Source: a bacterium (GTDB lineage Bacteria > Auribacterota > UBA3054). From it: a stretch of DNA of 64,000 bases. The position numbers were made by a program, and so were the translations under genes. The notes below the pieces were generated by a model that searched no databases, was not told the origin of the DNA, and saw only the letters and a program-made list of their open reading frames with translations. Shown here piece by piece: positions 1-64,000 of this stretch; the first letter of the stretch is position 1, and every line of letters begins with the position of its first letter. The stretch lies in assembly GCA_017649705.1 (NCBI GenBank), contig JAGCGH010000081.1, forward strand, positions 206 through 64,205, written 5' to 3'.

Positions 1-1448
1 CGTGAGTGGATTCTTCTTCCACGACCGGGTTCTTGAGCAGATCGGAATTCAGGAAGGCTTTGATACGAGCATCGCCAACAGCTTCGCCCTTGGCGGTGAT
101 CGTCCAAGTCACAGCCTGCTTCGGCGTGAGGACGGGCACGGTTTCGAAGGTGACTTCTTTGCCGTTGACAGTGCCGTTGGTGGCGCCGCCGCAAGCAACC
201 GGGGTGACCTCAGCCGGGAAGACGACCTTCATGGTGATGGAGGTGTCGTCAGCGGAGCCCTGGTTGGTGACGGTGATGGTGTAGGTGACCTGTTCGGCAG
301 GTTCGGCGTCGAGCTGGATCGGGTCGGGGTTATCGACCATTTCGATCAGCAGAGCAGCCTGGCCGTACCACTTGGTGTTGGCGCAAGCCTGTTTTTCAAC
401 ACCATTCACGTTGATGGTGGCGCAGTTGGTGGTTTCGCCGACCACCGGGGAGGTGGCCACGACGCTGAATTCGACCTGCTGGCCGGGATTCAGGGTCGGG
501 ATGGTCCAGCTGGGGGAGCTCAGCTGACCATTGGAGCCGTTGGCGGCCAGGATGGTCAGGTTGGCGCCCGGAACGTCGGTCACGACCACGTTTTCGAAGG
601 TGGTGTCGCCAGTGTTCTTGACGGTGATGACGTAGTTGGCTTTCTTGTTGACCAGCTGTTCAGGCGTACCGGTCTTGTAGATCTCGAACTCGGGCTGGAG
701 CACTTTCGTGCAAGCCTGAGCGTCGGCCTGGTTGGTGTTGTCGCCCTTGGCGGTGACGTTGTTGCAGTAAGTGCCGCGCTGGGCAGCCACAGCGTCGAAG
801 GTCGCGGTCTTCACGCAGCCGGGGATCATGTCGCCGGCGTTCATGGTGAAGGTGCGAGCGGAAGGATCGGAGACCAGGGAGATGCCTTCGGGCAGCGTAT
901 CGGTCACGACGACGTTCTTAGCAAGGCCAGAACCGACGTTCTTGACGGTCACGGTGTAGGGGAAGGGCTGGCCGACCAGAGCGGTCTCGGGGGCCGTCTT
1001 GGTGACTTCGATCCTGGGGTTGGTGGCGGTAACCACGAAGCAGGTGCGGGGGAAGGCAGAGACGTAAGCGCACTGCTTGAAGGTGCCTTCCTGGTTGGCC
1101 TGCCAGGTGATCTCGAGGGTCTGGCACTGGAAAGCGTCAAGATCGCCGAGGTTCCAGGTCAGGGACGTGCCGTTGACCTGAGCGGCAGGAGTGGAGCTGA
1201 CGTAGGTCAGGCCTTCCGGAACGGTGCTCTTGATCACGACTTCCGCCACGTCCTGATTCGGGGTGACGATCATCTTGCTCGTGAACTGTTCGTTCAGGCT
1301 GACTTCAGTAGTGCCGGCATACTGGATACCGACCAAACTGGTGCAGGCAGCAGACCCATTCTGGGTGATGGGGGCGCAATCAGCGATAGCGGTGCCGGCG
1401 ACTAAGCAGGCGACCAGGCTGATGGCCATGAGGTTTTTGAGAAGTTTC
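1..1448 (-). CDS. DUF11 ('conserved repeat domain') secreted repeat protein; the 3' end runs a few codons past the window start
   Basis: Minus-strand frame reads MKLLKNLMAISLVACLVAGTAIA... from a GTG at 1446-1448, with AAGGAG 8 nt upstream. It has a signal-peptide-like N-terminus and repeated V/T-rich modules (…YTVTVKNVGSG…, …YVITVKNTGDT…, …YTITVTNQGSAD…) typical of DUF11. It ends …PVVEEESTH at position 1, like the paralog next door. The plus-strand ORF 2..1405 is its antisense shadow. Confidence 0.6.
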
Positions 1449-1526
1449 ACTTCTTTCTCCTTATTGTTAAACGTTTAACTGTGATGGCGGGCGCTACCCG
1501 CCTTTTGCTTTGGTGAACTAAAAATA

Positions 1527-3020
1527 TCAGTACAGGTGCGTGGATTCTTCTTCCGTGACCGGGGTCTCGAGAAGGTTCGTCTTCACGGACACTTTGAGTC
1601 GGGCATCGTCCACACTCAAAGCCTGCGCTTTTATCTTATAAATGATCTCTTGTTTGGGGTCGATCACCGGGACCGGGGCGAAGATGACTCTCTGGCCGTC
1701 GATGCGGCTGTTGGTGGCGCCGCTGACCGCGAGAGGCTTCAGGCTCGGCGGGAAGACGGCGATGACTTCAACATTGCCGTCCTGGGCGGTGCCCTGGTTC
1801 ATGACCGAGATGGTATAGATGGTCTCGCCGCCGATCTCCACCGGGTCGGGATGATCCACGACTTCCAGTCTGACAGCCGGCATGCCGCGCCAGATGGTGG
1901 GAGCTTCCGCATCCCTGCGCAGGCCTTCGCGGCATTCAGCCGTGACGGTGTTGACGTGCGTTCCGGGGGTGTGGCAGGTCACAGTCACGTTGAAGGACTG
2001 GGACTGGCCGGCGCCCAGGGTGTTGAGGCGCCATATGACCTTGTTGTCCTGGACGGAACCGCCGCTGGAGGAGACGTAAGTGGTGTAAGGCGGCAGGGTG
2101 TCGACAACCACCACGTCGGTCAAGCTGGCGTCGCCGGGGTTGGTGACGGTGATGGTGTAGTTGGCTTTGCGGCCCAGGAACTGGCTCTTGGTGCCGTCCT
2201 TGGTCAGCTGCAGCTGGCGCTCCTGAACGACCGTGCAGGCGGTGGATTCAGCCGTGCCGGCGTTGGAGGTGTTCACAACAGCGCGGTTGCAGTGTCTGCC
2301 GCGGCTGACAGCCTGGGCGCTGAGGGTCAAAGTTTTGGATTCGCCCGGAGCAAGGGAGCCGATGTTCTGGCTGAGCTGGGCGGAGCCGCTGCTGTGCCTG
2401 AGGCCTTCGGGCAGATAGTCGTTCAGGACAACGTCCCTGGCCGTGCCGTCGCCTACGTTGCTAATAGTAATAGTGTAGGGAACGTTCTCGCCCAGGATCG
2501 CGGTCTCGGGACCGGTCTTCTCGATGGCGATGCGGGCCCTGACCGTCTTGGCGGCGGAGCAGGAGCAGCTGGTGGTCTGCAGGAAGGCGCAGAGCTTAAG
2601 GTCGACGTCGCTGACGGAGCGGTACTGGACCTGGAAGGTCCTTTCCTCGCCGGCTTCCACGTTGCCAAGGTTCCAGACGATGTTGTTGCCCTGGCGGGAG
2701 GCGGAAGGCTGGGTGCCCAAGCATTCCAGGCCGTTGGCCAAGGGATGGATGACGCTCACGGTCTGATAGCGGTGGGCCGCTCTGAAGCGGATGACGCAGA
2801 CCTGGTTCTCGCCGACCTGCCATTCGCCGGGGGCGCTGACGACGATCTCGTCGGTGCCGCCGCAGGTGTAGGATCTGGCGGGAACGTAAGTCGGGGCGGG
2901 AGCCTCATCGGCAAAAGCGTCGCCGTCGGCAACCGCGTTGCCGGCAAAAAGGCACATCATGGCCGTCAACGCGGCCAGGAAGAAAAACTTTGTACGAAAT
3001 TTCATCACGGTCTCACACAC
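1527..3020 (-). CDS. DUF11 repeat-domain secreted protein, paralog of the preceding gene
   Basis: 497-aa ORF with a hydrophobic N-terminus (MKFRTKFFFLAALTAMMCLFAGNAVA). It has repeated modules …YTITISNVGDGTARDV…, …YTITVTNPGDASLTDV…, …YTISVMNQGTAQDGNV… and C-terminal …TPVTEEESTHLY. The plus-strand ORF 1536..3035 is a shadow. Confidence 0.65.
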   Translation of the reverse strand: MCETVMKFRTKFFFLAALTAMMCLFAGNAVADGDAFADEAPAPTYVPARSYTCGGTDEIVVSAPGEWQVGENQVCVIRFRAAHRYQTVSVIHPLANGLECLGTQPSASRQGNNIVWNLGNVEAGEERTFQVQYRSVSDVDLKLCAFLQTTSCSCSAAKTVRARIAIEKTGPETAILGENVPYTITISNVGDGTARDVVLNDYLPEGLRHSSGSAQLSQNIGSLAPGESKTLTLSAQAVSRGRHCNRAVVNTSNAGTAESTACTVVQERQLQLTKDGTKSQFLGRKANYTITVTNPGDASLTDVVVVDTLPPYTTYVSSSGGSVQDNKVIWRLNTLGAGQSQSFNVTVTCHTPGTHVNTVTAECREGLRRDAEAPTIWRGMPAVRLEVVDHPDPVEIGGETIYTISVMNQGTAQDGNVEVIAVFPPSLKPLAVSGATNSRIDGQRVIFAPVPVIDPKQEIIYKIKAQALSVDDARLKVSVKTNLLETPVTEEESTHLY

Positions 3021-3091
3021 ATGTTGGATTGTTAACTAGCCACATTCTACCAAACCTCACTCCGATAAGTCAAGTAAGCGCCTGGGGAAGG

Positions 3092-5647
3092 TCACGGCTT
3101 TTTGAGCTCCTCCCCGCCGACTTCCAGAGTCCAGTTGCCGCCGGGCACGAGCTGAGGCTTGTAGGTTCCCTTGACCAGCTTGTATTCCGCGGTGCAGCCG
3201 GTGTCCTTGTCCTTCAGGGTGAAACTCTCCGTCTGCCCTCCCGGGAAGAAGCGCCACACCTCTTTTCCGTTCAGGTAATAAAGCGACTCGTCCGTCTTGG
3301 CCAGGCCGCAGCCGGCGGCCAGGAGGCGCCCGGTCTTGTCCTCCGGATCAAGGCCTGCGCTGCGGGATACCGCGGCGGCCTTCGCCACTTCCTCCCTGGA
3401 GGCCGTGGCGGCGGAGATGTTGAGCTTGCCGGAGGCGCCCGCGGGCAGAGTCACCTTAACGGAGCGTTCCTCGGGGGAATAGACAGCTTTCGCCGGCTCG
3501 CCGTTGAAAAGAGCGCCGTCAAAGGAGGAGACGTTGCGCAGAGTCACGGTGTAGTCCCTGTCCTTTATCTGCCCCTCGAAGCTCCCCTCCTGATCTCCAA
3601 TGAACAAGAAATGGCTGTTTAATTGGCGAATGTACCTGAATTTTGTGAGGGAGGAAACGCCTTCCTTGTAAGCCGGGGTGATGCCGTCGTCCTCGTAGAG
3701 GGTAAAGGAGCCCTCGCCGTCGCCGTCGGTGGGAAAGATCATGACGTCCACGGTCTTGGGCAGATCCGCCATCCTCTTCCCCATCCTGCCCAATGGGAGC
3801 GGCGTCCCCTTCTTGACGAAGAGCGGCATCTCGTAGATGTCGCAGGGCGCCAGGACGTAGCCCTTGTCATAGCTTTCGCCGGTGAAATAATTGGCCCATC
3901 CGTCGGAGGGGAAGTAAACTACCTGGGCCGCCAGGTAATTCTTTCCCCTGCCCGTTTCCGTCACGGGAGCCGCGAGCATGTGGTCCCCGAAGAGATATTC
4001 CTGGGGATTGACGTAGGAATTCTCATCGTTGGGGAAATCGTAGTAAAGGGGCCTCATGAAAGGCAGGCATTCCTCGTAGAGTTTGTGCGCGCCAGTATAT
4101 ATATAAGGAAGGAGCTGGGAGCGCAGAACGTAGCTGCTCTTGAGGGAAGGCTCGAACTCATCCCACACCCAGGGACGCCTATCCAGATTCTTGTCGTAAG
4201 TGGAATGGAGCCTGAAGGAAGCCGTGGTGGCGCCGAACTGCAGCCAGCGGGCGTAAAGCTCGGGGTCCCTCCTGCCGTAATGCCCGCCCATGTCGTGCGA
4301 CCAGTAGCAGCAGCCGGCGTTGGCGGAACAGGAATTCATGGCGATCTCGAAAGCCAGCATCGGCCAGCAGCAGCCGGTGTCGCCGGAGAACTCGATGGGG
4401 TACTTCTGGTCGCCAAGACCTCCCCAGCGCGCAAACGAGAGCCCTCGCTGATCCGGCCTGTCGGTGTGCTCGTAGTAGAGCTTGTTCAGCCAAGTCCAGT
4501 GTTTCAGGCCGGGAACGCCGGAAACATGAGGATACAGGCTGTCCTGCTGCCAGTCCACCCACCAGACGTCCACGCCTTCCTTTTCAAGAGGTTCGTGGGC
4601 GTATTTGAAATAGGCGTCCATATATTTCTTGCTGCCGGCCTGGAAAGGAATGATGCGGCCGCCCTCTGTGCTCTCGCCTATGGCTTTCATGAAATCCTCG
4701 TAGCACCATTCGTGGTCCCTTATGCCGTCAGCGGGGTGGACGTTCAGGGCGATATGCAGCCCCTGGTCTCTCATCTCTTTCAAAAGCGCCTCGGCGTCCG
4801 GCAGCAGTTCCCGGTTCCAGGTCCAGCCCGTCCAGCCCCTGTCTCCCCAGAATCCCTTGGTGGCTTTCCTGTCGTGCCACTCCATGTCCCAGACCAGGAC
4901 GTCCAGGGGATAGCCTTTCTCCTCGTATTCCTTTACCAGGTTGCGGTAATCGTCGGAAGTGTAGGAGTACCAGCGGGAGTACCAGGAGCCGAAGGTGAAC
5001 CTGGGCGGCATGGGGATCTTTCCGGAAACGTCGCAGAGTTCCTTAAGCCCTTTCTGATAATCCTTGCCGTAGCAGAAGAGATAAATGTCCATGTCCCCTT
5101 CCTTAACGTCCCTCACCTTCGCCTCGCCGTCCACGACGAGCGGTTTGCCGGTATCGTCATAAAGGAACCAGCCTTCCCTGGTCATGAGTCCGTCGTCCAG
5201 TTCGAAAGCCTCCCACTTTGAATCCAAGGTTCCGGTGCTGCCGCCCAAGTTGTGCAGCTTGGGCTTGCCGTAGGAGGGCCGCCAGACCATGATGCCCGGC
5301 ATGTGCACGCCGAAATTATGATCGGGCATCGAGCCTTCCGGGTGATTCCTGTCCACGAAAAAGATGATGCTCTTCGTCTTGACGAGGATCTGGTCGTCCT
5401 TGTCCTCGATCTCGAAATCGAAGAAATCCATTTCCCTCTTCTGGGCGAAAAGCGTCTGCTCGTCGTGGAAGGTCCCCCTTTCTATCCTGACGCAGCCTTC
5501 GTCGATGATGGAAAGCCTGAGCAGCCCGTCGATGATCATGGGGTTGGCTTTCACAGTCGGGGTGACAGCCGTGGACACCTCGGTCCCCTTCACTCCGGCG
5601 AACAGGGTCGCGCAGGCAAGGAAGGCTAGCAGAAAAACGTTTAGCAT
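3092..5647 (-). CDS. Glycoside hydrolase family 31-like glycosidase, secreted
   Basis: 851 aa with a signal peptide. It has the GH31-type nucleophile region DVLVWDMEWHD and a second acidic motif WSHDMGGHYG. The C-terminal ~120 aa non-catalytic tail is shared with the neighbour. Confidence 0.65.
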   Translation of the reverse strand: MLNVFLLAFLACATLFAGVKGTEVSTAVTPTVKANPMIIDGLLRLSIIDEGCVRIERGTFHDEQTLFAQKREMDFFDFEIEDKDDQILVKTKSIIFFVDRNHPEGSMPDHNFGVHMPGIMVWRPSYGKPKLHNLGGSTGTLDSKWEAFELDDGLMTREGWFLYDDTGKPLVVDGEAKVRDVKEGDMDIYLFCYGKDYQKGLKELCDVSGKIPMPPRFTFGSWYSRWYSYTSDDYRNLVKEYEEKGYPLDVLVWDMEWHDRKATKGFWGDRGWTGWTWNRELLPDAEALLKEMRDQGLHIALNVHPADGIRDHEWCYEDFMKAIGESTEGGRIIPFQAGSKKYMDAYFKYAHEPLEKEGVDVWWVDWQQDSLYPHVSGVPGLKHWTWLNKLYYEHTDRPDQRGLSFARWGGLGDQKYPIEFSGDTGCCWPMLAFEIAMNSCSANAGCCYWSHDMGGHYGRRDPELYARWLQFGATTASFRLHSTYDKNLDRRPWVWDEFEPSLKSSYVLRSQLLPYIYTGAHKLYEECLPFMRPLYYDFPNDENSYVNPQEYLFGDHMLAAPVTETGRGKNYLAAQVVYFPSDGWANYFTGESYDKGYVLAPCDIYEMPLFVKKGTPLPLGRMGKRMADLPKTVDVMIFPTDGDGEGSFTLYEDDGITPAYKEGVSSLTKFRYIRQLNSHFLFIGDQEGSFEGQIKDRDYTVTLRNVSSFDGALFNGEPAKAVYSPEERSVKVTLPAGASGKLNISAATASREEVAKAAAVSRSAGLDPEDKTGRLLAAGCGLAKTDESLYYLNGKEVWRFFPGGQTESFTLKDKDTGCTAEYKLVKGTYKPQLVPGGNWTLEVGGEELKKP

Positions 5648-5659
5648 ATGTATCTCCTT

Positions 5660-8245
5660 TTAGTATTTTAATTCAAGATCGGAAAAACGCACCTTCATTT
5701 CTTTGCCCTTGTCCGGCGGAGGCAGGACGACAGGATTTGCGCTGCCGGCTTTGAAGTTCAGCGTAACTGTGTCATCGCTCCCCTCTTTCGTTACGACAGC
5801 TTCTTCAACTACGCCGCCTGGGAAGAAGCGGTAAACGTCCCTGCCCCTGTAGCCGTAGGCGCTCTCGCTGGTTTTGCCCAAGCCGCAGCCGGCGACGAGG
5901 AGTTTACCCTCCTTGTCGTCCTCGTCAAGCAGAGCCTGGCGTCTTTTGGTCTCCGCGGCGGCGATATCCTTGGGTTCGGCCGTGGAAGCTTCTATCACAA
6001 GGTCTCCCGGCAGCGTGTCGGCAAGGGCTACGGTAAGCGTGCGCTTTTCGGGGTCGAATTCCGCCTGAACGTCCTGATCCTGGAACTTCACCGCCGTATA
6101 GGAGGCCACGTTGCGCAGTACGACCTTAACGGGGCGCGCGGAATATTTCCCCTCGAAGTCGCCCTTCGTTTCCCCTATAGTTATGAAATGCGTGCAGCCT
6201 TCGCGCTGGTATGAGAAGGGCGTGCGGGCGCATTTGCCTTCCTGATAGGCTTTGCTGAGCCCGTCGTCCTCGTAAAGCTCGCTCTCCCCTGTACCGTCGT
6301 CTTCGGTCGGGAAGATCATTACCGTCAGTTCTTTGGGCAGATCGGCCATTCTTTTCCCGGTCTGGCCCAGGACCAGAGGATAGCCTTTTTTCACAAAGAG
6401 CGGGAATTCGTAGAGGTCGGCGCTGACCAGGGAAAAGCCTTTGTCATAACTTTCGCCCGTAAAATATTGCGCCCAGCCGTCCGAGGGAAAATAAACGACC
6501 TTCGTAGAGACAAACGATTTTCCCCTGCCGTGCTCGGCTATAGGCGCCGCCAGCATGCCGTCGCCCAGGAGGAATTCCTGCGGTGTTACGTAAGCCTGCT
6601 CGTCCTCCGGGAAATCATAATAAAGAGGTCTCATGAAAGGCAGCGACTCTCTGTAAAGCTTTTCCGCCGCGGTGTAGATGTACGGCATAAGGACGGACCT
6701 CAGGTCGAAACTGCCCCGCGCCGACTTCTGGGCAAAGTCCTGCCAGAACCAGGGGCGCTTGTCAATGTTGCCGCAGGAATGGAGCCGGAAGACCGCCGAA
6801 ATGGCGCCGAACTGCAGCCAGCGGGCGTAGATCTCTCCATCTTCCCCGGCGAAGAAGCCGCCCAGGTCATGCGACCAGTAGCAGCAGCCAGCGTTGGCGG
6901 AAACGGGCGTCATGCAGATCTGGAACTGCAGCTCCTCCCAAGTGCCGCCGGTATCACCGGAAAATTCCACGGGATGCTTCTGGTCGCCAAGGCCTCCCCA
7001 GCGCGCCAGCGACAAGCCTCTTCTTTCCGGCCTGTCGGTGTATTCGTAATAAAGCTTGTTTAGCCAGGACCAGTGGCTCAAACCGGGAACGCCCGTGACG
7101 TACGGCACGAGATAATCCTGCTGCCAGTCCACCCACCAGACGTCCGCGCCCTGGGCTTCCAAGGGATCGTGGGCGTACTTGAAGTAGGCGTCCATGTATT
7201 TTTTGCTGCCGTCCTGGAAGGGAATGATCCTTCCTCCCTCGGTGCTCTCGCCCATGGCCTGCATGAATTCCTCGTAGCAGAAATCGGTGTCGCGGATGCC
7301 GTCGGCGGGATGCACGTTCAGGGCGATGTGCAGTCCCTTTCCCCGCATTTCCTTAAGAAGATCCTCCGCGTCCGGCAAAAGCTCCCTGTTCCAGGTCCAG
7401 CCCGTCCAGCCCAGAGTCCCGCAGTGGCCAAGGCCTTTGTTGCCTTTCCTGTCGTGCCACTCCATATCCCAGACCAGCACATCCAGAGGATACCCTTGCT
7501 CTTCATATCCCTTCACGATATTGCGGTAATCTTCGGAAGTGTACATGGCGTGGCGTGAATACCAGGAACCCATGGCGAACCTGGGCGGCAGGGGTATCTT
7601 TCCCGAAACGTCGCAGAGTTCCTCCAATCCAAGCCTGTAATCTTTGCCGTAGCAGAAAACATACATGTCCTGGCCCAGCGGGCCGTATTCCCTCACCTTT
7701 GGATTTCCGTCCGCCATAACAAGCGCAGTCTTGGTGTCGTCGATGACGCACCAGCCTTCCTTTTTCATGAACCCTTCGTCAAGCTTGCACGCATCCCAGC
7801 TTCCGTCCAGCGTGGCGATGGATCCGCCCAGGTCCTCCAGGTCGGGCACGCCGTTGTCGCCGTGCCAGCAGCCGTAGCCGGGAACGTCCACACCGTAGTT
7901 GCCGCCGTCCATGCGGCCCAAAAAGCGGTGACGGTCCACGAAGAAAATGAGTTTCTTTGTCTTGACGAGGATCTGATCGTCCTTGTCTTCTATCTCAAAA
8001 TCGAAGAAATCCATTTCGCGCTTTTTGGCGAACATGCTGGGTTCGTCGTGGAAGGATCCCTTCTCCACCCTCATGCAGCCTTCGTTCAAGATGGATAGCC
8101 TCAAGACGCCGTCGATGATCATGGGATTGGCTTTCGGCGTGGGCTTGACCGCAGTTGAGACTTCCGTTCCGGCCGGGGTTCCTTCCGCGAAGGACAAAAG
8201 CGAGAAAAAGACCGCCGCAAGGGCGATGACATAAGTTTTTTGCAT
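5660..8245 (-). CDS. Glycoside hydrolase family 31-like glycosidase, tandem paralog
   Basis: 861 aa with a signal peptide. Motifs DVLVWDMEWHDRK and WSHDLGGFFAG. It is co-linear with the upstream paralog, including the C-terminal tail LLVAGCGLGKTSES…RFFPGG. Confidence 0.65.
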   Translation of the reverse strand: MQKTYVIALAAVFFSLLSFAEGTPAGTEVSTAVKPTPKANPMIIDGVLRLSILNEGCMRVEKGSFHDEPSMFAKKREMDFFDFEIEDKDDQILVKTKKLIFFVDRHRFLGRMDGGNYGVDVPGYGCWHGDNGVPDLEDLGGSIATLDGSWDACKLDEGFMKKEGWCVIDDTKTALVMADGNPKVREYGPLGQDMYVFCYGKDYRLGLEELCDVSGKIPLPPRFAMGSWYSRHAMYTSEDYRNIVKGYEEQGYPLDVLVWDMEWHDRKGNKGLGHCGTLGWTGWTWNRELLPDAEDLLKEMRGKGLHIALNVHPADGIRDTDFCYEEFMQAMGESTEGGRIIPFQDGSKKYMDAYFKYAHDPLEAQGADVWWVDWQQDYLVPYVTGVPGLSHWSWLNKLYYEYTDRPERRGLSLARWGGLGDQKHPVEFSGDTGGTWEELQFQICMTPVSANAGCCYWSHDLGGFFAGEDGEIYARWLQFGAISAVFRLHSCGNIDKRPWFWQDFAQKSARGSFDLRSVLMPYIYTAAEKLYRESLPFMRPLYYDFPEDEQAYVTPQEFLLGDGMLAAPIAEHGRGKSFVSTKVVYFPSDGWAQYFTGESYDKGFSLVSADLYEFPLFVKKGYPLVLGQTGKRMADLPKELTVMIFPTEDDGTGESELYEDDGLSKAYQEGKCARTPFSYQREGCTHFITIGETKGDFEGKYSARPVKVVLRNVASYTAVKFQDQDVQAEFDPEKRTLTVALADTLPGDLVIEASTAEPKDIAAAETKRRQALLDEDDKEGKLLVAGCGLGKTSESAYGYRGRDVYRFFPGGVVEEAVVTKEGSDDTVTLNFKAGSANPVVLPPPDKGKEMKVRFSDLELKY

Positions 8246-8508
8246 ACAAGACCTCTTTTGTTTATTTAGTCAAATTATAGCAAACATCGCTTTTTTTCTC
8301 CAGCGCAAATCCGTGATTTTGTCACCATTTTTCCCAAGCCGCGCCGAAGATGGCGGACAGATGATTTCCTCTTTCACCTACAGTCAAAGAATTGATCGCG
8401 CGCTAAACTGTTCCCCGGAAACTAACCTTGCGGTTTCCCTAGAAAATCCGTTCATCGGCCAAAGTCCCAATCAAATTCGCACCAGATTTACATTTGACCT
8501 GGAACGGT

Positions 8509-8538
8509 GCGCGCGGGAATTTTTCCCGCGCGTTTTTT
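8509..8538. terminator. Intrinsic terminator-like hairpin flanked by an A-run and a T-run
   Basis: gcgcgcgggaa-ttt-ttcccgcgcg followed by tttttt. It lies immediately downstream (in gene sense) of the duplicated gene-3' remnant, so it is likely the native terminator of the metallopeptidase gene. Confidence 0.45.
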
Positions 8539-8659
8539 ATTCCGCCTCGATGGTGAATTCGAAAAGTTCGCTGGCCCTGATGCCGTCCAGGACGTAGAGC
8601 GCCTTTTTGATCTTCTCCCCTTTCTTGGCGGGAACTTTGTATTCCTGCACTCTTCCGCT
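8537..8659. repeat. Left copy of a 123-bp perfect direct repeat (= last 41 codons plus stop of the gene 13007..15781)
   Basis: 8537-8659 is identical to 13007-13129 (ttattccgcctcgatggtgaattcgaaaagttcgctggccctgatgccgtccaggacgtagagcgcctttttgatcttctcccctttcttggcgggaactttgtattcctgcactcttccgct). Confidence 0.9.
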
Positions 8660-8712
8660 CTTAAATCCGGAAGCATACCAGTTGTTGGCGTCGTGCCAAT
8701 AGTACAAAAGTG
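8537..8712 (-). pseudogene. 3'-terminal gene remnant of the HExxH metallopeptidase (diverged paralogous segment + perfect repeat)
   Basis: Minus-strand translation gives …SFPLLYYWHDANNWYASGFKSGRVQEYKVPAKKGEKIKKALYVLDGIRASELFEFTIEAE*. The intact gene reads …GQPLLYYWHDAGNWYATDFRSGRVQEYKV…. Segment 8660-8712 is only ~70% identical to 13130-13185 and is AT-richer. Stop codons lie upstream of it. Confidence 0.65.
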
Positions 8713-9262
8713 GAAAACTGTATATTGAATTAACTACGCGTATATATCTAGTGTTTTCAGCATGCTAGGAAATGCAATTAAATACCAAAAAGCATAGTTA
8801 TATTGATTTTTCCGGCATCAATTTTAAATCTCTAATGCTAACACATTATATTCATTCCAATCCGTCATTTGACGAAACAATAATAACAGAATAATAACTT
8901 AAAAAGACGTGATAAATTCAAATTTTGTCCATCCATTTTTAAAAGTTGGTCTATAATGAAATGATAGAGTTTCGTTACAATAATAGAAATGCTTAATTCT
9001 TCCCTTAGTCCCCTATTATTAACGGCCTCAAGATTATTGCCTCGGATGAAAACAAACAAGCATTTTGCCATAACCCACCTGAATAATACTTCTCTTTAAT
9101 CTCTTTTGAAGCAACATTCTATCTTTTAGAAATAAAAAAAAGCGCAACGCAGTTATCATGTAAATGCGCCCATATTTTTTCTTTTGCCTATTTCAGCTCC
9201 ACTTAAATTAACTAAGTTCAATTCGTTTTTTAAAAAACAATTAAAAAAATGAAAAGGTTTGA

Positions 9263-10099
9263 TTATTTGATATTGATTTTATCGTAAAAAGGTAAATCGT
9301 TTCTAAAATATAATTTTGAATCTACTCCATAATCGGATTTTTCACAAGCAAAATATCTTAAAGACAATAAATGCTTTTCATACGAATTAGCAAACTCAAC
9401 AATTTTATTAAATAAAATTTGATTAATATTTTTTTTTAGTAAATTCTGATGCTTATCAATATTACCAAAGATTCCATAATAATGTTTAATTGTTGAAAGC
9501 AATCCTTTTTCGTTAATTGAAACGCCACTAAACACCTCATTTTCATCACGATTGTTATCGTAATAATATAAACGTATTTTTCGGCCAGCAAAACATTGCG
9601 TATCTATTTCAACAGCTATCCTTGCGGGAACACCTATATTCTTTGCCGTTTTAAAAATTGACATATTTTTAGGGAAGGCAAATTCAATTAAATATTCTAA
9701 ATATCTGAACGGATTAATACGATTAAAATCGACTTGCGGTTCTAAGCGAAGTGTGAAATCAGAATCTGAAGATTTAAAAGATGGATCAATACTAAAAGGG
9801 CATTCATTATATGAAAATACATGTTTCGCCAATGAATTAGAAAACAAATTTAAATAATAATTGTATATTTCTAACCGTCTTTTTGTTTGCTCATATGGGC
9901 CTAAAGAAATTGGTTCTATTAAATAAACGGCAGTCGATTTTATATAGCCATTTGCTAAAGAAAAACCAATAAATTCAACTTCGTAAATACCAGGAATTTT
10001 GCTAGCCTCAATACGTTTCAAGAGAGAACTAATATCCAACTGATTATCAACAAGATTCATTAAACAATCGTATATTCTTTCTTTATCTTTTATAATCAC
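9263..10099 (-). CDS. Hypothetical protein (278 aa), island-encoded, no recognisable motif
   Basis: Clean ORF with AT-rich codon usage and a K/N/Y/I-rich protein. It lies at the downstream end of the radical-SAM gene string in the same orientation. Confidence 0.45.
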   Translation of the reverse strand: MIIKDKERIYDCLMNLVDNQLDISSLLKRIEASKIPGIYEVEFIGFSLANGYIKSTAVYLIEPISLGPYEQTKRRLEIYNYYLNLFSNSLAKHVFSYNECPFSIDPSFKSSDSDFTLRLEPQVDFNRINPFRYLEYLIEFAFPKNMSIFKTAKNIGVPARIAVEIDTQCFAGRKIRLYYYDNNRDENEVFSGVSINEKGLLSTIKHYYGIFGNIDKHQNLLKKNINQILFNKIVEFANSYEKHLLSLRYFACEKSDYGVDSKLYFRNDLPFYDKINIK

Positions 10100-10179
10100 A
10101 GAAAAACTTCTCCATTAAATTATTCAGATATTGTGATTTTATAACTTTATATTTTGTTCTCAACATTAACTAAAAAGGA

Positions 10180-11364
10180 TTATCTAAAAAGTGCTTGATT
10201 CCCTATAGCCGAGGAAGCATCATCGCATAATGATAAATCTGATAATAGCTTTTCTGCTTCGTCTCTTGATAAATCTGACAAAAAACCTCGTGATAATCCT
10301 AGCAATGAAAGCTTTTGTTCTATATGAGACCAAATTATTTTATTAGTAATACATTCTTCTTCAAACCAACCAAAAAGCTTAGAATGAAGACAACCAGCGA
10401 TACAAAGTGTCCGCCATTTGCACGTGCCACACTTAGAAAAGCAAGGTTCTTTTTCAACTAAAAAGGATATTTTTTTCTTATTTTCAATTACTTGTTCTAC
10501 TGTGTCAGAATACACATTACCTATTGAATATGAATCAGAATCAAAACGACCACAAGGAAGCAATTCGCCATTATGTGCAATACTTAAAAAAGTATCAGAA
10601 CACCTACCATTGATGCTACATAATTTAGAGATGTTCATTAAATAAGCAAGAACTGCCCCTTGAACGGTTTCAACATTTGCAGGGTGCTGATCATTTAACC
10701 AAATATCAAAAAGTTCACAAACCCCATTTGCGTACTGCTCAGCAGTAACTGATTCAGCCATAAAGCAAGTTCCTTTATAGGAAGTCGGAAACATTCTATT
10801 AAGCCTAAACGGGATTCCCAACGCCTTAAACCATTCATAAAGTTCATTTATTCTTCCAACATTGCTGGCTGTCATCATAGTTATAGCCCCTAAATTTAAG
10901 CCAGCTTGCTTTAATGACATTGCTCGTTTTAAAATAATATCAGAAGCATCATCTCCATTTGGGAACAACCGATAATTAGATTGGAAATCCAAAGAAAAAC
11001 CTATTCGTGAACCAAACGACTCTTTAAGAAGCGGTATGAAATCATCTGAAGCCAAAGTTAGATTAGTCTGAATCTGATTTCTAACACCGATAGATAATTC
11101 ATTAAATTTTTTAGTATAATAATTTACACATTCCTTTATAAAGTCCAACCCCATCAAAAGAGGTTCACCACCATGCCAAATCACAGTAACTTCTTTAACA
11201 TTTAACTTACAGCAATAAGACATTATCCAGTCAAAACTTTTTTTTGCCTCGTCAATATTCATCATTCCATCAAAATCGTTTCGATCACGAGCGGCATAAC
11301 AATAACGGCATCTTAAATTGCAACGACTTGTGGGTTTAAAAATTATTGATAATTGATTAGCCAT
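10180..11364 (-). CDS. Radical SAM / SPASM-domain enzyme (anSME-like or peptide-modifying maturase family)
   Basis: CxxxCxxC motif KPTSRCNLRCRYCYA near the N-terminus. The C-terminal SPASM-like cysteine cluster is CSINGRCSD…LPCGRFD…CFSKCGTCKWRTLCIAGCLH. The track ORF starts at 11433; the start MANQLSII (about 11364) is more likely, giving a short overlap with the upstream gene. Confidence 0.8.
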   Translation of the reverse strand: MANQLSIIFKPTSRCNLRCRYCYAARDRNDFDGMMNIDEAKKSFDWIMSYCCKLNVKEVTVIWHGGEPLLMGLDFIKECVNYYTKKFNELSIGVRNQIQTNLTLASDDFIPLLKESFGSRIGFSLDFQSNYRLFPNGDDASDIILKRAMSLKQAGLNLGAITMMTASNVGRINELYEWFKALGIPFRLNRMFPTSYKGTCFMAESVTAEQYANGVCELFDIWLNDQHPANVETVQGAVLAYLMNISKLCSINGRCSDTFLSIAHNGELLPCGRFDSDSYSIGNVYSDTVEQVIENKKKISFLVEKEPCFSKCGTCKWRTLCIAGCLHSKLFGWFEEECITNKIIWSHIEQKLSLLGLSRGFLSDLSRDEAEKLLSDLSLCDDASSAIGNQALFR

Positions 11365-11377
11365 TGTTTTTGTCCAA

Positions 11378-12508
11378 TTATAAAATTTTAGATATTTTCT
11401 TTGAGTAACAATCCTCAAAACTTTCAATTTCATTTAATTGTAGATACTGTTGAACATAAGAAATTGTTTCAAGTGTATATTCACTTCTATAGCCGCAACA
11501 GGACTCGTGACAATTTTTATTAGGTTCACCCCAACACGAACCGGAACAAATATTATTTATATAACTATCACACTCCCTACAAACGTTCAATACTATCTGA
11601 TCATGTTTCCGCTTATAAGCTTCAATAATATCTTGTGGAGCACTAAAATAATAATTTCCTATTGACATATCAAACTTTCGACAATAACTTAATATTGCTC
11701 CATTCCCACAAATAGACAATTTCCAATAAGGTTCATTAACATCCGTACAACAAAACGGACGCTTGAGAAGAATGGAACGAGCTATTGCTGCAAAATTAGT
11801 AAACTTAAAACTTACTTCGCGCTCTCTAGTATATAAATCAAATAAAGCTATTACATAATCATTATATTCGTCCACAGTCAAATATTGTTCAAGCCTTTTT
11901 CCGTCAGGCGAATGTGCACGATTAACACGAAACATATCCACATGTTTACTATACCAATCATAAAGTTTTTGAGGTGGTTGCAAATCATTTTTTATTAGGG
12001 TACTTACAATTCCAACGCGAATATCCTTAGTATGTAAATAGTCTATTGCACGTTCAATATCAATAGCCGCGTTGCGACCATTTACATATTTCCTTGCTAA
12101 CCCATATGGTTCAAATGATCCGCCTATAAATCCATCAAAATATTCTTTGATTAAAAAACAAATCTTTTCGTTAACCAAAGTGAGATTGCTTTGCAACCTA
12201 TTAATAAATTTAATATCTGATCCTTCAAAACATCGTCTTTGCTCATTCAAAGCATTTTCAAGATTTGCTTCTCCATATAGCAACGGCTCACCGCCAAACC
12301 ATGTAAAATCAATAAATTTAATATCTAAAAAGTTACAGTATTTTATTAGCCAGGTATATGCTGCTTTAAAATCAAAAATACTCATATCGCCATAAGATGT
12401 GTCTGATACATAACAATAATCACACCTCATATTACAGCGATGTGTTGGCGATATGAGCACTGTCAATTTATCTGATGACACTATGCCTGAGAAGTCCAAG
12501 AACCGCAA
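11378..12508 (-). CDS. Radical SAM / SPASM-domain enzyme, second tandem copy
   Basis: CxxxCxxC motif ISPTHRCNMRCDYCYV. The C-terminal Cys-rich SPASM-like region is CCTDVNEPYWKLSICGNG…CRECDSYINNICSGSCWGEPNKNCHESCCG. The start is a TTG directly after an in-frame TGA, so the exact start is uncertain. Confidence 0.8.
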   Translation of the reverse strand: MRFLDFSGIVSSDKLTVLISPTHRCNMRCDYCYVSDTSYGDMSIFDFKAAYTWLIKYCNFLDIKFIDFTWFGGEPLLYGEANLENALNEQRRCFEGSDIKFINRLQSNLTLVNEKICFLIKEYFDGFIGGSFEPYGLARKYVNGRNAAIDIERAIDYLHTKDIRVGIVSTLIKNDLQPPQKLYDWYSKHVDMFRVNRAHSPDGKRLEQYLTVDEYNDYVIALFDLYTREREVSFKFTNFAAIARSILLKRPFCCTDVNEPYWKLSICGNGAILSYCRKFDMSIGNYYFSAPQDIIEAYKRKHDQIVLNVCRECDSYINNICSGSCWGEPNKNCHESCCGYRSEYTLETISYVQQYLQLNEIESFEDCYSKKISKIL

Positions 12509-12630
12509 TCAATATATTCTTTATATGAGATTGAAGAACTAGGTTTGGAGACTCTATGAAGAGCTATCCCAATGATTCTTTGTAATGCCGGTATATTTTT
12601 TGCGGCGATAATTACTTCTTTCTTTTCCAT
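12481..12630 (-). CDS. Candidate RiPP precursor peptide (49 aa), not in the ORF track
   Basis: Minus strand: AAAGAGGAG, then 7 nt, then ATG. Translation: MEKKEVIIAAKNIPALQRIIGIALHRVSKPSSSISYKEYIDCGSWTSQA*. It overlaps the first 28 nt of the radical-SAM gene in a different frame. Hand-translated from the sequence. Confidence 0.35.
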   Translation of the reverse strand: MEKKEVIIAAKNIPALQRIIGIALHRVSKPSSSISYKEYIDCGSWTSQA

Positions 12631-13006
12631 TTTAAATCTCCTCTTTGCCCTTTAAATTATTAAATCTCGTGTTTACCAAAGGGCTTGATAAACATCTTCC
12701 TTCCTTTCTATTAATGAAAAACTTTTTCATCAATATAAAAGAAAAAATAAGTTACATATATTATATCAAAAAAAGAAGTTAAAAGGAAATAACCCGTTGA
12801 TTTTTTGAATTGAAATAGGATTAAAATATTATTAGCAAGACATTTATATAGGTAGTCGGGTCTAAAAGCGTACATGTTTTTCGTATATACTTTAAAATTT
12901 AATGTGGATCTTAAAAAATATGATGATTTAAATAATAGTTGTGCTTAAAAGTTAATTGTATATCTGTGTCAACATCTCTTCCTCTTTCACTAATTAGTTT
13001 TCCTAC

Positions 13007-13129
13007 TTATTCCGCCTCGATGGTGAATTCGAAAAGTTCGCTGGCCCTGATGCCGTCCAGGACGTAGAGCGCCTTTTTGATCTTCTCCCCTTTCTTGGCG
13101 GGAACTTTGTATTCCTGCACTCTTCCGCT
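13007..13129. repeat. Right copy of the 123-bp perfect direct repeat (the actual 3' end of the intact gene)
   Basis: Identical to 8537-8659. Confidence 0.9.
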
Positions 13130-15781
13130 GCGGAAGTCCGTGGCGTACCAGTTCCCCGCGTCGTGCCAGTAGTATAGGAGAGGCTGACCTTCCGGATCGT
13201 AGCTCTTCCCGGCGTCCAATTTGACTATCGTTCCGGCCTTGGCCTTGAAATAATTAGTCTCCAGCAAAGCCACGGGCGCCCTGTTGAAATTGCGGCATTC
13301 CTCCGGGATCAGGGTCTCCTTCAAAGCCGGACGCTTTGTCGTCCTAAGCTGCGTCCTTATTTCGTAAACGCCCCGCATCCGATCGCCCGCGAAAAACTGC
13401 TCGTTGAACTCGGACAGGGGCAGCAGATGGAAATCCACGTCATCCGCGGTCTCGATCTTGATCAAAAGCAGCCCTTCCACGTGCCAGACAGAAGGCGTGC
13501 AGGGCGCGTCTTTGGTGGCGTCGTTCTCGTCTGTGGTCATGCCGAAGGGATTCCAAACGTAAGTCCTGCCGTCGAAGCGGTCGGTGTAGACAGAATCCCA
13601 ATTCTTGTCGGTGTCCGTCGGGATGAGATATTTGCCTTCCTTGTCCGTGTAGCCTTTGAATTTGGGAATGTCCGCGAAATATTTGTCCGCGAAAGCGTTT
13701 ATCTTCCCGTGGGAAACGTGGTAAACATAGACCGCCGCGTCCCTCAAAGGCTCGTCATTCACGTCGTAGATCTTCAGTATGTTTTCCGAGATCGGAATGA
13801 ACCTTCCCTGCGTCCCCCAGAAGCGCGGCCCGCGGTAGCCCGAGCAGTAGACGATCTTCCCGGCGTTGGAGCGGTTGATCCACATGTGGCAGCCGCTCAT
13901 CAAGGGCGTGTAGGCCGAGCCGCAGGGCACGTTCTCCGCGGAACTGTACATAATGTCGGATCCGAACTTCGGCATTCTGCTTCCCCCGGCGTAGTATTTC
14001 CCCTCTTTATCCTTCAATAAAACGTTGTGCCACCGGACGGGGTAAGAGTAGACGTCAGGCAGCGCCAGGCAGGTGTGGCCTAATTCGTGCACCACGGAGG
14101 CGTTCAGGGAGGAGAAGTGCGGCGCGCTGGCCTGATGCGAGGCGCGGTCGTTGGGATTGTCCGTTATGGGGAAGCCGCCGTCGCGGTATTCCTCCATTTT
14201 GTTGTAAACGTTGTCCTTGTCCTTTTCCCAATAATGGTAAACAAGATTGTCGATCCTGTACTTCTCCTTGATGCCATCCGGGCAGATATCGGGATACTTG
14301 GTGTCCAGAAGCAGCGCGTCAAGTTTCAGCTTGTGCCCCGCCACCCAGTCGAACATGGAGAAAGACCCCACGCAGTTCATTTTCCTTTCCCGGAAATAAT
14401 TCGTCGTGACCATGGGCGAAAAAGCGAACCACAGGGGCCTCGCGTCGCACCACTCGCTGACCTTGTTGTTCACCAAACACAAGTCGTCATCCAGCTTGAC
14501 CTCGGCGTTCATCAGCAAACTTTCTTTGGGGAAAGTCCAGATGAAACTGTATTTCCTGATCTGCTGGGGCAGGAAAGGTTCCAGCTCCACCACCCTTTTG
14601 CAAACGGGGGCCTTTTCGTCCCCCACCCAGAAGCGCAGCTTCAGTCCTGCGGGAGAAGTAATGGGGCCGTAGTTGGCCACGTGCACCACGGAGGTCACCT
14701 GGTCCCCCGGCGCGATCTTGGTTTTCAGATCCTTGTAGCTGTAGCGTGGCAAGAGTTCTATGAACTGCACCGTCATGTCAGGCTTTTCCGGCGAGATCAC
14801 TTCCGTCGCGAACTCCGCCTCCTTCCCGCGGTAGGAGGCCTTCACCTTGACCTTCCCTTCCGCAAGCCCCTTTATGGCCGCCGGGATCTTTTCATCCGGA
14901 GCGGCGCACCCGTTGTCCGTCGACCACTGGATGAAAGGCTTGGCGTCGAAATACGACCAGTTGCCGTAGGCGTTCATCTCGTCCGTCACCATTTCGAATT
15001 TGCCGTTCCTCTTCGCCCTTAAACCAAATTTCTTCGAATATCCCAAAAGTATCCTTTTGTCCGCGTGGATCCCCCAGGGCTCAGGCGTGATCTCGATCTC
15101 CTCAGCAGGGAAGGTCCTGAAGTATTCGGTGTAAACGGCTTTCAAAAGCGCGCCGTTATCCAAAGTCGAACGCCTGCCCAGTTTTTCGTTCCTGAAAACA
15201 AGATCCTTCATTTCGCCGTTATCATGATGGAATTCAATGCTCCCGGGTATCTCCCCCGGATCGAAGAAAGCGTCCTTGCAGGGCACTTCCCCCCCTATGC
15301 ACTCCTTGTCGAAAAACAGCGGCAGTCCGCAGGGAACGTCCTCGTCGTTCACGAACCAGGAAAAAGCGATGTGGTGCCACTCCCCCGCTTTGAAAGTAAC
15401 CTTGCTTCTGGTGGCAGCTTTTTTCTCCTTGGATACGGAAGCGATCTTCAGAAGACCTTCCTTGGTCTTCGAGAGAACCATCCCGTTCTCCGGTTTGCCC
15501 ACGACCAAGATCAAATGCTCGTTCCCGTCATCCGAAGCAAAATTTGGCTTGAACCAAAACGAGACAAAGCCGAACCTGGGCGAGATCTCCAATCCATCGG
15601 CATAGTCTATGTCGGAAGCGCGCTTAAGATCTTTGTTCCCGTCCAGGGTAGTGTCGCCCGTCCGCACTTCCTGCGCTCCCGGAAGAGGCGCGGAAGAGAA
15701 CGGCCAAAAAGTATAGACCGCAGCATAAAGATTCACTGCCGCCAAAACAGAAACGCAAAGCAAAATTCTCTTCATAAACAT
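13007..15781 (-). CDS. Secreted zinc metallopeptidase-like protein (HExxH)
   Basis: 924 aa with a signal peptide (MFMKRILLCVSVLAAVNLYAAVY). HELGH is present in …SLNASVVHELGHTCLALPDVYSYP…. The family is not assignable from sequence alone. The stop codon at 13007-13009 is the island junction. Confidence 0.55.
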   Translation of the reverse strand: MFMKRILLCVSVLAAVNLYAAVYTFWPFSSAPLPGAQEVRTGDTTLDGNKDLKRASDIDYADGLEISPRFGFVSFWFKPNFASDDGNEHLILVVGKPENGMVLSKTKEGLLKIASVSKEKKAATRSKVTFKAGEWHHIAFSWFVNDEDVPCGLPLFFDKECIGGEVPCKDAFFDPGEIPGSIEFHHDNGEMKDLVFRNEKLGRRSTLDNGALLKAVYTEYFRTFPAEEIEITPEPWGIHADKRILLGYSKKFGLRAKRNGKFEMVTDEMNAYGNWSYFDAKPFIQWSTDNGCAAPDEKIPAAIKGLAEGKVKVKASYRGKEAEFATEVISPEKPDMTVQFIELLPRYSYKDLKTKIAPGDQVTSVVHVANYGPITSPAGLKLRFWVGDEKAPVCKRVVELEPFLPQQIRKYSFIWTFPKESLLMNAEVKLDDDLCLVNNKVSEWCDARPLWFAFSPMVTTNYFRERKMNCVGSFSMFDWVAGHKLKLDALLLDTKYPDICPDGIKEKYRIDNLVYHYWEKDKDNVYNKMEEYRDGGFPITDNPNDRASHQASAPHFSSLNASVVHELGHTCLALPDVYSYPVRWHNVLLKDKEGKYYAGGSRMPKFGSDIMYSSAENVPCGSAYTPLMSGCHMWINRSNAGKIVYCSGYRGPRFWGTQGRFIPISENILKIYDVNDEPLRDAAVYVYHVSHGKINAFADKYFADIPKFKGYTDKEGKYLIPTDTDKNWDSVYTDRFDGRTYVWNPFGMTTDENDATKDAPCTPSVWHVEGLLLIKIETADDVDFHLLPLSEFNEQFFAGDRMRGVYEIRTQLRTTKRPALKETLIPEECRNFNRAPVALLETNYFKAKAGTIVKLDAGKSYDPEGQPLLYYWHDAGNWYATDFRSGRVQEYKVPAKKGEKIKKALYVLDGIRASELFEFTIEAE

Positions 15782-15853
15782 GATTCCCCTTGATTATGAC
15801 TTTATTGTAACAAAATAACGACAATTGCGCACATAAAAGGCGATAGTCTTTGC

Positions 15854-15859
15854 TATAAT
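15854..15859 (+). promoter_or_regulatory. Possible -10 box (TATAAT) 7 nt upstream of the addB-like ATG (short or leaderless 5' end)
   Basis: ttgctataattgaagccATG. No convincing -35 is seen. Confidence 0.25.
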
Positions 15860-15866
15860 TGAAGCC

Positions 15867-18581
15867 ATGATAGAAGTCCTGAAAACCTTGCCTCCCCGCC
15901 GCCAAGTCATAAGAGACCTGGCAGATGAACTCCTGTCCAGACACCGGACCGGAAGGCTCCTGGACTTATCCGAATATACGCTTCTGCTTCCCGGCCAGCG
16001 CGCCGGCAGAAGGTTCCTGGAGATACTATCCGAGATCTGCGCCAAAGAAAAGCTGCTCTTCCTGCCCCCGAAGACTGAGACCGACGTCTCTTTCCTGCGC
16101 GCCGTCGCCAGAGACTTCTCCGGCCCTTCCCTCGCCTCCCCCTTCGAAGTCCGGGACGTCTGGCGGAAAGCCCTCGACGCCGAACGCGGCCGTCTGGAAA
16201 AAGTCTTTGCCTTGAGATCCGAGGGAACGGACATCCCGGAAAGCGTGCTCATAAGCTTCAGCGAGCGTTTAGAGGAACTGAGAAAAGATCTGGCTTTGAA
16301 TCTTGTCAGCTGCCGCAAGGTCAGGGAAGCGCTCGCCGACCTGGCCGGGGAAAGGGAAAGCGAACGCTGGGAGGAATTGGAAGAACTTTTCGCGCGCTAT
16401 CTCGGGGAACTTGAGAAAAGCGGGCTGAAAGACGAGTGCCTATCTCTTGAAGATTGCCTTAATTCACCGCCCGGCGAAAAAAGAAAGTTGTATGTCATCG
16501 GCTACCGCGAAAGGATTCCTCTTCTGGAAGCGCTCTACGAAAGGCCGGACTTCGACGTCAGCGTCGTGGCGGTCGGCGAAGGCTGGTTCGACGAAAAAGG
16601 GCTTCTCAAAAATGACGCTGCCTTCCCTCCCCTGGCCGCCAAGCCTGAGGCGGTGAAGATCTTTGCCGATCCGACGGCGGAGGCGGAAGGAGTCTTCGCG
16701 AAACTTAGAGAGCTTTCCCCCAACGGAGAACTGTCCTGCGGCGACGTGACCATAGCGACCCAGGACGGCGATCTTGTTCCTTTCTTGAAAGAGTTCGGAA
16801 GCGCCGCCAAAGTCCAGATACACGAAGCCTCCGGACGGCCTTTCGCGGAAACGGAAGCAGGCTTGTTCCTGCGATCCCTCGCGGAATTGTTGGAAAAAGC
16901 TGACGTCTTCGCCTACTTGAGGGCGCTGCGCCTGCCCTGCCTGGAACGGGCCGTGACGAAAGGCCATCTCGAGGACTTCCTGCCCGGCTGGCTGGACAGT
17001 CTGGAAAAAACGTTGGGCGAATATCCCAAGGACTGGATGTTCGCCAAGACCGGCAACGAAACGGCGAAACAAGTTTTCGATTGGCTGGAAGCGCTCATCG
17101 CGCCCTGGCGTCAGGAAAAGTCGAAACAAGAATGGCTGTCGGTTTTCAGGGAAACGCTCTTGAAGATTCTGCCCGGCCAAACCCCCGAGGACGCCTCGGC
17201 CTGGGAAAAATTGGCGGAGTACGCCGAAGCCTTGGCTTCCTCGAGAGTCCGGGAAGGGAAAATTACCGGGCTCGCCTTCCTGAAACGGCTCTCCAAAGCC
17301 GCGCGCAATATTCATATCGCTTCCCAAACTGAAACGAACGCCCTTGACCTTACGGGCTGGCTGGAAGTTTTCCTCGACGACTCACCGGTCATAATTATCT
17401 GCGACCTTAACGAAGACATACTCCCGAAGAGAGAAGCCGCCGACCTTTTCCTGCCGGACCAGCTCAAAACGCGGCTGGGCATGACGAATTGCGAAGACAT
17501 AATGAGAAGAGACCGCTATTTTTTGAGGACCCTCGCGGACCCCGCCGCGGAGACCTGCCTCTTCTCCTGCAAGCAGTCACTGAACGGCTTCTTCCGGGAT
17601 CTTTCCCCGCTGCTTTGCGACGAGAGCGAGAGCGTTCGCGACAGGGCCGAATATATCAGGAAGTTCTACTCCGAAAGTTCGGCCGGTGAAAAAAGTCTCT
17701 TTCCTTCTTTCTTCCTGCCCAAGCCCCCGGGGGAAGAACTCAGCCTTCATATCAGGGAAAAGCTGGAGCGAAGCCTCGGGCGCGTCAGCGTGTCAAGGCT
17801 CAACGATTTCCGGGAATGTCCTTTCAAGTTCGCCCTGCGTCAGCTGGGAGTGGATGGAAAAGACAGGATCTACAACGAACTGCCTCCGCTTTTTTTGGGC
17901 AACATCGCCCACGAGGTGATGGAGCTTTTCGCCAAAGCGAAGATCGAAGGCCGCGTGGGCTCCGATCCGGAAGAATGCGAAAAATTTCTGGCCGCATCCC
18001 TGGAATCCGTAAAACGCCGGGAACTGACCGGTTTTCCGCCCGCCCTGGCGGATTTCCAGCTTGATCAGCTAAGCAGAAAATTCGGGCCCTTCTCTTTGGA
18101 GCACTGCCGGCGCGAAGAGGAAGGCTGGCGGATAGTACAGGCGGAGGAGAAGCTGGAAAAGGATATTGACGGGATAGTCCTCACCGGGCGTCTCGACAGG
18201 CTGGATCAGAAAGGCGAAAATGAATTCTGCGTCGTGGACTACAAGACCGGATCAACCGCGAAAAAGCCAAAAGACCTGGAAGAGGATCTGCAGATGAGCT
18301 CCTACGCCGCGCTACTGGAGGAGCGTTACCCTAAATCCTCCTGGCGCTCCTCCTTCGTGAATTTCAGCGGCGAAAAACGGCAGCCCTGTTTCTATCTCGA
18401 GCGGGAGCTTGAAACGCCCATGATCAGGCTGCGGGCCGTGCTGGCGGATATCCGGGAAAGTTCTTTCGGGAACGTTTACGATCCGAAAAACAAAAGCTGC
18501 GGCAAATGTCCCTACCGTTTCTTCTGCGAAATGTCCGCGGAGGAACGCTTCGCTTCCGTGGAGGAACTGCTATGCCGGTGA
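15867..18581 (+). CDS. addB: AddB/RexB-like PD-(D/E)xK nuclease subunit with a C-terminal Fe-S cysteine cluster
   Basis: 904 aa. C-terminal nuclease region with CPFKFALRQL … DYKTGS … CGKCPYRFFCE. Its stop overlaps the start of the downstream helicase-nuclease by 10 nt. Confidence 0.55.
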   Translation: MIEVLKTLPPRRQVIRDLADELLSRHRTGRLLDLSEYTLLLPGQRAGRRFLEILSEICAKEKLLFLPPKTETDVSFLRAVARDFSGPSLASPFEVRDVWRKALDAERGRLEKVFALRSEGTDIPESVLISFSERLEELRKDLALNLVSCRKVREALADLAGERESERWEELEELFARYLGELEKSGLKDECLSLEDCLNSPPGEKRKLYVIGYRERIPLLEALYERPDFDVSVVAVGEGWFDEKGLLKNDAAFPPLAAKPEAVKIFADPTAEAEGVFAKLRELSPNGELSCGDVTIATQDGDLVPFLKEFGSAAKVQIHEASGRPFAETEAGLFLRSLAELLEKADVFAYLRALRLPCLERAVTKGHLEDFLPGWLDSLEKTLGEYPKDWMFAKTGNETAKQVFDWLEALIAPWRQEKSKQEWLSVFRETLLKILPGQTPEDASAWEKLAEYAEALASSRVREGKITGLAFLKRLSKAARNIHIASQTETNALDLTGWLEVFLDDSPVIIICDLNEDILPKREAADLFLPDQLKTRLGMTNCEDIMRRDRYFLRTLADPAAETCLFSCKQSLNGFFRDLSPLLCDESESVRDRAEYIRKFYSESSAGEKSLFPSFFLPKPPGEELSLHIREKLERSLGRVSVSRLNDFRECPFKFALRQLGVDGKDRIYNELPPLFLGNIAHEVMELFAKAKIEGRVGSDPEECEKFLAASLESVKRRELTGFPPALADFQLDQLSRKFGPFSLEHCRREEEGWRIVQAEEKLEKDIDGIVLTGRLDRLDQKGENEFCVVDYKTGSTAKKPKDLEEDLQMSSYAALLEERYPKSSWRSSFVNFSGEKRQPCFYLERELETPMIRLRAVLADIRESSFGNVYDPKNKSCGKCPYRFFCEMSAEERFASVEELLCR

Positions 18582-21505
18582 TATCTAACAGCGCCATCAT
18601 CGCCTCCGCCGGCACGGGCAAGACTTTCCGCCTGGCCAAACGCTATATCAAGCTCCTGAGCCTGGGCGTCCGCCCCTCGGAGATAGTGGCGCTCACTTTC
18701 ACCAACGCCGCGGCCCACGAAATGCTCCAGCGCATCCTGCTGGATCTGGCTAACGCCGTCCTCAGCGAAAAACACCTGCGGGATCTTTACGCTTCCGCCG
18801 GTTTGGACGGCGTCCCCAGCAAGGAGGAATGCGAAAAATGGCTGGAGCTTCTCATAAGGGAACTGCCTTTTGCCAAAATCTCCACCTATGACAGTTTCTT
18901 CTACAAGCTGCTGCGCTGTTTCGCTTTCGACCTCGGTTTGGATCCCACCGTGGAGATCCTTGACAAAAAGTTCCAAAACCAATTTCTGAAAGACGCCCTG
19001 GACGAACTTCTGGTCCTGAAAAGCAGGGATCCGGCCAGACTTTTCTCCCTTCTGGCCTCGCTGAGCGAAGACAACGAGCTGCGCCGAGCCACCAAAACGA
19101 TCCTGGAGGCGCTTGGGAAGCTGGCTGAACAGAGCCTCTCCATTCCTCCGGAAACCGTGGCGAGAATACGGCTCAGCTCCCCTGTGTCAGACTTCGAGCC
19201 GAAGGAGCTGCACACTTCTCTTCCTAAGAAAAAAAGCGTTCTGGAAACGCTTTTCAACGCTGTTTCCAAAGCGGCGGCTACCGGGAAATGCTCCGATCTT
19301 ACCAGTAAAAATTCCCAGGTCAGAAAGCTCCTCGAGGACGGCAAGCCGGACTGGTCCAATATCGACGATTTGATGCTGACAGAGGAGTCGCTGGAGGATC
19401 TGAAAAACATGCTGCGCTACCTCGGCACCCGCGAGATCATGAAAAGGCGCGGCGAAACGGCGGCGGCCTACGAGCTGGCCCGGGATTTCCAGAAAGTCCT
19501 GCTGGCCCTTAAATTCGAGCGGAATCTCTTCACCTTCTCGGACGTCTCCCTGGCCGTCTCGAAGCTTCTGGCGATCCCGGAGATCGGACTGGAGGTTTAT
19601 TTCCGTCTCAACACCGGCATCAGCCATTTTCTGATCGACGAGTTCCAGGACACCTCCTGGCAGCAATGGGAGATCATGAGCCCCCTGGCGGATGAAGCGA
19701 TCTCAGACGATGAAAAAAGTCTTTTCGTGGTCGGCGACGTCAAGCAATCAATCTACAGCTGGCGCGGCAGCTCCCCGGAGATCTTCAACAAATTCCTCGA
19801 ACGTTACGAGGAGGGATTCGAAACGGAACAGCTCTTCAAAAGCTTCCGCTCCGTTCCGGATGTCCTGACCATGGTCAACCGGATCTTCGCCCTGCCCTGT
19901 TTCGCCGACTGGGTCAAGGATGTCCGCTACCGGGAGCATATTTCCGCTGTAGGCGGATCAGGCTTCGCTTCCATAAGTTTCGTCGAGGACTCGAAAGAAA
20001 TTTTTGAGGCGGCGGTCAAACCTTTGGAGGAGATCGCTCCCTGGAAACGCGGCCTTTCTTCCGCCGTCCTTTGCCGGAAAAACGACCAGGTGGAAGAGGT
20101 GCTCGCGCTGCTGAAAGAACGGGGCATCCCCTGCGCCACGACCTCCAACGTCACCATAAAGGAATATCCCGAGACCAGGATCTTGCAGGCCTTTTTGCGC
20201 TGCCTGTCCGATCCCGGCGACACGCTTTCCCTCTTCATTCTTAGGAATTCTCCCCTGAGGTCGCTCTTCCCGGAAGACGACCTCGGGGAAACGCTTTCCG
20301 GCTGGAGAAGGCGGCTTCTCAGGGACGGCGTTTTCGAAACGGTCTCACGCCTGCTGGCGGCCTGGAAGGAGGACGCCGATCCCGCCGAAGCACGGAGCGT
20401 TTCCCGGAATCTTTCCGACTTCATGCAGGCGGTCGCCGCCTACAAGGGTTGTCCGAACGACTTGGAAGGCCTGATGGATTACCTTGAAAACTACGAGCAC
20501 CCCCGCGAGAAAGTCGACACCGGGAAAGTTATCGTCTCCACTATCCACACGGCCAAAGGCCTCACCTACGACATGGTCGTGGTGCCGGTAAAAGATCTTC
20601 CTCTCAGCGAGATCAAACCGGGCAGCTATCTTAAGGGCGAGATCCCTTCCAAAGGCTTCGAGCGGCCGCGAGTGTCGACTTTCATCAAGAAATGCAACAA
20701 GGTCGCCTATTTCGCTTCCGAAGAATATTACGATCTGGAAAGAGAGCTTCTTGACAAAAATTACCTGGAAAACTGCAATCTTTTCTACGTGGCCCTTACC
20801 AGGGCTTCCAAAGCGCTCTATATCGTCTGCGACAAGTCAAAATCCGAATTAAAGTTCAATTCCCATCTGCAGGCGCTGGAAGGCTACGTCGGAAAGAGCG
20901 ACTGGTACGAAAAAGAAGCGTCTGAAAATACTCCCGCCGAAGGGCAGGCGGAAACCTTCCTCTCACCTGTCTTCAACGGCAGGCTGACCAGAAGGCGCCA
21001 AACTGTCTCGCCTTCTCTAATCGCTCACGAAGGAAGCGAAGGGGAAGCGGCGGCTGGCTTCGCTGCGCCGGACCTGGGAAGGGAAGCGGCCATGCGGCGC
21101 GGCAGCGCTATCCACGCTTATTGCGAAAGCATCCTATGGCTCGACGGCGAGATCTCGGAACCCGCGGATCTTCCCAAGGAGGAGGCCGCGGAAGCCAAGG
21201 CGGTCATTGACGCTTACATCGCCAGGCATCCCGAGAACGTTTTCGTAAAGCCCGCGGAGGAATGCGAAGTCAGGCGCGAGATGCCCTTCATGTTCCTCAG
21301 GGATGACAAGCTTATAAAAGGCATCATGGACAGAGTGCATTTCTTCCCATGTGCGCAGGATCCAAAGAAGATCGTCGTTTACGATTTCAAGACCGGCAGC
21401 GAGCACGAGGAGAATGAGAAGCAGATCGACCTTTACGTGAGCGTTTTGAAGGAGTCCTTCGGGATAGAGGACGTCAGGGGCGAGCTGATCTACCTGGAGA
21501 AATAA
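18572..21505 (+). CDS. addA: AddA/RexA-like UvrD-family helicase with a C-terminal PD-(D/E)xK nuclease
   Basis: Walker A motif SAGTGKTF a few residues after MPVISNSAIIA. UvrD-like motifs are LIDEFQDTS, VGDVKQSIYSWRGS and LYVALTRASKALYIV. The C-terminal nuclease is …VYDFKTGS…ELIYLEK. The ATG at 18572 overlaps the addB stop (ATGCCGGTGA). Confidence 0.7.
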   Translation: MPVISNSAIIASAGTGKTFRLAKRYIKLLSLGVRPSEIVALTFTNAAAHEMLQRILLDLANAVLSEKHLRDLYASAGLDGVPSKEECEKWLELLIRELPFAKISTYDSFFYKLLRCFAFDLGLDPTVEILDKKFQNQFLKDALDELLVLKSRDPARLFSLLASLSEDNELRRATKTILEALGKLAEQSLSIPPETVARIRLSSPVSDFEPKELHTSLPKKKSVLETLFNAVSKAAATGKCSDLTSKNSQVRKLLEDGKPDWSNIDDLMLTEESLEDLKNMLRYLGTREIMKRRGETAAAYELARDFQKVLLALKFERNLFTFSDVSLAVSKLLAIPEIGLEVYFRLNTGISHFLIDEFQDTSWQQWEIMSPLADEAISDDEKSLFVVGDVKQSIYSWRGSSPEIFNKFLERYEEGFETEQLFKSFRSVPDVLTMVNRIFALPCFADWVKDVRYREHISAVGGSGFASISFVEDSKEIFEAAVKPLEEIAPWKRGLSSAVLCRKNDQVEEVLALLKERGIPCATTSNVTIKEYPETRILQAFLRCLSDPGDTLSLFILRNSPLRSLFPEDDLGETLSGWRRRLLRDGVFETVSRLLAAWKEDADPAEARSVSRNLSDFMQAVAAYKGCPNDLEGLMDYLENYEHPREKVDTGKVIVSTIHTAKGLTYDMVVVPVKDLPLSEIKPGSYLKGEIPSKGFERPRVSTFIKKCNKVAYFASEEYYDLERELLDKNYLENCNLFYVALTRASKALYIVCDKSKSELKFNSHLQALEGYVGKSDWYEKEASENTPAEGQAETFLSPVFNGRLTRRRQTVSPSLIAHEGSEGEAAAGFAAPDLGREAAMRRGSAIHAYCESILWLDGEISEPADLPKEEAAEAKAVIDAYIARHPENVFVKPAEECEVRREMPFMFLRDDKLIKGIMDRVHFFPCAQDPKKIVVYDFKTGSEHEENEKQIDLYVSVLKESFGIEDVRGELIYLEK

Positions 21506-21513
21506 TATTTTTG

Positions 21514-23580
21514 TCAGATCCTGCGGCTGAACTGCAGGAGATAGAGGTCGTAGTAGGCGCCTTTCTTGGCCATCAGTTCCGCGTGGCTGCCCCTTTCTAT
21601 GATCTTGCCGTCGTCCAGAACGAAGATCTCGTCCACCTTGTGGATGGTCGAGAGGCGGTGGGCCACGATCATGCTTGTACGCCCGATCATCAGTTTGTCG
21701 ATGGCGTCCTGGATCAAATGCTCGGTGGCCGGGTCCACGTTGCTGGTGGCTTCGTCCAGGATCAGTATCCTGGGATCATGCGCCAGAGCCCTGGCGAAGC
21801 ACAGGAGCTGTTTTTCGCCGGCGGAGAGCGTGGCTCCGCGTTCCGCCATCACTTCGTCGTAGCCTTTGGGCAGTTTCTCGATGAACTGGTTGGCGCAGAC
21901 GGTCTCGGCGGCCTTGATGGCTTTCTCCCTGGTGATGGTCGGGTCTCCCAGGGCGATGTTCTCATAGATGGAGCGGCTGAAGACGAAGGTTCCCTGCAAG
22001 ACGATGGAGATGTGCTTCCTCAATTCCTCGTTGGACCAATCTTTGACGTTCACGCCGTCTAAGAGCACCTCCCCCTTGTTGGCGTCGTAGAAGCGGCAGA
22101 CCAGGTTTATAAGGGAGGATTTCCCGGCGCCGGTGGGGCCCACGACGGCGATGCTCTTGCCGGGCTCGATCTTGAAGGAGACGTCTTTCAGGACCTGCTC
22201 GTCCTCGATGTAGGAGAAGTCCACGTTCCGGAATTCCACTTCGCCTTTCGGATCAGGGACTATCACAGGATTTTCCGGCTGGGCTACTTCGTTCTTGGTG
22301 TCGAGAAGCGTGAAACTCCTTTCCAAAGATGACAAACTGGTTTGAAGCTGAGTTATTTGACCGCTTATTTGAGTGATAGGATTATAAAGATTGTCTAAAT
22401 AAGTAATAAAAGCCATTAATGAGCCAAGAGTAAGATTGCCTTTCAGCACACAAACACCGCCATATAAAACAACAAGTGCGGTTCCAAAATGCTTAAGAAG
22501 ATCAAGGGCAGGACCAAAAATGCCCATATAAATAACGTTTTTAAACCCTACTTTATAATAAACGTTATTTATAATGACAAACATATCCCTCATACGCTTC
22601 TGCTGATTAAAAGATTGAATAATCTTAATACCAGAAAAAACTTCTATCAAACTTCCATTTATTCCAGATAGCATCCTACGTAATTCTCTTTGAACTTTTC
22701 TCATCATTATTCTAAAGAAAAAAGTAATTAAAACGCAAAAAGGGAGAAGTGTAAGAGCAATCAATGAAAGTCTCCAGTTAATGAAAAAAACAATAATTAA
22801 AGAGCCGACAAACATTGTAACGCTAACTAACATTTGGACAGCTACCGTAGACAGCATTGTATTAATAGCCTCAATATCGTTCGTAACTCTTGTGACAAGG
22901 CTGCCGATAGGAGTTCTGTTGTAAAGGGAAACAGATAGACTCTGAAGATGATTGAATAGCTCCATTCTAAGAGTGTACATCGTGCGCTGGCTGGCTACTT
23001 CAAGCGTAAGTCTATGGAAATAATCGGCAAAAGCACGAATTATAAGAACTATTAAAAAAAAGAGAAACATCCTCTTCAAGCCTTTAATATCCGTGCCCCT
23101 TATCTTAGTCAGCAGCATGGGGTCGATGTCCGCGAACTGGCTGTCCGGCACGAACCAGTTGCCGCCGTAAACGAAGCCGTGGGTCCCGTCGTAATCAACT
23201 TCCGGGAAGACGTAGTGGTTCTCGCCCTTGTCCTTTATGGAGTCGCTGATGTCCTTGTTCTTTTCCAAAAAACTCATGGGTACGGCGAGGGTGTCGCCGC
23301 CGGCCTTGATGGAAACTTCGGAAAGTTCGGGATATTTATTGAGGACTTCCTGATCGGGCTTTGCGAAGGTGTATAAGGGAACGAGATAGTTGTCTATGCT
23401 CTTCCTGTAGATGTTCGGCGTGATGAGCTGGGTGGCCGAAGAAAGCGCCAGAAAGAGCAGCGCCAGGAAGATGTAGAGCTTCTGGGGAGAGGCGTAGCCC
23501 AAAAAGCGCCTGATATAGCTTATATCAAAGCCGCTTTTATACTGGGCTTCCGAATCAAAATCATGATGATCGTGACTCAT
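21514..23580 (-). CDS. ABC exporter, fused TMD-NBD half transporter with an unusual ~100-aa extracytoplasmic insert after TM1
   Basis: Walker A GPTGAGKSS, signature LSAGEKQ and Walker B ILILDEAT. Six TM helices. The central ~800 nt (about 22300-23110) is conspicuously AT-rich, with A/T-ending codons. Confidence 0.8.
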   Translation of the reverse strand: MSHDHHDFDSEAQYKSGFDISYIRRFLGYASPQKLYIFLALLFLALSSATQLITPNIYRKSIDNYLVPLYTFAKPDQEVLNKYPELSEVSIKAGGDTLAVPMSFLEKNKDISDSIKDKGENHYVFPEVDYDGTHGFVYGGNWFVPDSQFADIDPMLLTKIRGTDIKGLKRMFLFFLIVLIIRAFADYFHRLTLEVASQRTMYTLRMELFNHLQSLSVSLYNRTPIGSLVTRVTNDIEAINTMLSTVAVQMLVSVTMFVGSLIIVFFINWRLSLIALTLLPFCVLITFFFRIMMRKVQRELRRMLSGINGSLIEVFSGIKIIQSFNQQKRMRDMFVIINNVYYKVGFKNVIYMGIFGPALDLLKHFGTALVVLYGGVCVLKGNLTLGSLMAFITYLDNLYNPITQISGQITQLQTSLSSLERSFTLLDTKNEVAQPENPVIVPDPKGEVEFRNVDFSYIEDEQVLKDVSFKIEPGKSIAVVGPTGAGKSSLINLVCRFYDANKGEVLLDGVNVKDWSNEELRKHISIVLQGTFVFSRSIYENIALGDPTITREKAIKAAETVCANQFIEKLPKGYDEVMAERGATLSAGEKQLLCFARALAHDPRILILDEATSNVDPATEHLIQDAIDKLMIGRTSMIVAHRLSTIHKVDEIFVLDDGKIIERGSHAELMAKKGAYYDLYLLQFSRRI

Positions 23581-25355
23581 TTCCCCTCCTCGATGACGGC
23601 GCTCTGAAGCATATAGAGCTCCTTATAATAGGGCGAGCGTTCCTTCAGCTCCTCGTGGGTGCCGATGTCCTCTATTTTCCCGTTGTTCAGAACGATGGTG
23701 CGGTCGGCGTTCTTCACGGCGGAGAGGCGGTGCGCTATTATGATGTTGGTGGCGCCTCCTCTCAAAGTTCCAAGCTCCTTCAGGATCTCGCTCTCGGTCT
23801 CCGCGTCCACCGCGGAAAGGGCGTCGTCCAGGACCAGTATCCTGGGTCTCAAGGACAGGGCCCTGGCGATGGCGATCCTCTGTTTCTGTCCGCCGGACAA
23901 GGTGACGCCTCTCTCCCCCACCCAGGTGTCGTAGCCGTCCTTGAAGCGCATGATGTCGTCGTGGATGAAGGCTTTCTTGGCCCAGTAGACGACTTCCTCG
24001 TCGTCCATTTCAGGCCTGGCGAAACGGATGTTATCCTTTATGGTCATGCTGAAGAGGAAGGGCTCCTGGGGCACGTAGCCGTAGACGCCCCTCAGCTCGT
24101 CCAGCCTGTATTCCGAAACGTCCCTGCCGTTCAGCAGGACCGTTCCCTTGGGCGGCGAATAGAGCCGCATGCAAAGGTCCACCAAGGTCGTTTTGCCGCA
24201 GCCGGTGCGTCCGACTATTCCGAGCGTCTCCCCTTCCGCCACGTGGCAGGTGATGTTTTCCAGAGCGTTCTTTACGGCGCCGGGATACTTGTAAGTGAGG
24301 TCCTTTATTTCAAGGAGAGTCTTCCCCTTCACCTTTTCCTTTCCGTCCTTGATGGCGCTCTCCTCGTCCAGGATGGTCTGGATCCTTTCCGAACTGGCGC
24401 AGCCTCTCTCCAGGTGGTTGATGACTTCGCTGATGGCGATCATGGGCCAGGTCATGGTCCCCAGGTACATGTAGAATTTCGTGAAGGTGCCCAGGGGCAT
24501 CTCGCCCATGATGATCCTTTTTCCGCCGAACCACAGCAGAAGCGCCATGCAGAGGTTGGAGACCACCATGATGAGAGGGCCCATCATGGCCCACTTCCTG
24601 ACCAGGGCGATGCTGTTGTCCACGTAGGCTCTCCCCTCTTTGCCGAAGGAATCAAGGGAGGCCTCCTCGTCGCCATAGGCTTTGACCACCATGATGCCGG
24701 CGAAGATCTCCTGGGCTCTTTCGTTCATGGCGGAAAAGGCCTCCTGGACTTTGCCGAACAAAACTCTTATCTGCCGGCCGATTATCCTGACCACCACCAT
24801 GATGATGGGCGCGGGGATGAGCACCAGGAGCGCCAGTTTCCAGTTTTCCGTCAGCATCAGAACGATGATGGCGCTGCCCATGACCAGGGAGTCCGCCCCC
24901 GCCAGCATGCCGAAGGCCACGGAGTGCTCCACCGCCTGCACGTCGTTGGTCATGTGCGCGGTCAGATCCCCCACCCTGTGCTTGTCGAAATACTCGGGCG
25001 GCATGGTCTGCAGATGGTCGAAGATCTTCTGCCTCAAGTCGCGGTTTATTTTCAGGCCCACGCCGGAAAAACAATAGCGCCACAAAAAGCGGAAAAAGAT
25101 GCCGCAGGTCATGATCCCGATCATAGTGAGGCACAGTCTCGTAAGGAGCTCCCTGGTGGCCGTGCCGTCGGACAAAGCGTCGAAAGCCTGCCCGATGAAG
25201 CGCGGCATCAGAAGCACCGCCATATCGATGCAGGCCAGGCCCAATACGCCTATTAGGAAGCGGTAGCGGTACTGCCAGACATAGCCCAGCAGGATCTTCA
25301 TGCCCGCTTTGGTTATCTTATCACCCTGGGATCCGCCGTGAAAATGTGGAGGCAT
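23577..25355 (-). CDS. ABC exporter, fused TMD-NBD half transporter (probable heterodimer partner)
   Basis: Walker A GRTGCGKTT, signature LSGGQKQR and Walker B ILVLDDALSAVD. There is a 4-nt overlap with the downstream ABC gene. Confidence 0.8.
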   Translation of the reverse strand: MPPHFHGGSQGDKITKAGMKILLGYVWQYRYRFLIGVLGLACIDMAVLLMPRFIGQAFDALSDGTATRELLTRLCLTMIGIMTCGIFFRFLWRYCFSGVGLKINRDLRQKIFDHLQTMPPEYFDKHRVGDLTAHMTNDVQAVEHSVAFGMLAGADSLVMGSAIIVLMLTENWKLALLVLIPAPIIMVVVRIIGRQIRVLFGKVQEAFSAMNERAQEIFAGIMVVKAYGDEEASLDSFGKEGRAYVDNSIALVRKWAMMGPLIMVVSNLCMALLLWFGGKRIIMGEMPLGTFTKFYMYLGTMTWPMIAISEVINHLERGCASSERIQTILDEESAIKDGKEKVKGKTLLEIKDLTYKYPGAVKNALENITCHVAEGETLGIVGRTGCGKTTLVDLCMRLYSPPKGTVLLNGRDVSEYRLDELRGVYGYVPQEPFLFSMTIKDNIRFARPEMDDEEVVYWAKKAFIHDDIMRFKDGYDTWVGERGVTLSGGQKQRIAIARALSLRPRILVLDDALSAVDAETESEILKELGTLRGGATNIIIAHRLSAVKNADRTIVLNNGKIEDIGTHEELKERSPYYKELYMLQSAVIEEGK

Positions 25356-25361
25356 AAAAGG

Positions 25362-25964
25362 TCAGCGGCGGTTGCGGTAAAGGTTGGGATCGACCACGGC
25401 CTTCATGGCCTCCTCGTCGAGTTTGCCGCCCACGAAAACGTTTATCCTGGGGATCCAGTCGGCGGGGTCGCGCATAAGGTCGTTGTAGTTGACAAAAAAG
25501 ACTGTAAAGCAAGGATTGGCGTCCAGAAAGGACAGCACTTCGCTCAAATGCCTGTGATATGTCGTGATCATCTCCTCGTCGGAAACTTTGTCGGTCGCCT
25601 CGCCCCGGCGCACAAGCATCCGCTTTTGGGAAGCCAGGATCTCCTCGATGTCCCGGCGCATGAAGAGCACCTTGTAGCGGTAGCCCTTCAGGGGAAGCTT
25701 CGTCAGCAGCAGGGCGATTATTTTGACCGCCTTCCCTTTCGCCTCGGGAAGCCAGGCGGTGTCCTTGGGAAGTTTTTTCACCCGCTCGAATTCGTAGTAG
25801 CCCTTGGGGTTGTCTTCGTCCGCGGTCCTGATGTTGTCCTGGAGAGGAGGAATTCCTCCCGCTTCCAGCATCTTCATCATCATGGAGGTGCCGGAGCGCG
25901 GCAGCCCGGAGACCACCGTGATCTCGGGAGAGATGATGTTTTTCAAAAACGAAAGGAAAGCCAT
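25362..25964 (-). CDS. Sulfotransferase-family protein (cytoplasmic, PAPS-binding-like motif)
   Basis: 200 aa. N-terminal 5'-PSB-like motif VVSGLPRSGTSMM. Small Stf0-like architecture. Confidence 0.55.
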   Translation of the reverse strand: MAFLSFLKNIISPEITVVSGLPRSGTSMMMKMLEAGGIPPLQDNIRTADEDNPKGYYEFERVKKLPKDTAWLPEAKGKAVKIIALLLTKLPLKGYRYKVLFMRRDIEEILASQKRMLVRRGEATDKVSDEEMITTYHRHLSEVLSFLDANPCFTVFFVNYNDLMRDPADWIPRINVFVGGKLDEEAMKAVVDPNLYRNRR

Positions 25965-25965
25965 T

Positions 25966-26754
25966 TTATTTTTCCTTGCGGACCATGACCGCCACCGGGC
26001 AGTCGATGTATTCGTCGCTGAAGAGCACGGACCCTTTCATGCTGTCAAGTACGTCCATGCTGGCCACGGCCAGATCGACGCTGCCTACGCCCGCCGCCTC
26101 GTAGAGGTCGGAGTAGTCCATTACGACTATTTCCGCCTTGACGTTGAGGTAAAGGGCCAAACGCTTGATCAGTTCGATGTTGAAGCCCGTGAGCTCGCCC
26201 TTCTCGTTAAGGAAGTTCATGGGCGTGTTCTCGGTCTCGGTGGCGAACTTCAAAGTGGCTCTGGGTTCCTTTGCCTCGCCAATTTTCGGCATAGCGGAAT
26301 GCGGCTTCTCGATCCAGCGGCGGTACATTTCCTTGTAGGTGCCGTCCTCCTTGTATTTTTTGATGAAAGCGTTGACCTCTTTCATAAGCGCTTTGTTATT
26401 CAGGGAGGAGGCGATGGCCACATGCCCGTCGGCGAGATCCTCGGGCAGCACCACGAAGTAATCTTTGTAAAGCGCCGCGGCGTAATCAAGCGTCGGCCTG
26501 TCGAAGACCGCTGCGTCGATCTTTTTCGTCTGCAGCGCGGGGTACAGCTGCTCCACGGAGGCGAAGGGCACCATTTCCGCGTAGGTGAAGCGCTTCTTGG
26601 CCAGGCGGTAGGCTTCCGTCTGCTGGCTGCCGCCCACCTTGTAAATGGGATTGTTCAGCTGAACGACCGTGGTAATCTGGTTGTAGTTGACGGAGGAGCA
26701 GCCGGCCGCCAAAAGCGCGGCCAGGGCGAGAAAAAGCTTTTTCAGGGTTCGCAT
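25966..26754 (-). CDS. Lipoprotein; ABC-type substrate-binding protein, family 3 (amino-acid/polar type)
   Basis: Lipobox LLAAGCSS, and a periplasmic binding fold-like sequence of ~260 aa. Confidence 0.6.
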   Translation of the reverse strand: MRTLKKLFLALAALLAAGCSSVNYNQITTVVQLNNPIYKVGGSQQTEAYRLAKKRFTYAEMVPFASVEQLYPALQTKKIDAAVFDRPTLDYAAALYKDYFVVLPEDLADGHVAIASSLNNKALMKEVNAFIKKYKEDGTYKEMYRRWIEKPHSAMPKIGEAKEPRATLKFATETENTPMNFLNEKGELTGFNIELIKRLALYLNVKAEIVVMDYSDLYEAAGVGSVDLAVASMDVLDSMKGSVLFSDEYIDCPVAVMVRKEK

Positions 26755-26812
26755 AATATATCCTTAGAGAGTTATTCTAAGATTTTATCATATCGTTGGA
26801 GGAAAAAAGCGG

Positions 26813-27943
26813 TCAATTCTCCACTTTGACGAGCTTGTACTTGCGGCTGCCCATGCCGATCTTCTCCGCGTGGGATAGCTGTTTTGTCCAGTCCGTGCTC
26901 GGGGAAACGCAGCCGAAGTGGTCCCGGCCTTTCACCTTGCTCTTTCCAAGGTAGCTGTTCTCGATTACAGGCTGGGCCAAAACGGCGTCCGCGCAGGCCT
27001 GGTCTACCGCCACCGGATCGAAGGAGGCGAAGATGCCCACGTCCGGCACGATGGCAGCGTCGCTCTCGGGATGGCAGTCGCAGAAAGGTGACACATCCAT
27101 GACGAAGTTGACGTGGAAGTTCGGGCGGTCCTGGACCACCGCCAGCGCGTACTCCGCGGTCTTAAGATCCAAAAGCCCCGCCTTGTCGCTCCAAATGGGC
27201 GCGATGGCGTCCGTGGGGCAGACCCCGATGCAGCGGCCGCAGCCCACGCAGACGTTCTCCGCGATATGGCATTTCCTTTTTTCTATGACCGGCGCCCCGT
27301 GGGCGCAGGTCCTGGCGCAGACTCCGCAGCCCACGCAGCGCTCAGAGTTGACTTCCACTATGCTGTCGCAGTGCATGACTTTTTTCCCGGCCCGGGAGCC
27401 GCAGCCCATGCCCAGGTTCTTGATGGCGCCGCCCATGCCCATCATCTCGTGCCCCTTGAAGTGGTTCAGGGTGACCACCACGTCGGCGTCCATCACGGCC
27501 CTTCCTATGAGGGCTTCCTTCAGGATCTCGCCGCCCTTCACGGGCACGGCGACCTCGTCCGTCCCCTTCAAGCCATCGCCGATGATGACCGGGCAGCCCA
27601 CCACCTCCGGCACGAAGCCGTTCAGCATGGCGGTCTCCAGATGCTCCAGGGCGTCCTTCCGGGACCCCACGTAAAGCGTGTTGCAGTCCGTCAGGAAGGG
27701 CTTGCCGCCCGCCTCCTTGATCTTGTCCACCACCGTGCGGGCGAAGTTGGGCCTCAGGAAAGCCAGGTTCCCCCTTTCCCCGAAGTGGATCTTCACGGCC
27801 ACGTATTTTCTTTCCAGGCCAAGTTTCCCGAATCCGGCCTTGTCCAAAAGGCGGGATAATTTGTCCAGAAGGCTAGTGCCAACTTTCGTGCGGATGGAAG
27901 TGAAATAAACTTCCGGAATGTCTTTTTTGACGGCTTTGGGCAT
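26813..27943 (-). CDS. DUF362-domain protein with an inserted 2x[4Fe-4S] ferredoxin module
   Basis: CVGCGVCARTCAHGAP and CVGCGRCIGVCPTDAI motifs, embedded in a DUF362-like scaffold. Confidence 0.55.
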   Translation of the reverse strand: MPKAVKKDIPEVYFTSIRTKVGTSLLDKLSRLLDKAGFGKLGLERKYVAVKIHFGERGNLAFLRPNFARTVVDKIKEAGGKPFLTDCNTLYVGSRKDALEHLETAMLNGFVPEVVGCPVIIGDGLKGTDEVAVPVKGGEILKEALIGRAVMDADVVVTLNHFKGHEMMGMGGAIKNLGMGCGSRAGKKVMHCDSIVEVNSERCVGCGVCARTCAHGAPVIEKRKCHIAENVCVGCGRCIGVCPTDAIAPIWSDKAGLLDLKTAEYALAVVQDRPNFHVNFVMDVSPFCDCHPESDAAIVPDVGIFASFDPVAVDQACADAVLAQPVIENSYLGKSKVKGRDHFGCVSPSTDWTKQLSHAEKIGMGSRKYKLVKVEN

Positions 27944-28087
27944 AAAAAACCTCTTTCGTGATTAAAAGATAAATCTTTCTTATATTTTATCAAAACCTAA
28001 GCGTCTCTTCCACCAAGTAACCGGCTTCCGGACGCCGGGGAGGAATATGATAAAATCTATCCATAAACAAAAACAAGGACGGAAAAT

Positions 28088-29251
28088 ATGGATTATTTCT
28101 CTCTGGCCCTCCAAAAGCATGAAGAATGGCGCGGCAAGATAACCGTGCAGCCCACCTGCCCCCTGGAAAACAAGGACGACCTCTCGACCGCCTACACCCC
28201 CGGCGTGGCCGCCCCCTGCCTGGAAATAAAGGACGACCCGAGCAAGGCCTACCTCTACACCAGGAAATGGAACAACGTGGCGGTCATCACCGACGGCTCC
28301 GCGGTCTTGGGATTGGGCAACATCGGTCCTTTGGCGGGGCTTCCCGTCATGGAGGGAAAATCCGTCCTCTTCAAATCCTTCGGCAACGTGGACGCCTTCC
28401 CCATCTGCGTCAACACCCAGAACGTCGAGGAATTCATCGCCACCGTCAAAAACATTTCTTTGGTCTTCGGCGGCATCAACCTTGAGGACATCTCCGCCCC
28501 TCGCTGCTTCGAGATCGAGGAACGCCTTATCAACGAATTGGACATCCCGGTCTTCCACGACGACCAGCACGGCACCGCGGTGGTAACTCTCGCGGCCCTT
28601 TACAACGCTTTGAAGATCGTCGGCAAGGAGCTCGAGGACCTCAAGATCGTAATAAACGGCGTGGGCGCGGCCGGAACCGCCATCTCCCGCCTCCTCTACG
28701 CCAACGGCGCCAGAGACTTCACGCTCCTCAACACCAAGGGCATCATCAGTAAAGAGCACATGACCCTGGATCCCAAGAGAGCCGAGCTTCTCGATTTCGC
28801 GGTCCGCGACAAAGGCACCGGCGGCCTGGCTGAAGCCGTCAAGGGCGCCGACCTCTTCATCGGCGTTTCCGCCCCCAACATCCTGACCGCCGACATGGTC
28901 AAGACCATGAATAAAGACCCCATGATCTTCGCCTGCGCCAACCCCACTCCCGAGATCGATCCGGAACTGGCCAAATCCGCCGGCGCCAAGGTCGTCTGCA
29001 CCGGCCGTTCCGACTATCCCAACCAGGTCAACAACGTCCTGGCCTTCCCGGGCATCTTCCGCGGCGCCCTGGACGCCCGCGCCAAAAAGATCACGGAAGA
29101 AATGAAACTGGCCGCCGCCCAGGCCATCGCCTCCATGATCAGCGAGGACGAACTCAGGCCCGACTACGTCATCCCCTCCGCCCTCGACAGGGACGTCACC
29201 AGAGCGGTGGCGGAAGGCGTCTACTGCGCCGCCAAAGGCAACGCCATCTGA
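28088..29251 (+). CDS. maeB: NAD(P)-dependent malic enzyme (short form)
   Basis: Conserved malic-enzyme N-terminal domain with NAD-binding GVGAAGTAI (…LSTAYTPGVAAPCLEI…VITDGSAVLGLGNIGPLAG…). 387 aa. Confidence 0.8.
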   Translation: MDYFSLALQKHEEWRGKITVQPTCPLENKDDLSTAYTPGVAAPCLEIKDDPSKAYLYTRKWNNVAVITDGSAVLGLGNIGPLAGLPVMEGKSVLFKSFGNVDAFPICVNTQNVEEFIATVKNISLVFGGINLEDISAPRCFEIEERLINELDIPVFHDDQHGTAVVTLAALYNALKIVGKELEDLKIVINGVGAAGTAISRLLYANGARDFTLLNTKGIISKEHMTLDPKRAELLDFAVRDKGTGGLAEAVKGADLFIGVSAPNILTADMVKTMNKDPMIFACANPTPEIDPELAKSAGAKVVCTGRSDYPNQVNNVLAFPGIFRGALDARAKKITEEMKLAAAQAIASMISEDELRPDYVIPSALDRDVTRAVAEGVYCAAKGNAI

Positions 29252-29282
29252 CCAAGCCCAAACAAAACGGACCAAAAGAAAC

Positions 29283-29318
29283 AAAAAAAGGGAGACGCAA
29301 AACGTCTCCCTTTTAAAT
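29283..29318. terminator. Bidirectional intrinsic terminator between convergent genes
   Basis: aaaaaaagggagacgcaaaacgtctcccttttaaatt. It sits between the maeB-like stop (29251) and the minus-strand FGE-domain gene stop (29323). Confidence 0.6.
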
Positions 29319-29322
29319 TAAA

Positions 29323-32300
29323 TTATTGAGTTATGACCACACGAAAGCCGAAGCCGAGGTTGACGACGCCAGGGTCGGGGGCGAAGCTGATGCGGGTGGC
29401 AGAGCGGCAGAGGTCGGGGTAGAAGCCCCAGCCCCCGCCCCGGATCACACGGGAGCTGCCTGAGCTCGCGCCCCTGGGATCGGTTTCCGACCCGGCGTAT
29501 GAGCCGTACCAATCCAAGCACCATTCCCACACGTTGCCGTGCATGTCATAAAGACCCCAAGCGTTGGGAGAATAGGAACCAACTGTAGTATGTTCGCTAT
29601 ATCCGCCTTTGCCGTCGTTGCGGTTACAATAGTAACGAGCCAACTTTGCCAGGCAGCCGTCGCTGACCGTATTGGTAATATTGTTACCGTCGTTCAGCGC
29701 GGTAGTCGTGCCTGCCCTGCAGGCATACTCCCATTGTGCTTCCGTGGGCAGATCGAAGACGTTTCCCGCCTTTTTCCTCAATTGTCCCATAAAACTCCAT
29801 TCGTCAACTCCGTGATCCTCCGGCCAAGCGAAACCTTTTGCAAATCCTCTGAGCTTATTGTAGGAAACTTCTTCCACTGGCCTCATGTCGCCAGTGTTAT
29901 ACGAAGGATTTTCACCAAAAATATTCTGGAATTGCTTCTGCGTCGTTTCAAAGACGCCTATGTAGTAAGCTTTGGTAAGTGTTACTTCGCGCTGCGTCTC
30001 TTCGTTACTTCTGCCCAATTCGTCCTCGGGAGATCCCATGTTGAACGTTCCCGGCTCGATCCTTCTGAGCCAGAGTTCATCCGTGCGGCATTTGTTGTCT
30101 GTCGTATCCGGCGCATCTGAAGAGACCCTCATCTTGTTGCTAGTTGTATCAAGGACAAGATAGGCCGCTTGTTCCGTCACATCTTCGTATTCAACTCTCA
30201 ATTCCACTTCATCCATTATGTTGGTGTAAGCCGCGTCCGAAATCCAGGTCAATTTATGCAGACCCGCTCCAACCACTATTCCGCTGGCTCCGTCATATTC
30301 GATTTCACCCATTTCAGCTAAAGGCTTTTCCGTTCCGTTCGGCAGTTTTCCAAATAACTTCACTTTAAAAACCGGCAGGGTGTTTTCTGTCCCGGATTTG
30401 ATCTCAAATTCAAAATCCTTTTTATTTTTCTGTCCAGAAAACACATTTTGAACTAGGACAACACGAAAGCCGCCGTCTATCAAATGGTCGGAGGGGGAAT
30501 TTCTGCCGGCACGGTTGGCAGAGCGGCAGTAGCAGGCGGATTTGAGCCAGCTCCCGCCCCGGGCCACACGACAGCTGCCTGAGCTCGCGCCTACGGGTTC
30601 TGTAACAGGATCGGTGCCAAGATCTTCCTGATACCAATCCAAGCACCACTCGAACACGTTGCCGTGCATATCGTAGAGGCCACAGGCGTTGGGAAGATAA
30701 GAGCCAACTACGGCGTGATAATTATCGGATCCGCCGTTGTAGCTGTAGCGTCCAACTTCATCCATGTTTTGGCACTGCTCTTCGTTGGTCAGATCCTTCC
30801 CACTGTTCAGCGCGGTGGTCGTGCCTGCCCTGCAGGCCATTTCCCATTGCGCTTCCGTGGGAAGGTCGAAATTCATTTGCGTTTTGGAGCGAAGTTTTCC
30901 GAAAAAGGAGTCTTCGTCCACATCATAATTATAAGGCCAGCTTGCGCCGAAACGTTTCCCGCGGATCATATTGTAGGAAACGTTCTCTACCGGCCTAACA
31001 TCGCCTTTATAATATGACGGATCGCTTCCTGTAATTAATTCGTATTGCTTCTGCGTCGTTTCAAAAACGCCGATGTAATAAGCGTTTGTCAAAGTTACCT
31101 GGTGTTGAGTTTCATCAATGTATCTCCCTAATTCGTCAGTGGGGCTGCCCATGGTGAATATCCCCGGCTCTATCTTCCGCAGGACCAGTTTCGTGGTCTT
31201 GTATTCTTCCGTCCAGCCGCCCTCGGGAACATCGTCAAGCAAACTGACGGGATACAACTCAGCTTCTGGACCGCCGCTCAAATCGACGACAATGTATTTC
31301 TCTTTCTCAGCTTTTTTGAAAGTTGCAAGAAGTTCCGTGTCTTTGGTTAGCGTCAGTTTCAACGGATTTTCGTATGAAATGTTTCCTTCCCACTCAAAGC
31401 TCTTAAAAAACTCCTCGCCAGGGATCGCTGTAACCACGACTTCTTCAGAGTCTACGAACGAATAACTGACAGAACCTTTTCCGGAAATCGTTACATTGAG
31501 AGCATAATTCCCAAAGACCGCCTCGACAAGCGTGTCTTCTTCCAAAACGAGCGTCATTTCGCTGTCCTGGCATCTTTCCCCATTCACAGTGAAGCAGCGG
31601 AACTTGTCTTTATTTTCTGTAACTTTAACTTCCACTTCGTCAGGCCCAATGAACTCAGCGCTTGCGGATCCTTCGCCGACAACCTTGAGTGAAAAGTCAT
31701 AAGATCCGAAGGCCGCCTGGACTTCTGTGTCTTCCAGAAGTTCCAACGTCATGAAATCATTCGTTACCTTTGTGCCTTTATAGAAAAAATAGCGGAACTT
31801 GTCAGGATTCTTCGTAACCCTAAACTCGACCTTGTCAGGTTCGCAATAACCGGAATACACATCGCCGTCGCCGATAATTTCCAAAGAGTAATCGTATTTG
31901 TTCGTGAATATGTACTCGCTTTCAAGAATAGCGGGATAGGCGGCTTCAGGGGAAAGAGTATACTTGGCGGTGGCCTTTCCTTTGGAATTTACGGAAACCT
32001 TCGCCTGTATATCGTTATAGTTGCAGGAGAATTTGTAATTCTTGCCTTTCGGTTGAAGACTGAAGACTAAGGAAGCAAGATATCCCAGACTCTGATCGGC
32101 GCACAGTTTGTCAAAGACAGTAAGCCTTTTAGTTTCGAGTTCCGCAAGTTTAGATGTATCAATGGTGCCTTTAGATTTTAAAACAGCCTTGTCAGGCCGT
32201 ATCCTTTCTTTTCCGGTCACGAATGTGAAATAAGGCGTGACGTCCTTTTCCGTCCATTGAAATTTTCCGTTTTTTGTTTTTACGGAAACGTTCCGCGTCT

Positions 32301-32640
32301 CGGTCTTTTCTCCGTATCCCGCTTTCGTTGTCGGAAGCAAAGTCGGAAACGCCAGATAACTGTCCAGGGAGTTGTAGATCGCCATGGGGATTCCGCCTGA
32401 GATGCTTTGCATGGCAGCGTCATTCATCTGCCCGCTTAAACTAAGCGTGGTCGTTCCTTTGATAAAGCCGCAGGCGTTCACCACTCTTTGCGTAGCGATA
32501 GAACCGGCGAATATCTCTCCGGCCATAGAGAAGATCGTGGCTACGATAAGCAGGATGGATCTTTTCATATATTCTCCCAAAAACTGATTTGGTTTGCTTT
32601 GGCAAAAATTATAACTAGCCTTGTTATAAAATTTTACCAA
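29323..32640 (-). CDS. Large secreted protein with two FGE-sulfatase (SUMF1/DUF323) domains
   Basis: 1105 aa with a signal peptide. Two modules each contain …AYYIGVFETTQKQ…DLPTEAQWE(Y/M)ACRAGTTTALN…YDMHGNV(F/W)EWCLDWY…RV(A/I)RGG(S/G)W…CRSA.R…GFRVV…. Confidence 0.7.
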   Translation of the reverse strand: MVKFYNKASYNFCQSKPNQFLGEYMKRSILLIVATIFSMAGEIFAGSIATQRVVNACGFIKGTTTLSLSGQMNDAAMQSISGGIPMAIYNSLDSYLAFPTLLPTTKAGYGEKTETRNVSVKTKNGKFQWTEKDVTPYFTFVTGKERIRPDKAVLKSKGTIDTSKLAELETKRLTVFDKLCADQSLGYLASLVFSLQPKGKNYKFSCNYNDIQAKVSVNSKGKATAKYTLSPEAAYPAILESEYIFTNKYDYSLEIIGDGDVYSGYCEPDKVEFRVTKNPDKFRYFFYKGTKVTNDFMTLELLEDTEVQAAFGSYDFSLKVVGEGSASAEFIGPDEVEVKVTENKDKFRCFTVNGERCQDSEMTLVLEEDTLVEAVFGNYALNVTISGKGSVSYSFVDSEEVVVTAIPGEEFFKSFEWEGNISYENPLKLTLTKDTELLATFKKAEKEKYIVVDLSGGPEAELYPVSLLDDVPEGGWTEEYKTTKLVLRKIEPGIFTMGSPTDELGRYIDETQHQVTLTNAYYIGVFETTQKQYELITGSDPSYYKGDVRPVENVSYNMIRGKRFGASWPYNYDVDEDSFFGKLRSKTQMNFDLPTEAQWEMACRAGTTTALNSGKDLTNEEQCQNMDEVGRYSYNGGSDNYHAVVGSYLPNACGLYDMHGNVFEWCLDWYQEDLGTDPVTEPVGASSGSCRVARGGSWLKSACYCRSANRAGRNSPSDHLIDGGFRVVLVQNVFSGQKNKKDFEFEIKSGTENTLPVFKVKLFGKLPNGTEKPLAEMGEIEYDGASGIVVGAGLHKLTWISDAAYTNIMDEVELRVEYEDVTEQAAYLVLDTTSNKMRVSSDAPDTTDNKCRTDELWLRRIEPGTFNMGSPEDELGRSNEETQREVTLTKAYYIGVFETTQKQFQNIFGENPSYNTGDMRPVEEVSYNKLRGFAKGFAWPEDHGVDEWSFMGQLRKKAGNVFDLPTEAQWEYACRAGTTTALNDGNNITNTVSDGCLAKLARYYCNRNDGKGGYSEHTTVGSYSPNAWGLYDMHGNVWEWCLDWYGSYAGSETDPRGASSGSSRVIRGGGWGFYPDLCRSATRISFAPDPGVVNLGFGFRVVITQ

Positions 32641-32663
32641 AAAGGCAAATCATCGTGATCGAC

Positions 32664-32690
32664 AATAAAAAAGGCCCGCGACGCGGGCCT
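32664..32690 (-). terminator. Intrinsic terminator for the short FGE-domain gene
   Basis: Minus-strand reading: aggcccgcgtcgcgggcct followed by ttttttatt. Confidence 0.6.
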
Positions 32691-32774
32691 CAATATTCAA
32701 GCTCACCTCCGCTTGCTTTCAGCCTGCGCGTCGGGCTCACGCCCATGCCGCGCCCCGGCTGAAGCAAGGATAAA

Positions 32775-33659
32775 TTAATGAACTAGGACTACACGAAAGC
32801 CGTGGACGTCGTAGGCGTAGACGGGGTAGTAGTAGTCGCGGCGGGCAGAGCGGCAGTCGTCGGCGTCGTCGCCCCAGCTCCCGCCCCGGAGCACACGGTA
32901 TTTGCCAAAGCCTGCGCCAAGCGGATCAGTCACGGGATCTGTGCCCAGATCATCCTGATACCAATCCAGGCACCACTCATTCACGTTGCCATGCATATCG
33001 TAGAGACCCCAAGCGTTGGGAAAATAGGAGCCGACCGCGGCGTGATAGTTATAAAAGCCGCCGTTGTTAAGATATATAAAGAACAAATTTTTCCCGCTGT
33101 TCAGCGCCGTGGTCGTGCCTGCCCTGCAGGCGTACTCCCACTGCGCTTCCGTGGGAAGGTCGAAAATCAGATTTGTTTTGGAACGTAGTTTACCGAAGAA
33201 GGAGTCTTCGTCCACATCATGATTATAAGGCCAACTCGATCCTTTATTCTTCCCGCGAAGCACATCATACGAAACATATTCCACCGGCCTTACATCTCCT
33301 TTTCTAAGAGACGGATTGCTTCCGGTGATTAATTCGTATTGCTTCTGCGTTGTTTCAAAGATGCCGATGTAATAAGCGTTGGTAAGAGTTACTTCGTGCT
33401 GAGTTTCGTTATAGTCTCTGCCCAATTCGCCCTTGGGGCTGCCCATAGTGAATGTTCCTGGCTCGATCCTCCGCAAGACAAGCTTTGTGGTCTTGTCTTC
33501 GTCCGTCCAGCCACCCTCGGGAACATCGTCGAGCCAGCTGATGGGATACCTTTCTGCGTCTGGACCGCCGCTAAGATCGACGACAATGTATTTCTTTTTC
33601 TCCGCGTTTTTAAAAGCGTCAAAAATTTCCGTGTCTTTGGCTGGCGTTAATTTATCCAT
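32775..33659 (-). CDS. FGE-sulfatase (SUMF1/DUF323) domain protein; a recent partial duplicate of a module of the upstream 1105-aa gene
   Basis: 294 aa; FKNAEKKKYIVVDLSGGPDAERYP…ACRAGTTTALNSGK…YDMHGNVNEWCLDWY…RVLRGGSW…CRSARR…GFRVVLVH. It is ~85% identical in protein to residues around FKKAEKEKYIVVDLSGGPEAELYP… of the large gene. There is no signal peptide of its own. Confidence 0.6.
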   Translation of the reverse strand: MDKLTPAKDTEIFDAFKNAEKKKYIVVDLSGGPDAERYPISWLDDVPEGGWTDEDKTTKLVLRRIEPGTFTMGSPKGELGRDYNETQHEVTLTNAYYIGIFETTQKQYELITGSNPSLRKGDVRPVEYVSYDVLRGKNKGSSWPYNHDVDEDSFFGKLRSKTNLIFDLPTEAQWEYACRAGTTTALNSGKNLFFIYLNNGGFYNYHAAVGSYFPNAWGLYDMHGNVNEWCLDWYQDDLGTDPVTDPLGAGFGKYRVLRGGSWGDDADDCRSARRDYYYPVYAYDVHGFRVVLVH

Positions 33660-33751
33660 CTGTTTCCTTCAAAAAGTTGGTCCGGTTTGCTAAACAGTTT
33701 CTATATTTCAGGAATTTTTTGAGTTTCGAAAATGTTGAGGCGGTTGGAAGG

Positions 33752-34483
33752 TCAGAGCGTTTTCGCTCTATCGTTTATGGCGGAGAGGAGCTCGTCGCGG
33801 CAGGGGGCGAGGGCTTCTTCGGTCGAGGAGGTGAAGGTGAGCTTGCAGCGCCATTTGTTGGAGGCTTCGTCCAGTTCCGGGTAGGAGCCGATCTTGACGT
33901 CGGGGTATTTTTTCTGAGCCGCTTCCATCAGGTCGGCGAAAAGAGTCTCGCCTATGGGGGAAAGGTATTCCAAAGTAACGATGCTTCCCTTGGGGAGTCT
34001 CGGCTCGATCACGTCGAACATTTTCCGCATGAGTTTCGGGACGCCGGGGAAAACGTAGACGTTGTTGATGACGAAGCCCGGGGCGCCGGAAAGCTCGTTT
34101 TCGATGAGCTCGCAGCCCTCGGGAAGATCGGCCATCCTGAGCCGCAGGTCGTTGATCCTCTCGCCGTAGTAGGTGGATAGCATTTGCTCGGCGGCTTTGT
34201 TCCGTTCCATTTTTCGGTTGAAAGCAAGGGCCATGGCGTCCCTGGTGAGGTCGTCGCTGGTGGCGCCGATGCCGCCGCAGGAGAAGACAACGTCGTAGGT
34301 TTCACTGTATTCCCTGACGGTGCCGACGATCACGTCCATCTCGTCCGGGATGGTGATTATCCTTTTCAGGGCCACGCCGCGCTGGTGCAGCCTGGCCGCG
34401 ATGAAGTTGGCGTTGATGTCCTGGGTGCGGCCGGAGAGGATCTCGTCCCCTATTATGATCACAGCGGCGGTAGGATCGCTCAT
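33752..34483 (-). CDS. CinA-N-terminal / MoaB-like molybdopterin-binding (MoCF) domain protein
   Basis: AVIIIGDEILSGRTQDINANFIA…SCGGIGATSDD, typical of the MoCF-biosynthesis / CinA N-domain. Confidence 0.5.
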   Translation of the reverse strand: MSDPTAAVIIIGDEILSGRTQDINANFIAARLHQRGVALKRIITIPDEMDVIVGTVREYSETYDVVFSCGGIGATSDDLTRDAMALAFNRKMERNKAAEQMLSTYYGERINDLRLRMADLPEGCELIENELSGAPGFVINNVYVFPGVPKLMRKMFDVIEPRLPKGSIVTLEYLSPIGETLFADLMEAAQKKYPDVKIGSYPELDEASNKWRCKLTFTSSTEEALAPCRDELLSAINDRAKTL

Positions 34484-34484
34484 C

Positions 34485-36470
34485 TTACGTGTCTCCTCCT
34501 AAGGTTATGGTGGCGTCTTTGTTGATAACGGCGGTGATGTCAGTGATGAGCCAGCCGTTCTTGAAACAGGCCTTGCTGGTTTGGTCTGGTGACCAGTAGC
34601 GTTTTATGACCGCGGGGCCGCGCAGGCACAGGCGGCCCCTGAGGCCTTTTTTAAGGGGTTTCCCGTCGGGGCCTATCACTTTTACCTCGATGTTGCCAAG
34701 AGGGGCTCCCGAGGCTCCGAAGGCCCTTCTCAAGGGTGTGGAGAGCAGGGCAATGCCCGCGGCCTCGGCCATTGAGAAACCGGTCATCACTTCCATGCCG
34801 TACATGGGGCCGGAATAATAGAAGCGCTTGTCCTTAACCTCGTTCAGGACGTAGACGCGGCGCAGCTTGAAGCCAAGGCGCTCCTTGAGGGAGCGCATAA
34901 GGAAGACGTGCGGCAGGCAAAGGAATTTGAGGATGCCGGCAAGTTTGCGGCGGAAGCGGAAATCTTTTTCCCCGGAGATCTTGTTCAGGAAAAGGGTGGA
35001 GAGATCCATGGCGTTCTTCTCGTCGGTCAGGAAGACCGTCACGCCGTCTTTTTCCAGGGCGGAGAACCATTCCTCCAGGGTGTCCTTTTCCGTGTTGACC
35101 ACGCAGGAAGCGGTGGCCAGCGGGAGGAAGACCGTGAAGGAGAGGGATTCCACGGAGTTGGGCGCGTAGGTGGTCATAAGGACGTCCTGGGCGTTCAGTT
35201 CCATCGCCTGGGCCGCCGAGAAGACCTGGGAAAGGATGGCGCCGTGGCTCAGCAATATTTCCTTGCCGCCTTCGGTCAGGAGAAGGGCGGGATCTTCCCT
35301 GGTGATGGCCTTGAGAGGCGGAGACGTGGGCTGGGCCAGGAGGCACTCGGGAAGAATGTTTTTCTCCAGGTCGCCGCTCAGCCAGAGGACTTGTTTCAAG
35401 GGCGTGCTCAGAAGAAGCATCTCGCCGCCCAGGGCCTGGAAAGATTCCGAGAGGATCAGGAAAGAGACGTTGTGCTTCCTCATGAGATCGGCCAGTTCCT
35501 CAGGGCTCTTGGAGGCGTCCAGGGGCAGCGCCACGCCGCCGGCGCCCAATATCCCGAGAAGAGCCGTATGCCGCCAGCGGCCGTTGGCGACCAGCATGGC
35601 GGCCCTGTCCCGGGAGCGCAGTCCGTTCGCCAAAAGGAAATGGGAGATGCGGTTGGCGTTGGCGTGGAGCGTATGGAAGCTGAGCTCGCTGTTTGCCCTC
35701 TGCCCCACGTCCCTGACCGCGGGCAGCGTGGAGAAAAAGGTGGCGGAGCGGTTCATAAGGTCCCCAAGGCTGTGGATGTCGCCGGGAACGGGCGCGGGAT
35801 CCCTGGGGCGGCGCTTCCTGATGTTGCGGGAATGCCAGGCGAAAAGGAAGAAGAGCAAAAAGCAGACCGCCACGTAAAGCGTCTCTTTCCAGGGCCAGCG
35901 CTCGGGATAGTCGCACTGGGCGAAGATCACCAAGGGCTTCCCGCCGGAGAGATCGCTGAGCTTTCTTTCTTCCCTCAGCCGGCGGCCGCTGAAGGACGAG
36001 CTGGTCCTCCTGACGTCGCCCGGGAAAGTGTGGCTCAAAACAACGCTTCCGTCGCAGGGAAGATTCGCGGCGACGTTGGAAAGATCCATGCGGTGGCAGA
36101 CCGTAAGCCCGGACTTTTCGTGCTTGAAAGTGATGGTCCGCTGCTTGAAGAAAGGCAGAGCGGAAAGGTCCTCCAGGCTGCCACGCAGTTTGATGTCAAG
36201 GCACAAATGGGCGTTGCTTATTATTTGGGCACAGCGCAAAATCTCCACTTCGGAGAAGCAGGGATCGTTGGTGTTCCAAAAAGGCTCCAGGAGAAAACGC
36301 TCCTTCTCCAGGGTAAGGCCCGGCTCCTTGGCCAAAAACTCCTTGCTGAGGGCGCAGACGATGTGCACCGTGGCGGAGCCGTCCCTTCCGTAGACCCAGC
36401 TTTCGCGGTAATCGAAGCAAGCGGTCAGCATTAAAGCCGCGAACAGGGCTGTAAGGAGCGTTCTTGTCAT
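34485..36470 (-). CDS. Membrane-anchored protein: lipoprotein-like periplasmic N-domain, one TM helix, and an AMP-binding (acyl-CoA synthetase-like) domain with degenerate motifs
   Basis: N-terminus LTACFDY… is Cys-rich. TM helix LYVAVCFLLFFLFAW. Later there are LLTEGGKEILLSHGAIL and …NGWLITDITAVINKDATITLGGDT, in place of the canonical TSGTTGxPKG and WxxTGD motifs. Confidence 0.45.
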   Translation of the reverse strand: MTRTLLTALFAALMLTACFDYRESWVYGRDGSATVHIVCALSKEFLAKEPGLTLEKERFLLEPFWNTNDPCFSEVEILRCAQIISNAHLCLDIKLRGSLEDLSALPFFKQRTITFKHEKSGLTVCHRMDLSNVAANLPCDGSVVLSHTFPGDVRRTSSSFSGRRLREERKLSDLSGGKPLVIFAQCDYPERWPWKETLYVAVCFLLFFLFAWHSRNIRKRRPRDPAPVPGDIHSLGDLMNRSATFFSTLPAVRDVGQRANSELSFHTLHANANRISHFLLANGLRSRDRAAMLVANGRWRHTALLGILGAGGVALPLDASKSPEELADLMRKHNVSFLILSESFQALGGEMLLLSTPLKQVLWLSGDLEKNILPECLLAQPTSPPLKAITREDPALLLTEGGKEILLSHGAILSQVFSAAQAMELNAQDVLMTTYAPNSVESLSFTVFLPLATASCVVNTEKDTLEEWFSALEKDGVTVFLTDEKNAMDLSTLFLNKISGEKDFRFRRKLAGILKFLCLPHVFLMRSLKERLGFKLRRVYVLNEVKDKRFYYSGPMYGMEVMTGFSMAEAAGIALLSTPLRRAFGASGAPLGNIEVKVIGPDGKPLKKGLRGRLCLRGPAVIKRYWSPDQTSKACFKNGWLITDITAVINKDATITLGGDT

Positions 36471-36476
36471 AAAAGG

Positions 36477-37280
36477 CTAATTCTCTAAAAGCGCCCCAAG
36501 CCACTCCCGCGCCTTCTCCTCGTCAAGAGGCAGCGAGAAGTTGCCCATAAGGGGCGTCACGGAAATGAAGTTCTGCTTAAGGGAAAGGTAATCGGAGGAG
36601 GGATCGTCGTCGTCCGGCAGAAGGACGCCGTTGATCCAGAAATAATCATTGCCGGAGGGATCCACGCGGTGGATGTAGCGCTCGTGGAACTTCGTTTTCC
36701 CAAGCTTCGTGAGACGCCAGCCCTTTATATCCTCCCAGGGCGCGTTGGGAACGTTGATGTTCAAAACTATCCCTTCCGGAGCCTTGGAAAAGTCAAGCTT
36801 TTCCACCAGCTCCCTGGCCGCCCTGGCCCCGGTCTCGAAATTAAAGCTGCCGTCCTCGGAATCGTCCATGGAAACAGCTATTCCCGGAGTCCCCAGCATG
36901 CTGGCCTCGCAGGCGGCCGCCACGGTCCCCGAGTAAACGATGTCCGTGGAGAGATTGGATCCGGGGTTGAGGCCGATTATGACAACGTCCGGCTGGTCGC
37001 AGAAGGAAAGAAGCGCCACCTTCATGCAGTCGGCCGGCGTGCCGGAGGCCGCGTAAGCTTTCATGCCTTCCAGGATCTCGCGTTTCTTAAGAATGATCGG
37101 CTCCCTTAGCGTGATGGCGCGGCTGATGGCGCTGCGCTCCCGTTCCGGAGCCAAAATGGTCACTTCCGAAATGGACGACAGCTCTTTTGCCAGGGCCAGA
37201 AGACCCGGGGCGATGATGCCGTCGTCGTTGGATAAGATTATTTTCATATTTTCCATTATAGCAAATCCAAAGCAGGCCAT
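36477..37280 (-). CDS. surE: 5'/3'-nucleotidase SurE
   Basis: MKIILSNDDGIIAPGLLALAKEL…; the start is probably the internal MENMKIIL. Confidence 0.8.
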   Translation of the reverse strand: MACFGFAIMENMKIILSNDDGIIAPGLLALAKELSSISEVTILAPERERSAISRAITLREPIILKKREILEGMKAYAASGTPADCMKVALLSFCDQPDVVIIGLNPGSNLSTDIVYSGTVAAACEASMLGTPGIAVSMDDSEDGSFNFETGARAARELVEKLDFSKAPEGIVLNINVPNAPWEDIKGWRLTKLGKTKFHERYIHRVDPSGNDYFWINGVLLPDDDDPSSDYLSLKQNFISVTPLMGNFSLPLDEEKAREWLGALLEN

Positions 37281-37283
37281 GGT

Positions 37284-37781
37284 TTAAAAGTTCCGCCGGA
37301 AACCTCCCCTGCGTTTCCTGAAGCGCCTGAGATGGACCGTCCCCCGCCCGGAAGCGTCCAATATCACCAACGAGAAAACATATCCCACCCTGCGGCCTGA
37401 AAGTCCCTTTTCCCGCAGGAAAACCAGCGAGGCCTCCCTTATCCTTTTCTGCTGCGGGAAGCCCAGGGCCCTGAGGGGGTGAAAATTACCGGCGCTTCTG
37501 GTCTTGACCTCCACGAAAAGGATGACGCGCCCCTTTTCGGCCACAAGGTCTATCTCATTCCTCGAAGAGCGATAATTGCGGGCTATTATCCGAAAGCCCC
37601 TCTTTTCCAGCTCCCTTTTCGTCAGATCTTCCCCCAGCCGCCCTCTTCGCTGCGCCTCGGTCCTTCTTGGGATCAAGGCCCTCAACGTAGAACGTGCGGC
37701 GGTGGACAGGAGAGCGGCCGTATTTTTGCAAAGCCTGAAGATGGAAGGCAGTCCCATATCCTTTGTGTTTTGCGAAACCAT
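37284..37781 (-). CDS. yraN: YraN-family (UPF0102) endonuclease; true start probably downstream of the track start
   Basis: …RRGRLGEDLTKRELEKRGFRIIARNYRSSRNEIDLVAEKGRVILFVEVKTRS…. The N-terminal ~75 aa of the track ORF overlaps rnhB by 226 bp in another frame. Confidence 0.6.
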   Translation of the reverse strand: MVSQNTKDMGLPSIFRLCKNTAALLSTAARSTLRALIPRRTEAQRRGRLGEDLTKRELEKRGFRIIARNYRSSRNEIDLVAEKGRVILFVEVKTRSAGNFHPLRALGFPQQKRIREASLVFLREKGLSGRRVGYVFSLVILDASGRGTVHLRRFRKRRGGFRRNF

Positions 37782-38334
37782 ACTCCGGATACTCCTTGTC
37801 GAGCTCCAGCATGATATGGTCCCTGGTTACCTTCGCGGCGATGGAAGCCGCCGCGATGCATAAGCAAAGACTGTCCCCCTTTATAATTTTTTGCTGCGGA
37901 ATTTCAAGGCCCGGTATCGCCGTCCCGTCCACCAGGACGAAGCCTGGCTTTTCGCTTAAACCCTCCACGGCGCTTTTCATGGCCCTGTGGGTGGCTTTCA
38001 GAATGTTCGTCTCGTCTATTTCGTCCGCTTCCGCCTTGGCCACAGAGACCGCAATGGGGCTTTGAGGGTTCATGAGATGAGAAAAAACCTCCTCCCTCTG
38101 GCGCTCCGTCAGCTGCTTGGAATCGTAGATCTCCATGAGCCAGGGAAGATCCTCCTCTTTGAAAGGCGCGCCGCTCCGCGCCGCGGCGGCGCAGACCACC
38201 GGCCCCGCCAGGGGTCCGCGGCCGGCCTCGTCCACGCCGGCCACCAGAGGATGATCCTTCAGAAGTTCGTTTTCCCTAAGAAGCAGTTTTTGAAAACGCT
38301 CGGCGCGCTTTTCTTCATTTGCGGTTCTCTTCAT
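37555..38334 (-). CDS. rnhB: Ribonuclease HII
   Basis: GVDEAGRGPLAGPVVCAA…; the C-terminal ~45 aa after …SPVHRRTF is atypical and overlaps yraN. Confidence 0.75.
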   Translation of the reverse strand: MKRTANEEKRAERFQKLLLRENELLKDHPLVAGVDEAGRGPLAGPVVCAAAARSGAPFKEEDLPWLMEIYDSKQLTERQREEVFSHLMNPQSPIAVSVAKAEADEIDETNILKATHRAMKSAVEGLSEKPGFVLVDGTAIPGLEIPQQKIIKGDSLCLCIAAASIAAKVTRDHIMLELDKEYPEYGFAKHKGYGTAFHLQALQKYGRSPVHRRTFYVEGLDPKKDRGAAKRAAGGRSDEKGAGKEGLSDNSPQLSLFEE

Positions 38335-39247
38335 ACCATTTCACCCACTGCTCATAGGTGGTGAGGTCCTGCCCCGTCTGGGTCTGCAGTATGGAGACCG
38401 CCATCTGCCTTACTTCGTTGAATTCGGAGAGGAGCCCCTGCTCGATGATGGGCTGCAGGGCGTTGTGGCTGCCTCCGTCGTGGAGCTGTTCCAAAAGCGA
38501 AAGGGCGGTCTCCTGGGTGTCGGCGTCGCCGTTCTTCAGGGCGTAATCCAAGGAGGGCATCATGCAGTCGTCCACCAGCATGGTGAGCATGTCCAGGGCG
38601 TTCTCCCGGACGCTTTCCTCGGGATCGTTGAGAGCCTGCATTATGATGTCGTTGAGCCCGGGCTCGGGAGTCAGGATGGCGACGCACTCCAAGGCTTCCT
38701 CCCTGAGATCCGGATCGGAGTCCCTCAGGGCTTTCTCCACGCCCTCTATGATGGCGGGGTCGTCGATGGCTTTCATGGCCTCCACCGCCAGGGTCCTGAT
38801 GTCGGGATCCTTGTCATCCAGGGCCGCCAGGATGGCCGGCATGACCATCTTGTCCCCTATCACGGCGATGTCGTACATCAGCTTCATCTTCTTTTCCTTG
38901 TCGGCGCCGCCGCGGAAAGCCGTCAGGGTGTCCTCCACCAGCCCCTTGGTGTCGAAGCCGGGGATGGGGTCGCCTTCCGGCACGAACATGACCGCCCGCT
39001 CGTGCTTCAGCTCGCGCATGGAGATGGTCTCCTCAGCCGCCGCGTTGGTCTGGGCGGTCTCCTGGACAACGTTGATCTGCGGTCGCCGCCTGGTCCGGGG
39101 CTTCCTTTCCGTCACCTCCCGCCTGGCGGGACGCGGCTGGTAAGGCACGGGCTTCTCCCTGTTCTTGAATCCCAGGGCCAGGGCCCACAATACGATGGCA
39201 ATTACCACCAGGGTGCCGAAGATCTTTATTCCGTCGCGAAATGACAT
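38315..39247 (-). CDS. Membrane-anchored HEAT/PBS-lyase-like repeat protein
   Basis: N-terminal TM helix, then repeated A-I-x-AL-x-D-x-D-x-x-VR-x-x-A units (…ILAALDDKDPDIRTLAVEAM…ALRDSDPDLREEALE…). Confidence 0.45.
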   Translation of the reverse strand: MSFRDGIKIFGTLVVIAIVLWALALGFKNREKPVPYQPRPARREVTERKPRTRRRPQINVVQETAQTNAAAEETISMRELKHERAVMFVPEGDPIPGFDTKGLVEDTLTAFRGGADKEKKMKLMYDIAVIGDKMVMPAILAALDDKDPDIRTLAVEAMKAIDDPAIIEGVEKALRDSDPDLREEALECVAILTPEPGLNDIIMQALNDPEESVRENALDMLTMLVDDCMMPSLDYALKNGDADTQETALSLLEQLHDGGSHNALQPIIEQGLLSEFNEVRQMAVSILQTQTGQDLTTYEQWVKWYEENRK

Positions 39248-39258
39248 TTTTTACTCCT

Positions 39259-39972
39259 TTATTTTCTTTCCGGCCCTTTGCCGTCCGGCTTGATGCCGGC
39301 CAGCTCGTCGCCCTGGAGAGTTATATCGTCCATGATGGACTGCAGTTTCTCGCAGTAAGGCGCGAGGTCCTTGGCGTCCTTGGGGACCACAAAGGGCGTC
39401 CCGAAGACGATGTGGATGGTGGCGAAGGGAAATATGACCATGCAGCGGTCCCAGGAATTGGCCCGGAAGGAAAACTTCGCCGAAACACCCAGGGGAATGA
39501 TGGGCGCCCCGGTCAGCCGGGACAGGAAGACCAAGCCGGGCTCGATCCTGTGCCTGGGCCCGCGGGAACCGTCCAGGGCCACGGCGGTGTCGCGGCCGCT
39601 TTTGGTGATGTTGGCGAGATTCTTCAAAGCCGCCACGCCGCCCTTGTGGGCCGAACCGCGCACGCACTCCACGTTGAGAAGCTTGAAATAGCTGGCCAGG
39701 ATGTCCCCGTCCTTGCTCTGGGAGACCATCATGGAAAGCTTGTCGTAGCCGAAAATAAAACGGTAGATGGCCGGGAGCAGCATGCCCCTTCCGTGCCAGG
39801 AGCCGAAGATGATGTTCTCCCCCTTGTTCTCCCTTTCCACGTAAAGCTTGTAGTTTTCCTCGTTGTGATATTTGATGCGGCAGGTCTTCAGGTCCATAAG
39901 CGTGAGAAAATAGGCCAGCCTGGGGATGACCTTGAAACGCATGAAGGGTTTTTTGAAGAAATTATCTGCCAT
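39259..39972 (-). CDS. Lysophospholipid acyltransferase-like (DUF374-type) protein
   Basis: 237 aa; …IIFGSWHGRGMLLP…SQSKDGDILAS… resembles the DUF374/LPLAT family. Confidence 0.45.
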   Translation of the reverse strand: MADNFFKKPFMRFKVIPRLAYFLTLMDLKTCRIKYHNEENYKLYVERENKGENIIFGSWHGRGMLLPAIYRFIFGYDKLSMMVSQSKDGDILASYFKLLNVECVRGSAHKGGVAALKNLANITKSGRDTAVALDGSRGPRHRIEPGLVFLSRLTGAPIIPLGVSAKFSFRANSWDRCMVIFPFATIHIVFGTPFVVPKDAKDLAPYCEKLQSIMDDITLQGDELAGIKPDGKGPERK

Positions 39973-39998
39973 AACGGGAAAACTTTCAATTGAAGAAA

Positions 39999-40754
39999 TT
40001 ATAACATAAAGAGTTTTTTGGTATTCTCCGTCACGGCGGCGTCCAGCTCCTCGTAAGAGAGGCCGCGGAGCCTGGCGTGGGCTTTGGCGATCTCCACGAC
40101 GAAGCTCGGCTCGTTGCGCCGTCCCCTGTAGGGTTCCGGCGCCATGTAGGGGCAGTCCGTCTCGACTAGGAGCCTATCCAGAGGGACGACCATGGAGGCG
40201 CTTCTCTGAAGCTGGCCGTTCTTGAAGGTTATGGGCCCGCAGAAAGAGATGTGGAAGCCCATTTCCAAAAAGCGCTCCGCCGCGGCCGCGTCATAGGAAA
40301 AGCAGTGTATCTGGCCCCGGAGGCCGGGAAAATCCTTCAGTATGGCAAGCGTGTCCTCCATGGCGTCCCGGGAGTGGACGACTATGGGAAGGTCGAATTC
40401 CTTCGCCAATGAAAGCTGAGCGGAAAAGACTTCGAACTGAAGCTCCTTGGGATAAACGTTGTTGTGGTAGTCGAGGCCGATCTCCCCCACCGCCGCCGGG
40501 GAATGCTCCTTTATCTGGGCTTTCAGGATCTCCTCCTCTTCCTTGGAGTAATCCCCGGCGTTCAGGGGATGGAAGCCAACAACTGCCGTCAGGCGGTCGT
40601 TTTTCTCCGCCATGGCAAGCGTCTCAACGTTGCGAGCCTTCTCCCCGCCGATGACGACGATCCTTTCCAGCCCGGCGCTCCAGGCGCGCTCCATTACTTC
40701 CTCCCGGTCGCCGTCGTAAACGTCAAACTGTATGTGGGCGTGACTGTCTATCAT
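39999..40754 (-). CDS. tatD: TatD-family metal-dependent hydrolase/DNase
   Basis: MIDSHAHIQFD… with conserved His/Asp/Glu positions (…GEIGLDYH…, …VVHSRDA…, …ETDCPYM…). Confidence 0.8.
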   Translation of the reverse strand: MIDSHAHIQFDVYDGDREEVMERAWSAGLERIVVIGGEKARNVETLAMAEKNDRLTAVVGFHPLNAGDYSKEEEEILKAQIKEHSPAAVGEIGLDYHNNVYPKELQFEVFSAQLSLAKEFDLPIVVHSRDAMEDTLAILKDFPGLRGQIHCFSYDAAAAERFLEMGFHISFCGPITFKNGQLQRSASMVVPLDRLLVETDCPYMAPEPYRGRRNEPSFVVEIAKAHARLRGLSYEELDAAVTENTKKLFML

Positions 40755-41904
40755 TCAGATCTCCTCCAGGCTCTTCTGTCTGCTGGCGAAGAACTCTCCG
40801 CCTTTCTCTCCTATGTGCATGCAGTCTTCCAATCGCATGCCCAAAACTCCGGGAATATAGATGCCGGGCTCGTTGGAGAAAGTCATGTTCTTTTTCAAAA
40901 CGACGTTTTTCCCCCGGCAGAGGTAAGGCCATTCATGCCCGTCCAGGCCGATGCCGTGGCCCAGGCGGTGGGTGAAGTTCTCGTAGTCGTAGCCGTAGCC
41001 GCCTTTGCCTATGACTTTCCTGGCGGCCAGGTCCGGGGCGCCCAGTTCGTTCCCCGCTTTGGCGGCCTCCCTGGCGGCGTCCTGGGCCTCCCTCAGGATC
41101 TTGAAGATCTCCTTCTGCTTGCGGTTCGGGGTGCCGAAGACCACGCTGCGGGTGATGTCGCTGATGTAGCCGTAGAGATCGCAGCCGGCGTCGCACAGCA
41201 TAATGTCACCTTTTTTCAGCTTCTGGGGCAGCTTGGTGCCGTGAGGGAAAGAGGCCGCTTCGCCGAAAAGCACGAAGCCCGATCCCCTGACGCCTCTTTC
41301 TTGGCAGGCTTCCTTCACCGCCTCGGACATTTCCAGATTGGTCATGCCCTCCCGGGCCGTCTCGAAGGCGGCTTTCACCGCTTCGCCTATGATGCGGTTG
41401 GAGCCCTCCAGGAGCTCCAACTCCTTTTTGCTCTTGATGGAACGCAGCACCCTTGTGACGCAGCTGGCGTCCACGGCCCCCTGGCGGCAGCGCGCATTGA
41501 AGGCGCTGAAATACCAGAGCGGCATGGTGTCCTCGATGCCCACGGGGCCTTTGAGGCCCGAAAGCCTATGAGAGATCAGCTTCACCGGATCCTCGTCCTC
41601 CTGCCAGGTAACGATATCGGCGTCGCTCCCCCACTGCTCCCGCATGCGGCCCTCCTCGAAAGCCGGGCAGACGTGAAAGACCTCCCCGTCGGCCGCGATC
41701 ACCGTGGCGTACAGCCGGTCGCTGTAGCCGCCCCTCGCGCCGGTGAAATAGGCCTGGTTGGAAGGCCCGGCGGCCACGAAGCCCGAAAAGCCCATTTCCC
41801 TGATCATTCTCGCGGCCTTCGCCTGCCTTCTTTTATATTCCGCCCGGCCCACCGGGGTGAAATCTTCTTTTTTGGTCATTTCTCTTTTCCTTAAGCTGCG
41901 AATT

Positions 41905-41918
<14 letters not shown>
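40755..41918 (-). CDS. M24-family Xaa-Pro aminopeptidase/dipeptidase
   Basis: Pita-bread fold motifs: …[15 protein letters not shown]…, [16 protein letters not shown], …SNEPGIY…. Confidence 0.75.
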
Positions 41919-43918
<2,000 letters not shown>

Positions 43919-43926
<8 letters not shown>

Positions 43927-44134
43927 CCTGCTCCCCTTCCTCTTCCTTCATGGCGATGTCGGCTTTCTCCTCTTCGCTCAGCGCCCTGGACGTGACGTAT
44001 TCCTCCCTGAGCCAGCTGCCAAGGTCCATGAGGCGGCAACGATCGGAACAGAAGGGGAAGAAATCCGTCTTCGGGTCGGCGCTTCTTAAGTATTCCTTTT
44101 TGCAGAGCGCGCATTTGTATTTCTTTTCAGGCAT
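43919..44134 (-). CDS. yacG: DNA gyrase inhibitor YacG-like zinc-finger protein
   Basis: [14 protein letters not shown]…[18 protein letters not shown] matches the YacG C4 zinc ribbon (…FCS.RC.LIDLG.W). The ATG at 44134 avoids overlap with dnaE. Confidence 0.6.
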
Positions 44135-44141
44135 GGTCTTC

Positions 44142-47100
44142 CTATTGCTCCAACTCGTTTCCGTCGGGATCAAAACGCTTCAAGGCCGAAGCCCAGACGG
44201 TAGGTGAAAGGTCGGCCCGGCCTTCCTTGACCGCGCCCTTCAGGAACCAGACTTCCCCGGCTTTGATCCTGCGGGAATATTTTTCCGAGGCCTCGTCCCA
44301 GAGCATGACTTCGAAATCGCCCTGGAAGTCCTCCATTTTCAAAATAGTGAAAGCTCCGCCCTTTTTGTTGGCCCGGCGCTTCAGGCTGGTTACCAGGCCG
44401 CCCATGACCACTATGCGGCCCGGCGTCTCGGCGCTTATGGCCGCGAGATCCCCCGAGGCGGCGGTCACCTTCTTTTCCCAGAAAGAGCGCCAGGCTTCCA
44501 GAGGATGCTCGGAAAGATAGATCCCCATGACCTCCTGCTCGTAGCGGATCTTCACTTCCCTGGGCCACTCCTCAGTCTTCGCCTCCTTTTTCAAAGGCGA
44601 GAAGAAGGAACGCTGCAGGGAGCTTTCCGAACGCGGTCCGGCGCTCTCCAAAATATCCGCCGCCAGAAGGGACAACTCCGCCCGGGACTGCCCGGTGAAA
44701 TCAAAGCAGCCGGCCCGGATGAGGTTCTCCACGGCCTGGGGCTGCAGGAGCCTTCTGTCCATCCTCAAGAGAAAATTCTCCAGGTCAGAATAGGGACCGT
44801 CTTTCTCCCTTTCCGCCGCCGCGGCCTCCGCGAGCTTCTCGCCCACGTTCTTGATGCCTGTCAGGCCGAAATCGATCTCCCATCCGCCGGCGGGATTTTT
44901 CCTGGCCCTGTGGCAAACGGAAATGTTGTTTATGTCGGGAGGATTGATCTTTACCCCAAAGCGCTTCATTTCCTTCACGAGGGCCATGATGAAAGCGTGG
45001 TCCCCCAGATGGGCGTTCAGAAGCGAGGCCATGAAGACCGCCGGATAGCGGGACTTGATGTAGGCCATGCGGTAGGCTATGAGCGCGTAGGCGGCGGCGT
45101 GGGATTTGTTGAAGCCGTAGCCAGCGAAACTGGCGATGTCGCCGTAGAGTTTCTCCGCCGTTTCCAAAGGAATCTTTTTCTCCCTGGCGCAGGCCATAAA
45201 TTTCTCCCGCTCCTTCTCCATCAGGGCGGTCTTCTTCTTGGACATGATCTGACGGAAAATGTCCGCGTTGCTCATGGAGTATCCCAGGATGTTGTGCAAG
45301 GCCTGCATGACCTGCTCCTGGTAGAGCATGATGCCGTAAGTCTCCCTTAAGACCCTGGCCAGCTTGGGATGAACGTAAGTTACTTCCTCCTCGCCGTTGT
45401 GCCTGGCGACAAAGGAATCGATGTACTGCATGGGTCCGGGCCTGTAGAGGGCCAGCACCGCGATCACGTCCCTGAAATCCCTGGGCTTCAGGCGGCGCAG
45501 CACCCGCTTCATGCCTTCGCTCTCCAATTGGAAAACGCCCATGGTGTCGCCGCTCGCGATAAGGCCAAGCGCCTCCGGATCGTTAAGGGGCGCCTCCTCC
45601 AGACATATCGGTTCCCCCGCCTCAAAGGCCATGCGAAGCATGTCGTCTATGATAGTCAGGGTCCTGAGTCCCAAAACGTCCATTTTCAGAAGGCCCATGC
45701 GCTCCACGGCGAACATGTCGCACTGCGTCCTGGAATCCTCGGGAGTACCGAAGAGCGGAATGCGCTCGCACAAGGCGGACGGGGAAATGACCACCGCCGC
45801 GGCGTGCAAGGAAATGTTGCGGGGCAGGTCCTCGACTTTGGAGGCCGCGTACAAAAGGGCCCTCACCCTCTGGTCGAGCTTCGAGGCCAGGTACCGCTTC
45901 ATGGCGGGGAAATCGCTGACGGCCGCCTTTATTATGCCGTACTTGAAATTGCTTTCCTTAACGAAACGCTCCAGGATGGCCCAGATCTTCTCCACCTCTT
46001 CCTGGGGCGTTTTCAAGACCCTGGCGCAGTCCTGCAGGGCGGCCTTGGCCCGCAGGGTGCTGAAAGTGGCCACCTGGGCCACGCGCTCCCTGCCGTAGCG
46101 CTCCCTGATGTAATCAATGACCTCCCCGCGCCGGCGCTCGCAGAAGTCGATGTCGATGTCCGGCATCTTGCGGCGGCTGGGGTTGAGGAAGCGCTCGAAG
46201 TAAAGGTCGTATTCCAGAGGATCGATCTCCGTGATGCCCAGGGAATAGGAGACCAGAGATCCGACGGCGGAGCCTCGCCCGGGGCCCACGGGTATTTTGG
46301 ATCTTCTGGCGAAATCCACGTAATCCGACACGATGAGGAAATAATCCGCAAAACCCAGTTTCCTGATGACGTCCAGCTCATAGTCGAAACGCCCCAGGAT
46401 CTTCATGCTCTCCTCGCAGTTCTTGTCTTTGCTTAAAACTGGGTAGCGCTTCAAAAGCCCCTCCCGGGCTTTTTTCCTAAGATAATCCTCGGAATCCTCC
46501 CCTATCTCCAGCGGGAACTTCGGAAGCTCCGTCCTTCTCTCGGGATTCAGTTCGACTATGCAGCGGGAGGCGATCTCGGCCGTGTTGTCGCAGGCCTCGG
46601 GGATGTTGCGGCAGATGGCGCGCATCTCCTCCTCGCTGCGGAAATAAAACTGGTTGCATTCCGGCGTGAGCTCTCCGGGATCGTCCACGGTCCTGCCGGA
46701 CTCTATGGCTTTCAACAGCTCGAGTATCCCGGCGTCCTCCTTTCTCAAATACAAACATCCGTTGGCGGCCGCCATGGGAATCTTTAGGGAGCGGGCCAGA
46801 TCGATCTGCCTTTTCATGACCTCCCGCTCGGATTCCAGGCCGTGCCACTGGATCTCCAGGAAAACGTTCTCCTTTCCGAAAAACTCCTGGTATCTTGCCA
46901 AACACTCCGCCGCCTCGACCTTGGCGTCCTTCTGAAGCAGCCTGAAGACTTCGCCGCTGGATCCGCCGGTCAAAAAGATGAGGCCGTCCCCGGAATCCTT
47001 CAGCCACTCGTTCCTTAAAAAGGGCGCCCTCCCCTCCCCGGCTTCGGCCCAGGCCATGGTCAAAAGCCGGCAGAGTTTTCTGTAGCCTTCGTTGGAGCGG

Positions 47101-47399
47101 GCCAGGATGACGGAGGTCATGAGCCCGGGGTCTCCGTCCTCGATGACGTTCCCGCGCCAGAAATTTTCCGCCAGGGGCTCCAGGTCGGCCTCCACTCCCA
47201 AAACAGGCTGCACGCCGGCCTCCATGCAGGAATCGTAAAAACGCACGGCCCCGGACATGTTCATATGGTCTGTCAAAGCCAGAGCGGGCATCTTGAACGC
47301 CGCGGCCTGCCTGACTAGGTCCTGCAGCCGCAGCGCGCTCTTGAGAAGCGAATACTCGGAAAGGGTGTGCAAATGAACGAAGGCCATAATAATATTCAA
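44142..47399 (-). CDS. dnaE: DNA polymerase III alpha subunit
   Basis: 1085 aa. N-terminal PHP domain (FVHLHTLSEYSLL), polymerase core motifs, and an OB-fold C-terminus. Confidence 0.9.
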   Translation of the reverse strand: MNIIMAFVHLHTLSEYSLLKSALRLQDLVRQAAAFKMPALALTDHMNMSGAVRFYDSCMEAGVQPVLGVEADLEPLAENFWRGNVIEDGDPGLMTSVILARSNEGYRKLCRLLTMAWAEAGEGRAPFLRNEWLKDSGDGLIFLTGGSSGEVFRLLQKDAKVEAAECLARYQEFFGKENVFLEIQWHGLESEREVMKRQIDLARSLKIPMAAANGCLYLRKEDAGILELLKAIESGRTVDDPGELTPECNQFYFRSEEEMRAICRNIPEACDNTAEIASRCIVELNPERRTELPKFPLEIGEDSEDYLRKKAREGLLKRYPVLSKDKNCEESMKILGRFDYELDVIRKLGFADYFLIVSDYVDFARRSKIPVGPGRGSAVGSLVSYSLGITEIDPLEYDLYFERFLNPSRRKMPDIDIDFCERRRGEVIDYIRERYGRERVAQVATFSTLRAKAALQDCARVLKTPQEEVEKIWAILERFVKESNFKYGIIKAAVSDFPAMKRYLASKLDQRVRALLYAASKVEDLPRNISLHAAAVVISPSALCERIPLFGTPEDSRTQCDMFAVERMGLLKMDVLGLRTLTIIDDMLRMAFEAGEPICLEEAPLNDPEALGLIASGDTMGVFQLESEGMKRVLRRLKPRDFRDVIAVLALYRPGPMQYIDSFVARHNGEEEVTYVHPKLARVLRETYGIMLYQEQVMQALHNILGYSMSNADIFRQIMSKKKTALMEKEREKFMACAREKKIPLETAEKLYGDIASFAGYGFNKSHAAAYALIAYRMAYIKSRYPAVFMASLLNAHLGDHAFIMALVKEMKRFGVKINPPDINNISVCHRARKNPAGGWEIDFGLTGIKNVGEKLAEAAAAEREKDGPYSDLENFLLRMDRRLLQPQAVENLIRAGCFDFTGQSRAELSLLAADILESAGPRSESSLQRSFFSPLKKEAKTEEWPREVKIRYEQEVMGIYLSEHPLEAWRSFWEKKVTAASGDLAAISAETPGRIVVMGGLVTSLKRRANKKGGAFTILKMEDFQGDFEVMLWDEASEKYSRRIKAGEVWFLKGAVKEGRADLSPTVWASALKRFDPDGNELEQ

Positions 47400-47486
47400 T
47401 AATAATTTTTAATACTTATATTATACCTTATCTTCGGCGGGAACGCCAAAATGTCAACTGCCGCTATCAAATTCGACAGCGTCGGG

Positions 47487-47516
47487 CAAAAAAAGAGGGC
47501 CGCGCCGCGGCCCTCT
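47487..47516 (-). terminator. Intrinsic terminator (bidirectional-looking) after the DUF4340 gene
   Basis: Minus-strand reading: gagggccgcggcgcggccctc followed by tttttttg. Confidence 0.6.
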
Positions 47517-47536
47517 TTCCGGAAGGTTTTCCCTTT

Positions 47537-48670
47537 TCAGGCATCCTCCACATCCTCCAGCTCGTCGAAGGGAGTGCCCTTGGCGCCCTCCTCCCCGGAG
47601 GAATCCTCCTCCGCTTTTTCCGGCTGAGTCAGGGTCTCTCTGTTGATGAAAAGCTTCTTGTAGGAGCCTTTCTCGATCTCGTAGAGGAAGCGTCCGAACC
47701 ACTGGTTGTACTGCTCCGCTTCGTCAGCGGTCTTGAGATCCATGGCTTTCTCAGCGCTGGTGACCTCGTTGGTGCCCCTGTCCGGCGCTTCAAAACCGGC
47801 CTTGACTGTCAGGTAGCAGGGGGAGCCGTCTTCCCCAAGTCCTTTCAAAGTGTAAGTGAGCCCGCTTTTCAGCCTGACTTTCAAAACTTCCTTCATTTCC
47901 TTCTTTTCTTCCGAGGCGCTCTTGGCGTTCAGGTTCACCATAGGCTCGAGAAGGCGCATGAGAGCGCCGGAATTGGGCTTTTCGCCGCCGGGAAGGGTAA
48001 GATCCCCTTCCTCGCCGGAAAGGGCGTAATCAGAGCCTTCCAGCGCGACCACCTGGTCTTTTTTCAAATTCAAGACAGTGGTGTCCCGCCAGAATTCCGG
48101 CCGGGGCCCGATGCGGAAGATGGTTTTGACCAGCATGGGCTTCTCCTCGTCCCTTAGCCTGACGTACTGGCCCACGAAGAAATCCCCGGGCTGGAAAGCG
48201 CCGCCCTGCATGTCCTCCATGCTCCTGGCCTTCGTTCTGCCCACGATGAAGGAGGAGACTTTCGTGCCGTCCGGAAGGAAGGTCTCCACCAGCTGCCCGG
48301 AGTTGGTGGTGACGTCGTCGGGATCCGCCACCTTCAGCTGCTGGTAGCCGGACTTCCTGACGTTGATCTCCTGGCCGGAGCGCATATCGTAAATGTTGGC
48401 CAGAAGCTCGGCCAGGGAGGAATAGCGGGCCCGGAAATTGCTGCCGTCCATGACCAGCCAGTGGCTGCCGTCCCTCTCCAGCACGGTCTCGCCGGAATTG
48501 TCCCTTACGGTCACCTTGGAGACGTCGTTGACGGGATAGTTCTCATAGATCTTGGCCCCGAGATGCCGCGTCCGGGAGTCTTTTATTTCCTGATATTTCC
48601 TGTATCCCATGATGCCGGCCAGCCCCAGAAGAGCCGCCAGCAAAAGAATAAGCGTCGTTTTTATGTTCAT
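47537..48670 (-). CDS. DUF4340-like protein (accessory to the GldG-type ABC system)
   Basis: N-terminal TM helix and 377 aa. It sits immediately downstream of the GldG-like gene, with a 4-nt overlap. Confidence 0.5.
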   Translation of the reverse strand: MNIKTTLILLLAALLGLAGIMGYRKYQEIKDSRTRHLGAKIYENYPVNDVSKVTVRDNSGETVLERDGSHWLVMDGSNFRARYSSLAELLANIYDMRSGQEINVRKSGYQQLKVADPDDVTTNSGQLVETFLPDGTKVSSFIVGRTKARSMEDMQGGAFQPGDFFVGQYVRLRDEEKPMLVKTIFRIGPRPEFWRDTTVLNLKKDQVVALEGSDYALSGEEGDLTLPGGEKPNSGALMRLLEPMVNLNAKSASEEKKEMKEVLKVRLKSGLTYTLKGLGEDGSPCYLTVKAGFEAPDRGTNEVTSAEKAMDLKTADEAEQYNQWFGRFLYEIEKGSYKKLFINRETLTQPEKAEEDSSGEEGAKGTPFDELEDVEDA

Positions 48671-50511
48671 CTTCTTTTGATTTTGTATTGGTGACGGACT
48701 GCCAGGAAAATTCCGATGAGGCAGACCAGAAGCGGGATCAAAACGATGTTGAGAAGCTTCAGCTCGAAGCCGAGTTTTTCCTTGTCGCGGTTAAGGTTCT
48801 TCCTCACCTGCTTAAGTTCCCTGGCGATCTGCTGGCGCTGATTCTGGAACTCCTTGATCTTCTTCTCCTGCTCGGGGCTTATGATCATGCGCTGGGATTC
48901 GTCCTTCTGCTGCTGGAGCTCGTAGAGCTGGCGCTGCAGCGCCTCGTACTGCTGGGAGAGCGCCTGCTCCCTGGCCAGCCATTCGCTCTGGGCTTTTTTC
49001 TCCAGCTCCCTCACCACGGTGAAGGGCCTTTCATAGCTGTCCCTGGCCCTGATGGCAATGAGGTTCTGGTCTCCGCTCAGCTGGTTGACGGCGTTCAGGA
49101 TCAAGGTGAAGTTGTTGTTCAGGGGCTGATAGGCCTGCATGCCCATGAAGCCGATCTGGCGGATGTTGTACTGGTCGCAGAGAATGTCGGCGTCCGCGAA
49201 GACCACCACGGTGTTGTCGCCCTGGGCGTAGCTCAGAAGGTTAGTCTGTCCCGCGAAGGCGCTCTCAAACTGGCCGCTCACCTTGGCCGCCAGGTAATAA
49301 TTTTTAACGTCGGAATTGAATTTCATCCTCAGGTCGCTGGCTTCCTGGAAGACCTCCGTGATGTCGATAAGGGAGGCGTTCAGGGAGGTGGAGACCAAAG
49401 GCGTGATGGTCAGCTTGGCGTCGCTCTTGGGGATTATGGCGCCCGCCAAAGGCATCAGAAGCCTGTCCAGCTGGGCGGTCATGATCTCGTTCGCGTTGAA
49501 GCTCTCCCCCGTCGGGCTGAGCCACAGGGGGTTCTTTTCCTGGCCGCCGGTGCCGTTGCTCAGGATGGTCGGGTAATCCAGGTCGGCCACGATCTTGCCG
49601 CTCTGGATCGTGAATCCCCATTTTTCAAACAGCGCGTTGGCGTCCGAGGCGCCGAAGGGCATTATAGGGCTGTGCTCGTCCCGGTCCGCGGTGCACAAGG
49701 GGTCCACGAAGAAAATGACTTTGCCGCCCTTCATGACATACTGGTCGATGGCGATCATGGTCTCGTCCGGCCAAGCCTTGGGATGGATCACCATGAGAAG
49801 GTCGATGTCCTCGGGGATCTTGCCCTCCTGGGGCCTGATGTTTTTGACGGCGTAGTTCCTTTTCAGTTCGTTCACGATGAACCAGGGCTGCTGGACGCCT
49901 TTGGAATTGGCGCCGTACATGTCCTGCTTGTCCGTTCCGGTTACCGGAAGCGAGCTTAGTATGCCGATGGTTTTTTTCTGGGGGTGCAGCACCTGGTATA
50001 TGAGCTGCGACACGTCGTACTCCAGATAGCGCTCCCTGGAGATGTCCACCACCGGAAGCGAGGTATTCTGGTCCAGGGACTCCGCCACGATGCCGAAATA
50101 AAAGAAGCCTTCGGAATCCGGGCTCTGGCTTAAGGAAACGCGGCGCAGACCGTATTTCAGGGCCCACTCTTCCTCGTCGGAGTCAAGCTTCGGGTCCAGG
50201 ACCTCCAGCTTCAGGGCGCCTTTGGAATTGTTCTCGTATTCCTTCAGAAGGTCCTTCACCCGGCCGGCGAAAGCCTTTATGTAGGAGGGCTGCCCCGGCA
50301 GGCTGGAGGAGTAGAAAAGTTTTAGGGTCACGTCCCTGTCCAGGTTGGAGAGCATCTTTTTGGTGCCCTCCGTGAGGCTGTAGGTCTTGGCCTCCGTAAT
50401 GTCCCAGCGCAGGTAGGCTGAAGAAGCGACGAAATTGACGATGATGATGACCGCCAGCAGGGCCAAAAGCCCCACGACGGATGTCAGAAATTTCTGTGAA
50501 GAGAAGTTCAT
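48667..50511 (-). CDS. GldG-like ABC-transport auxiliary component
   Basis: 614 aa. N-terminal TM helix, large periplasmic domain, and a C-terminal TM helix with a coiled-coil EQ-rich segment. It sits in a gldA-gldF-gldG-like gene order. Confidence 0.6.
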   Translation of the reverse strand: MNFSSQKFLTSVVGLLALLAVIIIVNFVASSAYLRWDITEAKTYSLTEGTKKMLSNLDRDVTLKLFYSSSLPGQPSYIKAFAGRVKDLLKEYENNSKGALKLEVLDPKLDSDEEEWALKYGLRRVSLSQSPDSEGFFYFGIVAESLDQNTSLPVVDISRERYLEYDVSQLIYQVLHPQKKTIGILSSLPVTGTDKQDMYGANSKGVQQPWFIVNELKRNYAVKNIRPQEGKIPEDIDLLMVIHPKAWPDETMIAIDQYVMKGGKVIFFVDPLCTADRDEHSPIMPFGASDANALFEKWGFTIQSGKIVADLDYPTILSNGTGGQEKNPLWLSPTGESFNANEIMTAQLDRLLMPLAGAIIPKSDAKLTITPLVSTSLNASLIDITEVFQEASDLRMKFNSDVKNYYLAAKVSGQFESAFAGQTNLLSYAQGDNTVVVFADADILCDQYNIRQIGFMGMQAYQPLNNNFTLILNAVNQLSGDQNLIAIRARDSYERPFTVVRELEKKAQSEWLAREQALSQQYEALQRQLYELQQQKDESQRMIISPEQEKKIKEFQNQRQQIARELKQVRKNLNRDKEKLGFELKLLNIVLIPLLVCLIGIFLAVRHQYKIKRR

Positions 50512-50519
50512 TTTTGTAT

Positions 50520-51254
50520 TCAGGATGCTTTGCGGGAAGTTAAGACTACCGAGGTGGCAGCCAGCATGAATGTTATCACGGAGGCGTAGTAGATAAGGTC
50601 CCTGGTGTCGATGACGCCCCGCTGCACGGAATCAAAGCGATACATAAAGGAGAGCGAGGCGATGAAGTTGGCCACGCTCAAAGGCACGCTGCTGGCGAGG
50701 GCGTCGGTCACAGGCGCCCAGCCCGCCACCACGAAGAAAAGGCAGATGACCAAGCAGATGATGAAGGCCACCACCTGGTTCCTGGTGAGGCTGGAGGCGA
50801 AGCTGCCCACGCTCAAATAGCAGCCCGCCAGAAGGAAGCTGCCGATGTATCCGGCTATTATCTGCCCGATGTCGGGATCCCCGAGATAGCAGACGGTTAT
50901 GACCATCGGGAAAGTCAGAAGCAGCGCGATGCCGATGAAAAGCCAGCCCGCCAGGAATTTTCCCAAAATGGCCTGGGGCAGCGTCACCGGCAGCGTCAGC
51001 AAAAGCTCGATGGTCCTGGTGCGGCGCTCCTCCGCCCACATCCTCATGGCCACGGCGGGAATGAGGAAGAGGTACAGCCAGGGATGCCAGACGAAGAAGG
51101 TCCTCAGGCTGGCGTCGTTGGAGTTGTAGAAATCGCCGAACTGAAACGTGAAAAAGCCGCAGAGGATCAGGAAAATAACGATGAAGACATAGGCCACCGG
51201 GGAGCCGAAATAGCCGTTCATCTCTCTTTTCATTATGCTATAGATAGTTTTCAT
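50520..51254 (-). CDS. ABC-2 type permease (GldF-like)
   Basis: 244 aa, six predicted TM helices, ABC-2 family-like. Confidence 0.7.
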   Translation of the reverse strand: MKTIYSIMKREMNGYFGSPVAYVFIVIFLILCGFFTFQFGDFYNSNDASLRTFFVWHPWLYLFLIPAVAMRMWAEERRTRTIELLLTLPVTLPQAILGKFLAGWLFIGIALLLTFPMVITVCYLGDPDIGQIIAGYIGSFLLAGCYLSVGSFASSLTRNQVVAFIICLVICLFFVVAGWAPVTDALASSVPLSVANFIASLSFMYRFDSVQRGVIDTRDLIYYASVITFMLAATSVVLTSRKAS

Positions 51255-51256
51255 TT

Positions 51257-52189
51257 CTACTGCCTCGTGATGTTGCGGAAGACCTCGTCCAGGCGGCCCT
51301 CCTCCACATGGAACTGGGTGCTGCGCCAGCCCCTTCTTCTGATCTCTTCAGCCACCGCGGGCGCGATAATGTTGCCGTCCGCGGGCAGCGCCCTCAGGAC
51401 CAGAGACCCTTCCTGCTCTTTCAGGACCTCCACCTTCGCCACGTTGGCCAGGGCGGAAATGGCGTTTACCGCCTCGTCCTTCGGCGCGTCGTCAAGGGAG
51501 ACCGTGACCGCCTCGTAAAGGGAGGAGCGGCGCTTCAGCTCCTCGGGCGAGCCGTTGGCCACGATCTTGCCGTTGGAGATTATTATGGCCCTGGTGCACA
51601 CCGCGTCCACTTCCTCCAGAATATGGGTGGACAGGATGACGCACTTGTTCTCCGCCATGGAGGAGATCATGCGGCGCACCTCGAACTTCTGGTTGGGATC
51701 CAACCCGTCCGTGGGCTCGTCCAGGATAAGGACCGGCGGATCCGGCAGGATGGCCTGGGCGAAACAGACGCGCTGCTTGTAGCCTTTGCTCAGAGTGTCC
51801 ACGGTCTGGGGCAGGACTTTCTCAAGGCTGCAGATCTCCACCGCCCGGGACACTTTCTTTTTCAATTCCGAGCCGGAAAAACCCCTCACCTCGGCGATGA
51901 ATTTCAAGTACCCCTCCACGGTCATGTCGGGATACACCGGGGCGTTTTCCGGCAGGTATCCTATCTGCCTTTTGGCTTCCAAGGAATTTTTTATGATGTC
52001 GAAGCCGTTGATCTGGGCTGTGCCGGAGGTTGGCGGGAAAAAGCCCGTCAGCATGCGCATGGTCGTGCTTTTGCCGGCTCCGTTTGGTCCCAGGAATCCC
52101 AGGACCTCCCCTTTTTGCACTTCGAAGGTCACGTCGTCCACGGCCCTGAAGCTGCCGAAAAGTTTGATTAAATGTTGAACCTGGATCAT
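51257..52189 (-). CDS. ABC transporter ATP-binding protein (GldA-like)
   Basis: Walker A GPNGAGKST, signature LSKGYKQR and Walker B LILDEPTDGLD. Confidence 0.85.
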   Translation of the reverse strand: MIQVQHLIKLFGSFRAVDDVTFEVQKGEVLGFLGPNGAGKSTTMRMLTGFFPPTSGTAQINGFDIIKNSLEAKRQIGYLPENAPVYPDMTVEGYLKFIAEVRGFSGSELKKKVSRAVEICSLEKVLPQTVDTLSKGYKQRVCFAQAILPDPPVLILDEPTDGLDPNQKFEVRRMISSMAENKCVILSTHILEEVDAVCTRAIIISNGKIVANGSPEELKRRSSLYEAVTVSLDDAPKDEAVNAISALANVAKVEVLKEQEGSLVLRALPADGNIIAPAVAEEIRRRGWRSTQFHVEEGRLDEVFRNITRQ

Positions 52190-52289
52190 AATTTGATTTT
52201 ATTTTTGATTAGTCTTGGCAAAAAGCTCCTTTGTCATTTTGACAAAAAGAAACTGTGCCTCGCAGATAAATAAAGCAAAAAACATGCCG

Positions 52290-52718
52290 CTAGAGCCCTG
52301 TCCTCAAGACAGCCTCCCCTCTTTTGGAAAATTCCAGCCAGCGGGCGCCGGAGGGAATAAGCTCCGGAAAAAGATCGGCCCATTCCACCACGCAGATGCC
52401 CTCATCTCCCGGATATTCCTCCCAGCCGATGTTCCAGATCTCCTGGGCGCTCGTCATGCGGTAGAAGTCGAAATGAAAAACATAAGGCTTCCTGAAACGG
52501 TATTCCTGGATGAGGGTGTAGGTGGGGCTGCCCAAGAAAAGCGTGTCGGGGCCCTGGAGAGCCCTTATCACGCCTTTCACGAAGGTGGTCTTCCCTACCC
52601 CCAGGTCTCCCTTGAGGCAGAGAAAATCGCCGGCTTCCAGAAAGGCCGCCAGCCGCTCCCCCGCCGCTATGGTCTCGGCGGCGCTTTTGGCTTTCATCTT
52701 AAATTCCGAAATGCGCAT
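52290..52718 (-). CDS. tsaE: tRNA t6A biosynthesis protein TsaE (YjeE)
   Basis: P-loop GDLGVGKTTFVKG and the typical ~140-aa size. Confidence 0.75.
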   Translation of the reverse strand: MRISEFKMKAKSAAETIAAGERLAAFLEAGDFLCLKGDLGVGKTTFVKGVIRALQGPDTLFLGSPTYTLIQEYRFRKPYVFHFDFYRMTSAQEIWNIGWEEYPGDEGICVVEWADLFPELIPSGARWLEFSKRGEAVLRTGL

Positions 52719-53598
52719 ATCCTCTCCAGGATCTGACCGATCCGTCCACTAAAAGAGGCTCCTTCCCCTGGGCGTCCATAAAGCCCAAAGGGGTCAGATC
52801 CAGCTTGAATCTCCTTTGAAAATTTTTCCTTATTCTTTCGTTCCAGTTTTCCGGAGGGACCGTCAGGAGAAGCTCGAAATCCTCGCCGCCCGTCATGGCT
52901 TCCTTCAGGCCGCAGCCGGGATTCAAGGGCACCAGGTCTCCTTTAATCTTCATGGTTAGGGAGGAGGCCAGGGCCAGTTTCCGCCCGTCCTCGAAAAGCC
53001 CGTCGGAAAGATCCATCATGGCGTTCGGGGAAAGCTTTTCCCTGAGATAGCGCGCCTCTTCCAAACGGGGCTCGAAGGCAAGGTGCTTCCCGCTCTTCAA
53101 AGTTCCGCCGAGACGGCCGGTAACCAAAACATAGTCCCCCTTGCGGGCTCCCGAGCGCAAAACAGCCTTCCCTTTCGGGACAAAGCCCAGCATAGTAAGC
53201 GTGAGCGTCAGCTTTTCGCCGGCGACGCAGTCTCCGCCGGCCACCGCCAGGCCGTAACGCTCCGCCTCGTTCCCAAGGGCGCGGAAAAATCTTTCCCAAA
53301 ATCCTTTGGAAAAAGTTTTGGGCGAGGATAGGGAAAGCAGGGCGAGCCAGGGGGACCCCGCCATGGCCGCGATATCGCTCAGATTGACAGCCAGAAGCTT
53401 ATGGGCCAGTTTTTCCGGAGGAACACCCTTTAAAAAATGCGTCCCCTCCGTCAGGGTGTCGCAAGTCAGGATGAGGTCTCTCCTCCTGTCGAAGGCGGCT
53501 ACCGCGCAGTCGTCGCCTATCCCTTCCGAAAGCTCCCGGGAAGCTTTCCCTTTGGAGAAAAATTCCCGGGCGAAAAAAATAAGATCTTCTTCTCTCAT
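52699..53598 (-). CDS. thiL: Thiamine-monophosphate kinase
   Basis: …GIGDDCAVAAF…LILTCDTLTEGTHF… PurM-like ThiL motifs. Confidence 0.75.
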   Translation of the reverse strand: MREEDLIFFAREFFSKGKASRELSEGIGDDCAVAAFDRRRDLILTCDTLTEGTHFLKGVPPEKLAHKLLAVNLSDIAAMAGSPWLALLSLSSPKTFSKGFWERFFRALGNEAERYGLAVAGGDCVAGEKLTLTLTMLGFVPKGKAVLRSGARKGDYVLVTGRLGGTLKSGKHLAFEPRLEEARYLREKLSPNAMMDLSDGLFEDGRKLALASSLTMKIKGDLVPLNPGCGLKEAMTGGEDFELLLTVPPENWNERIRKNFQRRFKLDLTPLGFMDAQGKEPLLVDGSVRSWRGYAHFGI

Positions 53599-56222
53599 AG
53601 CCTGTTTTTGTCCGGCAGAACCATGATCCTGGCGGGGCTCTTGGCCTTGAGGAAATAATTGCTCAGGGAGGAAAGCTCCAGCTTCTGGGTTTCCTGGATG
53701 AGATCAGGCCATTCGTTGGTGGAGAAAAGCGTCCGGCGGTAAGAGCGTTTCATGAAATCCGGGGCGCGGCGGGCGTAGAGGGCTGCGCCTTTGGAAGCGG
53801 CCTCCCTTTCCTTCACGAATTCCGCCTGGCTGAGAGCGTTGCTGAGGGCGCTGTCGCAAAGCGCCTGAAGCCCCAGGGAAGCCTCCTCCGCCAGCTTCGG
53901 ATCCATTCTGAAATACATGCACCAATATCCCGCCCCGTAGCCGGGGTAAGCTTCGAAGCCGCTTTCCCCGAGGGCGTCCTCGCCGTATTTTTCCTTGATC
54001 TCATGCATTCCGCGCCGGAAGGTCTTCTCCATCAGATACGAGATGAAATAAGGGAGCGCCGCCCCTTTTTCGAAACCGGGCAGGATGTTGCCCGCGATCC
54101 CCATGGCTTCCTTTTCCGGAGCCGTGAAGCTCTTTTCCTTTTCCGGCTTCAATTCCTCCAGGGGCTTGGCGGCGGACCTCAGCCTGGGCTTCTGGGGCAG
54201 ACGCTCTTTTTGGGAAAGGCCTCTTTCCTTGCTGAAGAACTCCTTGCTCTCTTTGAGGATCAGCAGCGCCGTTTCCTTTTCGTTCACCGGGCCGGAAATC
54301 ACGATGGCGGTGTTGTCGGGAGTCACGTATTCCCTGTAAAAATCAGCGATGTCCTTGGATCTGATCCTTTCTATCACGAAGGGGTTTCCGTAGCGGTCCA
54401 GGGAATAGGGATGCTCCGGGAAGAGCGTTTGGCGCAAAAGCATTTCGGCGCTCTCCATGTAGTTGGTGTTCTGGGCGCCCAGGCGCGCCAGGGCGCGCTG
54501 GGAAGCCTCCTCCACGCCTTCCTTGGTGAATTTGGGATTCGTCCAGGCCCGGCAGAGGTAAGGCAATAGGTCCTTGAAGCGGCTGGCGGGGACCGTCGCC
54601 TGAAAGCCCATGATCTGGGGCTCGAACAAGGGGACGATGCTGGCGCCGCATTCCCTCAGGGTCTTTTTGAAGCCCTCGGGATCGGCGCTGCAGGAAGAGA
54701 GGAATTCGGACAGCACCGCGAAGATGCCGTTGTTGAAAGTTTCCTCGTACCAGTTGCCGCCCAGCGCTATGAAGGCGCAGCGCACCATGGTCTCGTCCTC
54801 CCTTTTCTGAATGACGAGCTCCGCCTTGCCGGGCAGGACGGTCTTGTAATGCTGGTATCCGATGTTTTCCAATATCTCCCTTTCCAAGCGCAGAAATTCC
54901 GCGGCCCTGGGCTCCAGTTTTTCCACGGGATCGCTCCAGACCATCACAAGGTCGGAGGAGCGCAGATTGGAGTCGCAGTAGCGGCGCAGGCTGTCAGGCC
55001 CAAGTTTTTTCAGGCTGCGGGCCCTGTCCTGGAGCCCGAAGGGTCCGCCCTTCTTGACGGAGGATTTGATGAGGCCCTTCGCCACGCCTTCCGAGGAGGC
55101 GCACTCCGAAGCCAGTTCGCTCAGGATAAGGTCGGCCTCGCCTCTCACTTCCTGTTCGCTGAATTTCTGCCGCGCGGCCTCCATGAGCCAGTCCCTTATG
55201 ATGATCCTGGCCTTGGGGCAGTCCACGGGATAAATTTTGCAGAAGACCTTGAGGGAAAGCCCGCTGAGCTCCTCCTCCTGGCAGAATTCCACCGGAATGC
55301 GCTGCTGGAATTCGCTGGCCAATCGCTTCTCCAGCTCCGGCACGCGCTTTTTCAAGATCCTGGTGAAAGTCAGGGCGGGAGCCGTTCCCAAGGACGCCGT
55401 GGGCCTCAGGACGAAGCCCGCGCAGACGAAGCTGTCCTGGCCCTTGGAAGTCCTCATGGCGATAGCGCTCCCCCGCTCCTCGTTCACGAAAAGACGGTCG
55501 TCCTTCAGGAAAACTCCCTCGGGAAGTTTCGCCAGGCACTCCTTCACGCACTCCTCCATGCCGAAGCCGAAAAGGCTGCCGGCCATGGCCAGGGAGGCGT
55601 TGCCGGAGACGAAAACGCACTTTTGATATTTTTCGAGATCAGTTATGGTCAGTTTGGCGATCTGGGCGGAGTATCCCCGCATGGGCGCGGCTTCCTGGAT
55701 GGTGTCGAAAGCCGTCCTGCGCCAGAGGGACAAAAGGGCGTATTTCTCCTCCTCCTCGCATTCCGCCATATCGGCGGACAGCTTGTCCCTGATATTAAGA
55801 AACTCCTCTTCCGAAACGCCCGGCGCTCCCAGGATCGCGAAGACCGCCTTCAGGGCCTCCTTCATGGGTTCCCTCAGTCCGCTGAGGGATATCTCCAGGG
55901 AATCCCTGTTCAGTTCCACCGAGACCTTGACTTCCTGCCAGGGGCAGTCCGGCGCGAAGCGCGCCCTTTCGATGGCCCTGCTTAGATACCTGGCGTTCAG
56001 GAAGGCCAGCCCGCTGCCCATGAGCGTCCCTTCGGCGGAGAGGCCTCCCAGGAAGGAGACGCGCACCGCGATCTCCGGGTCTCCCGGAATGTCGGCGGAA
56101 TAGATGACCGAACCCAGGCTGCTGACATAACTGGTCAGGGTGTAGCTGGGCAGAAGCTCCTCCGCGGCGAAGGCCGCGCAGGAAAACAAAAGGAGGGCGA
56201 ATGCGGATCTCAAAAATTTCAT
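53595..56222 (-). CDS. Secreted M16 (pitrilysin/insulinase)-like two-domain protein lacking an HxxEH zinc motif
   Basis: 875 aa with a signal peptide and M16-like tandem domain organisation. No HxxEH is visible. Confidence 0.45.
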   Translation of the reverse strand: MKFLRSAFALLLFSCAAFAAEELLPSYTLTSYVSSLGSVIYSADIPGDPEIAVRVSFLGGLSAEGTLMGSGLAFLNARYLSRAIERARFAPDCPWQEVKVSVELNRDSLEISLSGLREPMKEALKAVFAILGAPGVSEEEFLNIRDKLSADMAECEEEEKYALLSLWRRTAFDTIQEAAPMRGYSAQIAKLTITDLEKYQKCVFVSGNASLAMAGSLFGFGMEECVKECLAKLPEGVFLKDDRLFVNEERGSAIAMRTSKGQDSFVCAGFVLRPTASLGTAPALTFTRILKKRVPELEKRLASEFQQRIPVEFCQEEELSGLSLKVFCKIYPVDCPKARIIIRDWLMEAARQKFSEQEVRGEADLILSELASECASSEGVAKGLIKSSVKKGGPFGLQDRARSLKKLGPDSLRRYCDSNLRSSDLVMVWSDPVEKLEPRAAEFLRLEREILENIGYQHYKTVLPGKAELVIQKREDETMVRCAFIALGGNWYEETFNNGIFAVLSEFLSSCSADPEGFKKTLRECGASIVPLFEPQIMGFQATVPASRFKDLLPYLCRAWTNPKFTKEGVEEASQRALARLGAQNTNYMESAEMLLRQTLFPEHPYSLDRYGNPFVIERIRSKDIADFYREYVTPDNTAIVISGPVNEKETALLILKESKEFFSKERGLSQKERLPQKPRLRSAAKPLEELKPEKEKSFTAPEKEAMGIAGNILPGFEKGAALPYFISYLMEKTFRRGMHEIKEKYGEDALGESGFEAYPGYGAGYWCMYFRMDPKLAEEASLGLQALCDSALSNALSQAEFVKEREAASKGAALYARRAPDFMKRSYRRTLFSTNEWPDLIQETQKLELSSLSNYFLKAKSPARIMVLPDKNRL

Positions 56223-56617
56223 CGCAGGGATCTGAGGATTTCCTGGGCGGTCTCAGGGCTCAAACTACCGGCGGGCGGGAAATGATAGCCGTCCCCCGCC
56301 TTCCTGGGAATAAGATGCCAGTGGCAGTGATGCACGGACTGCCCCGCCGCCTCTCCGTTGTTGATGAGGATGTTGACGCCGTCGCAAGGGAGGCACTCCT
56401 TCATCTTGGCGGCCAGGCGCTGCACCAGGTCAAGGACGGGATAAAGGTCCTTGGGATCGGCTTCGAAAATGTTTTTGATGTGCTTTTTCGGCAGCACCAG
56501 CGTGTGCCCGTAGGAGAGGGGGCCTATGTCTAAAAAAGCATAGGCCTCCTCCGTCTCGGCGACTTTGTAGGAGGGTATCTCCCCCTTTATGATCTTGCAG
56601 AAAATGCAATCTTCCAT
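56219..56617 (-). CDS. HIT-family hydrolase
   Basis: Histidine triad HHCHWHLIP. Confidence 0.8.
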   Translation of the reverse strand: MEDCIFCKIIKGEIPSYKVAETEEAYAFLDIGPLSYGHTLVLPKKHIKNIFEADPKDLYPVLDLVQRLAAKMKECLPCDGVNILINNGEAAGQSVHHCHWHLIPRKAGDGYHFPPAGSLSPETAQEILRSLR

Positions 56618-56618
56618 T

Positions 56619-58877
56619 TTAGTCCTCGAGTTTCAGTTCGCTGTAGAAGCCCAGGTCGATCATGGCGCCGCCGTTGGCGTTCTTGCAGCCGATGGCGATG
56701 ACATTTTCGCCCTTCTTGAAGATCTTCTTGACGTCTTCCTTCTTGATCAAAACCGGGGTGTAGCCCTGGTTGTAGCCTTCCTGCTTGAAGACCTCCACGC
56801 CGTTGACATAAACGACGGGATCCTCGTCGTAGAAAATGTCCATCTCGATGTTCTCGTCCGGGACTTCCTTAAGCATGAAAACGCGCCTCAGATAGATCTC
56901 CTTGGTGTCCCATTCCGTCTTGGGCTTGGCGCCCAGGTCTCTTACGATGATCTTGTTTCCGAAGCCGCCTTCGCCCTGGCTCCACATATCATCGTTAAAA
57001 GAAGGATGGCTCCATTCGCCCTGGGGTTTCTCGAAGGTGTATTTCCAGACGACCTTTTCTTCCGTGCCCTTGGGCATGAAGCACTTTCTCGCCATGGGCT
57101 TGGTGGAAAGCGCGATCTTTTCGACGCGCTTGTGCATCTCCCTCATCTTGTCGGTGGGATACTTCACGACTTTTCTGTCATAGGTGACAAGGCCGTTGGC
57201 TTCCGTTTCCACGTCGGTGGTCTGGGTGTAGACGCTGCCGGCGAAACTCTCGTGCGAGCAGCGGGCCAGGTTGTCCATGATCTCGGCGTAGCGCTTGAGG
57301 GAATCCTCGATGGTGTTGTCGGAACGGTAGCCCCACTTCTTCTCGGGATTCCAGAGGTGGCCTTCCACGAAGTAACCCAAGCCGCCGAATTCGCCCACGA
57401 TGGTCAGCCTGTCGTCGTTGGCGGGGGTGGGCAGCGGGGAGGGATACTGGTGATGGTCTTTCATGTCGCCGCAGTTGTGATCAGTCCAGCCGGAGGTCTC
57501 GCTGATGAGGCGGGTGGAGTCGATCTGCTTGAGCCACTTGGTGGTCTCGGTGGATTTCTCCTTGTCGGGCTGGCCCCAGCCTTCGTTGTAGGCGATCCAG
57601 ACGACGATGGAGGGGAAGTTCCTCAGGTCTTTGATCATCTCCACCAGTTCGGCGCGGTAGATGTGGTATTTCTCCTCGGGCTTCTGGCCGCCGGAGACCA
57701 TGTCCTGCCAGACCGGGAAGCCGGCCTTGTCGCAGAGGTAGTAGTAGCGCCTCGGCTCGATCTTGATGTGCTTGCGCATGAAGTTGTAGCCGTGCTCCTT
57801 CAAGATGTCGATGTCATACTGCATGGCCTCGTCAGAGGGAGGAGTCAGCAGACCATCCGGCCACCAGCCCTGGTCCAGCGTGCCCTGCATGAAGATCTTC
57901 TTGTTGTTCAGATAAATTCTCTGAACGCCCAGCTCGTCTTTTTTGAACTCTATTTTGCGCATGCCGAAATAGCCCTGGACTTCGTCTTTTCCGAAAGCGG
58001 TTTCCAGAGTCAGCTTAAGATCGTAGAGGTTGCCCTCGTTGACGTCCCAGAGCTTCGGCTCGGGAATGGTCAGGGTAAGACCCTTGGACCAGTCGGCCAC
58101 TTCGCCTTCCGCGATCTTTTCGCCGCCGAAGGAAACTTCCGCCGTGACTTTGGCGCCCGCCAGGTCGCCGGCGCACTCCACGGTGATCTTCGCCTCGCCT
58201 TTTTCAATGTCAGATTCCACGTTATAGCCCGTGATGTAGCCCTTGGGGGTCGTTTCCATCCAGACGCTGCCGTAGATGCCGGAGACTCTGGTGTAGAAGC
58301 AGCCGCCGGGATTAAGGCTCTGCTTGCCGGTAGGCTGGCCGTAGGAATTGCTGGGGTCCCAGGCGGTCACCACCAAAGTGTTCTCGCCGGATTTGACAAG
58401 GCCGGTCACATCCACGGAGAAGGGCACGTTGCCGCCCACGTGCGGGGCTGCGGTGGCTTCAAGACCGTTCACGAAGACCTGGCATCTCCAGTCCACCGCT
58501 TCGAAGTTCAGGAAATAGCGGATGCCTTCCTTCACTTCCGGGATCTCAAAAGTTCTCTTGTACCATAAGGTCTCGAATGGTTCCGTCAGGCGGCCTACGC
58601 CGGAGAGGGCGGATTCCGGAGCGAAGGGCACCAGGATGTCCTGCTGCCAATTTTCGTCCTTGGGCATCTCCTCGTTGATCTTCGTCACGGCGAATTTCCA
58701 AAGGCCGTTCAGGTTCTGCCAGTCGGAACGCACAAGGTTGGGCCTCGGGTAATTCTGCCAGGCCGTTTCCGGCGTCATGTTTTCGCCCCAGGTCGTCATG
58801 ATGTGATCCTTGACGGGGGTGTAAGCGCAGGCGCTGATAGCGATCAGAGCCACTAAGAGGAACAAGCATTTTTTCAT
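56619..58877 (-). CDS. Glycoside hydrolase family 2-like, secreted
   Basis: Signal peptide; GH2 N-terminal sugar-binding region (…WYKRTFEIP…FEAVDWRCQVFVNG…) and …WIAYNEGWGQ…. Confidence 0.55.
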   Translation of the reverse strand: MKKCLFLLVALIAISACAYTPVKDHIMTTWGENMTPETAWQNYPRPNLVRSDWQNLNGLWKFAVTKINEEMPKDENWQQDILVPFAPESALSGVGRLTEPFETLWYKRTFEIPEVKEGIRYFLNFEAVDWRCQVFVNGLEATAAPHVGGNVPFSVDVTGLVKSGENTLVVTAWDPSNSYGQPTGKQSLNPGGCFYTRVSGIYGSVWMETTPKGYITGYNVESDIEKGEAKITVECAGDLAGAKVTAEVSFGGEKIAEGEVADWSKGLTLTIPEPKLWDVNEGNLYDLKLTLETAFGKDEVQGYFGMRKIEFKKDELGVQRIYLNNKKIFMQGTLDQGWWPDGLLTPPSDEAMQYDIDILKEHGYNFMRKHIKIEPRRYYYLCDKAGFPVWQDMVSGGQKPEEKYHIYRAELVEMIKDLRNFPSIVVWIAYNEGWGQPDKEKSTETTKWLKQIDSTRLISETSGWTDHNCGDMKDHHQYPSPLPTPANDDRLTIVGEFGGLGYFVEGHLWNPEKKWGYRSDNTIEDSLKRYAEIMDNLARCSHESFAGSVYTQTTDVETEANGLVTYDRKVVKYPTDKMREMHKRVEKIALSTKPMARKCFMPKGTEEKVVWKYTFEKPQGEWSHPSFNDDMWSQGEGGFGNKIIVRDLGAKPKTEWDTKEIYLRRVFMLKEVPDENIEMDIFYDEDPVVYVNGVEVFKQEGYNQGYTPVLIKKEDVKKIFKKGENVIAIGCKNANGGAMIDLGFYSELKLED

Positions 58878-58900
58878 ATTTATCCTTAAATTGTTATTGT

Positions 58901-60679
58901 TTACTTGAATTCGGGCCTTTCCTGCGTGAAGATCTCGCGCAATTTCTCAACGGGAACTTTGTCGGTCCTGTCATAATTGTAGACGCCGTTCTGCTCCTGC
59001 TCCACGTCCGTCAGCTGGGTGTAGCAGAAACCCTGGACATGCGGCGCATTAACGAAGCACTTGACGGTCTCTCTTAATCTCGTCAGGAATTCTTCCTCCG
59101 TCTGCGGCATGCCGCCATAGCCCCAGGTGTTGCTCGCGAAAGCTTTCCTGTCGGGAGGAATGAAGCCGATGCCGCCGATCTCGTCGACGACGTAGGGTTG
59201 GCCGTGATGCTTTACCTCCTGCTGCTCCGGGAAGTTCTCGTAATAACGCCCGCTTTCATCCGGAACCAGAAGCTCGGGAAGCTTGTCAGGCTTGTGGTAC
59301 ATGTGCACCGTCCAGATGTCGGTGGCGTAATGCACGCCGCCGGAAGCGGTGTTGACGGGGCGCGAGGGATCGAGCTGCGTGCAGAGCCTGTAAGATTCCA
59401 TATGGCTGTTTTCGTGCTGCAGTCTGTTCATGATGCCCCAAGTCTCGTTCCAGGGCGTCCAGGCCACGATGGAGGGATGGTTGCGGTCTCTAAGCAAAAC
59501 TTCCTTCCACTCGCGCTTGTGGTTCTCGCAGGCTTCCGCCATGTTGGGGTCGCAGCCCCAGCTTGGGAATTCGCCCCAGGTCAGGTATCCGAGCTTGTCC
59601 GCCCAGTAATGGAACCTTTCCTCGAAGACTTTCTGGTGCAGCCTCGCGCCGTTGAAGCCGGCCGCCATGGACATCACGATGTCCTGCTTTAAGGCCGCGT
59701 CGCTGGGAGCCGTCCAGATGCCGTCGGGATAGAAGCCCTGGTCCAGCACCATGCGCATGAAGATGGGCTCGTTGTTCAGGTAGATCTTGCCGTTGGCGCA
59801 GTGGTATTTTCTAAGCCCGGTGTAAGATTTGACGGAATCACAGACAGAACCGTCCAGCACAGTCTCGAATTCCACGTCGTAAAGATAGGGATCACTAGGC
59901 GACCAGAGACGCATCTCGTCGAAGGACAATTCGTACTGCTTCCCTTCCTTGGCGTCCCATTCCCCTTCCGTGACTACCTTGCCTTCGCTCAAAACGCGGC
60001 AGCGGAATTTCAGCCCTTCCGGAACTTCGTAGAAAGAGGGCGTGAGATAAAGTTTCTTTTCGTCGATATCCGGGCGCATGAAGCAGTCCGCCAATCCTGC
60101 CTTGCCAACCGCCTCCACCCAGACCGTCTGCCAGATGCCGGTGGTCCTCGTATACGAGCAGCCGTGGGACTGGTAGACGAAGCACTGCTTGCCGTAAGGG
60201 TGCGTGCAGCCCACGTTGCCGAAATCCGAGCCCTTCAAGCCCACCCGCATGACGTCCTCGACGCGCAAAACGAGATCCATTTCCTCGCCGAACTTGGCCT
60301 TCTCGGTGATGTCGTAACTGAAAGAGCAGGCGCCGCCCAGATGCTTGCCCACGGATTCGCCGTTCAAATAAGCCTCGGACTCGTAGTCCACTCCGCCAAA
60401 ATGCAGAATTATCCTCTTCCCTTCCCAATCGGAGGGAACAAGAAGCTTCCTGTGATACCACATCCCCTCGATGAAATCGTAATACCCCACGCCGGACAAA
60501 GGGCTCTCCGGGCAGAAAGGCACCGTGATCTCCTTATCAAAACCTTTGCTTAAAAACAGCTCGCGTCCTTTGTCGGCGCCGGAGCGTCCGAAATCGAAAG
60601 TAAAAGTCCACTGACCGTTCAGATTGAGCCAGCGCTCCCTCTGAAACTGGGGCTTGGGATGTTCGGGTCTGGGGATCAT
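58901..60679 (-). CDS. Glycoside hydrolase family 2-like
   Basis: …WYHRKLLVP…HFGGVDYESEAYLNGESVG… and …WTPWNETWG…. Confidence 0.55.
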   Translation of the reverse strand: MIPRPEHPKPQFQRERWLNLNGQWTFTFDFGRSGADKGRELFLSKGFDKEITVPFCPESPLSGVGYYDFIEGMWYHRKLLVPSDWEGKRIILHFGGVDYESEAYLNGESVGKHLGGACSFSYDITEKAKFGEEMDLVLRVEDVMRVGLKGSDFGNVGCTHPYGKQCFVYQSHGCSYTRTTGIWQTVWVEAVGKAGLADCFMRPDIDEKKLYLTPSFYEVPEGLKFRCRVLSEGKVVTEGEWDAKEGKQYELSFDEMRLWSPSDPYLYDVEFETVLDGSVCDSVKSYTGLRKYHCANGKIYLNNEPIFMRMVLDQGFYPDGIWTAPSDAALKQDIVMSMAAGFNGARLHQKVFEERFHYWADKLGYLTWGEFPSWGCDPNMAEACENHKREWKEVLLRDRNHPSIVAWTPWNETWGIMNRLQHENSHMESYRLCTQLDPSRPVNTASGGVHYATDIWTVHMYHKPDKLPELLVPDESGRYYENFPEQQEVKHHGQPYVVDEIGGIGFIPPDRKAFASNTWGYGGMPQTEEEFLTRLRETVKCFVNAPHVQGFCYTQLTDVEQEQNGVYNYDRTDKVPVEKLREIFTQERPEFK

Positions 60680-60816
60680 CTTGTTTCCTTATTGATAAAA
60701 TTAAAGAAGTTCATCATTATTGTAATTTTACCAAATAAGTGGAAGCAATTCCAGCAATTCGGCACTTGACTTTGAGACCCCTTTATACTAAAATTCTTCT
60801 CACCATTTTGACAACT

Positions 60817-60890
60817 AGGCGTGTGGTGTAATGGTAACACTTCGGATTCTGGTTCCGCCATTCTAGGTTCGAGTCCTGGCACGCCTGCCA
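60817..60890 (+). tRNA. tRNA-Gln (anticodon CTG)
   Basis: Cloverleaf read by hand. The acceptor AGGCGTG/CACGCCT shows the Gln-like unpaired 1:72. D-arm is GTGT-AATGGTA-ACAC, the anticodon loop is TTCTGGT, and the T-arm is CTAGG-TTCGAGT-CCTGG. Discriminator G and an encoded CCA. Confidence 0.8.
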
Positions 60891-60903
60891 ATATTAAAAG
60901 CAA

Positions 60904-60933
60904 AAGCGGCGTCTGTTGACGCCGCTTTTTTTA
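60904..60933. terminator. Intrinsic terminator after tRNA-Gln (also convergent with the manA end)
   Basis: aagcggcgtctgttgacgccgcttttttt. Confidence 0.65.
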
Positions 60934-60958
60934 TCGCTTTGGTTTTTCACCTTCGTTA

Positions 60959-61999
60959 TCAGGGCTGGGGCTGGGGGCGAGCCGCGATGGAGGCCTTGCG
61001 GTCCTCGTTCTTGTCGAACTTGCCTGCGAAAACTTCCAGCATGACGCAGTGCGTCGCGGGGACTAAGCTGAAGTCGTAGAGGCAGGCGGGAATCAGGATC
61101 GTGTCGCCGGGATGGAACTCGATGTCCTCGAAGAGACTGTCCGGGGAAATGATGGTGCCGTGTCCCTCCACGTTGCACAAAAGCCTGAACTGGTTGTAGG
61201 TGTAGTCGTGGATGGGCTCCCTGAAGGAATACTTGTAAAGCGAGAAGCAGTCGTTCAGGCAAATTTTGGAGCAGAGGCTGTTCAGTTTCACTTCCTTGAC
61301 GAAATCGTTCTGATCCTGGATCTTCAGAACGTCCACGGATTTTTCGATCTGCAAAGGCCGCGATTCGCCCTTCACGCCGGTGCGGTTGAAATCGTAAGCG
61401 CGGTAGGTGATGTCGGAGTTCTGGGAGACCTCCGCGGCGATGATGCCGCGGCCGAGGGCGTGGATGGTGCCGGGGGGAATGATGATGGACTGTCCCTTCT
61501 CCACCGAGTAAGTGTGCATGACGTCCATGGCCTGGCCCTTCCTGATGGCCTGCTTGGCTTTCTCAAGCGTCACGCCCGGCTTGACGCTGCGGGAGACCAC
61601 CGCGTTGGGCTTGGCGTCCACGATGTACCAGGCTTCGAATTTGCCGTTGCCGTTCTCGTACTTCATAGCGTAGCGGTCGTCCGGGTGGACCTGGACGGAG
61701 AGGGCCTCCTCGGCGTTGATGTATTTGAAGATCACGGGGAAGCCGGTGTAACGGTACTGATCGGCCTGGTGCCCGTAAACTTCCACGGGATAGGTCTTGC
61801 AAAGCTCCGTCAGGCTGATGCCCGCCAAGGGGCCTTCCGCCACCGTGGACGAATAGTTGGGATTGTCGACGATCTCGATCGATTCCCCCACGGGAGAGAC
61901 GTTGGGCGTGGGCCTGTTGAAGAAACGCGTTAAGCAACGGCCTCCCCAAACTTTCGCGCGATAGTAGGGCTTGAATTTCATCGGATAGAAAACTGCCAT
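60959..61999 (-). CDS. manA: Mannose-6-phosphate isomerase, class I
   Basis: …FKYINAEEALSVQVHPDD… and …GTIHALGRGIIAAEVSQNSDITYRAYDFNR… type-I PMI motifs. Confidence 0.75.
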   Translation of the reverse strand: MAVFYPMKFKPYYRAKVWGGRCLTRFFNRPTPNVSPVGESIEIVDNPNYSSTVAEGPLAGISLTELCKTYPVEVYGHQADQYRYTGFPVIFKYINAEEALSVQVHPDDRYAMKYENGNGKFEAWYIVDAKPNAVVSRSVKPGVTLEKAKQAIRKGQAMDVMHTYSVEKGQSIIIPPGTIHALGRGIIAAEVSQNSDITYRAYDFNRTGVKGESRPLQIEKSVDVLKIQDQNDFVKEVKLNSLCSKICLNDCFSLYKYSFREPIHDYTYNQFRLLCNVEGHGTIISPDSLFEDIEFHPGDTILIPACLYDFSLVPATHCVMLEVFAGKFDKNEDRKASIAARPQPQP

Positions 62000-62043
62000 T
62001 TGACTTTTACTCCTCTTTGTAGTATTATTATCGTCGTTTCCGT

Positions 62044-62119
<76 letters not shown>

Positions 62120-62123
62120 AATT

Positions 62124-62150
62124 CCGCCTTTTCGAGGGGCGGTTTTTTTA
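62124..62150 (+). terminator. Intrinsic terminator after tRNA-Ala
   Basis: ccgccttttcgaggggcgg followed by ttttttta. Confidence 0.65.
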
Positions 62151-62171
62151 TTTCCCGCGTTCACGTCTTTG

Positions 62172-62876
62172 TTACCAGTGTAAAATTTCCGCCACATGGG
62201 GCAGCTTGGGTTTAACGAGGGCCTTTATGGCCCTGGCGTACTGCACCATCTCCCACTGCGCGCCCGCGTGGTCCCTGATCTCCAGGAAATGCGCCAGGTT
62301 GTGCAGATCCACGGTGGCCCAGAAGGTGGTCATGACGTTCTGAGTCAGGACGCCCCTGGCCTGCTCGCGGCAGACGCCCTTTTGAAGCAGGGCTTCATAT
62401 TCCTTTAAGCTCTGTTCGTTGGCTCTTTTGATCATTTCCCTCGCTTCGGCCTGGGCCTCGGGAGACATGGTGTCCTCGGAAGCCTGGCGGTTGTTCTCGC
62501 TCTGAGACCTGACCATGGGGGGCACGTAAAATTCGATGTCCGTCTCGGTGTAGCGGCGGCTGATCTCGTTGTAGGACCAGGTGCGGTGGCGGTGCCACTG
62601 GCTTCTCACGAAGAGCGGACAGTGGACGATGAAGGAGAAGACCACATGCTCCAATGGGCTGGTGTGGCGGTTCTCCAGAAGATACTTCATCAGGATGATG
62701 TCGCGCTCCTTGATCTCGGAAACGAATTTTCCGAAGGAGACCCTGGCGGCGTTGACGATGGTCGTCTCGCTTCCCATCATCTCCACAAGGCCGACCCAGC
62801 CCTGGCCGTCCAGGACCTTGACGTGATCCCTGGGCGGTTCGTTGACGTTCAATACTGTTTCTGACATTTCACACAC
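62172..62876 (-). CDS. thyX: FAD-dependent thymidylate synthase
   Basis: ThyX signature …QWHRHRTWSYNEISRRY…. Confidence 0.85.
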   Translation of the reverse strand: MCEMSETVLNVNEPPRDHVKVLDGQGWVGLVEMMGSETTIVNAARVSFGKFVSEIKERDIILMKYLLENRHTSPLEHVVFSFIVHCPLFVRSQWHRHRTWSYNEISRRYTETDIEFYVPPMVRSQSENNRQASEDTMSPEAQAEAREMIKRANEQSLKEYEALLQKGVCREQARGVLTQNVMTTFWATVDLHNLAHFLEIRDHAGAQWEMVQYARAIKALVKPKLPHVAEILHW

Positions 62877-63000
62877 TCCAAAATTTCCAGCAAAAAGCTG
62901 TCACTTTCATCTTATCATCTCTGTCAATTAACTTCCCCCGACGGCCGGTTCCTTTTCCCCGGCGCAACGGGGAGGCATTTATGATAAAATAAATAGATAA

Positions 63001-63549
63001 ATGAAAAATACTGAAAAAGAAGAACAGCTTCTCCGCGAAGCCCTGGACGACTCCCTCAGGAAAGTCGGCAACGTCTGGGCCCCCTGGCGGACGGCTTACA
63101 TCGCCTCCCATCCCAGGGACGGCAGGTGCGTTTTCTGCGCCAAAGTGGAGGAAGGCCCGGAACACGACCGGGAAAACCTTCTGCTGGAGCGCGGCAAACG
63201 CTGCTTCGTTTGCATGAACGCCTACCCTTACACTCCCGGGCACGTTCTCATCCTGCCCTACGCCCACGTGGAGACCCTGGACGAATTGGACGAGGAAACT
63301 TACGCTGAATTCTTCGCGCTGCTCAAAAAGTGGCAGAAAATCGTTAAAAGCAGCGTGAACGCGGGCGGCCTCAACATCGGCATCAACATGGGCAAGATCG
63401 CCGGGGCAGGCATCGCGGAACATCTGCACATGCACATCGTCCCCCGCTATTTCGGCGACACCAACTTCATAACCACCTGCGCCGACACCCGGGTGATCTC
63501 CCGCTCGCTTCTCGACATCTACGATCTTTATCTCTCTAACAATAAATAA
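63001..63549 (+). CDS. HIT-family protein (GalT/Ap4A-hydrolase-like branch)
   Basis: Histidine triad HLHMHIVPR plus an upstream Cys pair (…CVFCAK…). Confidence 0.65.
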   Translation: MKNTEKEEQLLREALDDSLRKVGNVWAPWRTAYIASHPRDGRCVFCAKVEEGPEHDRENLLLERGKRCFVCMNAYPYTPGHVLILPYAHVETLDELDEETYAEFFALLKKWQKIVKSSVNAGGLNIGINMGKIAGAGIAEHLHMHIVPRYFGDTNFITTCADTRVISRSLLDIYDLYLSNNK

Positions 63550-63560
63550 AAACAACTGCT

Positions 63561-64000
63561 ATGAAAAAATCAAGCCTTACCTATCTGGAAAAACTCCTGA
63601 ACGCTCCCAGCCCCACCGGCTACGAAGACGGCGCCAGAAACATTTGGCGCGCTGAAATGAAGTCCTTCGCCGACAAAGTCTACGGCGACACCCACGGCAA
63701 CAGCTTCGCCGTCCTCAACGAAAAAGGCAAACGCAAAGTCATGCTGGCCGGCCATATCGACGAGATCGGCTTCCAGGTGCAAAGTATCTGCGACGGCGTC
63801 ATCAAGTTCCAGCCTCTGGGCGGCTTTGACACGAATATCATCCCCGGCCGCCGCGTCATCATCCACACCGCCAAGGGCGACGTTCCCGGCGTCATCGGCA
63901 AGAAAGCCATCCATCTCATGTCCGCCGACGAAAGAAAGAAAACCACGGAATTCCGCGACATGTGGATCGACACCGGCATATACGACGAGGAAGAACTGAA
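63561..64000 (+). CDS. M42-family aminopeptidase / FrvX-like (N-terminal part; continues past the window end)
   Basis: ATG at 63561. …LLNAPSPTGYEDG…GDTHGNSFAVLNEKG…MLAGHIDEIGFQV… is typical of the M42 N-terminus. Confidence 0.6.
   Translation, partial: MKKSSLTYLEKLLNAPSPTGYEDGARNIWRAEMKSFADKVYGDTHGNSFAVLNEKGKRKVMLAGHIDEIGFQVQSICDGVIKFQPLGGFDTNIIPGRRVIIHTAKGDVPGVIGKKAIHLMSADERKKTTEFRDMWIDTGIYDEEEL

Follow-up and report, generated by a model that had tools for sequence, protein, structure and literature searches.

Mosaic genes formed by interspecies recombination are well known, penA, pbp2x and mtrD being examples, and in Neisseria the donors are similar to the host in composition. Commensal Neisseria were the source of the mosaic mtr efflux-pump alleles (mtrD/mtrR) found in Neisseria gonorrhoeae (Wadsworth et al., 2018, PMC6083905). 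Mosaic penA represents a further known case (PMC9600782). The gene described here very probably belongs to the same kind, that is, part of a chromosomal gene was replaced by the diverged allele of a related species; the Neisseria mosaics are functional and polymorphic within the species. Our case differs from them in several respects: the host belongs to a rumen lineage that has not been cultured, the product is predicted to be one half of an ATP-driven ABC heterodimer while the mtr system is an RND pump, the putatively imported tract corresponds to one structural module (TM2–TM6), and its composition lies about 23 GC points off that of the host.

Regarding the protein, the closest described systems are heterodimeric exporters of the type-IV fold. 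BmrCD (YheI/YheH) of Bacillus subtilis (PDB 7m33, 8szc and 9cus) has one degenerate ATP site, as predicted for the pair studied here. In one BmrCD subunit an extracytoplasmic domain follows TM1 and precedes TM2, at the same position where our protein has an alpha/beta insertion of about 95 residues. YheH matched residues 36–685 of our protein (E = 2e-115), a match that spans the insertion, and the folds also matched. However, the identity is only about 31–32%, and the extracytoplasmic domain taken alone showed no sequence match to BmrD, nor to any PDB sequence at E ≤ 1. TM287/288 and TmrAB were the best structural matches (TM-score 0.69–0.84) and share the same motif asymmetry, with a partner devoid of the catalytic Glu and a non-canonical signature in the other subunit, but they have no extracytoplasmic domain and their identity is about 32–35%.

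The half-transporter gene and its neighbourhood

The window, that is, the whole 64,000-nucleotide stretch of DNA that was analysed, contains the following features at the locus of interest:

21514..23580, minus strand: gene 2, ABC exporter half-transporter (ORF of 688 aa; Pfam PF00664 and PF00005)
23095..23580, minus strand: putatively native GC-rich 5′ part of gene 2, residues 1–162 (N-terminus, TM1 as helix 20–66, extracytoplasmic alpha/beta domain at 67–160)
22315..23094, minus strand: low-GC segment, very probably imported, residues 163–422 (TM2–TM6 with the two intracellular coupling loops)
22801..23094, minus strand: sub-block A of the segment, residues 163–260 (TM2, ICL1, TM3), intermediate GC3 of 0.40–0.45
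22315..22800, minus strand: sub-block B of the segment, residues 261–422 (TM4, ICL2, TM5, TM6), lowest GC3 of 0.20–0.30
21514..22314, minus strand: putatively native GC-rich 3′ part, linker and NBD, residues 423–688 plus stop, GC3 of 0.75–0.95
23577..25355, minus strand: partner half-transporter gene, overlapping gene 2 by 4 nt (ATGA), GC-rich throughout in the window
25362–25964, minus strand: sulfotransferase gene, upstream in the same orientation
25966–26754, minus strand: SBP_bac_3 solute-binding protein gene, upstream in the same orientation

The product of gene 2 is identical to NCBI MBO7435266.1, and exactly this protein is encoded on eight contigs. Its domains follow in the order TM1, an extracytoplasmic domain of about 95 aa, TM2–TM6 and NBD. 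Both PF00664 (E = 7.6e-45) and PF00005 (E = 2.6e-31) were recognized. The ABC_membrane match covers residues 166–397, corresponding to profile positions 38–269 of 274, and since it begins only at profile position 38, TM1 falls outside of it. The motif SLVTRVTNDIEAIN is located at residues 227–240, while the NBD carries Walker A (GPTGAGKS), Walker B (ILILDE), the signature LSAGE and the AHR motif of the H-loop. In the AlphaFold model (pLDDT 81) the helices at 162–214, 225–267, 269–317, 327–379 and 385–426 represent TM2–TM6, and the best fold matches of the model were TmrA, TM288 and BmrD. An ABC_membrane domain followed by ABC_tran, the NBD motifs and the fold matches thus identify gene 2 as an ABC exporter half-transporter with the type-IV fold (ABCB-like).

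The partner protein has the Walker B motif ILVLDD, which lacks the catalytic Glu, and the signature LSGGQ; consequently, one of the two ATP sites in the predicted pair would be degenerate. Judged from the two adjacent, co-oriented genes and their complementary motifs (ILVLDD/LSGGQ and ILILDE/LSAGE), the pair is predicted to form a heterodimeric exporter with one degenerate site. All NCBIfam models scored below their cut-offs, and none of the named families MsbA, SmdAB, CydDC, HlyB and bacteriocin/PCAT could be assigned (MsbA 437 versus 602; SmdB 358 versus 746). All close relatives have the sulfotransferase and SBP_bac_3 genes in synteny with the ABC pair. Rfam searches and promoter and terminator scans of the window and the locus revealed nothing relevant.

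Composition, divergence and affinity of the low-GC segment

The GC3 value, calculated in 20-codon bins, was 0.60–0.90 over residues 21–160, fell to 0.20–0.45 over residues 161–420 and returned to 0.75–0.95 over residues 441–680, while the GC content of codon positions 1 and 2 was nearly constant along gene 2. The segment as a whole has a GC content of 34.7% and a GC3 of 0.32, whereas the genes of the window typically have a GC3 of about 0.8. A swing of such extent (0.25–0.89 in 100-codon windows) occurred in gene 2 only, one of 39 genes, the others varying by 0.3 at most. The earlier note had placed the changes of codon usage at about residues 157 and 427; codon alignments with the nearest orthologues set the 5′ junction at about 158–163 (window ~23107–23092) and the 3′ junction at about 422–424 (window ~22315–22309). 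In a two-breakpoint maximum chi-square scan against relative L004 the value reached 159.7 (maximum of 100 permutations, 23.6), the breakpoints being residues 173 and 421, with difference rates of 0.35 inside and 0.12 outside the breakpoints. Against L005 the best 5′ breakpoint shifted to residue 236. The segment, residues 163–422, covers almost exactly the modelled TM2–TM6 helices (162 to 426), in accordance with the earlier proposal that it encodes this part of the transmembrane core.

The similarity in composition to the radical-SAM island of the window (8.8–13.0 kb), which had also been suggested, was borne out by codon usage: the RSCU of the segment correlated with that of the island (r = 0.63–0.75) and not with that of its own flanks (−0.24 to −0.30). 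Both regions have low GC content and are foreign to the 57% GC genome, but the island consists of whole new genes that were inserted, whereas the ABC segment appears as an in-frame replacement by a homologous allele inside a resident gene. Nothing links the two to a common donor. The amino acid composition is shifted too, the low-GC alleles of gene 2 being enriched in FYMINK residues (0.35–0.37 versus 0.30–0.33) and depleted of GARP residues (0.15–0.17 versus 0.20).

The dip is absent from the orthologues of close relatives. At least 13 syntenic orthologues (L004–L006, L010–L017 and L031/L032), including seven GTDB species genomes (L011–L017) and two JGI contigs, had a GC3 of 0.7–0.9 throughout. 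Compared with L016, the third-position difference was 0.68 in the segment and 0.23 and 0.30 in the 5′ and 3′ flanks. The pS reached ~0.8–1.0 in the segment, where synonymous sites are saturated, versus 0.35–0.46 in the flanks. The 5′ part is 95% identical to L016 and 91% to L004 at the amino acid level, and the 3′ part is 95–97% identical to genus orthologues. The usual order of conservation, N-terminus < TMD < NBD, is reversed against the nearest relatives (91–95%, 75% and 97%, respectively). In neighbour-joining trees the flanks of the window gene nested inside the genus clade with 100% bootstrap, while for TM2–TM6 the window and the conspecific strain L033 were sisters (100%) and the genus clade excluded them (99%). 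There are 46 positions at which neither low-GC allele agrees with any genus sequence, and 18 further positions are peculiar to the window allele.

The two sub-blocks behaved differently. Sub-block B is 86% identical to the L033 allele at the amino acid level versus only about 70% to the genus alleles, whereas in sub-block A the window, L033 and genus alleles are about equidistant from one another (80–86% aa) and the phylogenetic signal and bootstrap support are weak; sub-block A may be a patchwork. The hybrid gene is intact and under purifying selection, as gene 2 retains every residue that is invariant among the aligned family members and dN/dS between the two low-GC alleles is ~0.05. An abrupt change of divergence, conflicting trees for segment and flanks, and a frame kept under purifying selection, that is, the marks of a mosaic gene, were all found. 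The replacement of the TMD segment by recombination with a foreign allele, as proposed earlier, is thus supported by the incongruent trees, by saturated synonymous divergence confined to the segment and by the AT-type shift of amino acids.

The earlier note had also assumed a foreign low-GC donor. Its view of a diverged low-GC allele stood, but the source was not just any low-GC organism: the segment was closest to its own orthologue family (70–82% aa identity), and in an exhaustive HMMER search of 1.84 billion representatives anything else reached 39% at most. No sequence exceeded 82–86% aa identity to the segment, and those at this level are themselves mosaics. No donor emerged from protein searches with full-length gene 2 or with the L033 partner, from the GTDB species genomes (seven relatives, all without the dip) or from the JGI metagenomes (two relatives of 74%). 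A protein search with TM2–TM6 only returned two matches, both mosaic-type or fragments, but it missed known relatives of 75% identity, which makes its sensitivity doubtful. Plasmids gave at most 34%, and phages and viral contigs gave no match. The relative L007/P0004, whose locus has a lower GC content (49.6%), was considered as donor and rejected (TMD 71% identical, third-position difference 0.60). The missing donor makes the source less certain, not the mosaic structure. The candidate phylum (GTDB UBA3054) spans 37.9–64.5% GC (PMC11382960), and the donor was probably an unsampled low-GC lineage of this phylum.

A second low-GC haplotype and the alternative explanations

The gene lies in a larger region that differs between strains of the same species:

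21100..26700, no strand: strain-variable block comprising the 3′ end of addA, both ABC genes, the sulfotransferase and the SBP gene

The conspecific strain L033 is 97–100% identical to the window in the neighbouring genes, yet its gene 2 contains another low-GC membrane allele. Identity over the block is 71–96%, while the flanks are 92–100% and mostly 97–100% identical, and the nearest species varies from one part of the block to another. The SBP-sulfotransferase-ABC-ABC block is a strain-variable recombination hotspot in this species. The haplotype represented by L033, L034 and L009 has a diverged low-GC TM2–TM6 allele with the same junctions as the window, and in L033 the partner gene also contains a low-GC, diverged membrane-domain part (equivalent to window ~24180–25380). 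Three haplotypes can thus be distinguished: both TMDs GC-rich, only that of gene 2 AT-rich (window) and both AT-rich (L033). The sequence P0005 seemed to be a third divergent TMD allele, but proved to be an L006-type gene with a frameshifted stretch. The pS between the two low-GC alleles is 0.63–0.73 versus 0.35–0.42 in their flanks, and both junctions are common to them; they may derive from one old import or from repeated imports. The replacement proposed in the earlier note is supported, though not as a single private event.

Among the alternatives, a long-lived polymorphism survives best. According to this explanation, GC-rich and AT-rich TMD alleles of both subunits were kept in the genus by diversifying or frequency-dependent selection, and recombination distributed them among strains; selection could come from a pump-dependent toxin, peptide or phage, or from differing substrates. 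It refines the recombination model, and we regard it as possible, with roughly one chance in a handful or slightly better. The existence of three haplotypes, the parts of the locus closest to different species and the conspecific strains that are 97–100% identical in the flanks and 71–95% across the locus are all in line with it, as is the mutual age of the low-GC alleles, since besides their pS, A↔T exchanges make up 29% of the third-position differences in block B. Three assemblies break or gap within the segment, which could also point to coexisting alleles, but coverage bias against AT-rich DNA explains these breaks equally well. In one of them, L009, an inverted contig end could have been taken for a rearrangement; exactly 141 nt of its own NBD are reversed, which equals the k of 141 and reveals an assembler artefact. 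Further points speak against maintained polymorphism: dN/dS is low everywhere (0.05–0.13) and at this resolution gives no hint of positive selection, the low-GC alleles known so far number only two, and the two low-GC haplotypes come from different studies and sample sets.

It is very improbable that the segment became AT-rich in situ, by a local mutation bias such as deaminase-type hypermutation or by selection for AT-rich codons in the membrane domain, with no foreign DNA involved. The changes relative to L016 are indeed strongly directional (184 GC>AT versus 44 AT>GC), and the negative donor searches would also fit. However, the ratio of transitions to transversions is 156:112, so transversions, among them A↔T and G↔C exchanges, account for 112 of the 268 differences, and deaminase-type hypermutation was rejected on this spectrum. 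In addition, the boundaries are sharp, about a codon in scale, and in the trees the segment falls outside the genus clade as a whole instead of forming a long branch beside L016 and L004. Finally, at least 11 relatives with the same protein and membrane topology keep a GC3 of 0.7–0.9, and the partner TMD in the same window is GC-rich.

Still lower is the probability of intragenomic conversion from a silent AT-rich TM2–TM6 copy, in the style of pilE/pilS or vlsE, or of the action of a diversity-generating retroelement (DGR). The variation of the locus between conspecific strains and the identical ends of the replaced tract in two haplotypes would agree with such a cassette, but neither blastn (word size 7) nor tblastn detected a second copy of the segment in the 64-kb window, the partner TMD with 28% aa identity being the sole match. 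As for a DGR, Pfam searches, which scanned part of the ORFs, found no reverse transcriptase among the window genes, blastn found no template repeat in the window, and the substitutions are not adenine-specific. Variable regions of DGRs are far shorter than 780 nt, the length of the replaced tract.

The least probable alternative, an assembly chimera in which reads from the orthologue of a low-GC organism were joined to the GC-rich gene through conserved sequence, is close to refuted, for even though every sequence is a metagenome assembly and the contigs of some relatives end or gap in the region (L009, L010 and L035), at least seven independent assemblies show both junctions in a gene free of mismatches but differ by 8–16 SNPs elsewhere in 16 kb (an assembly-level comparison covering several samples and two contig-naming styles, k141_ and METAG-scaffold), a second, diverged mosaic of the same architecture is present in three further assemblies, and no contig with a fully low-GC orthologue was found in the protein collection, the GTDB species genomes or the JGI metagenomes. 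At the level of assemblies, the result favours a genuine sequence over the chimerism that the earlier note had wished to exclude. The L010 contig carries a foreign tail of 98 nt, which matched neither Rfam nor any compared locus.

Probable exchange of the membrane core and its significance

Considering these results, gene 2 is very probably a natural intragenic mosaic generated by homologous recombination, in which TM2–TM6 was replaced by a diverged AT-rich allele of the same orthologue family. The replaced tract of ~780 nt would comprise the membrane core except TM1, together with both coupling loops, of one subunit of a BmrCD/TM287-288-type exporter, and the incoming allele would stem from an AT-rich family member that is only distantly related. 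The N-terminal TM1, the extracytoplasmic domain and the ATPase domain would have been kept from the native gene. The crossovers may have occurred in two conserved tracts bordering the membrane core, ...GGNWFVPD...IRG and ...FTLLDTKNEVAQP. Since the translocation pathway would be exchanged and the motor kept, the exported substrate or the agent targeting the pump may change; a changed substrate specificity of the hybrid, as the earlier note suggested, is speculation.

A broader version of this recombination model assumes that the membrane domains of both subunits are exchangeable modules. AT-rich relatives would have supplied them repeatedly, and a single species would have retained them as alternative alleles with its ATPase domains unchanged; the driving force would be selection on what passes through the translocation pathway or attacks it. 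We consider this version rather unlikely, a little more so than the long-lived polymorphism above. If true, this ABC pump would be an example of module swapping at the population level, and TMD-NBD compatibility would have been put to the test in nature.

Compared with known mosaic genes, unusual features of this locus are that the putatively imported tract equals a structural module almost exactly, that it is so far off the host in GC content and that the partner subunit is likewise affected in a conspecific strain. Segments of this kind break metagenome assemblies, as seen from the contigs of three relatives that end or gap here, and can pass for chimeras. As far as can be read from the sequences, the membrane core and coupling loops of a type-IV ABC exporter may be exchangeable across ~25–30% divergence in combination with the native ATPase domain, partner and extracytoplasmic domain, which is relevant to the evolution of ABC exporter specificity and to the design of chimeric transporters. 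The results also show that genes flow actively in GTDB UBA3054, a candidate phylum represented by metagenomes only, and they reveal a recombination hotspot there.

Composition and domain layout of the exporter gene

The internal flip of codon usage that the earlier note had described in gene 2, an ABC exporter half-transporter gene, was confirmed by the GC3 profile, the junction alignments and a maximum chi-square scan.

Features of gene 2 and its partner gene (window coordinates; residues of the gene 2 product)
21514..23580, minus strand: gene 2, ORF of 688 aa, ABC exporter half-transporter
23577..25355, minus strand: second half-transporter (partner), upstream of gene 2, the two overlapping by ATGA
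residues 21-160: GC3 0.60-0.90 (20-codon bins)
residues 161-420: GC3 0.20-0.45 (20-codon bins)
residues 441-680: GC3 0.75-0.95 (20-codon bins)
residues 166-397: Pfam ABC_membrane match, profile positions 38-269 of 274
residues 20-66: helix TM1 (AlphaFold model)
residues 67-160: extracytoplasmic alpha/beta domain (AlphaFold model)
residues 162-214, 225-267, 269-317, 327-379, 385-426: helices TM2-TM6, followed by the NBD (AlphaFold model)

Since GC at codon positions 1 and 2 is roughly constant along the ORF, the dip is a shift in codon choice, more than a signature of hydrophobic residues. The low-GC tract (22315-23094, residues 163-422) has 34.7% GC and a GC3 of 0.32. Of the window's 39 genes, gene 2 alone has a 100-codon GC3 range of 0.25 to 0.89, the swing being at most 0.3 in the rest, and comparable AT-richness occurs only in the three genes of an island at 8.8-13.0 kb. 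In codon alignments with the nearest orthologues, one junction falls at residues ~158-163 and the other at ~422-424, within a few codons of the positions first read from the sequence, and the two-breakpoint scan reached a chi-square of 159.7 (highest of 100 permutations, 23.6).

Pfam ABC_tran also matched the gene 2 product, and no NCBIfam model attained its cut-off. Gene 2 has a Walker B motif ILILDE and a deviant signature LSAGE, and its partner has ILVLDD, lacking the catalytic Glu, with the canonical LSGGQ, the same asymmetry of one degenerate site as in TM287/288, TmrAB and BmrCD. The closest folds to the AlphaFold model (alignment of 32 sequences, pLDDT 81.4) were TmrA, TM288 and BmrD, and BmrD/YheH was the only solved chain aligning over nearly the whole product (residues 36-685, E = 2e-115). 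Judged by the modelled helix limits, the tract matches TM2 through TM6 almost exactly. Both intracellular coupling loops lie inside it, and their motifs, PIGxLVTRVTNDIEAIN and FSGIKxIQSFNQQK, are kept in the imported allele. The extracytoplasmic domain alone (~95 residues between TM1 and TM2; window 23095-23400) had no PDB sequence match, although BmrD too has a domain at this position. Among distant homologues, no part of the protein evolves faster than this region (residues 60-162).

Origin of the low-GC tract

An assembly artefact was ruled out at the level of assembly comparison by identical gene 2 and junction sequences in independent assemblies. The exact protein (NCBI MBO7435266.1) is present on eight contigs, and at three loci from separate samples a stretch of 5-8 kb that takes in both junctions matches the window at 99.9-100% identity. 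Four more 16-kb loci, found via the neighbouring AddA protein, have no mismatch in gene 2 and 8-16 SNPs elsewhere, which makes them independent observations of the gene. The assemblies of three relatives fail inside the membrane-domain region: a 200-N gap (L035:1846-1994) falls exactly on window 23206-22314, the last 141 nt of one contig are an inverted piece of its own NBD (L009:1587-1729, a k = 141 artefact), and the terminal 98 nt of another (L010:3635-3734) match neither the compared loci nor Rfam.

UBA3054, which has no phylum in NCBI, ranks as a phylum in GTDB, for which the name Candidatus Hicupiota has been proposed; its 15 genomes span 37.9-64.5% GC and come from the rumen and elsewhere (PMC11382960), and it is listed among rumen phyla (PMC11177756). 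An 83%-identical syntenic orthologue would place the window organism in this lineage. The SBP-sulfotransferase-ABC-ABC block is syntenic in many related rumen genomes and contigs. The comparison of orthologues for a shared dip, called for in the earlier note, found none in the close relatives: in four loci (L004, L005, L006, L010), seven GTDB species representatives (L011-L017) and two JGI contigs, GC3 is 0.7-0.9 along the entire gene. In the deeper relative L007 the locus has 49.6% GC, and GC3 is moderately low along the whole gene.

Compared with the nearest relative, amino acid identity is 97% in the NBD and 91-95% in the N-terminal part, and drops to ~75% in TM2-TM6. More distant homologues show the usual order of conservation (N-terminus < TMD < NBD), and, of the membrane parts, TM2-TM6 is the best conserved in the relatives that lack the dip (93-100% identity). 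Third-position differences to L016 amount to 0.68 in the tract and to 0.23 and 0.30 in the flanks, with 156 transitions to 112 transversions in the tract and a strong GC>AT direction. By the Nei-Gojobori method, the flanks have a pS of 0.35-0.46 and the tract one of ~0.8-1.0. In NJ trees of the flanks, every bootstrap replicate (100%) nested the window within the genus clade; in those of TM2-TM6, 99% left it outside, the tract branching about as deep as L007. The divergence of the tract, the substitution spectrum and the tree conflict speak against in-situ hypermutation and codon selection as the origin of the dip, and both were rejected. The divergence step, the tree conflict and the dip-free relatives support replacement of the membrane segment by a foreign allele, as the earlier note had proposed, that is, probable import of an allele that is homologous but diverged. 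FYMINK residues are over-represented and GARP residues under-represented in the low-GC alleles, as expected after a long stay in an AT-rich genome. The dN/dS of ~0.05 and the retention of every residue invariant across aligned family members suggest that the hybrid is functional.

No donor was found in protein, GTDB, JGI, plasmid, phage and viral-contig searches. The best match outside the orthologue family reached 39% (among 1.84 billion representatives), and plasmid matches reached at most 34%. As identity to its own orthologue family is far higher (70-82%), the source was probably an unsampled low-GC member of that family; a Firmicute and a mobile element were dismissed as sources. The likeness to a radical-SAM island, also noted earlier, was borne out by codon usage (r = 0.63-0.75); the tract correlates as well with a low-GC insertion beside the orthologue in L011 (r = 0.70) and anticorrelates with its own flanks. 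These correlations show a common AT-rich style and are no proof of a common donor. The L011 insertion (L011:5065-8064, species RGIG10100; 3 kb, GC 0.26-0.37) lies directly 3′ of the ABC orthologue and encodes a 642-aa product that is hydrophobic at its N-terminus and has no match in Pfam.

Low-GC island (window 8800-13000, GC 0.23-0.38, flanked by genes for a GH31 glycosidase and a 924-aa product)
9263-10099: 278-aa gene, no assigned function
10180-11433 and 11378-12508, minus strand: two radical-SAM/SPASM peptide-maturase-like genes
12481-12630: 49-aa ORF just upstream of the radical-SAM genes

The best NCBIfam matches of both radical-SAM genes are anSME/DynA-like, under cut-off, and the 49-aa ORF could be a RiPP precursor. 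All four AddA-retrieved loci extend to the island edge, with the terminal radical-SAM gene and this ORF.

A second haplotype in a variable locus

A cluster look-up led to a related protein (P0124) encoded in two assemblies, at the loci L033 and L034; 4 nt separate the fragment L009 from L033. Between L033 and the window, most of addB/addA and a DUF362 gene are 97-100% identical, and the block at 26.7-21.1 kb (SBP-sulfotransferase-ABC-ABC and the 3′ end of addA) is only 71-96% identical; the two thus belong to one species, as strains with a replaced locus of ~5.5 kb between them. Gene 2 of L033 also has a low-GC TM2-TM6, bounded by the same two junctions, in an allele diverged from that of the window.

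Window versus L033 in gene 2 (amino acid identity; pS)
residues 163-260 (sub-block A): 80%; 0.73
residues 261-422 (block B): 86%; 0.63
flanks: 86% in residues 1-160 and 95% in the NBD; 0.35-0.42

The L033 partner gene (L033:3289-5004, corresponding to window 23577-25355) also has a low-GC membrane domain (residues ~1-330, GC3 0.23-0.6), 79-85% identical to every genus allele, these being 88-96% identical to one another; its NBD is GC-rich (90-96% identity). In the window, the partner gene stays GC-rich over its whole length. For both subunits, the membrane domain thus occurs in two allele classes, GC-rich and AT-rich. The nearest species changes within the block (L017/L005 for the SBP gene, L004/L016 for the ABC genes), which, with the divergence of the block and the second haplotype, marks the locus as a recombination hotspot. 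Within the partner gene, tight clusters of SNPs at window 24096-24124 and 25239-25264 set apart assemblies that are otherwise near-identical: L037 has 6 SNPs in 30 nt, and L036/L037/L039 have 3 in 26 nt; these look like short recombination patches.

The two low-GC alleles may go back to a single ancestral import or to separate imports from related donors. A single import is favoured by both shared junctions and 36 shared derived residues. Separate imports, with crossovers that would be forced into the same conserved tracts, are favoured by the high synonymous-site divergence between the alleles and by the lack of visible amelioration in either (GC3 ~0.26 in block B of both); moreover, block B has 69 differences at third positions, of which 20 are A<->T, suggesting that a large share of the divergence built up in an AT-rich setting. 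Sub-block A has intermediate GC3 and distances forming a three-way star, and resembles a patchwork in which genus alleles have replaced part of the sequence.

As to the neighbouring genes, the sulfotransferase gene adjoins the ABC pair, and the SBP_bac_3 protein (window 25966-26754) matches its family in permuted order (residues 164-261 to the N-terminal part of the family profile, residues 23-149 to the C-terminal part of GlnH-type models), suggesting that this binding protein is circularly permuted or has been rearranged. Two FGE-sulfatase (formylglycine-generating enzyme-like) domain genes (window 29323-33659; 1105 and 294 aa) have GC 0.49-0.51 and GC3 0.55-0.59, below their surroundings.

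Meaning of the mosaic

The analysis shows a mosaic of foreign origin confined to one structural module of gene 2, intact, constrained, polymorphic within the species and situated in a variable locus. The nearest known phenomena are the Neisseria mtrD/mtrR (PMC6083905) and penA (PMC9600782) alleles, mosaic as is gene 2; a non-exhaustive full-text literature search found no description of an ABC exporter in which the TMD had been replaced with such domain precision. The tract would have been introduced by homologous recombination with crossovers in the conserved stretches that border the membrane core, and retention of the membrane module alone may reflect selection on this module or re-conversion of the highly conserved NBD by local alleles. 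In the window haplotype a foreign TMD in gene 2 stands beside a native TMD in the partner, which suggests that mixed TMD dimers are viable, and the swap may alter the transported substrate or the susceptibility to agents using the pump.
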